In this document: positions 1 to 64,000 of the stretch, piece after piece
Layout: each line of letters starts with the position of its first letter
How positions within the stretch are numbered: the first letter of the stretch is position 1
NCBI RefSeq assembly: GCF_036971445.1
Contig: NC_091471.1
Coordinates: 327,422,001 to 327,486,000 of the forward strand
Direction of reading: 5' to 3'
DNA length: 64,000 nt
From: Narcine bancroftii
Taxonomy: Eukaryota
Translations under genes and position numbers: made by a program
Notes under the pieces: model-generated
The model's input: only the letters and a program-made list of their open reading frames with translations
Database searches by the model: none
Told to the model about the DNA's origin: nothing

Positions 1-450
1 CATTTCCCAAGATGGCAGCATTTTTGGCATGCAAATGGAGGGCCCGCTTTTGCCCGCGATCGATTCTGTGTTGCGCTGGGCCAAGTCTAGAGTCCTGATT
101 AGCTGTATGGCTCACTTTAGTGGCAACTGGTGTTCTTTGAGGAGGCACTGCCGAATGGGCCAGTGGTACAGGAGCCGTTGCACTATCCCCACAATCTTTC
201 CCCAGCACGAGCAGGGCATGAATAAATTCTTCGACCGTCTCATCAGTGTGGTCCTTATGGGAAGCCAGGAGATAATGTGAATAGACGTCATTGAACCTCG
301 GTTTATAGAGGCCCAGAGCTCAGCCAGTGCCTTGGCGGACGTAGCACAGCCAGATTGTCTGCAACATTCGCTGACCGACAGAGACAAGCTGAGGGAATGA
401 TAAGTAGAAGAACCTTGCTGGCCTGGATCCCAGGATATGAATGGCGGTTA
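1..450 (-). mobile_element. Degenerate Ty3/Gypsy-like gag fragment
   Basis: Minus-strand peptides ETVEEFIHALLVLGKDCG and IRQCLLKEHQLPLK*AIQLIRTLDLAQRNTES resemble fish Gypsy gag; broken by a stop and frameshifts. Confidence 0.55.
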
Positions 451-659
451 GGGAAAGGTTGTGCAACTTTTATGGCCCAGAACCATGGGGAAGAAGTCAT
501 AGGGTATGAGTGATCAGTGACTGGGCCAGCTCCAAATATACAACCGACAGTAACTAGATACAATGGAGATCACCACAGCCCCCTTGTGGCCAGGAGGAAA
601 CATCCCACCACCCTCCCCCTGCACCTTGTGGGCTGGAGGGGATTCTCCAACCTCACTGT

Positions 660-948
660 TCAGTGGGGAGATACTCTGACCTCACTGCTGCCCCTTTGCG
701 GCAGGGAGGAGGTACTCCGACCTCACTGCTGCCCTCTGATAACCAGGACAGGGTACTCCACCCTTCCTGTTGCCCCCCTATTGGTGGGAGGAGGTACTCT
801 GACCTCACTGTTGCCCCCTTGTGACCTGGAGGGTAGGTACTCCGACCTCTCCAATGCCCCTTTGTGGAGAGGAGGTACTCCACCCTCACTGTTGCCCCTT
901 GTGGCAGGGAGGAGGTACTCTGACCTCACTGCTCCCCTCTGATAACCA
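660..948. repeat. Diverged ~41-bp tandem repeat (GGAGGAGGTACTCTGACCTCACTGCTGCCCCT...)
   Basis: About 7 imperfect copies running into the assembly gap. Confidence 0.8.
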
Positions 949-1148
949 NNNNNNNNNNNNNNNNNNNNNNNNNNNNNNNNNNNNNNNNNNNNNNNNNNNN
1001 NNNNNNNNNNNNNNNNNNNNNNNNNNNNNNNNNNNNNNNNNNNNNNNNNNNNNNNNNNNNNNNNNNNNNNNNNNNNNNNNNNNNNNNNNNNNNNNNNNNN
1101 NNNNNNNNNNNNNNNNNNNNNNNNNNNNNNNNNNNNNNNNNNNNNNNN
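949..1148. other. Assembly gap (200 N)
   Basis: Run of N. Confidence 1.
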
Positions 1149-4100
1149 TCAGAATGGCTGTGTCCTGATTTTGGAACCTGGGGGATGCAGACACACAGAG
1201 AGGTCACTGTGACTGTATGGCATGGGGTGGATCAGCGTGTACCAGGGGAGTGGGAGGAATGGGGGAAGAGGAGCAAGGCTGCAGTGCTGGAGCAGTGCTC
1301 CTTTATATTCTGGCAGCTTTACAACCCTGGGGCGGGTGGGGTGGGAAAGAGGGAGAGAGGGGGGAGAGAGGACAGGGGTTTTTTCTAGGGGTTCGTTACG
1401 GTTTAAAAGAGGGGTTGCCAGTGAACCGGGGGTACATTGTACATACCCTTTCCCATTCGGTGTTCCCTTGTCACTCTCTCCTGGTCCCTGGGTCATGGCA
1501 GCCCTACCACCCCTCCCCGTCAGGGAAGTGGGGTCTGAGGGAGGAGGTGGATCTCCATCGGGGGGCGAGTGTCTCCAGTCCCCAGCCACGTCACTCACTG
1601 GGGAGGGGCAGGAATCATAATGCTGAGCATTAGTTCGCATGGTCTGGCCCAGATTACTCCCCTCAGTCTGAAACCCTCTCCCCATCTCCCAAAAAACCCT
1701 CCTCCATGAAACCTAAACCTGCTCAAAAACAATTTCCCAGGAGCAAAGTTCCCTCCACACCGTCCCATCACTCACTGCCCATGGGGGTCCAACACAGAGT
1801 GAAGCTCCCTCCGTACTGTCCCATTACTCACTGCCTGTGGGGGTCCGACACAGAGTGAAGTTCCCTCCATACTGTCCCATCACACACTACCCGTGGGGGT
1901 TCAACACAGAGTGAACCTCCCTCTGTACTGTCTCCAAACACAGTGAAACCTTCTTTCCCCTCCCAAGAAATCCAAATATTCTCCAAAGCACCCCCCCACC
2001 CCGTCTCTGAATCCCACCCAAGTTTGCCCAACCACACAGATCCAGCCCCTCTCAGTCCACCTTCCTTCCCCAGAAACACATCCCACCCTCCCCTGAAAAT
2101 CCTGCCCGGCTTCCAAACCTCCTATCCCCAGAACACCCCTCCCCCACCCGTACCCTCACTGTTCCCAGACCCCCAGCCTCTTCTACCTCCACAGATTGTA
2201 GTCACTGCTTGTCCCAAACCTAGGGGTGATCCCAGGAGGGGGGTGAGAGGAGGGGTGGGTATTCTCTCCCTGTTCCTATCCCCATTCCTCACCTTGGTAT
2301 TCCATCAGAACTCCCAGTCTCCCTGAGCAACCTTCGTCCTTTCCGGAACATTCCATCTGAAGGACAGCTGCTCTGGGAAGGCCACGGGGGTCAGAGACGG
2401 TGACACGGGAACCAGTGGGAAGGGTGCCCTGTGATGATGGTCTGCAGAAGAGGGGAGAGACTCAGGGGGAGCAAGGAAACATCACACAGAGCGAGGATCC
2501 CTCCACACTGTCCCGTCACACACTCCCCGGAGGCGGGGTCAGATGCAGAGTGAAGCTCCCTTCACACCGTCCTGTCACACATTCCCCAGGGGGGACAGTC
2601 AGACACAGAGTGAAGCTCCCTCCACACCATCCCGTCACACATTCCCCGGGGGCAGTCAGACCCAGAGTGATTCTCCCTCCGTACTGTCCCGTCACACAGG
2701 GCCAGAAGATGAACAACATGAAGGTCAGAACAATTGATGAGATCTGTTTTATAGAGACAGGAAGGTGTGGAGAATTGCAGAGTAAATTCCGAAGTTCAGG
2801 ACTTTGACTGCAGAAGGTGGGGCAGGCAATGTGGATTTGATGCCATTTCATAGTCAGGGAAGGTCACATGGAAAATTACAGCATAGTACAGGCTATTCAG
2901 CCCACAATTATTGAGCCAACCCATGTACACCTACTAAAAACATACTAACTCCTCCCTACCCCATAACCCTCTATTTTCCTTCCATAGGCTTTTCAAAGAG
3001 TCCCTTAAATATTCCAGCCTCCACCACCACCCCCTGGCAAGGCATTCCAGGCCCCCCACAACTCTGTGTAAAAAGATCCTGCCCTGGGAAACAGGCGCTG
3101 GCTGTCCACCCTGTCTCTCAGAATCTTGTCGACCTCTATCAAGTCTCCTCTCATTCTTCTATGCTCCAAAGAGAAAAGTCCCAGCTCTGCTCATCTTGCC
3201 CCATAAGACTTATTTTCCAGTCCAGGCAACATCCTGGTGAATCTCCTCTGCAGCTTCCACATCCTTCCTGTAATGAGGTGACCAGAACTGAACACAATCC
3301 TCCAAGTGGGGTCTCACCTGAGATTTGTAGAGTTGCAACATGACCTCTTGACTCCTGGACTTCATTAGTCCCCCTGACTAATGAAGCCCAGCATCCCACA
3401 GGCCTTCTTAAAGATCCTATCAACCTGCACGGCAACCTTGAAGGAGAATGGATTTGGACTCCAAGGTCCCTCTGTTCATCCACAGTTAATTAACGGATTA
3501 TTAACCCTGTACTCAGCCTTCTGGTTTGTCCTTCCAAAATGCATCACCTCACACTGATCCATATTGAACTCCATTTGACACTTCTCTGCCCAACTCTGCA
3601 TTGTAATAGGGGACCAGACGGGGTGACAGAGACAGGGAGGGGTGTAGGGACCAGAAGACATTATAGACAGGGAGGAGTGTAGGGGGCTGGAGGGGGTTAC
3701 AAAGACAGGGAGGGGAGAGGTCGGGGACTGGAGGGAGGGGGTTACAGAGACAGAGAGGGGTGTTGAGACCACATGCAGTTACAGAGACAGGGAGGGGTGT
3801 AGGGGACCGGAAAGGTTACAGAGATAGGGAGGGTAGTTGGGACAGGAAGGAGTGCTGGACTTACAGGGAATTAAGAGGATACTGCTCTGCAGATTGTGTC
3901 GAGCAACCCTGGGTTGATGTCTGTCTGAGCTCGTCCCTTTTCAACTGGGATCCTGTAAAGGGGTGGGAGAGAAAGGGGAGAGAGGGAAGAAGGAGGAGGA
4001 AGAGAGATGGAGGGGAATAGAGAAAGGGGGAGAGAGGGAAGGGGAGAGGGAGGGGAATAGAGAAAGGGGAGAGGGAAGGGGAAGGGAGGGAAGGGGAGAG

Positions 4101-4754
4101 AGAAAGGGGAGAAGGGACATTGAGGGGGAAGGAGAAGTAGCAAGAATGGGAACAGGGTAAAAGGCAGGGAAAAAGGGGGGTGAAAAGGGAGATGAAGAAA
4201 CAGCTCAATGTCCTCAGTATCTGATCCCCCTCTGCCACTATCTTCCTCCCCCATCCAACATTCTATTTCTCCCCATTCTCTCCCACCATTACTCTCCCCA
4301 TCTCTTTCCCCCCATCTCCCTATCACTCTGTCCCCCCTCACTCTCTCACCCATCTCTCTCCCTATCACACTCTCTCCCCCAACATTCTCTCCCCCAACAT
4401 TCTCTCCCCCAACATTCTCTCCCCCAACATTCTCTCCCCCAACATTCTCTCCCCCAACATTCTCTCCCCCAACATTCTCTCCCCCAACATTCTCTCCCCC
4501 AACATTCTCTCCCCAACATTCTCTCCCCCAACATTCTCTCCCCCAACATTCTCTCCCCCAACATTCTCTCCCCCAACATTCTCTCCCCCAACATTCTCTC
4601 CCCCAACATTCTCTCCCCACCACACTCTCTCTCTCCCCCATCACTCTCTCTCTTCCTCACCATCCCAGTTCCCAAGTCCTTTCCCTCCTGGGCCAGAGCA
4701 GGGGAAGGGGTTGCGTGCACTGCCGGCGATGCAGAGTTCGAGCAGCGCCCGCAT
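1149..4754 (-). CDS. Uncharacterised multi-exon protein-coding gene, 3' end lost in the gap. Coding exons 4754-4661, 3952-3865, 2441-2293, 1597-1447, 1326-1243, 1177-<1149; upstream exon ends at 4887
   Basis: All junctions are AG/GT and phase-compatible (1,2,1,2,2) with no stop: [42 protein letters not shown]...[17 protein letters not shown]...[40 protein letters not shown]. Starts at a CpG island. No family recognised. Confidence 0.6.
1740..1945. repeat. Dispersed satellite-like repeat (ACACAGAGTGAAGCTCCCTCC...CTGTCCCATCACACACT); also at 2485-2700 and inverted at 44875-44965
   Basis: Recurring unit of about 57 bp. Confidence 0.75.
3000..3600 (-). mobile_element. CR1 LINE 3' fragment
   Basis: Minus-strand [23 protein letters not shown] and ...QRDLGVQIH, typical of the CR1 ORF2 C-terminus. 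Confidence 0.8.
4370..4618. repeat. 15-bp minisatellite (AACATTCTCTCCCCC), about 16 copies
   Basis: Near-perfect direct tandem array. Confidence 0.95.
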
Positions 4755-4889
4755 CGTCTCTGCCGATGGAAAAGTTGAATGGAAGCTGTTTTCTCCCGAA
4801 GAGGGGTATTTTTGGGGGGGGGGGGGGTGGTAGATCATGTGCATTCACCCCGCGGGTTCGGCAGCAGGTCTGAGAGACGGCTTTACCTG

Positions 4890-6190
4890 CTGTGGATGGC
4901 GCTTCGGCCCCAACCTCCCTGCTATCCTACTGCCCGCAGTCCCAGCCATCGCCTGCAAGCGGATTGAGAGGTGGTGTCCGAGGCAGGGGGGCGGAACGCG
5001 ACCGGCCTGTCGATCATTGCGACGTCACGCCCACACCGTCCCTCGCATTGACTGGCGCGCCTGCCAGTCGCCGAAAGGTCGGGCGTTCATTGGCCACCGT
5101 GTTTCGGAAGGTTATTTGGGAGAAAGAGGGGGAAAGGAGGCGGCGGGTCGGAAAGAGTGGGCATCTGCTCCTCATGGAGCTCGGGCTGGGGCCGGGCGGG
5201 AAGCATCTTAATCTCCCTGGCAGGCGAAGTCTTCCCAAGAGGCACCGCGCTGGACAATCAAGATGGCCGCCACTGCGCCTGCGCAGATATGTTTTTTTCC
5301 AGCTTCCCTCAGTCTTGCCGACACATTCTGTCCACAAAACAGCGGTGAAGCGAAGGATAAAAACCTTCCAATCCGCATCCGAGTGCGATTGCAAATAAAG
5401 AAAAGCGTCGCACCGCTTCCCTCCACAGTGAGATGTTCACGCATGCGCAGTCAATGAACGTTCTCGTTTTAATTTGTAATACACAATTAAATTCATACCA
5501 TCACGATGGAGGCTAATAAAGAAAAATAATGAGTTGTTGCATATAAAGTTGGTAAATTATGGTGAGGCGGGAGATTTGGGGCTTATGACATGGCGCGATG
5601 GGTACTGGGAAATATAGTGTCTTCGCTGGTCCCTGGAGCTCATTTGTCATTCGCAATTACTATGACGTAATTATGACGCATGAATTGCCAGCGCATGTGT
5701 GATTCGTACATGCTGGTTCCGCAGCGCCACATGGGAAATGTAGTCCTAAAGTTGGTGCTGCCAAGTCATGGACCGCAGTTTGAACTGGGAGATGTAACCC
5801 TATTTCTAATTTACAGTGCTATATACATAATCACGCAGAGGCTACTGGGAATAGTAGTGTTGAGTTTTGAGCTCCAATTCCCGGGCGTCCCTTGCTGCAG
5901 CTCACGCATGCGTACTGGCATATCTAAACGCCGCTGAGAGGATGGCCGATCCTGCGGGTGATGTACCGCGGCCGCTGTCGGAGGAAGGGAACGCGGAGGC
6001 TCAGCGGGGTCCCGTTTCTTTCGGCTTCGCCCGCACCCTCAGCAGGCCGCGGGCGAGGGAGGCGCAACCGAGCACGGAGGGAGAGGCAGTGAGCGGCCTG
6101 GAGGCCGGCGAGGTGCTGAGGTGGGCTTGCGCGGGCGGGAGGGCCATCGATATGTGACGTCATGGAGGCGTGACGTCATAGGGACGGGGA
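4890..6190. promoter_or_regulatory. Bidirectional CpG-island promoter shared by GPKOW and the unknown minus-strand gene
   Basis: CpG-rich. YY1 motif CAAGATGGC ~5259; NRF1-like GCGCCTGCGC ~5275 and CGCATGCGC ~5440; ZNF143/SBS-like TGGGAAATGTAGT ~5732 and CTGGGAATAGTAGT ~5846; two CRE palindromes TGACGTCA at 6155 and 6171. Confidence 0.8.
5942..6120 (+). CDS. GPKOW: GPKOW exon 1
   Basis: MADPAGD...PVSFGFART; donor AG|gtggg. Confidence 0.85.
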
Positions 6191-9100
6191 CTATACTGAC
6201 ATTGCGTAATTGGTTCCATTACCTCCCTCACCCATTCTCTATCCAACCCCCTCCTCCTCTCCCCCTTCCCTCTCCCCATCTCTCCCCTTCTCTTCTCCCC
6301 CTCCCGACCCCCACCTCTCCTAACCCACACCACCTACCCTTCCCCTAGTGTGAAGCCATGCGATAGACCCCGGCCACTTGTCATCCCCCTCATCCAGAAG
6401 AACAGGTGGCACAGGCCGAAGCCGAGGACAGAGGTATCGTCGGAGGCCAGAAGAGGTGGAGAACAGGAAGATGCGGAGATGCTGTCTCGGGCTGTCCAGG
6501 AGCTCATTGAAGGTGCTTTGGGCATGGGGGAGGCGGGGTGCTGTATCCCCTCGCGTGGGGGATCCCTGAGGGACGTCGTGTACAAGGGTGAATGGTTGGG
6601 AGGGTCTGAGGGACCTCGTGGTACAAGGACAAGCAGTGGGGAATGTTGAGGGACAGAGGAACATCGGGGTATGGGATGAACGATGGGGAGTGTTGAGGGA
6701 CAGAGGGACCTCGGGATATGAGGGTGAATGGTGGGGACCTTGCGATACGAGGTTGAATGGTATGGAGGGACAGAGGGGCTTCAGGGTACAAGGGTGAACA
6801 GTGGGGAGTGTCAAAGGGCAGAGGGGGCTCGGGGTACAAGGGTGAACAGTGGGGATTGTAGAGGGACAGAAGTATGAAGGTGAACGGTGGGGAGTATGTA
6901 GGGACAGGCGGAACTCAGGGTACGAGAGTGAACGTTGGGGAGTTGGGAGTGTCGAGGGGCAGAGGGATCTCGGGGTACGAGGATTGGACCCACTTCCTTG
7001 CTCACTGTGTCTTTGTCCAGCAGAGTCGCAGCGGCAGAGGGAGGATCCTTGGGACCAGACCACCTTCAGCATTCCCCTGCTGATGCAGAACCAGCCCCCC
7101 AGCGGTGTGGAGGATGGAGAAAGGGTCAGCACCAAGCTACGGCCCGACTCGGTGGGTGGGGGCTGGTGGAGAGGGAGGGGACTGTGGGGCGACGGGGGAG
7201 GGGACTGTGGGGCGACGGGGGAGGGGACTGTGGGGCGACGGGGGAGGGGACTGTGGGGCGACGGGGGAGGGGACTGTGGGGCGACGGGGGAGGGGACTGT
7301 GGGGCGACGGGGGAGGGGACTGTGGGGCGACGGGGGAGGGGACTGTGGGGCGACGGGGGAGGGGACTGTGGGGCGACGGGGGAGGGGACTGTGGGGCGAC
7401 GGGGGAGGGGACTGTGGGGCGACGGGGGAGGGGACTGTGGGGCGACGGGGGAGGGGACTGTGGGGCGACGGGGGAGGGGACTGTGGGGCGACGGGGGAGG
7501 GGACTGGGGCGACGGGGGAGGGGACTGTGGGGCGACGGGGGAGGGGACTGTGGGGCGACGGGGGAGGGGACTGTGGGGCGACGGGGGAGGGGACTGTGGG
7601 GCGACGGGGAGGGGACTGTGGGGCGACGGGGAGGGGACTGTGGGGCGACGGGGAGGGGACTGTGGGGCGACGGGGGAGGGGACTGTGGGGCGACGGGGGA
7701 GGGGACTGTGGGGCGACGGGGGAGGGGACTGTGGGGCGACGGGGGAGGGGACTGTGGGGCGACGGGGGAGGGGACTGTGGGGCGACGGGGGAGGGGGACT
7801 GTGGGGCGACGGGGGAGGGGACTGTGGGGCGACGGGGGAGGGGACTGTGGGGCGACGGGGGAGGGGACTGTGGGGCGACGGGGGAGGGGACTGTGGGGCG
7901 ACGGGGGAGGGGACTGTGGGGCGACGGGGGAGGGGACTGTGGGGCGACGGGGGAGGGGACTGTGGGGCGACGGGGGAGGGGACTGTGGGGCGACGGGGGA
8001 GGGGACTGTGGGGCGACGGGGGAGGGGACTGTGGGGCGACGGGGGGAGGGGACTGTGGGGCGACGGGGGGAGGGGACTGTGGGGCGACGGGGGAGGGGAC
8101 TGTGGGGCGACGGGGGAGGGGACTGTGGGGCGACGGGGGAGGGGACTGTGGGGCGACGGCGGAGGGGACTGTGGGGCGACGGGGGAGGGGACTGTGGGGC
8201 GACGGGGGAGGGGACTGTGGGGCGACGGGGGAGGGGACTGTGGGGCGACGGGGGAGGGGACTGTGGGGCGACGGGGGAGGGGACTGTGGGGCGACGGGGG
8301 GAGGGGACTGTGGGGCGACGGGGGGAGGGGACTGTGGGGCGACGGGGGGAGGGGACTGTGGGGCGACGGGGGAGGGGACTGTGGGGCGACGGGGGAGGGG
8401 ACTGTGGGGCGACGGGGGAGGGGACTGTGGGGCGACGGGGGAGGGGACTGTGGGGCGACGGGGGAGGGGACTGTGGGGCGACGGGGGAGGGGACTGTGGG
8501 GCGACGGGGGAGGGGACTGTGGGGCGACGGGGGAGGGGACTGTGGGGCGACGGGGGAGGGGACTGTGGGGCGACGGGGGAGGGGACTGTGGGGCGACGGG
8601 GGGAGGGGACTGTGGGGGCGACGGGGGGAGGGGACTGTGGGGCGACGGGGGAGGGGACTGTGGGGCGACGGGGGAGGGGACTGTGGGGCGACGGGGGAGG
8701 GGACTGTGGGGCGACGGGGGAGGGGACTGTGGGGCGACGGGGGAGGGGACTGTGGGGCGACGGGGGAGGGGACTGTGGGGCGACGGGGGAGGGGACTGTG
8801 GGGCGACGGGGGAGGGGACTGTGGGGCGACGGGGGAGGGGACTGTGGGGCGACGGGGGAGGGGACTGTGGGGCGACGGGGGAGGGGACTGTGGGGCGACG
8901 GGGGAGGGGACTGTGGGGCGACGGGGGGAGGGGACTGTGGGGCGACGGGGGGAGGGGACTGTGGGGCGACGGGGGAGGGGACTGTGGGGCGACGGGGGAG
9001 GGGACTGTGGGGCGACGGGGGAGGGGACTGTGGGGCGACGGGGGAGGGGACTGTGGGGCGACGGGGGAGGGGACTGTGGGGCGACGGGGAGGGGACTGTG

Positions 9101-12100
9101 GGGCGACGGGGGAGGGGACTGTGGGGCGACGGGGGAGGGGACTGTGGGGCGACGGGGGAGGGGACTGTGAGGCGACGGGGGAGGGGACTGTGGGGCGACG
9201 GGGGAGGGCAGCAGGATGGGACAGGACTGACCTCCCACCCCCCCCCCACCACCCAGTCCACAGCCGAGGAGTACGAGGCGGTCCCGGTGCAGGCTTATGG
9301 GATGGCCATGCTACGAGGGATGGGCTGGAAGGAGGGAGAGGGGATTGGCCACACCTTCAAACAGTGAGTGGGGTCTGGCGGGATGTTGGATGGGGGGGAA
9401 GATCTGGTGGAATGGGGGGAAGGTCTGGTGGAATGGGGGGGAATGTCTGGTGGAATGGGGGGGAATGTCTGGTGGAATGGGGGGGATGGTCTGGTGGAAT
9501 GGGGGGGAAGGTCTGGTGGAATGGGGGGGAAGGTCTGGTTGAATGGGGGGAAGGTCTGGTGGAATGGGGGAAGGTCTGGTGGAATGGGGGGAAGGTCTGG
9601 TGGAATGGGGGGAAGGTCTGGTGGAATGGGGGAAGGTCTGGTGGAATGGGGGGAAGGTCTGGTGGAATGGGGGGAAGGTCTGGTGGAATGGGGGGAAGGT
9701 CTGGTGGAATGGGGGGAAGGTCTGGTGGAATGGGGGAAGGTCTGGTGGAATGGGGGAAGGTCTGGTGGAATGGGGGGAAGGTCTGGTGGAATGGGGGGAA
9801 GGTCTGGTGGAATGGGGGGAAGGTCTGGTAGAATGGGGGAAGGTCTGGTGGAATGGGGTGAAGGTCTGGTGGAATGGGGGCAAGGTACTGGTGGAATGGG
9901 GGCAAGGTACTGGTGGAATGGGGGCAAGGTACTGGTGGAATGGGGGCAAGGTACTGGTGGAATGGGGGCAAGGTACTGGTGGAATGGGGGGAAGGTACTG
10001 GTGGAATGGGGGGAAGGTACTGGTGGAATGGGGGGAAGGTACTGGTGGAATAGGGGAAGGTACTGGTGGAATGGGGGGAAGGTACTGGTGGAATGGGGGA
10101 AGGTACTGGTGGAATGGGGGGAAGGTACTGGTGGAATGGGGGGAAGGTACTGGTGGAATGGGGGGAAGGTACTGGTGGAATGGGGGGAAGGTCTGCTGGA
10201 ATGGGGGGAAGGTCTGCTGGAATGGGGGGAAGGTCTGCTGGAATGGGGGTAGATGACTTCATGGGAAGGGCATGCGGGTGGTGGACAAATCTGGGGGCAG
10301 GTCATGTGGGTGATGGACAGATCTGGGCGGGTCATGTGGATGATGGATAGGTGCATGGTCTGGTCATGTGGGTGACAGAGATGTCCGTGGGCGGGTCGTG
10401 AGGGTGGCGGACAGGTCCGTGGGCGAGTTGTGAGGGTGACGGACAGGTCTGTCGGCGGGTGATGAGGGTGACGGACAGGTCAGGGGGCAGGTCATGCGGG
10501 TGTATGGGATACGTCACTGATGCAGATTATTGATTTTCCTGTTCCCTACACCCCCCCACCACCGGAGGGATGTGAAGCCTCGTGAGCATCAACTGAGGCC
10601 AAAGGGACTGGGCCTGGGGGCTGACCGATCGCTGAGCCGGGACTTGGATCCACCCGGTGGAGGCAGGACACCTGGAGCGGGCCGGGGGAAGCAGCAGGAG
10701 GAGGAGGAGCAGGGGCTGTGTCTCGGCGCCACGGTCCGTGTTCGGCAGGGCCCTCACCGTGAGCTGTTGGGGCAGGTAGGTTGGCCTGGGGTTGCCGAGA
10801 CTGCCCCAGTATTAACAGAGACCCCTTCCCCATCCCCTCTGGCCCCCCCCCAGAGACTTTCCCCACACCTTCTGTCTCCTGGAGACCCTCCCCATACCCC
10901 TCAGGATTCCCCCAGAAACCATCCCCACCTCCCCAGGATCCCCCGTCTCCTATACCAATCAATCCCTCATCCTTCAGGACAGTCTCCCTTACTCCAGGAC
11001 CCCGCACTCCATCCCTGCACTGACCCATGCCCTCTGACCACGCCTTGTTCTGCACTCTGAGCTCTTCTTGTGCTGCCCTTTGACACCTGCCCTCTGACCC
11101 CCCCCCCCTGCTCCAGGTGCAGGCTCTCGACCCGGACAATGCCCGCGCTTTGGTGCGCCTGGAACTGGGGGGAGAGGTGGTGACGGTTAGTCAGCACCGG
11201 CTGGACATGGTCCGCAGGGGGGCTGCAGCCTCTTCGTCTGAGGGTCCTGGTGAGTATGGGGGAGGGGAGGGAGCTGGGATATCCCCGGGCGGGAGAGGGG
11301 GCTTCCCCGGGCGGGAGAGGGGGCTTCCCCCGGCGGGAGAGGGGGCTTCCCCCGGCGGGAGAGGGGGCTTCCCCGGGCGGGAGAGGGGGCTTCCCCGGGC
11401 GGGAGAGGGGGCTTCCCCGGGCGGGAGAGGGGGCTTCCCCGGGCGGGAGAGGCGGCTTCCCCGGGCGGGAGAGGCGGCTTCCCCGGGCGGGAGAGGCGGC
11501 TTCCCCGGGCGGGAGAGGCGGCTTCCCCGGGCGGGAGAGGCGGCTTCCCCGGGCGGGAGAGGCGGCTTCCCCGGGCGGGAGAGGCGGCTTCCCCGGGCGG
11601 GAGAGGCGGCTTCCCCGGGCGGGAGAGGCGGCTTCCCCGGGCGGGAGAGGCGGCTTCCCCGGGCGGGAGAGGCGGCTTCCCCGGGCGGGAGAGGCGGCTT
11701 CCCCGGGCGGGAGAGGCGGCTTCCCCGGGCGGGAGAGGCGGCTTCCCCGGGCGGGAGAGGCGGCTTCCCCGGGCGGGAGAGGCGGCTTCCCCGGGCGGGA
11801 GAGGCGGCTTCCCCGGGCGGGAGAGGCGGCTTCCCCGGGCGGGAGAGGCGGCTTCCCCGGGCGGGAGAGGCGGCTTCCCCGGGCGGGAGAGGCGGCTTCC
11901 CCGGGCGGGAGAGGCGGCTTCCCCGGGCGGGAGAGGCGGCTTCCCCGGGCGGGAGAGGCGGCTTCCCCGGGCGGGAGAGGCGGCTTCCCCGGGCGGGAGA
12001 GGCGGCTTCCCCGGGCGGGAGAGGCGGCTTCCCCGGGCGGGAGAGGCGGCTTCCCCGGGCGGGAGAGGCGGCTTCCCCGGGCGGGAGAGGCGGCTTCCCC

Positions 12101-23451: not shown

Positions 23452-25059
23452 AATGACAGAAGGAGAAGGGAATGAAAAGAATTGACTCAGTGGAATTTCT
23501 TGTTTGTTTTTATTGAGTGACAACATTGTTTGACGGGTTTAATGTATCTTAGATTCTGAACTTTAAATGAATGGGAGGGGAGGTAGGGAGGGTGGGATGG
23601 GAAGAGGGGGGGGGAGAAAACGAAACTGTATATATTTGAAAAGGAAAATGTATGTATCTTGATCAATGTGATTAAAAGTGTGAAAAATAAAAAAATTTAA
23701 AAAGGTGGAGGTTCCAGGACAGATCCTCAGAGAGGCTGACACCCAGGAATTGGAAGTTCTTGACCCTCACCGCTGCTGAGCCCTCAATGAGGACTGGGTC
23801 GTGTTCCCCTGACTCCCTCCTGATGTCGACAATCACTCCTTGGTTTTGCTGACATTGAGTACAAGGTTGTCATTTAATTAGCTGATCCATCTCCCTCCTG
23901 CACGCCTCCTCATTGCCGAATGTGTGGCATTGGTATTGTGCTTGGCCACACGGTCGTGGGTGTAACAGGATGGTATCAGGGCATTTCAGCCCAGGGGTTG
24001 TTGGTTCATTGGGTGGCACGAATTGGGGTGAGGGGGGCAGAAATGGCCTGTTATTGTGCTGTACGTCTAAAAATTAAAAGGTTGGCCACCTCGATCTACA
24101 TGAACAATGCCTCATCATCTCCATCAGGTTGCCTCTCGTACCCTGCCGCTCCAAGGAAAAAAGGCCGCCCTCACTCCACCTGTGGTCACAAAGCCTGCTC
24201 CCTACACCAGGCACCATCCTCTGCGGCTTCCATGTCCCTCCAGAACTGAGCACAGGACTCCCAAGTGGGGTCTGGACCAGGCCCCAATGGAGCTGCAATA
24301 TGACCTCTTGGCTCCCAACTTCAGTCCCACGATGGTTGAAGGCCAATCCACCATGTGCCTTCTCAACCACAGACTGTTTGCTAAAAGTCAACTCCATTAT
24401 GCATTGGGTGGGGGGGGGGGGGATGTGAACAAAAAAAACATGGTGCATTTTGCAAGAATGTGAATTCTTAACCACAACCGCATTCAGCTGCAGTTTCCTG
24501 TCGCTTTCCGAGCGGATGAACCATAATTTAAGTTTATTTTTCCACTTGAGGTTTTTTTTTGTTGCTTCAGCTGGGTCCCAAAAACAAAACGATTTATATT
24601 TACATTTTTAAGATTAAGAAAAAATTTAGACCTACATTTCTTTTAGCCCACGAGCCTGTCCCGCCCAATGCCACCTGATTGACCCCCCCCCCCTCCCACC
24701 CAAGGTACTTTTTAAATGGTGGGAAGAGGCCGGAGTCCCCATCAGGGTCCCGATTGCAGGCGCTGCAGCAGTGTGGCGAGTGGAAGGACATGGAAGCCGC
24801 AGAGGAGTATCGCAAGAATGGTGCCTGGTTTAGGGAGCAGGCCTCGTCACCACGGGTGGAGTGAGTGCGGCCTTTTCTCCTCGCGATGGTGGGGGACGAT
24901 GAGAGGCATTGATCGTGTAGATCAGGGGTGGCCGACCTTTTAATTTAGACGTACAGCACAGTAACAGACAATTTTGCCCCCCCCCCCCCCCCCCCCCCCC
25001 CCCCAGTCCGTGCCACCCGATGAACCTACAACCCCCGGTATGTACTCATGGTCCGACAA

Positions 25060-25870
25060 GGCCTGCTACACCCATGACCGTGTGGCCAGGCACAATTCCA
25101 ACGCCATCACCAAGTTTGCCGATGACACCACATTGTCAGCAGAATCCCAGACGGCAATGAGGTGGTGTGCAGGAGGTAGATAGATCAGCTTGTTGAATGA
25201 CAACAACCTTGTGTTCAATGTCAGCAAAACCAAGGTGATTGTGGACTTCAGGAGGGAGTCAGGGGAACATGACCCAGTCCTCAGCCAAAGCTCAGTAGTG
25301 GAGAGGGTCAAGGACTTCAAATTCCTGGGGTGGGGGGGGGGAGGGTCGATATTTCCGATGATCTGTTCTGGAGCCTCCACGTTGATGCAATCACAAAGAA
25401 GGCTATACTTTGTGACATGTCTGAGGAGGTTCGGTACGTCACCAAAGACTCTCACAAACCTCCAAAGGTGGACCATGGGGGACGTTCTGGCTGGTTGGTA
25501 CGGAGGCGCCAACTCTTAGGACAAGAATAAACCCCAGAAGGTCGTTATCTTGGCCTATGACATCATTGGCACCAGACTTCACTCCATCGAGGACATCGAC
25601 TTCAAAAAGTGGCTTCTGTCCTCAAAGACCACTCAGGCCAGGCCCTCTTCATCCATCGGGGGGAGAAAGTTCCAGGAGCCTGAAGACAAGGGCATCTTCT
25701 TCCCCTCTGCCATCAGATTCCTGAATGATCCATGAACCAAACTCTGCCTGACTTTTCGTGCACTATTTTGTTACAGTAACGTTGTAGGATGGTTATAATA
25801 GGAATGTTTGCTCTATGACGCTGCAGCAAATACTGAATTTCATGACTTGTTCGTGACAATAAATTCTGAT
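25060..25870 (+). mobile_element. Rex/Babar-type LINE 3' fragment (others at 32460-33060 -, 33380-34175 +, 49790-50515 -, 51180-51740 +, 52095-52375 -, 53560-54180 +)
   Basis: [52 protein letters not shown]. Confidence 0.75.
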
Positions 25871-28024
25871 TCTCTCTGTCTGAAGGCTGGCCACCCCTAG
25901 TTTAGACAGAGGGCTTTTTCCCCGGGGTTGAAAGGGCAGCCACAAGAGGACATGGGTTTAAGGTGCTGGGGAGTCGGGACAGAGGAGATGTCAGGGGTAC
26001 ATTTTGTTTTAATGCTGAGAGTGGTGGAAGCGTGGAATGATTTGCTGGTGGAGGTGGAGTCTTTGAAGAGAATTTTCGATAGGTGCATGGGGGTTATAAA
26101 AATAGAGGGTGATAGGGAAGCTCAGTAATTTCTAAGATGGGGACATGTTTGGCACACCTCTGTGGGCCGAATGGCCCGTGTTGTCCTGTAGGTTTTCTAT
26201 GATTTGTCTTGGCAGGGAGTGGTGATGTGCTCTGAGATCTGCTTGTGGGCTGGTACAGGAAGCAGCACATCTTCTGTTGTTGCCTCTCGTGGTGAAGTCG
26301 AACGCTGCGGCAGTGGCACTGAAAGGCGATATGCGCCATGGGTCGCAGTAGCTGCAGAAGAGAGGCCTTTCTAGCCTGCGCTAGAATTATGACGCGGCCT
26401 CACCCCCCTCCCCCACACCCTATGACCCACACCTCCCCTCCCGTCCATACGTACCTGTCCAAACTTCAGTGTTCACCAATTCAGCTTGTTCGCGAAGAAA
26501 TTCCCACCGAAACGCCTCCCCTTTCACCTTTAACCTCTGGTTTGTATCTCACCCAACCTTGGTGGGGGAGAAAAAGCCCGCTTGCATTGAAGTCTGCAGA
26601 TGCTGTGATTGATTGAACAGGCCGAAAACGTCATTGATATCTCCTGTGGACGCTGCGAGACCTGCTGTGTGTGTGTGTGCCCACAGAGCTATGCCAAACA
26701 TATCCCTACCTTAGAAACGACTGGGCTTTCACACTGCCCTCTATCTAAGCTCCATGTCCCTATCCAAAAGTCTCTTCAAAGACCCTATCATACCCACCTT
26801 CACTGTCATCCCATTCCACACTCCCTTCCCCCTCTGCGTCAAAAAACCTGCCACCCCCCGACGTCTCCTTTGTGCTTACTCCCCAGCACTGTAAACCTGT
26901 ATCCTCTTGTGGCTGCCCTTTCAGGCCTGGGGGCCTCTTCTGCCTATACCCATCATAATTGTGTAAACCTCACCCTCATTCCTCTAAGCTCCAGGGAATA
27001 AAGTCCTCTTCTTAAATGTTAAAATGGAGCCTGTTCTGCACTCCTACCACTCTCTGCATGAAGTTCCCCCTAAACCAGGGTTCTCAACCTCTTTTCTCTC
27101 CACTCGCATCCCACTTTAAGTAATCCCTCTGCCATCAGTGCTCTGTGATTAGTAAGGGATTGCTTAAGGTGGGAAGAAAAAGTTTGAAAATCACTGTTTT
27201 AACTGTCACTCTGACTCATGATGTGCATGGTTTCAGAACTCCCAAGAAAAGGGGCCAATGACAATTTTTCTCAAGCAAAATATTTCAGTAACAATCGGGT
27301 CTGGAGCAGTGATTCTCAACCTTCCTGCCTTAAGCAATCCTGTACTGATCATAGAGCATCAATGACGTAGGGATTACTTAACGTGGGACATGAGTGGAAA
27401 GAAAAAGGTTGAGAACCAGTGCCCCATACTTCTCCCGTTAACCCGTGTTCTCCGGTTTGTATCTCACCAACCCTCAGTGGGGAAAAACCCGACCTACATT
27501 TACTCTGTCTGTCCCCCTCGTAATTTTAAACACCTTGATCAAATCTCCCCTCGTTCTTCTACGCTCCAGGGAATAAAATCTGAACCTGTTCAATCTTTCC
27601 CTGTAACTCAGGTCCTGAAGTCCGGACAACTTCCTAGTAAATCTTCTCTGCTCTCTTTTGACTCAGACATGAGACAGTGGTTGAGCATGCAGGCTGCAGA
27701 GGCAGGAAATGTGAGGGGGAGGGGGGGGGGTGCCGAGAGATGCAGGAGCCTACCAGAAGGAGGGAGGGTGAGACAGACGCCAGGGCACGGACGGGGAGTT
27801 GACACGGCACAAAACTCAGCGGGGTGGGGGGGGGGGAGTGAGAGGATCGGGCAGAGGGAGTCGGAAGAGTTGGCCCCCAGCAGTGCCAGGGAGAGGCGAA
27901 GGGAGGCGGGGGGCTGCGGCCCAGTCGAGATGGACTGTTAGGCAGATCTCCCAGACGGACCCCACCCAGGCCAGAAGAGGTCCCCGCTGGAAGGCCATTC
28001 AAGGGCACCAACGAGGCGACAGGC

Positions 28025-28064
28025 ATGATTGGGGCGGGGAGCAACCAGACCCAGCAGTGCCAAG
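28025..28064 (+). CDS. SIT1-like exon 1
   Basis: GGCATG start, NQT sequon, donor AAG|gtgagc with the required phase 1. Confidence 0.6.
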
Positions 28065-31000
28065 GTGAGCGGCAGCGGCCGACCGTCGTACGCATCGGGC
28101 ATGTGTGCAGAAGGGAACCTGCCCGACTTGTCAACCAGCGTCTGTGGAAGTGGGGGGAGGGAGAAAGAGAGTAAGCATCTTAAAACCTAAGTGCGTTGGA
28201 TGGAGCAAAGGTTTGGGGGGTGGGGGGAAGGAGTTACCATGTTGCTGAGCTCTTCTCCACCCCACTCTCTTCTTGCCTTTACAGCACCAGCGATTGGGAC
28301 TGGGGTTCAAATCCCTGCACTGTCTGTAAGGCGTTTGTATGTTCTCCCCGTGTCTGAATTGGGGGGGGGGGGGGTCCAGTTTTGTCTCACCATTCAAAAA
28401 TGAAGGGCCGAATTTGTCATCGTGCTTTATATCTAAATTTTTTTTTTTAATTCCCACAATGTTCAAGACGCTGTAGAGCAGGGGTTTTCAAACTTTTTCT
28501 TACCACTCATGTCCCTTACTAATTTCTGATGGCAGAGGGATTACTTAAGGTGGTTTGGGAGCAGAAAGAAAAAAATTTGTCATACAACATTACAGCAAGG
28601 AAACAGGCCCTACTGCCCTTCGAGCCTCTGACCTGCACCCATTCCATACTCACGTACCTGTCTAAACCTTTCTTAGAATTGAGCGCATTCACCAGATCGG
28701 CTTGTCCTGCGGGAAGAAGTTCTCCTGAATGTGTAAAATTGTGAAAGGTGTAGCGGTAGGTACATTGTTTCCATTGGTGTGAGGGATGGTGGAGACCAGA
28801 ATGAGGGGACATCGCCTCAAGATACAGGAGAGAAGATTTAGGACGGAGAGGCTTCCCACCCACCACCCCCAAGGGTGGGGAATCTGTGGAAGTTGCTGCC
28901 CAGTGGAGGTGATCTCAGTAAATATATTTAAGACGAGACTGGATGGATTTTTGCATTGTAGTGGGAAAAGGCAGGTCGGTGGAGAGGAGCTGATCATCAG
29001 ATCAGTCATGATCTCATTGGATGGTGGATCAGGTTCGAAGGGATGAATGTCCGACTCTGCTCCTGTTTCTCAATCCCCCTGAACTTTTACCCTCAATGCA
29101 CATCCTCTGGTTTGTGTATCAGTGGGAAAAATATCTATGTCCCCCTCATGATTTTAAACACCTCAATCAAATCTCCCTTCATTCTTCTATGCCCCGAGGA
29201 ATAAAGCCGGCTTTGGTTCACTCTACCCCTCATAATGTTGTCCACCTTGATCAACTCTCCCCTCGCTCTTCTCCACTCCAGGGAATGAAGGTTTCCAGAC
29301 GGCATCATTTTCAAGCCAGACCTGGGACAAAGGGTGGGGTTTTTTTCTGGACAGAGCGATTCATGTTTTGGGTCAGGACTCTGAAGCAAGTAAGGCGCGG
29401 AGCCTCAGGGAGACTGGGCGCAGACTGGGAGACTGCTTTGCCAAGCCCCTCGGCTCCGTCGGCCCCAATAGCAGGGTCTCCCAGTGGCCACACGTTTGAA
29501 TTCCCTGCTCCATCCCTCTTGCCGATGTGTCTGTCCACAATCTCACACATGGTCAGACTAAGACCACCCACAAATTGGAGGAACAGCAACTCATCTTCTG
29601 TCTGGGCCCCTTCCAACCAGATGGCATTAATATACTTCTCTGGTTTCCGTTAAACTCTATCCACCCCCCACCACCACATCTTTCCCCCAGCTCTCTCTCC
29701 TTTCCCAGTCTCCTTTCGCACAGACATGATCATGACCTATTTTATCCAATTAACAATTTTTGTTGGTCTGGACTCCTCCCCTGCCCTTTCTCCCCCTACC
29801 CCCTCCTCCAGTCCCCTACACCTCTCCCTGTCTCTGTGACCCCCTCGGCTCAGATCCAAAACATGGGTAATATATCTTCAACTCCTATGGACGCTGCAAG
29901 CCACAGAACATTCCAGCACAGTGGAGACCCTTCAGCCCCCGATGTTGTGCCAACCCATACATACCTACCCCCCAAAAAACTAAACCCTCCCTATTTTCCC
30001 TTCTATGAGTCCCATAAAGGCCCCTAATGTTCCAGCCTCCACCCCCAGCCAGGCCCTCACAACTCTCTGTGTAAAAACTCACCCCTAAATCTCCCTCCTT
30101 TCACTTTGCCCAGACTTCCTCTGGTGTTTGCTGATCCTGCCCTGGCCTTCTACCCTATGCCAGAATCTTGTAGACCTCTATCATCCTTCTCTGCTCCAAA
30201 GAGAAAAGTCCCAGCTCTGCCAACCTGACCTCATGAGACATGTTCTCCAGTCCAGGGATCGTCCTGGTCAATCTCCTCTCGACATCCTGTAATGAGGCGA
30301 TCAGACCTGAACACAACACTTCGCAGAGTGGAGGTGGGGGCCTAAACTTTCAGCAGAGGCCTAAAATGGAACGGGAGTTGAGAATGGCCTGCACAAGACT
30401 GCTCGGTGGTGGGGGGGAACAACGCCTTCTCACCACCCCGGCTCCCCAGCGAGAACCTTACTCCCTCTGCCTGCCCGACTAGTGAAGTTTCAGTGCAAAC
30501 TGAGCCAGAGCAGTGTCGGGTGGACAAGGGTGTTGCTGGGGCTTGAGTTACGGGGTTAAACAGAGTGACAGTCTGCAGGCGCGGAGATGGTCATAAAATC
30601 TCAATAAGTGCTGAGGGAACTTGCAGCGCCCATGAGAGGCGAAGGTATATGACTGACGGGTTCAGTGCCGGGGCAAACCTTCAAGGTACCAGCAAAGAAC
30701 AGGAAGGGGTCAGAATAAAGATGGAAGAGGAGACGAGAGAATTAACTTGGCTCTGTGAAAGGAGATGGGGGGGTGGGGGGAGAGAGACAGAAGGGGCGGG
30801 GGGGAAACGGGGAAGTCGATGTTAACACCGTCCGTGACGCAAGGCGAGGTGCTGTCCCTCTGAATGGTCTCTTGGTCCGGCTGTGCACCAGACCGCAGGC
30901 AGACGCGTCGGCCAGGGAATGGGGCGGCGAATTGAAACGGATGGCCGCTGGGGAGATCTGCACAGTTGCAGTGGGCGGAGCCGAGGGGCCTCTCCGACGC

Positions 31001-34000
31001 GGAGGAGAGCGCGGAGGGAGCACTGGTTGCGTTGGACCTGACTCTCCCCCCCCCCCCACCACTTCAGATTCACTTGGAAGGGCTGAATGGTGGTGATCAG
31101 GGTTAAACGGGAGGGCTTTATTTCCTGGAGCACAGAAGAGTGATTTGATCGAGGTATTTAAAATTATGAGCAAGCTTTTCCCACTGAGGTTGGGTGAGAT
31201 ACAATCCAGAGGGCATAAAACTGTAAGACACAGGAGCAGAAAGAGGCCATTCAGCCCATTAAGTCTGCCCTGCCATTCCATCATGGGCTGATCTGTTTTC
31301 CCACGGCCCATAATCTTGGACGCCCTGGCTCATCAAGAACCTCTCCCTTAAATGCCCCCAGTGACCTGGCCTCCAAAGCCGGCCGGGGCCACAAACCCCA
31401 CGGATTCGCCGCCCTCCGGCTGAAGAAATTCTTCGCGTCTCCGCTCCCAGCGGACCTGGCGTCAGCAGCCACCTCGAGGGGCTGATCAGCAACCTTGTCC
31501 CAGCAGTGGAAGGGCAAAGCACTGGAGAGCTCAGCCCGTTCCGACCGGCAGCGGAAACGAAGATCCAGGGGCGAGAGCCGTTGATTAAGTGGCCAGAATC
31601 CTGGAAGGAGGCGATGGCTGGGGAAAAAGGTCAATGCAGACCTGTGAGAGACACCATGACGAAGTTGGACGCACTGGGAAGATCTCTCCAGAGCTGCTGA
31701 AAAGGGGTGGCTCTGGATAAGGAGAAAGAATTCCACCTGCTCCCCTCCCCCTAACCTACCCCCAAGTGAGGGGTAAGCCCGGAGACGCCGGGATTCACTG
31801 CTGAGTCCAGGAGTGCATCGTTAACATCTCATCCAACGTGAAGTTGTCCCGGACTCTCCCACCATGGTGGGGGGGGGCGGGAAGGGAGTTCACGGAGAGA
31901 CTGGCGGGAGCTGGGGTGGCGAAAGCGGGCTCGATTTTGAACATTGAAGAATAATTTGCACAGGCACGTGGCTGGAATTTGGGGCTGAGGCAGGGTGAGG
32001 GTCTAGCACAGGCTAGAAGGGCCAAAGGGCCGGTTTCCTGTTCTGCAGTGTTTTACATCGAGCATTTCCTGCTTCTGCAGGCCTGTTACTTCATATTTCC
32101 GCAGCCTTGCACTGTCGAAACGTGTGGAATGGGCCAGATGAGGGCGAGAGTAGGCGGACACAGAGGTCTCTGCAGGCATAGACATGTCCCCATTTTGGAC
32201 AGGTCCTTCCTGCATCGATTCCTTTTCTGTCCTGCACGGAAACACCTTACGCCTGCTGCAGAGCAGAGCAACAATCAAAAGAGAGTCGCTTCAGAGACAC
32301 AAAGTGTCTGTGGGTTCACCTTCAGCACTCCCTCAGCCTCCTGTCCATCTGAGCTCCAGATCCGAACTGCCGATGCGACCGGAAAGCCTCCAGCCTCTTC
32401 AGAGGCCCCCTTCTTGTCATCCTTGTGCTCGTTCTCAGGCTCCTGGAGCTTTTCCCCGATAGGAGCAGATTGAAGGTGGTGGGGGTCTTTGCTGTTTTAA
32501 GATGCCACCTCTTGTCGATGTCCTTGATGGGTTGAAGTCCGCTGCCGTGATGTCGCAGGCCTGGTCTGGAGTTTATTCTTGTCCTGGGAGTTAGTGCCTC
32601 CATTGCAGAAAGTGATGCCATCAACCAGAACGCTCTTCACGGGCCACCTGTAGATATTTATGAGAGTATTCGGCGACGAACAGAACCTCCTCAGACACCT
32701 CACAAAGGCTATCCGTTGGTGATCATCAACGTGGACAGGTCCTCGGTAGATGTTGATCCGTCCCCCCAGGAATTTGAAGTCCTTGACCCTCTCCGCTGCT
32801 GAGCCCTCGATGAGGACTGGGTTGTGTTCCCGACTCCCCCTTCCTGAAGTCCACAGCCATCTCCTTGGTGTTGCTGACTTTCCATGGGCCAATCGATCTC
32901 CCCTCTGCATGTTCCCTTGTTGACATCTGGGATTCAGCCAACGACCATGGGGTCACCGGTGAAATTTGTAGACGGCTCTGGAATTGTGCCTGGCCGCACA
33001 CAGTCACAGGTGTAGAGTGAGTAGAGCAGTGGGCTGAGCCCGCATCCTTGGGGCGCGCCTGCGTTGGTGGAGGGGTAGCAGCTGCTCCTGACCTGGTTGC
33101 GCGAGTCTGGTGGCCTCTCTCCTGACGGCAGCAGCGAGAACAGATCGTGTCCTGGGTCGGGCGGATCCTTGATGATCGCTGCTTCTTTCCGACGGTACAT
33201 GGACTCCCCCACCCCGGAGGTGGGGGGGAGGGCATTTAAAGACTGTGAACATTTTCCTTCTGCCCATCAATGATTTTATCAAACTCCACAAGGTACCCAC
33301 TTCACCCACTGACGTTCTGGGGAGAAAGGCCTTGTGAGGGTTTCAGTCCCGGGAAATCTTTTCTGCTGCTGGACAACCAGAGGGTCAAGAACTGCATGCG
33401 GACTTGGATGGAGAGCAACAACAACCTCGCACTCAATGTCACCAAGACCAGGGAGGGAAAGTCAGGGGTGCATGACCCAGTGATCATTGATAGAGATAGA
33501 GAGGGCGAGCACATTTAAGTTCTTGGGAGCCACCATCTCAGAGAGTCTTTCCTGGACCCCACACGCCACTGGCATCGTGAAGAGAGCCCGTCAGCGCCTT
33601 TACTTCCTCGGGAGTTGGCAGAGGTTCAGTACGACCCTGGCGAATTTCTATGGATGTGTGGTGGAAAGTGTGCTGACCAGGTAGTATGGGGACACCAATA
33701 CCCCCTGAGCATAAAGCTCTGCAAAAGGTAGTGGACATGGCCCAGGACATCATGGGCAAAACCCTTCCGCCACCATCGAGGACATCTTGGGGACGCTGCC
33801 ATTGGGGAGCACAGTTATCATCAAGGATCCACACTGCCCAGCACACGCCCCGTTCTCCCTGTTGCTATCAGGAGAGAGGTCTGGGGTGGGGGGGGGGGGG
33901 GGGGGAATCACAAAACACGTGCCACCAAGTTCAGAAATAGCTGCTACCCCACCACTATTAGACTCCTCAAAGACAAACTCCATCAGGGATTCTGACCTGT

Positions 34001-37000
34001 GCACTTTAGTGATTTTGTGTTCTCTCTGTCTCGCACAGTCATTTTGTTTACATTTGTTATCTGATCACAATCCTTTATTTGTTTACAAGTCTTCACAATG
34101 AGCAGTAATTCTGGCGCACCTCCTACAGGGAAACGAGTCTATGTGATGTGTGTATATTCTCTGACAATAAATCTGAGACCTGAGATGAGCAGCGGGATGA
34201 ACACCGGTCCCTCGAGAGATGCCTGCGTTATCCATCAGTGTGGGCAAGATCTCGGACTTGACCTCATTTCTCTGTTCCAGGACTTCAGGATCTGTGCTGC
34301 AGCTCCCTCATGTGGATTATCTGCGGGGTGTCCGGGGCTCTTCTGCTTGTCTCGCTCTCCTGCAATGTCCTCTGCTGCGCCCAGAGCTACCGGAGAGGTA
34401 AGTGGACTTGGAGGCGGGTGGTCCACTTGGTCCCTTCGTAATTCCCTGGGATCTCAGGGCACGAGCTGGCCCATTGGGTCTGCCCTGCCATTCTCATCAT
34501 GAGCTGATCTGCCACCCTTCTCCTGCAACCCTCATCAAACACTTGTCAATCTCTGACTTAAATGCACCCAACTAGCTCATATCCATGGCCGCAAGTTCCA
34601 CAGACTCACGACCCTCTGGCTAAAGAAATATTTCCGCGTCTCTGTTTCAAATGGACGCCCTGTTACCCTGAAGTTGTGCCCCCTTGTCCTAGACTCCCCC
34701 ACTGTGGGAAACATCCTTGCCACATCCACTCTCTCCAGGCCTTTCAGCACTCGAAAAGCCTCTATGAGGTTTCCCCCTCAATCCTTCTGTACAGACCAAG
34801 AACCAGCCATCATTCCCCATATTCGAACCCTGGTATCGTTCCTCTCCAACCCCAGCATGTCTTTTCTCAAATACGTTGCCCAGAACTGTGTGCATGTCAG
34901 GCCTCACCAGTATCCTATAAAGTCTCCACACCACAGCCCTGCTCTAGTATGCCGTACCTCTTGAAATGAATGCTGACCCAACCTTCGAGGGATCCTGCAC
35001 GAGGATCCCCAGGCCCCCATGGCACCTTGGAAGTTTGGATTTCCCCCCCCCCCCCTACCCCTTTAAATAATAGTCTGCCCGTCCATCTCTTCTGCCCCGA
35101 CTGCACACTGTGCAGGCCTTTCGGCCCTTCTGGTCTGCGCTGGCCATCATCTCCCTGCTCCAACTCCACAACCTTCCAGGCCTCTCCCCTCCCTCGCGTC
35201 TGTCCAATTTAAAACTCGTGGTCGAGCCTGAGCTCACCACATTCCCGCCGCTCTCTGAGCAAAGAGCGTCCCCCTAGACCTTTCCCCATCAGCTCAAAAC
35301 AACGTCCCCTGTATTGATCTCCCCCGATTTATGTGGAGCCTCCTTGCATCCACTCTATCTACACCTCTCATAATCTCGTAAACCTCAATCAAATCTCCCT
35401 CATTCTTCTACGCTCCAGGGAATAAAGTCCGAACCTGTTCAACCTTTCCCTGTAACTCAGTTCCTGAAGTCCGGGAAACATCTGGGTTTCTATCTTACTG
35501 GTATCTTTCCTGGAGTTCGGTACCAAAACTGCACACAATTCTCTCAATCATGCCTTGTACAACTTCAATATAACACCCCAGCATTGTAATTCATTTGCCA
35601 CCTGCTTTGTCCATCCTCCTGATCTACCCAAGTCTCTCTGCAGTCTCTCTGTTCCTCTCCTCACCCCCCCCCCATCTCTCGTTGCATCACATCTGCCCAT
35701 TTTCTCAATTTTTCTGTCCCCGTCAAGGGAAACGAACCCTCCACAGAGATTTTCTGTAGACATACCATCCTCCAACAACACCTTCTCAGTTTAATTTTTT
35801 ATTTTTCACACCATAAATCACATTAACCATGGTACACACTTTTTCCTTTTCACACATATACAGTGCCATTTTTCACCCCCCCTCCCTCCTCCCAACCCAC
35901 CCTCCCCACCCCCCCCTCCCGTCCATTTAAGGTATACAATCTAGGATACATTTAACCAGTCAGACAATGTTGTCACTCAACAAAAATACACCAGAAATTC
36001 TACTGAGTCCATTCTTTTCATTTCCTTCTCCTTCCATAAACTTAGGTAATGATTGTCCCCGGTAGGTTTTTGCTATTGTATTTAATGTAAGGCTCCCATA
36101 TTTGTTCGAATATTTCAATATTATTTCTTAAACTATATGTTATTTTTTCTAATGCAATACATTTATTCATTTCTATATACCATTGTTGTATTTTCAAATT
36201 ATCTTCCGATTTCCAGGTTGACATAATACATTTTTTTGCTACGACGAGAGCTATCTTAACAATTCTTTTTTGTGCACCATCCAAATCAATTCCAAATTCT
36301 TTGTCTTTTATGTTACTTAGGAGGAAGATCTCTGGATTTTTTGGTATATTGTTTTCTGTAATTTTATTTAATATCTGGTTTAGATCTTCCCAAAATTTTT
36401 CTACTTTCTCACATGTCCAGATTGCATGAATTGTTGTTCCCATTTCTTTTTTTACATCGAAAACATCTATCAGATACTGTTGGGTCCCATTTATTTAACT
36501 TTTGAGGTGTAATGTATAGCCTGTGTATCCAGTTATATTGTATCATACGTAACCTCGTATTTATTGTATTTCTCATCATTCCAGAACATAACTTCTCCCA
36601 TGTTTCCTTTTTTGTCTTTATATTTAAATCTTGTTCCCATTTTTGTTTAGTTTTACCATTTGTTTCCTCATTCTCCTTTTCTTGCAGTTTAATATACATA
36701 TTTGTTATAAATCTTTTGATTATCATTGTATCTGTAATCACATATTCAAAGTTACTTCCCTCTGGCAAACTCATACTGCTTCCTAATTTATCCTTCAAGT
36801 AGGATCTCAATTGGTAATATGCCAGCGCTGTATCTTGAGTTATATTGTACTTATCTTTCATTTGTTCAAAGGATAAGAATCTATTTCCTGAAAAACAATT
36901 TTCTATTCTTTTAATCCCTTTTTTTCCCATTCTCTAAAGGAAAGGTTATCTATTGTAAAAGGGAGTAACTTATTTTGCGTCAATATTAGTTTTGGTAATT

Positions 37001-40000
37001 GATAATTTGTTTTATTTCTTTCTACATGAATCTTCTTCCAAATATTGAGGAGATGATGAAATACTGGAGAACTTCTATGTTTTACCAATTTTTCATCCCA
37101 TTTATATAATATGTGTTCAGGTATCTTTTCCCCTATTTTATCTAATTCTAATCTCATCCAATCTGGCTTTTCCCTTGTTTGATAAAAATCTGATAGGTAT
37201 CTTAATTGTGCAGCTCTATAATAATTTTTAAAGTTTGGCAGTTGTAAGCCTCCTTGTTTATACCATTCTGTTAATTTATCTAGTGCTATCCTCGGTTTCC
37301 CCCCTCTCCATAAAAATTTCCTTATTATTTTCTTTAACTCCTTGAAGAATTTCTCTGTCAGTTGTATTGGCAATGCCTGAAATAAGTATAATATCCTTGG
37401 AAAAATGTTCATTTTAATACAGTTTATCCTTCCTATTAGTGTTAGTGGTAAATCTTTCCAATGCTCTAAATCGTCCTGTAATTTTTTCATTAGTGGATAA
37501 TAATTGAGTTTATATAGTTGGCCGAGATTTTTGTTTATTTGTACACCTAGGTATCTTATTGCTTGCATTTGCCATCTAAATGGTGATTCCTTCTTAAATT
37601 TTGAGAAATCCGCATTATTCATAGGCATTGCTTCACTTTTATTTACGTTTATCTTGTAACCCGACACTTCTCCATATTCCTTCAATTTCTTATATAATTC
37701 TTTTATTGATAGTTCTGGTTCTGTTAAGTACACTATAACATCATCTGCAAATAAACTGATTTTATATTTCTTGTCTTTTATTTTTATTCCTTTTATATTA
37801 TTATCTATTCTTATCAGTTCTGCTAGTGGTTCTATAGCTAACGCAAACAATTAAGGTGATAGTGGACATCCCTGCCGTGCTGACCTGCTTAAGTTAAATT
37901 GCTTTGATACATGTCCATTTACTGTCACTTTCGCTAATGGTCCCTTATATAATGCTTTAATCCAATTAATATACTTCTCCGGTAAACTGAATTTTTGCAA
38001 TACTTTGAACAAATAATTCCATTCTACTCTGTCAAAGGCCTTCTCTGCGTCTAAAGCAATTGCTACTGTAGGTGCTTTATTTCCTTCTACTGCATGAATT
38101 AAGTTAATAAATTTACAAATATTGTCTGTTGTGCGTCTTTTTTTGATAAATCCAGTTTGGTCTAAATTTACCATTTTCGGTACATGCTCTGCTAATCTGT
38201 TTGCTAATAGTTTAGCTATTATCTTATAATCTGTGTTAAGCAAAGATATTGGTGTATATGACGCTGGTGAGAGTGGATCTTTCCCTTGCTTTAGTATTAC
38301 TGTAATTATTGCTGTTTTACATGAATCTGGTAAGCTTTGTGTTTCATCAATCTGGTTGATTACTTCCAGGAGGGGCGGAATTAATAAGTCTTTAAATGTT
38401 TTGTAGAATTCTATTGGGAATCCATCCTCTCCTGGTGTCTTATTATTTGGTAATTTTTTTATTATCTCTTGTATTTCTACTATTCCAAATGGCTCTGTTA
38501 ATTTATTTTGTTCCTCTATTTGTAGTTTTGGTAGTTCAATTTTAGTCAGAAATTCATCTATTTTCCCTTCTTTCCCTTCGTTTTCAGTTCGGTATAATTG
38601 TTCATAGAATTCTCTAAAGTTTTCCTTAATTTCTTTTGGATTATATGTAATTTGTTTGTCTTTTTTCCTTGATGCCAATACCATTTTCTTAGCTTGTTCT
38701 GTCTTAAGCTGCCATGCTAGGATTTTGTGCGTTTTTTCACCTAGTTCATAATATTTCTGTTTTGTCTTCATTATATTTTTCTCCACCTTATATGTTTGTA
38801 GTGTTTCATATTTTATTTTTTTATCCGCCAATTCTCTTAGTAATATCTTCCTTCATTACTAATTCTTTTTCTATATTTACTATTTCCCTTTCCAACTGCT
38901 CTGTTTCCTGATTATAGTCCTTCTTCATCTTATTATTTGCCCTCTAATGAATGCTTTCATTGCATCCCATAGTATAAACTTATCTTCCACTGATTCCGTA
39001 TTTATTTTAAAATACATTTTAATTTGTTTTTCAATAAATTCTCTAAAATCCTGCCTTTTAAGCAACATGGGGTTTAATCTCCATCTATACATTCTTGGAG
39101 GGATGTCCTCTAACTTTACTGTCAATATTAAGGGTGAATGGTCCGATAGTATTCTAGCTTTATATTCTGTTTTTTTTACTCTATCTTGCATACGAGCTGA
39201 TAACAAAAATATGTCTATTCTTGAGTATGTTTTATGTCTAGCCGAGTAATATTAATATTCCTTTTCCTTTGGGTGTTGTTTCCTCCATATATCCAAAAGT
39301 TGCATTTCTTCCATCGATTTAATTATAAATTTGGTTACTTTGTTCTTTCTGTTAATTTTTTTCCCAGTTTTGTCCATATTTGAATCCAAATTCAGGTTGA
39401 AATCCCCTCCTATTAATATGTTCCCTTGCGTATCTGCTATCTTCAAAAAGATATCTTGCATGAACTTTTGATCTTCTTCGTTAGGTGAATATACATTGAG
39501 TAGATTCCAAAACTCTGAATATATCTGACATTTTATCATTACATATCTCCCTGCTGGATCTATTATTTCCTCTTCTAGTTTAAATGGCACATTTTTACTA
39601 ATTAATATAGCTACTCCTCTTGCTTTTGAATTATACGATACTGCTGTTACATGTCCTACCCAATCTCTCTTTAATTTCTTATGTTCCAATTCAGTTAAAT
39701 GTGTTTCTTGCACAAATGCTATATCAATTTTTTCTTTTTCAGTAAATTTAGCAGTTTCTTCCTTTTAATTTGGTTATGTATTCCATTAATATTTAAAGTC
39801 ATATAGTTCAACGTAGCCATTTTATACTTTGTTTATCTTCCCTTTCCGTTTCTGCATCATTACTTTTCCTTCTTATCCATTTCTGTTTTCTTGTTTTGAA
39901 TCCTTTATAAGACAACATTCCTAAAACATCAAACATTTTCCTTATTCTCCTATTTAAAACTTCTTTAGCCCCAATCCCCCCTTCCCCTCCTGAGTTGTCC

Positions 40001-43000
40001 TTTATCCCTTGTCGGACAACCACATCTCCCCTCTCCATTTGGATTTGCGAATTCACTCGCAAGCGTCAGCTGATTTTGCAGTGACCGTAATACCCCCCCA
40101 CCCAGCCCCCCCCAGAAAAGATTTCGCTTTTCGTATGTGACAAAGGTCACTCTTTTAATTCCCTCCTTATTCCCTCTATTCCTTTTCCTTCCCTTATTAA
40201 TTCTTGTCTATACTATCTATATTTCCCTCTAAATACGGATACATTCATGTATGCACATTATACATATACACACATATACCTCTTTACCCACATACATATA
40301 AATCGTGGTCATTTTTACTCTTATTACATATCTTCATCTCTCTGTTTGTTTTGTAGTTATTCTGCAAATTTCCTTGCTTCCTCTGGATCCGAGAATAGTT
40401 TTTTTTCCATAAGATCGTTTTCGATGTTTTGAACTCTTTCCTCCTCTTCAGGAGCTCAAAACTTATGTCTTTTCAGTTTGCAGTCTTTTGTACTCTCGTT
40501 ACACGTCTTCATCTCTCAGTCTATTTTGTAATTGTTCTGCAAATTTTCGTGCTTCCTCTGGATCCGAGAATAGTCTGTTTTGTTGTCCTGGAATAAATAT
40601 TTTCAATACCGCTGGATACTTTAGTATAAATTTATACCCTTTCTTCCATAAAATCGCCTTTGCTGTATTGAACTCCTTTCTCTTCTTCAGGAGTTCAAAA
40701 CTTATATCTGGATAAATGAAGATTTTTTTGCCCTTTGTACTCCAGTGGCTTATTGTCCTCTCTTACTTTTTCCATTGTTTTCTCCAGTACCTTTTCTCTT
40801 GTAGTATATCTTAGGAATTTTACTAAAACAGATCTTGGCTTTTGTTGTGGTTGTGGTTTAAAGGCCAATGCTCTATGTGCCCTTTCTATTTCCATTTCTT
40901 GCTGTAGTTCTGGACATCCTAGGATCCTAGGGATCCAATCTTTTATAAACTCTCTCATATTCTTGCCTTCTTCATCTTCCTTAAGGCCCACTATCTTTAT
41001 GTTATTTCTTCTGTTATAATTTTCCATTATATCTATTTTCTGAGCTAACAGTTCTTGTGTCTCTTTAACTTTTTTTATTAGATTCCTCTAATTTATTTTT
41101 TAAGTCCTCTACCTCCATTTCTACTGCTGCTTCTCGTTCTTGCACCTTGTCCATTCTTTTTCCCATTTCTGATAAGGTCATATCTATTTTATTCATTTTC
41201 TCTTCTGTATTGTTTATTCTTCTTCTTAAATCATCAAATTCCTGCGCTTGCCATTCTTTAAATGACTCCATGTATTCTTTAATAAGAGAAAGTAAATCCT
41301 TCTTCTTCTATTTCACTGTACTCTTCCTCTTCCTCTTCCTCTGGGTTGGCCATCTGTTGTTTCTTTGTTGCCCTTTTCTTCTCTTCTTTCTTGTTTTCAT
41401 TGTCTTCTGTATTCTCTTCTTGCTGCAGGTGTTCTGCAGCTGTCATTGCCGGCTGTGGAGATCGACTCCCCAGCTGGTCCCCCCTCCCTTCGGTGTGTTT
41501 TTTTTCATGCGTATCGCGCATGCGCACTTTTACTCGGCTCAGCGAGCCATTTTTGTAGTCCATATTCTACCGACCTGAGGGAGCGGGTTTCTCTCTCCAC
41601 CGCGGGCCTCTTCGAACAGGTAAGGCCTTTTCCTTCATCTTCCGTTGTCTTCTCTTCCTCTCTTCTTACCGTTGGTTTCGACTTTTCTTTTTTCGTCGCC
41701 ATCTTCTTTCCACCTTTATATTCACTTTACTTTGATTTTTATTTCTGTGCCTTTGTGTTTTGCTTTGTTTTTTCTGACTTTTCTGGAGAGGGCTGGAGTT
41801 CACCGTCCGGCCACTACTCCATCACGTGACTCCTCAACAACACCTTCTCAGTTAACGACATGTCAAACCTGCCTGGCCTGCAGGAACCATAGAACAATTA
41901 CAGCACAGAAACAGGCCCTTCAGCCCCTCTAGCCAAACCATTTTTTTGCCTCATCCCACTGACCAGCACCCAGTCCGTACCCCTCCCATCCATGGACCTG
42001 TCCAAATTCTTCTTAAATGTTAATATTGAGCCCGCATTCACCACCTCAGCTTGTTCTACACTCCTATGTGAAGAAGTTCCTCCTAAACTTTTCCTCTTTC
42101 ACCCTTAACGTCTGGTTTGTATCTCACCGACCCTCGGTGGGAAAAGTTGATCTACATTTACTCTGTCTGTCCCCCTTATAATTTTAAACACCTCGATCAA
42201 ATCTCCCCTCATTCTTCTACACTTTAGGGAATAAACTCTGAACCTGTTTAACCTGTAACTCAGTTCCTGAGAAAGGATCTCAGGGCCGTATGTGATGTCA
42301 TGTATGTACTCCGACAATGAGGGACAGCATGGTTAGCATAACGCCTTTACAGTGGATTTGATTTCCGCGCCATCCGTAAGGAGATTGCACGTTCTCCCCA
42401 AGTCTGGGTGGGTTTTCCCTGGGAGGGGGTCTCCGGCTTCCTCCCACCCTTCAAAATGTAGTGGGGGTTGTAGGTCAAATTGGGTGTAATTGGGCGGCAT
42501 GGGCCCATGGCCATCAATTCAGGGCAGTAGGACCCCACAGAGCAGCACCGTATCTCCACTCTCCCCAGGTCCACACCAGTGGTCGCGATGTCAGGTTTTT
42601 TTTTAACTCGATGGGCTGCATGGCCTACTGTTCCTGATACACTGGTTCACATGAAATAACGCTGAGCTTTTTTCCAGGTAACACCAGCAAGTTCCTTCCT
42701 CGCTTCCAGAGAAGGTAAAAGGCGACCTTTCTCAAAAAGCAGAAGTATTTGTACAGTGATTAAACCTCACACAGCATGCCTCTTGGCCCTTGGCTGAGAC
42801 CTTAAATACAGAATTGTTCACACACGTCTCAGTCTGGGAAAAGCAGACAGGGAGGGGTGTAGGGGACCGGAGAGGGTTACACAGATGAGGAGGGGTGTAG
42901 GGGACCAGAGGGGGTTATAGAGAGAGGGACGGGTATAGGGGACCAAAGAGGGTGAGAGACATGGAGGGGACCAGAAGGGGGTTACAGAGTCAGGGAGGGG

Positions 43001-45296
43001 TGTTAGGAACCGGGAGTGTTTACAGTGGGTGGGGTGACATGGTTAGCACAATACAGCCCCAGCAACCAGGGTTCAAATTCGCCACTGTCTAAGGAATTTG
43101 TACGCTCTCCCCGTAACCTGCCCGGGTTTTCCATGGGGACTCTAGTTTCCTTCCACCCTCCAAAATGTTGGGGGTTGTAGGTTAATTTGCGTCTGATTAG
43201 GCGGCATGGACGTAAATAGCCAAATTAGGTTCTGTTGTGGTGTAAATAAAAACTCAGTTCAGGTTACCTCATGACAGGAAGGATGTGGCACCTCTGGAGA
43301 GGGGGCAGAGAAGATTCACCAGGATGTTGCCTGGGTTGGGAAACAAGTCTCATGAGGCAAGGTTAGCAGAGCTAGGACTTTTCTCTCTGGAGTGGAGAAG
43401 AATGAGAGGAGACTTGATAGAGGTCAACAAGATTCTGAGAGGCAGAGACAGGGTGGATGGCCAGCGCCTGTTTCCCAGACACCAGAGGACGTCTGTATAA
43501 GGTGAAGGGAGGGAAGTTCAGGGGTAATTTTTTTTTATATACAGAGAGTTGGGGGGGTCTGGAAGGCCTCGCCAGGGGAGGTGGTGGAGGCTGGAACATT
43601 TAAGAGACTCTTAGATGGCCCATGGTTGGAAGAAAAATTGAGGAGTATGGGGTAGGGAGGGATTAGTACTTTAAAAAAAATATTGTCGGCACATCGAGGA
43701 CCGAAAGGCTTGTACTGTGCTTGCGTGTTCAATGTACTCCTCATTGGGGCAAGAGATCCCAGAGGATCAGAGCTAGCACCACCAGGCTGAGGAACAGCTT
43801 CTTCTCACATGCTTAATGACCAAAGGAACTGCTCCCACTGACCTTCCGAGACTCTCATAGTCACAAAACAATTATTTGTGTTGATGAAATACTTGTCCTG
43901 CATATGTATAATTGATCCATGACGTCTGTGTGTGTTGCACCGATTTACAACCCATTCACCTATACCCCCCCCCCCCCCCACCCGGATGGCTTTGAACGGT
44001 GGGAGGAAACCAGAGCCCACAGTGGGAGGGGAAACCCACGGAAGTACAAACACCTCAGACAGCACAGGGATTCGAACCCCTGGTTGTTGGCATTGTGGAC
44101 AGCTCGACGAGGTTGTGTCTGTCACCTTCACCCTTCTCTTCCTCAGCTTGACGAGGTTGTGTCCATCACCTTCATCCTTCTCTTCCCCAGTTTCAGCTTC
44201 AAGTCAGAAGAGGTCGAGGATAATCCTGTGTACGGGAACATCAACTACCTTTACACAGGTGAGGGGTGCTGCATATCACCGTTACTGAACGTGGGCGTGC
44301 GCGCACTCACTGACCTGGCTTTCTCTGGGGGGGAGAAATATACCGAGTTGAGCAGCGTTGGATCAGGCTGGCCCGTGCTGACCCTGGCTTGTCCTGAACC
44401 TCTCTGACATGTGCGCTCATCGAACTTGAGCGTGTGCAGACATACACACACAGACAGATAAACTCAGACATACAGACAGGTACACACAAACACAGGTATT
44501 GAGACAGACAGATACACTCAAACACACACACAGAGATATACTGAGACACAGACAGGTACATTCAAACACACACACACACACACAAATATACTGAGACAGA
44601 CAGATACACTCAAACACACACGCACAGATACACAGACACACCCCCCCCCCCCCCCCCCCAAGAAGGTCAGGATGGAACCTGAGCTCAACTCACTGCCAGT
44701 GTTTTAATGAATTTTTTCCCCAAACATTTCTATGAAAGAGCGATTCTAGAAATATGCCCATTGGTCTTCATAAGGGAGCACTGATCACCGCTCACCGTTC
44801 TCTCCGCAGGGATGGAGAGAGGGAACATTGCACAGACAATAGAAAATGATAAACTAAAGGTAGGTTTAACAACAGTGTGATGGGATGGTGCGGAGGGAGC
44901 TTCACTGTGTCCGACCCTCTCCCCGGGGAGGGTGTGATGGGACGGTGCGGAGGGAGCTCCACTGTTTATTTCCCTCCTATCTGTGCTCAGCGACAGATCT
45001 GCTACGCCAAATTACAACTGGCCCCATTGGGTACACAGCAGGGCAGGAACAAATCCAAGACCCAGTACACGGACATCATGAATGTGCTCTCAAGTTCTCA
45101 CGTGGAGAATCAGGCAGCGAACGGGAATCCTGGTCCGTGGAAGGACAGTACCCAGAGCACAAGCCTGTCCCCCGCCAACCTTCACCTCCTAGACTTGGAG
45201 CCCTCAGACCTCTATGCCTCGGTGCGACTGGTCGAGCGTGGAGAGAAGGACTGGAGGGGTCAGTATGCTAACAAAGAGAGCCTCAAAATTCAGTGA
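28025..45296 (+). CDS. SIT1/TRAT1-family transmembrane adaptor (SIT1-like), ~205 aa; join(28025-28064,34281-34397,42678-42714,44191-44258,44810-44859,44991-45296)
   Basis: Short ectodomain [22 protein letters not shown], one TM segment [22 protein letters not shown], and a tail with [29 protein letters not shown] and QYAN. These match human SIT1 motifs recalled from memory (PLYGNLHYL, MCYTSLQL, VKYSEV, ELYASV, AYAN) in the same order. All junctions are GT-AG and phase-consistent. Confidence 0.85.
34281..34397 (+). CDS. SIT1-like exon 2 (transmembrane)
   Basis: Acceptor ttccag|, donor G|gtaagt, hydrophobic helix. Confidence 0.85.
36042..39820 (-). pseudogene. L1 ORF2, disrupted
   Basis: EN, RT ([22 protein letters not shown]) and CCHC fragments spread over several frames. 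Confidence 0.92.
40499..41702 (-). pseudogene. L1 ORF1, disrupted
   Basis: MATKKEKSK... through [14 protein letters not shown]; frameshifts. Confidence 0.88.
42678..42714 (+). CDS. SIT1-like exon 3
   Basis: [11 protein letters not shown]; phases 1 and 2 bridge exons 2 and 4. Confidence 0.75.
43260..43730 (+). mobile_element. CR1 LINE 3' fragment (others at about 16410-16840 -, 28760-29060 +, 34490-34980 -, 47080-48050 +, 59620-60490 +, 60900-61270 +, 62550-63070 +)
   Basis: [15 protein letters not shown]...[18 protein letters not shown], the CR1 C-terminal signature. Confidence 0.85.
44191..44258 (+). CDS. SIT1-like exon 4
   Basis: [22 protein letters not shown]; donor gtgagg. Confidence 0.88.
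44435..44660. repeat. Compound (CA)/(CAGA) microsatellite followed by poly-C
   Basis: Direct inspection. Confidence 0.85.
44810..44859 (+). CDS. SIT1-like exon 5
   Basis: [16 protein letters not shown]; acceptor ccgcag|, donor AAG|gtaggt. Confidence 0.8.
44991..45296 (+). CDS. SIT1-like exon 6 (tyrosine motifs and stop)
   Basis: [10 protein letters not shown]...TQYTDI...DLYASV...[11 protein letters not shown]. Confidence 0.88.
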   Translation, partial: RQICYAKLQLAPLGTQQGRNKSKTQYTDIMNVLSSSHVENQAANGNPGPWKDSTQSTSLSPANLHLLDLEPSDLYASVRLVERGEKDWRGQYANKESLKIQ

Positions 45297-45399
45297 GACA
45301 GGAACGGCAGAAGTCAGCAGGTCCCTCAGGTACGTGACCATCACAAGGACCCCCCAAGTCAAACCCTACTAGCAAAATTGTCCACCCTTTCCATTCTGG

Positions 45400-46135
45400 G
45401 GAGGCGGTGTTACAGGGGGTCCTAGGGAGGTTGTTGGTGTTTACAGGGGATCCTGGGGAGGGTGTCATTGTTACAGGGGGTCCCAGGGAGGGTGTCGGTA
45501 TTTACAGGGGGTCCTGGGGAGTTTCTGTGTTTATAGGGAGTTCCAGAGAGTGTCAATGTTTACAGGGGGTCCCGGGGAAAGTTTTGGTGATGACAGGTTC
45601 CAGGGAGTGTGTCAGTATTTACAGGGGGTTCCGGGGAGGGTGTCAGTATTTACAGGGGATCCCAGGGATAGTGTCTGCAGGGGGTCCCAGGGAGAGTGTT
45701 GGTGTTTGCAGGGGGTCCCTGGGAGTGTCAGTGTTTGCAGGGGGTCCCAGGGAATGTGTCTGTGTTTGTAGGGTGTCCCGGGGAATGTGTATGTGTTTGC
45801 AGGGGGTCCCGGGGAATGTGTATGTGTTTGTAGAGGGTCCCGGGGAATGTGTATGTGTTTGCAGGGGGTCCCGGGGAATGTGTATGTGTTTGCAGGGGGT
45901 CCCGGAGAATGTGTATGTGTTTGCAGGGGGTCCCGGGGAATGTGAATGTGTTTGCAGGGGGTCCCGGGGAATGTGAATGTGTTTGCAGGGGGTCCCGGGG
46001 AATGTGAATGTGTTTGCAGGGGGTCCCGGGGAATGTGAATGTGTTTGCAGGGGGTCCCAGGGAATGTGTATGTGTTTGCAGGGGGGTCCCGGGGAATCTG
46101 TTGGTGTTTACATGGGGTCCTGGGGAGGGTGTTGG
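45400..46135. repeat. ~31-bp minisatellite (GGGAATGTGTATGTGTTTGCAGGGGGTCCCG)
   Basis: Homogeneous over 45750-46095 and degenerate at the flanks. Confidence 0.9.
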
Positions 46136-46767
46136 TGCTCCCATAGTCACTGACCTTTCTCTCTCCCCCCCCCCCCACCCCAGATATTGGCTGAACTTCC
46201 AGACCTTTCTGTTCAATTTTAATTTCTTACGTTGAATGGAGCTCCAAACTTCTGCAGCTGGGATGTGCGCCCAAGATGGTGACGTCTGTTCTGGGCAGTG
46301 GCCCATGAAGGGTCGCAGACTCCAGAGGTGTTCAGTACAGGGCTTCAGAATCGTCACGCCACCCCTTCCCCAAGAAGAAGCAGAGGAAGCGACCCCACGG
46401 GGACGGTACCCACGGTGGTGGAGCAGTGTCTGAACGACCCGCTCGGGGTGCAGTTCATGGGAACTGGGCATTGGAGCTGGGATTTGACAGGGCGGGAACG
46501 GGGCCTTGGGTGCTGACCGCATCAGATGTTCGGATTTGGAATTTGGGCAGCCAACTGACCCGACTGGACTCTGCATCTGTGGGAGTGCTGGAGGCGAATC
46601 CAAGGTGGACATTCAGTGACTCTGGGGGGACTCTTTTTTGCTTCTCTTTCTCTCGATCTGTAAGCAGGCGATGGGGAATCCTCACGGCGACCCCTTGTCT
46701 GCCTTACGGCAGGGAAGTGTTGAAGTACTTCAACTGCATTACATTTTTAAACGTCCATTTATGTGAC

Positions 46768-46773
46768 AATAAA
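46768..46773 (+). terminator. Probable polyadenylation signal of the SIT1-like gene
   Basis: AATAAA in the putative terminal UTR exon starting at 46184; a second AATAAA at ~46915. Confidence 0.5.
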
Positions 46774-48415
46774 ATGAACCTTTCAATTGACAGGGGATCT
46801 GTTCTAGAAGACGCGGCCTTTAACCGCGAGGAAGAGTTCACCCCTTCCCACCAGATCTCTGGGAGGTGGGGGTCCCACACCGGACGAACGACCTTCCACG
46901 TGAGCCAGAGGGACAATAAAAAACTGGTCGTTCAGGATTTCCCCTCCCACCCCTTTAACCCTTACCTCCTCCTCGACGCCGGGCTCACGGGTTTTGGCAT
47001 GTGTGGTGTTAACTTGGGACCCTGGCGCCCTTTTTCCTGGGAAGCACGGGAGAACGGTCAGCCGACAAATTCACAGTGCTAGACGATAGCACCTCACTAC
47101 AGGACAGACATCAATAAGATAGAAAGAGGGCAGCGAATATGTTGCCCGGACTTCAGGAGTTGAGTTACAGGGATTCCCTGGAGCATAGAAGAATGAGGGG
47201 AGACTTGATCGAGGTATTTAAAATTACGAGGGAATAGACAGAGTAAATATAAGACAGCTTTTCCCACTGAGGGTCAGTGAGGACCAAAACAGAGGACACG
47301 GATTAAGGATGAAAGTGAAGGTTTCGGGGGAACTTCTTCACACAGAGACTACTGATGGTGAGAATTTGATGCACTTTGGAAGGACAAACTAAGAAAGGAT
47401 GTACACAGTGAACGGTCGGGCACTGAGGAGAACAGAGGGATCTGGGAATACAGAGAAATAATTCCCTGAAAGTGGCATTACAGGGGGACAGGGTCGTAAT
47501 AAGAGCTTTTGGCATCTTGGCCTTCATAAATCAGTACTGAGTCCAGGAGTTGGGATGTGATGGTAAAGTTGTACAAGACAATGGTGAGGCTAAATTTGGA
47601 GAATTGTGTGCAGTTTTGGTCATCGAACTACAGGAAAGATATCAATAAGATAGAAAGAGGGCAGAGAAGATGTACTAGGATGTTGCTGGACTTCAGGAAC
47701 TGAGTTACAAGGACAGGTTAAACAGGTTCGGATTTTATTCCCTGGAGCATAGAGGAATAAAGGGAGATTTGATTGAGGTGTTTAAAATTACGAGGGGGAC
47801 GGACAGAGTAAATGTCAGTCAGCCTTTTCCCTCTGAGGGTTGGTGAAAGGTTAAGGGTTATATGTTAAGGGTGAAGGTTTAGGGGAACTTTTTCATGCAG
47901 AAAATGGTGAATGCGGGCTCGATTTTTCCGTTCCAGACAAACTTGGACGGGTATGAGGATGGGAAGGGTATAGACTGGGTGCAGGTCAGTGGGACGAGGG
48001 GAGGTCGGTCATGGACGAGACAGGCCCGTTCCTCTGCTGTTGTGTTTGGTGGTTCTAAACCATCTTGAGGCTTGCCTGCCCCTCAGAAGGGGAAGATTTA
48101 CCAGATAGCAGCACTCGGTGTGACTCCCACCACCCCCATCCCCCAGACACATGACCTCTCCCACCTGGAGGACACCCCTTCCCTGCTCTGTGAACACATT
48201 CTGTGAACACATTATTGCAGGGAGCAACATATCCTCCCCCTCCGGTTCCCCAGAAGCTCGTCCCCGCAACATGCCGCAGGCACCCAAGATGGGATGGACA
48301 GGTGGGCGGACAAGAGAGGACCAATTTTGGCCAACGTGCCTCGCGCGAGCCACCCCCCACCTCCCTTGGACGGCGTGACACAAGGACCTCTCCGTTCCAC
48401 AGGCACAGACAGATT

Positions 48416-48421
48416 TTTAAT
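48416..48421 (-). terminator. Probable TSR2 polyadenylation signal ATTAAA
   Basis: About 205 nt after the stop, with GT-rich downstream sequence. Confidence 0.45.
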
Positions 48422-48626
48422 GAAGTCCCGGCAAAAGGCGGCTTCACCACTGGCATTCTCTGCGGCACATTGTTCCCGGCTGTCAGCTCCATTCCGCAGG
48501 CCTACTGTGAGGGGTCGGTTGCCGAGCGTTGAGGGGTGGGGAGGTTCCTCGGTTGACCTGCGGCCAGACACGCTCTGCCCTGTCGGACCAGCCGAGCGAG
48601 GGCGGCACTCAGCAGGTGAGCTGCGC

Positions 48627-48740
48627 CTACTTCCTCCTCCGCCTCACCACGGTCCAATCTCCGGCGGTCTCCTCCTCACCCTGGCTCCTGCCAGCGGCGA
48701 CTGGACATGATGTGGCGGGTGGATCATCGCACTCCATGAC
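48627..48740 (-). CDS. TSR2: TSR2 exon 5
   Basis: VMECDD...[10 protein letters not shown]. Confidence 0.9.
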   Translation of the reverse strand, partial: VMECDDPPATSCPVAAGRSQGEEETAGDWTVVRRRRK

Positions 48741-51700
48741 CTGCGAACGTACATAGAGGGATGGGGAGGGAGGTGTCAACACAAGGTCACTGCCCCACAG
48801 CCGCCTGACCCTCCCCTTGCCCCATTCAACCGACCGTGGGAAAGGGGACGCCCGCCCCCGCGGGATGCTGAGAGAGGGGACTCTCACCCCATGGGATGCT
48901 GGGACTCACCTCCTCCTCCTCAACTGGGCTCTCCTCGCCATCCTCGCCCGGCCCCCTCGCCCCCATCGCCTGTGCCTGGGCGATGGCCTTCCCCTGGGCC
49001 ATCTGCTGGAGCCGAGCCCTGACCCTGGACTCCTCACCGCGCTGGCACATAGCAAAGGTGGTCCACAGATGGTGGGCGACCTGCGGTGGGAGCAGCCAAT
49101 TAGAGAGGCCTTAGAGTCATCCCTACCCTGAAGGCCGAACCTCAACCCCCTCCCAACCCCTCACTGTCCCCCTCACTCGCTCCCCTCAACCCCTATCCTC
49201 CTAACCCCTCATTAACTGACCACCTCTCCCCTGGCCTCTGACCCCTCACCTTCCCACTCCCACCCCCCTCACATTCCATACTCCCCCTCTACACTCAACT
49301 ATCATCCCCTGAGTCCCTCACACTTTCTTTCTGAGCGGATGGAGGGGGTGGAGCGACAGAGATGGGGGGGGAAACAGACATGGGGAGGGTGGCGACGGAG
49401 AAAGGTGACAGATGGGGAGGGGGTGGGGCAACAGATGGGGTGGGGCGAGGTGAGCAACAGGGCACAGGTGGTGACAGGTTCTCACAGAGCTCGGGACCCA
49501 GGCCACCCCAACAGAGAGAGCATTCCGGGACCTGGATTCTGGGAGGGGACTGGTTTGGATACCAGGACAGAGCCTATGTCCATTCCACCCCCCCCCCCCC
49601 CCCCCAGGACTGACCTCGGACACACTGCCATCTTCAATCACCGTGTTGAACTCATTGTCCAGCATGTCGGCCAGCAGTTCCTCCACCTCGTCCCTCTCCA
49701 GACTGGCTGCGGGAGATCCGGGAAGAATTTTAAATCACAAGTCAAGAATTTTATTTGTAACAGGTGAAAAATTGCTATACACATTAATTGGTGCAAGAAG
49801 AGAAGGTGAAGCGAGCCGTTGTCCGTTCTGGAATCTGGTGGTGGAGGGGAAGAAGCTGCCCTTGTGCTCGTCCTTGGACACCTGGATCTTTTCCCTGATG
49901 GGAGCAGGGGGGTGGGTGTCCTTGAGTTTATTCTTGTCCTGAGAATTGACGCCTCCGTTCTAACCAGCCAGAATGCTCCCCTGTAGATGTTTACAAGTCT
50001 TTGGTGACGAACTGAATCTCCTCAAAGTTTAGCCATTGGCGAGCTTTCTTTGTGATGGCATCGACGTGGAGGCTCCAGAACAGGTCCTTGGAGATGTTGA
50101 CACCCACTAGGAATTTGAAGTCCTTGACCCTCTCCACGACTGAGCCCTGGATAAGAACTGGGTCGTGTTCCCCTGAACCCCAACCCCCGGTCCACAGTCG
50201 CCTCTTTGGTCTTGCTGACGTTGAGCGCAAGGCCGATCTGTCTCCCTCCTGCAAGCCTCCTCATGGCTGTCTAGCAGAAGCCATCCAAATGGTGCCCGGC
50301 TCACCTGGGCCCAGATCGAGCGGAGCAGTCTTTGAGATGTGCAGAGTCGTTGGTGGCATCCTTCACCAGGTACAGCCTCTGGCGAGCCCTCTTCATGACC
50401 GCGTCGACACGGAGGCTCCAGGATGGAGGTGTTGACCCTGCCCCCCCCCCCAGGATTTCAAAGACCTTGACCCTCTCTGCCACCAACCCCTCGATAAGGA
50501 CTGGGTCATGTTCCCTTAATCCCCACAGGCCAAGAGCCACTGGTTTAGAGTAAAGTGACACCCCATTAAGATCTCACACGTTATCCCTTGGGTATATTGA
50601 AGAAGTGACTAAATTATACCACCATCCAAATGTTAGTTTCTTATAAATGAGTCACAGGCCACTGTGATATTTCTTGGGCGCCCTTAAGAGTTGTAAATTC
50701 TTGATTATAATCAATTGTTGCAGAACGCCGGTGCCAGAATTTGGGAAACAGGAGCCAGCCCGACCACTGACTGAGATGGGCCAAGAAATGGATAGGGCGA
50801 CCCCTGGAATTTCCCACTAAAGTGCTGGTTTTGGAGAAGACTCCCCCCCCACCCCCACCTCCCAAAAATCTGGCCGCTCATTGGAGCATTTCAACAACAG
50901 ATCATTCTTGCTCTGATTTCATTGGGATGTTTTAAAATAAACCGCTGTCGGCTCCTGCAACAGGCCGCTTTAAAGTCTGTTTGGAGCCGAGGGCAGTCGT
51001 ACCGGGCAGGTGTGGGGCTGATGACTAACGCGCGAGGTGTCGATTCTTTGCCAACTGTTTGTTCAGGATTTTAAGTTTCAAGATTCAGCAGTGAGCAGGA
51101 CCACCACTGTTCACCATCGACCACTCTGCAGCAGAGAGAGTGGGCGACCCCCCAGTAACCTATCGCTCAACATATTCTCACTGATCAGGAAGCTGCACCT
51201 TCTGAGAAGGCTGAGGTGGGCAAGGCTACCGGCTGCCATCAAGTCCTTGGACACCTTCTACAGCAGCTCTATCCAGAGAGTCCTGGCCGGCTGCATCACA
51301 GTGGGGGTCCGGTCGCTGCAGGGAAATGGATTGGAGGTCCATCCACAGAGTGGCAGAGAGGATCACTGGAGTCTCCCCCTCCCCATTGACATGATCTACT
51401 GGGATCATTGTCTGAAGAGGGCAGGCAAAATCACAGAAGACCCCTCCCACCCCACCACACAGCGACTTTCACCTGCTCCCGTCGGGGAAGAGATCCAGGA
51501 GGATCAGAGCCAGCATTACCAGGCTGAGGGACAGCTTCTTCCCATGGGCTGAACGACCAAAGGAATTGCTCACACTGACGCTCCGAGACTCTCATAGTCT
51601 CAAAACAATATTTATTTGTACAGATTAAATACTTGTCCTGCGTATGTATCGTGTGTTATGCCTGCATGTTTTGCACCGAGGACCAGAGAACGCTGTTTCG

Positions 51701-53306
51701 TTGGGTTGGGCTTGTACAATCGGACGACAAGAAACTTGACGAGCCCCCAGGGGGAACACCCTCGCAGACATGGAGAGAGCGTACAAACCCTTTATGGAGA
51801 GCGTGGGGATTCGAACCCCGGTCACTGTAATATTGACGCCCACCGCGTTAACAGGGTCCTCAAGTCTCGCAAAGCGAATAAACTCTTAACGTGCTCGTGG
51901 CCCTGAAATTTGTTCTGAGGTTTGCAGAAATTTTCACACCTCCCCCACCCCCAGCTGGCCATCAGATCCCCGGAAGGGACTGTCGACTGCACTCACCGTT
52001 GTCTTCGAAGTATTGAGTCAGCGCCCCCACCATCCAGTCGGCTTTCTGTTGGCTGTACACTCCCCCGAAGCCATTCTCCAGCACCACCTGAGAATCAGAA
52101 TTTATTGTCAAGAACAACTCACAGCAGGATCAGAGGGCAAACTTTCATATCATAACCATCTTACAACATCACTGTAAAAATAACAGGGCACGAAAAGTCA
52201 GGTCGTGTCTGGATCGTTCCCGAATCTGATGGCAGAGGGGAAGAAGCTGTCCTTGTGCTCGCCTTCAGCCTCCTGGACCTTTTCCTCGATAGTGGCAGAG
52301 TGAAGAGGGCATCACCTAGGGGTGGGGGAGGGGGTTCTTTGAGGATAGAGACTGCTTTTTGAACCACTCCGCGTCCACCGAGGTCTCAGACACACAGGGG
52401 GCCGGAGCAGCAACTGGTCCCTGCAGGAGGAACGCAGTGGCCTGGGGCAGTCTTCAAGGGGAGGAAGCTTTCGCTATGTTGACCCGCTGTGTTCCACGGG
52501 CAGTTGGGGGGGGGGGTTCTGCCCTCTGCAGTTTTCCTCTTCCTCCAGCTCCCCACCCCTCTCATCATTAGATTGAGTCACCCTCGCCCGCATCACCTCA
52601 GCTTCTCTCTCTCTTGCCCTCCCATCTGTATCCACGCAGCCTCTTCCCGATTCACTCGCACTCCTCCCCTCCCCCTACCTCCCCTTCCCTCCTCTCCTCT
52701 CCTCCCACCTCCCCTTCCCTCCTCTCCTCTCCTCCCACCTCCCCTTCCCTCCTCTCCTCTCCTCCCACCTCCCCTTCCCTTCTCTCCTCCCACCTCCCCT
52801 CCTCTCCTCCCACCTCCCCTTCCCTCCTCTCCTCCCACCTCCCCTTCCCTCCTCTCCTCCCACCTCCCCTTCCCTCCTCTCCTCCCACCTTCCCTTCCCT
52901 CCTCTCCTCCCACCTCCCCTTCCCTCCTCTCCTCCCACCTCCCCTCCCCATCCCTCCAAATCCCCTCCCCTCCTCCCACCTCCCCATCCCTCCAAACCCT
53001 CCCTTCCTCACCCACCCTCCAACTCCCCTCCCCCTCCTCACCCACTCCTCTCCTCCCCACCTCCCCGCTCCACCATCATCTCTCCCCTCTTTTCCATCTC
53101 CACCTTCCCTCTCATCCCTCCTCCATTATTCTGCTCTTCATCTCCCCCCCCCTCCTCTTTCCATCTCTCTCCTGACCTCTCCCCACCCCCTCTAGCGCCG
53201 TCCCCTCTCCCCTTTCCCTTCCCCACCGGGCCCGGACCTGGAACGCCGGCCAGGCCTCCATCGCCACTTTCACGCTCTCCTCGAACAACTCCCTCAGCGC
53301 CGCCAT
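48627..53306 (-). CDS. TSR2: Pre-rRNA-processing protein TSR2 homolog (RPS26 escortin), 178 aa; complement(join(48627-48740,48910-49080,49615-49706,51997-52087,53238-53306))
   Basis: [41 protein letters not shown]...[26 protein letters not shown]...[11 protein letters not shown]; WGG-domain and C-terminal motifs; phases consistent. Confidence 0.95.
48910..49080 (-). CDS. TSR2: TSR2 exon 4
   Basis: [18 protein letters not shown]...VEEEE. Confidence 0.9.
49615..49706 (-). CDS. TSR2: TSR2 exon 3
   Basis: [30 protein letters not shown]. Confidence 0.93.
51997..52087 (-). CDS. TSR2: TSR2 exon 2
   Basis: [30 protein letters not shown]. Confidence 0.93.
52670..53000. repeat. Polypyrimidine tandem repeat (CCCCTTCCCTCCTCTCCT[CTCCT]CCCACCT)
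   Basis: 25-30-bp units in TSR2 intron 1. Confidence 0.85.
53238..53306 (-). CDS. TSR2: TSR2 exon 1
   Basis: [23 protein letters not shown]; donor CAG|gtccgg. Confidence 0.92.
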
Positions 53307-53450
53307 ATTCCCCCGAGCATGCGCAGCAGCTGCCGCGCCAATCGCCGGCAACGAGCATGCGCGTCGGTGCGGAGCCGGGACTGGGAGGATGGGAGGGGAT
53401 GGTTCGTGCTGCCCTCTGACGCCCCGGAGGAAAAGCACCAGCACTGGTGG
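53307..53450 (-). promoter_or_regulatory. TSR2 proximal promoter
   Basis: Two NRF1-like GAGCATGCGC (~53315, ~53353), CCAAT ~53338, CpG-rich. Confidence 0.6.
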
Positions 53451-54379
53451 CTTTTAACCTACCTCCCAACTCGTCGACATTTTTTCTCTCTCTAACCCCC
53501 GTCCCAGGGCGCAGAACCTTTGCTTATCGTCCCGGTACTGCATCCTTTTGCAATTCCGCAATGATCATTGGGGGATCAGAGAGGGAGTCTCCATCTTGGA
53601 GGATCTTTCCCGGACCCAACACACCAACAACAGCATCGTGAAGAAAGCCCATCAGCGCCTCGACTTCCTCAGGGGTTTGTGGAGGTTGGTGCGACACCAG
53701 AAACCCTGGCAAATTTCTACAGAGGTGGAGTGGAAAGTGTGCTGACCTGCTGGCACGGGGACACTGAAACCTCTGAAGTGTAAAACCTTGCAAAAGGTAG
53801 TGGGCACTACCCAGGAACATCACGGGGAAAACCCTTCCCCCACCGTTGAGAACGTCTCCGGGAAATGCTGCCGTCGGATCATCAGGGATTCACACCTCCC
53901 AGCACATGCTCTGTCCTCGCTGCTGCCGTCAGGAAAGAGATCTAGAGGCCACAGGACTCACACCCTCAGGTTCAGGAACAGTCTGATCCTCAACAACAAA
54001 CTCAGAGTCAGTCAGTCTGTTTACATTTGTTATCTGTTCACAGTTCTTTAGCTCTTTACATATTTACGCTGTGGATGGTTTATTTTTGCACTCCCATTTA
54101 GTGGTAATTCTGCCTCATCCACAGGAAAAAGGAATCTCAGGGTTGTAGGCGATGACCCGTGTATGCACCCTGACAGTCAATCTGAATCCGAATTGAATTC
54201 AAATGACAATAACTCTGAAATCATAGCCCAGGTGTACTGCCGCTGCTGGACAGCAGCGAGCCAACTAGGTAGCAATGCCACTACCGGGCAGCAGGGGGCA
54301 GTGGTGAGCAGACAAGGCTGTAATGCCGCTGCCAGACAGTGGACGGCAGGGCCGAGCCGGCGAGGCAAATAAAGCCCCC

Positions 54380-55310
54380 GCCAATTGCTGTTCGCCAGCG
54401 GCAAAACCCGTGACGTCACCTGGAGGCGGGAGGAACGAGGTCCTAATCCGCCCTCCTGATTGGCTGGGAATGGGAAGTTGAGCGATGCACCCTGGGAAAT
54501 GTAGTCTGATTATTAGATCTTTAAAATTGCTTTAAATGTTTGTAACTAAATCCGATATATTATAAATCTCGCTAAGAACATAATTTAATTATAATTTGGA
54601 ATAATTTTACCCAATTAATTATAATTAACATTAATTAATTGATGACATCATCGCTCTAGTGACTACGTGATTATCTTTTTTCGCGCCCTCTTTTAATAAA
54701 AATTAAATACCATTCTTAACCTATAAAATAAGTAGAAGAAAAATAACGGTGATGCTGAAAAAAACATTTTTAAACGGCGTCGACCCGAACTGCCATGGGT
54801 GCGCACTACACCTCCCGAAGGGCAGTGCGGCCATTGTCCGTTTCTCCGTCGGGGGCCAGCCGGAGGCGCGGGCAAGGGGCGAGGCGAGATTGCACCGAGG
54901 AAAAAAAAACAATCTGAATTCCTTGCTTGTCAATGAGTGGAGTAAATAAAAATATTGGTGTGAAAAAAAATGAACGGTGTCGTCTCAGAGTAATGAACTA
55001 CAACCCCCAGACGGCAGCGCGACCACTTCCGGTTCCCGGACGGCTGCGCGCGCAAGGGGGGAGGAAGGCGAGCTTGTGCGCTTTTAATCCGAAAGAAACG
55101 CTCATGACCAACGATAATGGTGGTGGGGAAGGGGGTGGAGGGTGAGAAGATGAAAAGGGGAGGGCGTGAAAATAAATTAAACGGCGTTGGTACGGGTGTC
55201 CATTGTTTGCACTACAACTCCCGGCGGAAACCGCGACCGCTTCCGTTCCGGCCCGGCTGCGCGCGCAGCGGGAAGGCGAGAGCTCGAGCGCGTCTTTGGA
55301 AGGCAACCGG
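54380..55310 (+). promoter_or_regulatory. CpG-island promoter with several ZNF143/SBS motifs plus CRE, CCAAT and ETS sites
   Basis: GTGACGTCAC 54410, GATTGG 54458, CTGGGAAATGTAGT 54492, ACTACA(C/A)(CT/CC)CCC at 54806, 54997 and 55211, CACTTCCGG ~55024. Confidence 0.75.
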
Positions 55311-57189
55311 TTTAAAATTAAGAAGGGGAAGAAAAAAGGAGAAGGGGCTTAAAAAAAATAGACCTTATTATTCTTCTTCAGGCGGCAGGAAGCGAAATAA
55401 TTAACAAATAATGTATAAAACTGCCAGGAATTTAATTGGAGCCCCTCATTGAAGGTTCTTTGACTTCGCCTGGGTCTAAATTGGAAAATTGGAGGGAGGA
55501 GGGAGGGGAGGGGATGGAGGGGGGGGCGCCAAATCATCTTTATTTAATTTAAATGTTCATTTATCTTGGTTGTAACTATTTGAACGTAGAGTGAGAGGTT
55601 TAAATCTAACAAGGAAAAGCCTCCAGGCTGAGATTTATACAGAGAAAGTGATGGGGGTGGGGGAGGTTATAGGGGTTTATTTCTTAATTTTTCTAAAAAA
55701 AATCTCTCTAAAAGCTTCTAATTTCCATTTAACCCTGTGTAAATCTTCCTACCTGCAAACGTTGTGGGGGTTTTAAACATTAAATCATGGGTGCAAGCTT
55801 AAAAAGGGAAAAAGAGGGTCTTTTTTTTTCCAAAGAAAAAGACCTAATTTTCTTCAGGTGAGAGGAAGTGAAATATAAGGTGTAAAACTATCAGGAATTT
55901 AATTGGAGCCCCTCATTGAAGGTTCTTTTACTTTGCCACAGGTAGTGGGTAAGGGGATCAAATCATCTTCATTTAAATGTTCATTTATCTTCACGATAAT
56001 GTCAATTTTTTTCCCCCCCAAATATTTCTAAAAGTAGAAGTTTTAATTTAACAAGGAAAACCCTCTGGGCTAAGACTTATCCAGAAAGAGAGGCAGTGGG
56101 TTGTGTGTGTGGGGGGGTGAAACTGAGGGGTTTGTTCTTATTTTGTTCTTATTTTTTCATGGGACCCCAGCGGAAATCATCCTACCTGCAAGCCTATGGT
56201 TTTTTTTCCCAAATTAAATCATGGGTGCAAGCTCTCCCTTGCAGATACAAGACTGTTTAGGCAGTAAGTAAAACAAGCCAAAAAAAGGAAGAAATGTCAA
56301 AATTGCAGGTTATTTTTCACGTCTCTTCTCCCTTTTCGAGATTTTGGTTCTGCCTGTGCATCTCTTTGGTGGTCTGGATTCTACTAGAGAAGTTATACAT
56401 GAGGATTATTACTTTGTAAATTAATTTGTATGATATTTCTGCAAATGTCATTTTTTTTCTGCATCTCCCTTGCTGGCAAGAGTTAACAGTAATTTTTTTA
56501 ATGATTTGAACTATCCCAGCTTCTCTAAGTTGTCTTTCACTCTTTGTTCCTCAATTTTGTGTTCGATATTTTGCAAAATGCGGTTTCTCAATCATGGTAA
56601 TTTTTAAACATTTTTTTTTGCAATGTATACTTTGCGAGTGAAGTGTGTTGCTGGTTGAGGAAGGCTGCCAGCAAGAGAAGAGGATGTGCATTTTGATTTG
56701 TGGAGCTGGTGTCAATGCACTGGTTTCGATTCACTGCAGCTCTGCCTTCTCACACTTCCCCCCCCCCCCCCCCCCAACACCAGTTTTGAAACCTTTCGCC
56801 TTAGAGAGAAATGTCTCGCTTGATAGAATGGGCAAGGCTGGCTTGTAAGGCTGTAAGTACGTGGAACAACTGAAGCAGTCTCTCTCTTTTCTGCGTTTAT
56901 CTGTTTTTTTTTACTTTTTTTAGAAAAAAGTTGGTCTTGGAGCTGGCAAGTCAATGAATGAGTGAGCCTCCGTTTGGCATTGTTTATCTCAGAGGGTTTT
57001 AGTAATTGATACAGCAATTGAACAATTAGATATTCTGGGCCTTGTGTAATCAATTCTGCCTTGTTCTCTCAGATTTATGTTCTTATTCCTGTTGACTTCT
57101 TTGCTTTTGCATAGGTTACATATTTGTAGGCGTTACACGATTCCATTACTGGATACATCTTCCTCTCTTTGCCTCCTGTAGGGACCGCT

Positions 57190-57880
57190 CATCCCTCCCC
57201 ACCTATCCCTCCCGGGCACTTACCCCCGCGGCCGCGGAAAGTGGCACTTTTGTGCCCGCGCTGACTCCCTCACCACCATTTGGAGCCCCAAACAGCCCCC
57301 CCCCCCCGCCCAAGTGAAGCAGCGCATCTACTGGAGTTATCTGCTGCTCCTGCTGTGGCCTTCTCTGTGTTGGAGTGGCTGGGAGCACCACCCTGCCCGC
57401 CTCAGTCACAGGGATCACCCGTTTCCATTCCTGCACGGACGTGTCTGTCCGTGGCCTCGTGTACTGTCCCACCAAGACCACCTGTAAATCAGAGGAACAA
57501 CACATGATTTTCCGTTTGGGCACTCTCCTACCGGATGGCATTAACGTCGACATCTCCGGTCTCTGCTAGCCCACTCCCCGGTCTCCCTCCCTTCCCCATT
57601 CCTCAGTCTCCTTCATCCCATTCCCTCTCCATTCAGAAAGCTGTCTCCCTTTTCTCTCCCTCCCCCCCCCACCAGCTTACTGGTGTGCCCTCCTCCTATT
57701 TCCTTCATCCTGTGGGACAGTGCTCCTCCCCCCCCAACCATTTTGTTCAGTTGCCTGCCTACATTTTGCTCACGCCTTGATGATGGGCTCTAGCCTGAAA
57801 CATTGGTTATGTATCTTTATATTTGCTGTATAGAGTACACTTTGACCTGCTGAGTTTCTCCAGCATTGTGTTTTTACATA
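57190..57880 (+). mobile_element. Penelope-like element 3' fragment (GIY-YIG C-terminus); another at about 29480-29920
   Basis: EEQHMIFRLGTLLPDGINVD and [20 protein letters not shown]; tail ...GAAAC...GACCTGCTGAGTTTCTCCAGCA. Confidence 0.7.
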
Positions 57881-60800
57881 TTGTAGGAATTTTTTTTTTT
57901 GGTTTAAGTTAATAGGTTTCAAAGCTTTCAAGTGTCATTAAATGCAGAAGGGAGATGGGAGCCTTAGACCGCATGAGGCAGGTTGGGACTTCCTGCTTTA
58001 ATGTGATCACGGGGGCAGCTGTGGGGGTTGGACGGTACGTCATGTGTAATCTGCCTTGGTAATGTGTGCATGGATCTGGGGTTTAAGAGCTGCAAGCCCA
58101 GGTTTGAAGTTCCTGCTGTCACTGATTGAGCGTGGGCAGGGAACTGGAGAGCCACTGGATTGTGAAGCTCAGCACAACCTGCCGGAGGAGCTCAGCAGTA
58201 TGAAGTGGGAGGGAGAGAATGGCCGATGTTTCCACAGGTTATGTTTAGCTGAAGCAATGGTGTGGGGAATGGGTAGGGACCAGTTTGCTTTTTAGTGTTT
58301 GGTCAGACGGAATCCTTGCTCTTGGTGGTTGAGACCTGTAGAACAGCCCAGAAATGGGCCCTTTGGTCTGCGCCGAACTATTATTCTGCCTAGTTGCACT
58401 GACCTGCGGCCAAAGATACACCTCCCATCCATGTACCTGTTCAAAATTTTCTTAATTTTAAAAAAGATTTAGGCATACAGCATGGTAACAGGCCATTTCA
58501 CCCCATGAGCTCATGCTGCTCGATTACACCCCATTAACCTACACCCTCAGTACATTTTGAACAGTGGGAGGAAACTGAAGCCCCCAGGCAAACCCATGCA
58601 GACATGGGGAGAATGTACACATTCCTTACAGATAGAGCGGGATTCAAACCTTGGCCCTGATCGCTGGTGCTGTAAAGGGTACACAAAAATCTCAAAATTG
58701 AGCCTGCATTCACCAAGTCAGCTGGTAATTTGTTCCACACTCCCACTAAGCTGGAAAAAGTTCCCCCAATCTTCCCTTTGTACTCCCACTGCTCTGTGTG
58801 ACTTTCCCCCAAATCTTCCCTTTAAACTTTTTCCCTTTCATCCTTAACCCTCATCCTTTAGTTTTCCCTAAAGAGAACCAATTGCAAAGGGCCCCAATGT
58901 TCAGCCATCCCCAAATTTTGATATCCATCTAAATTTGTGGCCTTTCAAAGGTGGGACGGTCAGTGCAATGCTGTTCCAGTGATGTGTTTGAATATGGTGC
59001 TGTCTGTACGTTCTGCCCGTGTCTACATGCTCTGGTTTCCCCCAGAATTTACTGGGAGAAGGTGGCATGGTTGGCGTAGTTAGCGCAACGCCTTTACAGC
59101 TCAAGCGATCAGGGTGGGGGTTCGAATACCCTTGCTGTCTGTAAGGACAGTGTTTTCCCTGGTCTGTGTGGGTTTTCCCCAGGGGCTTCGGTTTCTTTCC
59201 ACTGTTCAAAATGTGCTGGGGGTGTAGGTTAAATTGGGCAGCACGGACTCCTGGGCTGAAATGTTACTGTGCTGTATGTCTAAATTTTACATTTAAGTAC
59301 CCATCATGCTGTTCCATAAAAGCTGTTTTTAATCCACATCCTGTTTTTCTCTCAACTTTATATTTTCTTCTTTTACAAACCCTGCTTGATGTCATGGGAC
59401 AGGATTCCTTGAACCCATCATGGGCTCCCGTATTATCAGAGCACAGGCACGAAATCGCATCCAGCTGTTCGGTTGGCGGTTTCCTGGCTGAGCCCGATAT
59501 CTCCAGTGGGGATCAGTGAACGGATTCCTACCATTCTCGACCCCACCCTCCCTACACCCTTCCTCGTTACACTATAGTACCCTGTAGCACAAGTGGGAAG
59601 CTTTTGGGCCACCAGCATTTGCCCAAAAGATTGGAAGGCACTAAACTGAATGGAAAAAGCAAATTGTGCAGAGGGTACCGAGAGTGCAGGGAGATATAGA
59701 GAGGTTCAGTGAATGGGCAAGGGTCTGGCAGATAGAGCACAATGCTGGTAAATATGAGGTGATCCACTTTGAAAGGAAAATATTGTGGATCAGATTATTA
59801 TTTAAATGGCAAGCAATTGTAGCATGCTGCCGTGCATAAAGACTTGGGAGTACTGGTGCATGAATTGCAAAAGGTTGGTTTGTGGGTTCAGCAGGCTGTT
59901 AATGTAACGTTGGCTTTCATTGTTCGAGGGATTGAATTTAGGAGCAGGGAGGTCTGTCGCATCTGGAGTACAGCATGCAGTTCTAGTCTCCTGACTTGAG
60001 GAAGTGATGCACTGGCCTTGGAGGAGGTGCAGAGGAGGTTCACCAGGTTGATTCCAGGGATGAAGGGGTTGGCCTATGAGGAGAGATAGAGGTGTCTGGG
60101 ACTGGACTCGCTGGAATTTAGAAGAATGAGAGAGGATCTTACAGAAATTTATAAAATTATGAAAGGCATAGATCAGATAGAGGTGGGTAAGTTGCTCCTG
60201 TTGGTGGGGGAGACCAGAACGAGCGGTCATCACCTCAATAAATTCAGGGTTTATGGCGGACGGAGATGCTTTTCCCAGAGGGTGGGGAATCTATGGAATT
60301 TGCTATACATTGAAACAGTGGCGGTGACCTGAGTAAATATATTAAAGACAAGGTTGGATTGATTTTTACATTGTAGGCGAATTGAAGGATGTGGGGAAAA
60401 GGCAGGTCAGTGGAGGTGATCATCAGATCAGCTGTGATCACATTGAATGGCAGAGCAGGCTCAAGGTGTAGCATGGCTGACTCCTCCAGTTTCTTGTCCA
60501 AGACTAAGCTGGGATTCCTGGTTACCAGATATTTTGATTCCCTGCTCACTGTTCCCACGCTGACAGGTCTGTTCTCGGCATTATCTGTGGCCAGTGATGT
60601 AAACCTGAGGAACAGCCTATTGTATTGCACCTGTGCGAACAGATATTTTTGCAATTTTCGGCAATCACTCTGCTTTACCTGCCCCCATTTTCACTTTTTG
60701 CATGGTTGGGGTAGCAGTTAGTGCAATGCCTTTACACTTGACTAGGTGATCAGGGCTTTGGTTTGTATCTCATGCTGGCTGTAAGGTGTTTGTATGCTCT

Positions 60801-61976
60801 CACCACGTCTGCATATGGGCTCCAGTTTCCTCCAACCGTTCAAGACCTACCAGGGGTGTAGGTTAATTGGGTGGCATGGACTCTAAATGAATGGCTTAGC
60901 ACATGAGGAATGATTGTTGGTCTGTACTCATTGGAGTACAGAAGGATGGGGGCGGAGGGGTGAACTTCAGAGGCATATTAAATGCTGAAAAGCCTGGACG
61001 GAGTAGATGTGACAAGGATGTTTCCCACGGTTGGGGAGTCCAGGACAAGAGGACACAACTTCAGGGTAAAAGGGCATCCATTTGAAACAGATGTGGAAAA
61101 GTGCCTTGTCAAAAGGGTTGTGGAACTTGTTACCATTGGTGGCTGGTGAAGTGAGGTCATTGGGAAGAAATTGACAGGTACTTGATTAGTCAGGGCATCG
61201 GTTCCGGGGAGTGGGGCTGAGTGATAGGATCAGCTCATGATTAGAATGACAGACCTTTGCTCCTGTCTCTTGTGATCTGCAGTCTCCTTGTGCGCTTTGT
61301 TGTTAAAGTCCCTGTATTTTGCCACGTTAAAATGGGAGAAGAAATGCCTTGCCCTACCATTCACGATCGTCCATGCCAGATTCTCACTGTCCTCTACTCT
61401 TCCCAAAGTCCTCAATTTCCCCAAACTTTCAAACGTGTCTGTTTTCTCTTTAAACCCAACCTCTGTCCCCCTCCCATCTGGAGCAAGAGAACGCCAGTGA
61501 TTCACTACCTTCTTTGAGATGTCCCTGCGCACCACGGTTTTAAACTGCACCCTGAATTTGGAACCATGTCTCTTGGAATTATTGTGATGCCTACCTTATG
61601 ATCCACCCTTGTTTCAGTAACTAGGGGAAGCAAATCTAATTTCTTTAGCTGCTCATAACAGGACAAACCTCTCAGCCAGGGATTAACCAAATAAAGTAAA
61701 ACCTCTGGTATTCAGCACCTATGGGGATTGGGAGATGCCAGATAACTGTATTTGCTGGTTGCTTGAGATCGCGTGATTGACAAACTAACCACAATGGGTG
61801 TTAATTTTAAACATCTAATTTTATTTTGCCAGTCGCTTGAGACTGTTGATTGCTTGAATTCTGGGTAATGGGAACTTTACTGTAGTTCGATGTTCCCTCC
61901 AAAGGGTCTTCTACCGGACCAGCCCTTCAGCCCATGAATCTGTGCTGACCATAAAGCCCAAGTTAAACTATAATTT

Positions 61977-62215
61977 GGCACGGTTGGCGCAGTCGTCAGT
62001 GCCGGCGATCAGGACTGGACCTCGGTTCGAATCCCGTGCTGTCTGTAAGGAGTTTATACATTCTCCCTGTGTCTGCGTGGGTTTTTTCTCCGGAGGCTCT
62101 GGTTTCTCCCACCCTCAAAACAAAAGTATCAGAGTGCAAGTTAATGGGGTGTAAGTTGGGCGCACGGACTCGTAGGGCCGAATTGGCCTGTAACCATGCT
62201 TTAAGTCTAATTTAA
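61977..62215 (+). mobile_element. tRNA-derived V-SINE (HE1-like); further copies near 28275 +, 42321 +, 43030 +, 43935 -, 51745 -, 58470 -, 59060 +, 60700 +
   Basis: A-box-like GGTTGGCGCAGT, B-box GGTTCGAATCCC, and core CTGTCTGTAAGGAGTTT...TTCTCCCTGTGTCTGCGTGGGTTT. Confidence 0.75.
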
Positions 62216-64000
62216 AATTTAAATTAAATGTTGTATATCCTTCTATTCCCCACACACTCTCATTTCATCTGGAAGCCACTTAAGCACTACTACTGTATTG
62301 TATCTGTTTCCACTACTACCCATTCCAGGCACACACCACTCATAACCTTGCTCTCCAATGACCCTCTCCCATCTTAAATGCATGTCCACCAGCATGTATT
62401 GCTCTTGCCTCAGGGAAAAGATTCTGACTCCCCACCTAATCCATGCCCCTGCATAATTTTATAAACTTCAATCGGGTCACATTTCAAGTTTGGCCAACCC
62501 CACGCCCTCCAGTAGCTCACACCATTGAATCCAGGTAAAATCCTTTACAAAGGTCATAAGACCCTGGTCCACACCCCACTTGGAGTCCTGTGCGCAGTTC
62601 TGGTCGCTTTCACTACCAGAAGGATGTGGAAGCCATAGAAAGGGTGCAGTGCAGACTTACAAATATGTTGCCTGGATTAGAGAGCAGGCCTTGTGAAAAC
62701 AGATTGAGTGAACTTGGCCTTTTCTCCTCTGAGCAGCGGGGGATGAGAGGTGACCCGATAGAGGTGTTTAAGAGGCATTGACCGTGTGGATCATCAGAGG
62801 CTTTTTCCCCGGGACTGAACTGGTTGCTACAAGAGGACAGAGGTTTAAGGTGCTGGGAAGTAGGCACAGAGGAAATATCGGGGGTAAGGATTTTTTACAC
62901 AGAGTGGTTGGTACATAGAATGGACTCTGGCAGAGGTGGTGGAGGTGGATATGTTAGGGTCCTTTGAGACTTCGACAGGTCCATGGAGCTCATTAGTAAT
63001 TCCTACAGTAGGGATAACTTTGTGGGCCAAAGGCCTGTATTGTTCTGTAGATTTTCTATGATTCTAAAATCTCCATATCCTTCCCGCAATAGGAGCGACC
63101 AGAATTCTACGCAATACTCCAATCCGGAAACCTCGAGTCTTCTGATGAAATAGTTAAATTTTTCGACTTGGGCGTCAATCATTCACAAATGATCTTAGTG
63201 AATGTCAGTTGGACATTTAGTAATGAGGCTCTCTGGAGTGGATGAGGTTTGTCACCTGCCTGGTCTTGCCAATTGGCCTTGCGCCTGTCTTTTTCCTTTT
63301 GCAGAAAGTCCCTGCGAAGCAGCATGTTTGTTGTCAGGCAAATAGATTACAGTGGGATGGTGAGTTGAACTCAGCCAGTCTCGCAGTGTCCATGGGAGGT
63401 AAAGATAGATAACTGACATTTTGGGACTTAAAGGACTCAGGCCAGAAAAGTCAGTAATAAATCTATTTCCAATGGATGCTGCAAGACTGACTGAGTTCCT
63501 CCAGCATTTCTGTGATTTGAGTGCAATCACTGCGTCTGCAGACTTCTGTGTTTTATACCCAAGCCTGGGACTCTTCAGTGTTCCTGGCAGCAGGGGAAAC
63601 TGCGTGTCCCGAAACCTCAGCAGCATCTGAGAGGCAAGGCAGGCCAGAGTCCCAAATTCCAACTCCGCAGGCCCTTGCCACTGGTTCCCGCTGATTTCTT
63701 AGCAAGGGCGTTCTGCTAAACTTGCCCATTTGAGTCGTCCCTGTGTACAACTCCGGGCCAACTCGCCAGGGAGAGGAAAGCGGCAGAGGCTTAAAAGGTC
63801 ATTGGTGAGATTGGTGGGGGCAGGAAAGGTTCAGAGGGGTGCAGGCTTAGCGCAGGGAGATGGGGCTCGCTCAGACAGGCTGGTGAGTTAGCATGGATGA
63901 TGGGGCCGAAAGGCCTGTCTCTGCATTGTAGGTGCAGACCACTTGGTCCCTTGCACCAAACCATGCCCTGCCATCCAGTGGAGATTCCGAGGAGGGATCT

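Follow-up and report, generated by a model that had tools for sequence, protein, structure and literature searches.

The window analyzed here, a 64-kb stretch of the genome of the ray Narcine bancroftii (C8:327.42-327.49 Mb), contains a gene at C8:327.45 Mb that, judging by sequence comparison, is very probably the ray's 1:1 ortholog of SIT1, positioned differently from human SIT1. Protein comparisons show a member of the SIT family that groups with SIT1 rather than with TRAT1, and whose five tyrosines are collinear with those of named SIT1 proteins. A literature search returned no study of SIT1 in cartilaginous fish and none on SIT1-GPKOW-TSR2 or SIT1-TSR2 synteny.

Gene Structure and Encoded Protein

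Six GT-AG exons on the + strand (Table 1), spliced from the window sequence, give an open frame of 205 aa that agrees letter for letter with RefSeq XP_069785272.1 (Narcine bancroftii), labeled "uncharacterized protein." The original prediction of six exons encoding a single-pass protein of about 205 aa with no leader is thereby borne out. It had also described the gene as hidden; because an identical RefSeq model exists, the gene is unnamed rather than hidden, and three of its relatives have already been automatically named SIT1-like. Coding exon 1 is the sole ATG-to-donor candidate with a near-perfect donor in the region scanned (23,000-34,280), coding exon 2 matches a profile built from tetrapod SIT1 only (E = 6.3e-8), and exon 6 has one match in a search of the ray genome. 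While the six predicted coding exons stand, the gene extends further than had been thought, with an additional non-coding 3′ exon from 46184. This exon follows a 3′ UTR intron (45330-46183, GT..AG) that begins 33 nt past the stop codon, and both are seen in three of the four presumed-RNA runs described below.

Table 1. Features of the window, in window coordinates.
Feature	Position	Strand	Remarks
GPKOW, upstream neighbor	5943..15366 (ends read from sequence)	+	G-patch_2 E = 3.1e-13; GPKOW_C E = 9e-7 on last exon
Repeat-derived upstream exon	17007..17183 (5′ end uncertain)	+	Joined directly to exon 2, coding exon 1 skipped
Coding exon 1	28025..28064	+	Start codon, NQT sequon (N7), Cys12; open; G at -3; consensus donor; RefSeq model
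Coding exon 2	34281..34397	+	Cys19/Cys20, Met24, transmembrane helix, juxtamembrane Cys41/45/46
Coding exon 3	42678..42714	+	37 nt; basic juxtamembrane linker; both junctions in 4/4 runs
Coding exon 4	44191..44258	+	Y79GNI (YxN, predicted Grb2 site) and Tyr86 of YxxM
Coding exon 5	44810..44859	+	50 nt; gives Met89 of Y86TGM (YxxM begun in exon 4)
Exon 6	44991..45329	+	Coding to 45296: Y109AKL, ITSM-type TQY130TDI, Y179ASV, Y196AN; stop 45294-45296; 33 nt 3′ UTR
Non-coding 3′ exon	46184..46790 (end approximate)	+	AATAAA at 46768 and 46915; one contig reaches 47202
TSR2, downstream neighbor, tail to tail	48618..53308 (ends read from sequence)	-	PF10273 WGG matches 49609-49713 and 51980-52090

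A hydrophobicity scan of the 205-aa protein showed a single hydrophobic stretch, covered by 19-residue windows that begin at residues 15-33 and peaking at about 23-44, and no hydrophobic leader at the N-terminus. As had been foreseen, an NQT sequon (residue 7) and ectodomain cysteines (residues 12, 19, and 20) lie outside; cysteines 41, 45, and 46 sit where the helix ends on the inner side. The five predicted tyrosine motifs are likewise present, in the order Y79GNI, Y109AKL, Y130TDI, Y179ASV, and Y196AN; the four longer ones were found in + strand frames, and shuffling the tail 200,000 times never gave the ordered set of five. To call that set complete was an overstatement, since a sixth motif, Y86TGM, had been missed; it matches the YxxM consensus and lies 7 residues past the YGN tyrosine. 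The Atlas structure model of the protein is poor (pTM 0.19, pLDDT 0.49), a PDB search with the SIT1 profile gave chance TM matches only, and Rfam returned 0 matches on the 64-kb window.

Affinity With SIT1 and Separation From TRAT1

SIT (PF15330) was the sole Pfam family matched by the full protein (E = 2.1e-5; 25.4 bits, below the 27.6 cut-off), and the single exons gave no SIT match. The top two Atlas clusters were SIT1, at 0.95, followed by TRAT1 in third place at 0.93. A tetrapod-only SIT1 profile (6 proteins) scored 101.9 bits (E = 1.1e-31 in a 61-sequence set), against 52.1 bits for a TRAT1 profile (5 proteins).

Three sequence searches yielded 61 proteins, which formed only two groups, SIT1-type and TRAT1-type. 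Motif counts drew on 51 of them, namely 5 proteins of TRAT1 type and, of SIT1 type, 9 full-length ones from cartilaginous fish, 31 from ray-finned fish, and 6 from tetrapods. The counts and trees excluded the gene's own exon (P0001), a chimeric model (P0019), partial proteins (P0020, P0021, P0032, P0038), and near duplicates (P0042-P0045). Tree 1 comprised 37 of the 61 proteins, with TRAT1 as the outgroup and 14 further bony-fish rows also left out. It set TRAT1 apart at 100/99, supported cartilaginous fish at 95/94 and bony vertebrates at 98/87, and placed the query among batoids at 98/97; across these 37 non-mammalian rows the SIT1-type proteins followed species-tree order, with a long-branch warning attached. 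Tree 2 (19 rows, long-branch row removed) separated SIT1 from TRAT1 at 100/100 and recovered two SIT1 groups at 88/91 and 85/85. The original assignment to the SIT1/TRAT1 family is thus consistent with Pfam, Atlas, profiles, and trees alike. Between the branches that it offered, profile scores and tree supports favor the chondrichthyan SIT1 ortholog, and the proposed tree of jawed vertebrates, here with non-mammalian SIT1, groups the gene with SIT1, not TRAT1.

That the gene could be ray TRAT1 (TRIM) has next to no probability. The two belong to the same Pfam family, share YGN and CYAxL motifs with YxxM between them, and lie close in the Atlas, where TRAT1 ranks third. However, a better TRAT1 match exists in the ray genome, at a separate TRAT1-like locus (C16:4.11 Mb, E = 8.4e-15), and both trees part the gene from TRAT1. 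Moreover, TRAT1 proteins, at 19-24% identity to the query, are without the three C-terminal SIT1 motifs that the gene has: ITIM/ITSM, YASV, and terminal YxN were found in 0/5. In contrast, the YASV-type motif and terminal YxN are present in 9/9 cartilaginous fish and 6/6 tetrapod SIT1 proteins. The TRAT1 identity was rejected on the basis of the C16 locus and both trees.

Mammal or bird SIT1 was not among the matches of the three sequence searches, so that the link to human SIT1 rests on NCBI names and published motifs. NCBI names the caecilian, axolotl, alligator, turtle, catfish, and arapaima members SIT1, with no "-like," and the Callorhinchus, Geotrypetes, and Polyodon members TRAT1. Alligator EEVPVYGNI matches human EEVPLY90GNL as printed in PMC2193021, and the second and third tyrosines of the ray are 21 residues apart, equal to the spacing in human SIT. 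Closer relatives are the RefSeq "SIT1-like" proteins of Pristis, Heterodontus, and Heptranchias and five unnamed shark and ray models, which have the same motif order at 38-68% identity. By the evidence of their sequences these are direct orthologs of the ray gene, and their names are automatic.

Position of the Gene and the Question of a Third Paralog

Matches to G-patch_2, GPKOW_C, and PF10273 agree with the original identification of the neighbors as GPKOW and TSR2, and the TSR2 (PF10273) locus beside the gene is the only one found in the ray genome. Farther out, the window is preceded at about 70-95 kb by an FtsJ-type tRNA methyltransferase (FTSJ1) and followed at 50-90 kb by a WNK kinase, which we take from human gene order to be WNK3. 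FTSJ1, GPKOW, TSR2, and WNK3 are presumably all human Xp11 genes, while the neighbors of human SIT1 are, we assume, RMRP, CA9, TPM2, and TLN1. These do not adjoin the ray gene. The best match to RMRP is at C1:133.57 Mb, on a different contig. At C8:63.3-63.9 Mb, 264 Mb from the gene, are a tropomyosin, a carbonic anhydrase (best PDB match CA9), and a talin that is closer to talin-1 than the other copy is (112 vs 100 bits). The difference in position is real: the gene lies in a FTSJ1-GPKOW-SIT1-TSR2-WNK block, away from the talin-1/tropomyosin/CA9 block. Position is no defining feature of the SIT protein family.

The original prediction had raised the idea of a third family member lost in mammals. 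In its full form, the gene would belong with the GPKOW/TSR2 block outside mammals as a third SIT-family member, and the 9p13 SIT1 of mammals would be a separate old duplicate. Such a history would accord with the flanking genes (all from human Xp11 if the WNK kinase is WNK3, as we presume), with the distance to CA9/talin-1 and the separate contig of RMRP, and with the lack of mammalian SIT1 in all match lists. We nevertheless consider it improbable, and the idea is weakened by the recovery of two groups only and by the species order of the SIT1-type tree. Also against it are the unqualified SIT1 names of the six bony-vertebrate members listed above, the likeness of the alligator motif to the human one (PMC2193021), and the failure to find a second copy in the 900 kb scanned at the CA9 and RMRP loci.

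In that scan, 800 kb at CA9 and 100 kb at RMRP contained no SIT1-like exon (best E = 5 with the tetrapod profile and 2.3 with the bony-vertebrate profile), while in the window the same tetrapod profile picked up three exons of the gene (E 6.3e-8, 2.9e-5, 0.034). The profiles were built without cartilaginous fish, and the 900 kb amount to <0.03% of a 3.3-Gb genome; the CA9 and RMRP loci made up the scan, with ARHGEF39, CCDC107, CD72, and TESK1 not located in the ray genome. Genome-wide searches with PF15330 and with alligator SIT1 missed even this gene and are too insensitive for paralogs. An Rgp1 family search gave no match. In the supplement of PMC3964593, SIT1 occurs 0 times, TRAT1 once, and SH2D1A, SH2D1B, PTPN11, ZAP70, and GRB2 0 times, and in that of PMC4290089 SIT1 occurs 0 times; neither yielded synteny. 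A single move of SIT1 is the simplest account of the position, simpler than a duplicate lost twice, and we infer its direction as probably a move on the line to mammals. SIT1 of turtle, gar, and alligator is found on small records (25.0, 21.5, and 76.0 Mb, respectively), a hint toward such a move, with one SIT1 in each genome, next to GPKOW/TSR2 outside mammals.

Transcripts and a Possible Alternative 5′ End

Four runs from one study (X1-X4), with tissues unlabeled, were read as assembled contigs, in which rare forms are dropped. They are presumed to be RNA, and were treated as such because their contigs carry GT-AG joints. The splice-junction check suggested in the original prediction upheld four of the five coding junctions (E2-E3, E3-E4, E4-E5, and E5-E6), each in contigs of all four runs. 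The fifth, E1-E2, was not seen in the contigs of X1-X4, and exon 1 had no cover in them at 99% likeness, which by itself is no evidence of silence. Instead, in X1, X2, and X4, the contig sequence 5′ of 34281 is identical to window positions 17154-17183, 17 kb upstream of exon 2 and followed in the window by GTAAGT. One contig carrying this junction has a depth of 308.6, and an X3 contig starts exactly at 34281.

The upstream exon, located 1.6 kb beyond the GPKOW poly(A) signal, is a dispersed-repeat copy: of 40/40 scored genome matches, the 39 others are 75-86% identical. Its join to exon 2 creates an in-frame TGA at the junction, leaving Met24 as the first in-frame start (182 aa). Before Met24 this transcript contains four ATGs, one of which opens an overlapping frame of 86 codons. 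Met24 itself has a weak start context and is present in 9/9 cartilaginous fish. Among the same fish, a sequon before the TM helix is kept in 7/9 and the aligned Cys of exon 1 in 9/9. Exon 1 is still well supported as coding, being open, part of the RefSeq model, and marked by a sequon and cysteine kept in sharks and rays. We read the 17183 junction as a second 5′ end or as read-through in the sampled tissues; given the proximity of the upstream exon to the GPKOW poly(A) signal, non-lymphoid read-through would explain it.

A further reading, which we regard as unlikely though less so than a third paralog, is that the main ray transcript of this SIT1 ortholog starts at or reads through the 17.0-17.2 kb repeat exon and skips exon 1. 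The product would be the 182-aa Met24 form, which lacks both the glycan and the outer cysteines, or there may be little protein owing to the upstream frames. A Met24 form would be nearly without an outer part, like TRAT1/TRIM. The recurrence and depth of the 17183 junction, the uncovered exon 1, the constancy of Met24, and the upstream ATGs with their 86-codon frame are all compatible with this. On the other hand, the runs are presumed RNA from one study whose contigs drop rare forms, the X3 contig start fits more than one upstream partner, and the start context of Met24 is weak. Exon 1, for its part, offers an open frame between a good start and a good donor, is included in the RefSeq model, and shows conservation in rays as well as sharks.

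Tyrosine Motifs Across the Family

The ITIM has been defined as (S/I/V/L)xYxx(I/V/L) and the ITSM as TxYxx(V/I) (PMC12151841 and PMC8631942). By these consensus patterns TQYTDI at Y130 is an exact ITSM and, having Thr at -2, not a canonical ITIM; the original prediction was right on the latter point and mistaken in denying an exact ITSM. Thr at -2 is found in 9/9 cartilaginous fish and the full ITSM in 6/9. In Cetorhinus, Mustelus, and Hemiscyllium, which form one clade (100/99), the third motif ends in Thr and is neither ITIM nor ITSM. An ITIM is present in 6/6 tetrapods and, by the stricter pattern, in 28/31 ray-finned fish (29 if a final Ile is allowed), and an ITSM in none of them. ITSMs also dock SHP2 (PMC8631942/PMC12151841), and the same aligned tyrosine is concerned; we therefore regard the ITSM as a variant that this lineage carries at the site rather than as loss of the site. 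We take its occurrence at the third tyrosine to lower the case for identical wiring, not that for orthology. PMC12151841 itself warns that ITIM and ITSM labels say little on function.

The YxxM motif occurs in 5/9 cartilaginous fish, 0/37 bony-vertebrate SIT1 proteins, and 5/5 TRAT1 proteins. At 56-68% identity, the sharing of YxxM is a weak sign of selection. Where the helix ends on the inner side, a Cys-Cys pair was found in 5/9 cartilaginous fish, 26/31 ray-finned fish, and 6/6 tetrapods.

Comparison With Mammalian SIT and Proposed Function

The ray protein differs from human SIT in its third motif, the ITSM-type TQYTDI, which takes the place of the ITIM of human and other bony vertebrates, and in having three outer cysteines rather than one, a sequon clear of cysteine overlap, and a linker of 49 rather than 21 residues between tyrosines 3 and 4. 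It has six coding exons, other gene neighbors, and cysteines on the inner side of the helix end, which human SIT presumably lacks. The ray protein also has an added YxxM, a PI3K p85 motif in TRIM; human SIT is described as without YxxM and without p85 binding in PMC2193021, and as a non-raft adaptor in PMC3177817.

The likenesses are those of basic design. In sequence, the exon 1 form has a short outer part with an N-glycan site and cysteine, and one TM helix, as does SIT1. The motifs printed for human SIT (EEVPLY90GNL, MCY127TSL, VKY148SEV, Y169ASV, and Y188ANS; PMC2193021) are five tyrosine motifs in the same order, and mouse SIT also has no leader. Mammalian SIT1 damps T- and B-cell receptor signals. 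By analogy, the likely role of the ray protein is that of a phosphotyrosine scaffold dampening lymphocyte antigen-receptor signaling. It would insert into the lymphocyte membrane as a leaderless signal anchor, as for mouse SIT (PMC2193021, PMC3177817). An N-glycan at N7 and a disulfide-linked dimer via Cys12 or Cys19/20 are predicted from human SIT. Once the antigen receptor triggers, Src-family kinases would phosphorylate the tyrosines, whereupon Grb2 would dock at Y79 and Y196, and SHP2 at Y130, in this case by way of an ITSM, the arrangement known from PD-1. Csk, which binds SIT at YASV, would dock at Y179. Adaptor binding would then raise the signaling threshold. The SHP2 site was not needed for inhibition by human SIT (PMC2193021), and a dispensable site fits the motif drift seen in sharks.

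A bolder model, to which we give only a low probability, is that the SIT1 adaptor of sharks and rays is wired differently and combines SIT and TRIM functions. Its ITSM would switch SHP2 against SAP/EAT-2, its YxxM would dock PI3K, its inner cysteines would be palmitoylated and place it in rafts, and a Met24 form would be ectodomain-less. In mammals the adaptor would later have been pared down to a purely inhibitory version outside rafts, whose gene also left the Xp11-type block for 9p13.

Implications

The gene is an ordinary member of the SIT1 family; a new gene family is not shown. With this, an unnamed RefSeq model gains a name. Nature supplies several variants for tests in Jurkat cells: the clade-wide swap between ITSM and ITIM, the motif's decay in three lineages of sharks, the additional YxxM, and the inner cysteines. 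SIT1 and TRAT1 are both present in cartilaginous fish, and the machinery that sets antigen-receptor thresholds therefore likely dates from the first jawed vertebrates.

Transcription and genes flanking SIT1

A repeat-derived exon upstream of SIT1, spliced onto SIT1 exon 2 in three of the four presumed RNA runs, is either an alternative first exon of SIT1 or a product of GPKOW read-through; no 5′ partner of this exon was seen in the run contigs. At the window edge, a further minus-strand gene (1-4940) is probable, oriented head to head with GPKOW, and the single frame checked from it had no Pfam match. The duplicated elements upstream of TSR2, which comprise two G+C-rich blocks with ACTACAA and a block of about 200 bases in two copies, had no match in Rfam and probably represent a promoter region common to TSR2 and the WNK kinase gene.

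Features in and beyond the window (C1 and C16, other Narcine contigs)
Feature	Position	Strand	Remark
Repeat-derived exon	17007-17183	+	
Edge gene, candidate exons	near 2293-2443 and 4888-4950	-	
Duplicated elements	54990-55960		
LINE-like insertion	17850-23700	+	near full-length; by eye
LINE-like insertion	35800-41830	-	near full-length; by eye
GPKOW-intron minisatellites	7150-9200, 9380-10230, 11280-13650		long, G+C-rich
RNase MRP RNA gene (L002-L003)	C1:133,566,754-133,568,186		
TRAT1-like exons (L017-L018)	C16:4,109,800-4,117,200	-	

Repeats

In both LINE-like insertions stops interrupt AT-rich ORF1/ORF2 remnants, and summed contig cover is very deep. Stop-free frames of up to ~1,000 codons in the GPKOW introns arise from the minisatellites and are not genes.

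Related loci

The RNase MRP RNA gene has a second, weaker copy 0.9 kb away, with another two weak matches in the genome, on C24 and C1. In the Carcharodon model P0019, exons 1-2 are SIT1-like and run on into unrelated sequence resembling MHC class II beta; this model is probably an annotation chimera. The TRAT1-like exons of Narcine carry YGNL and CYASL motifs.
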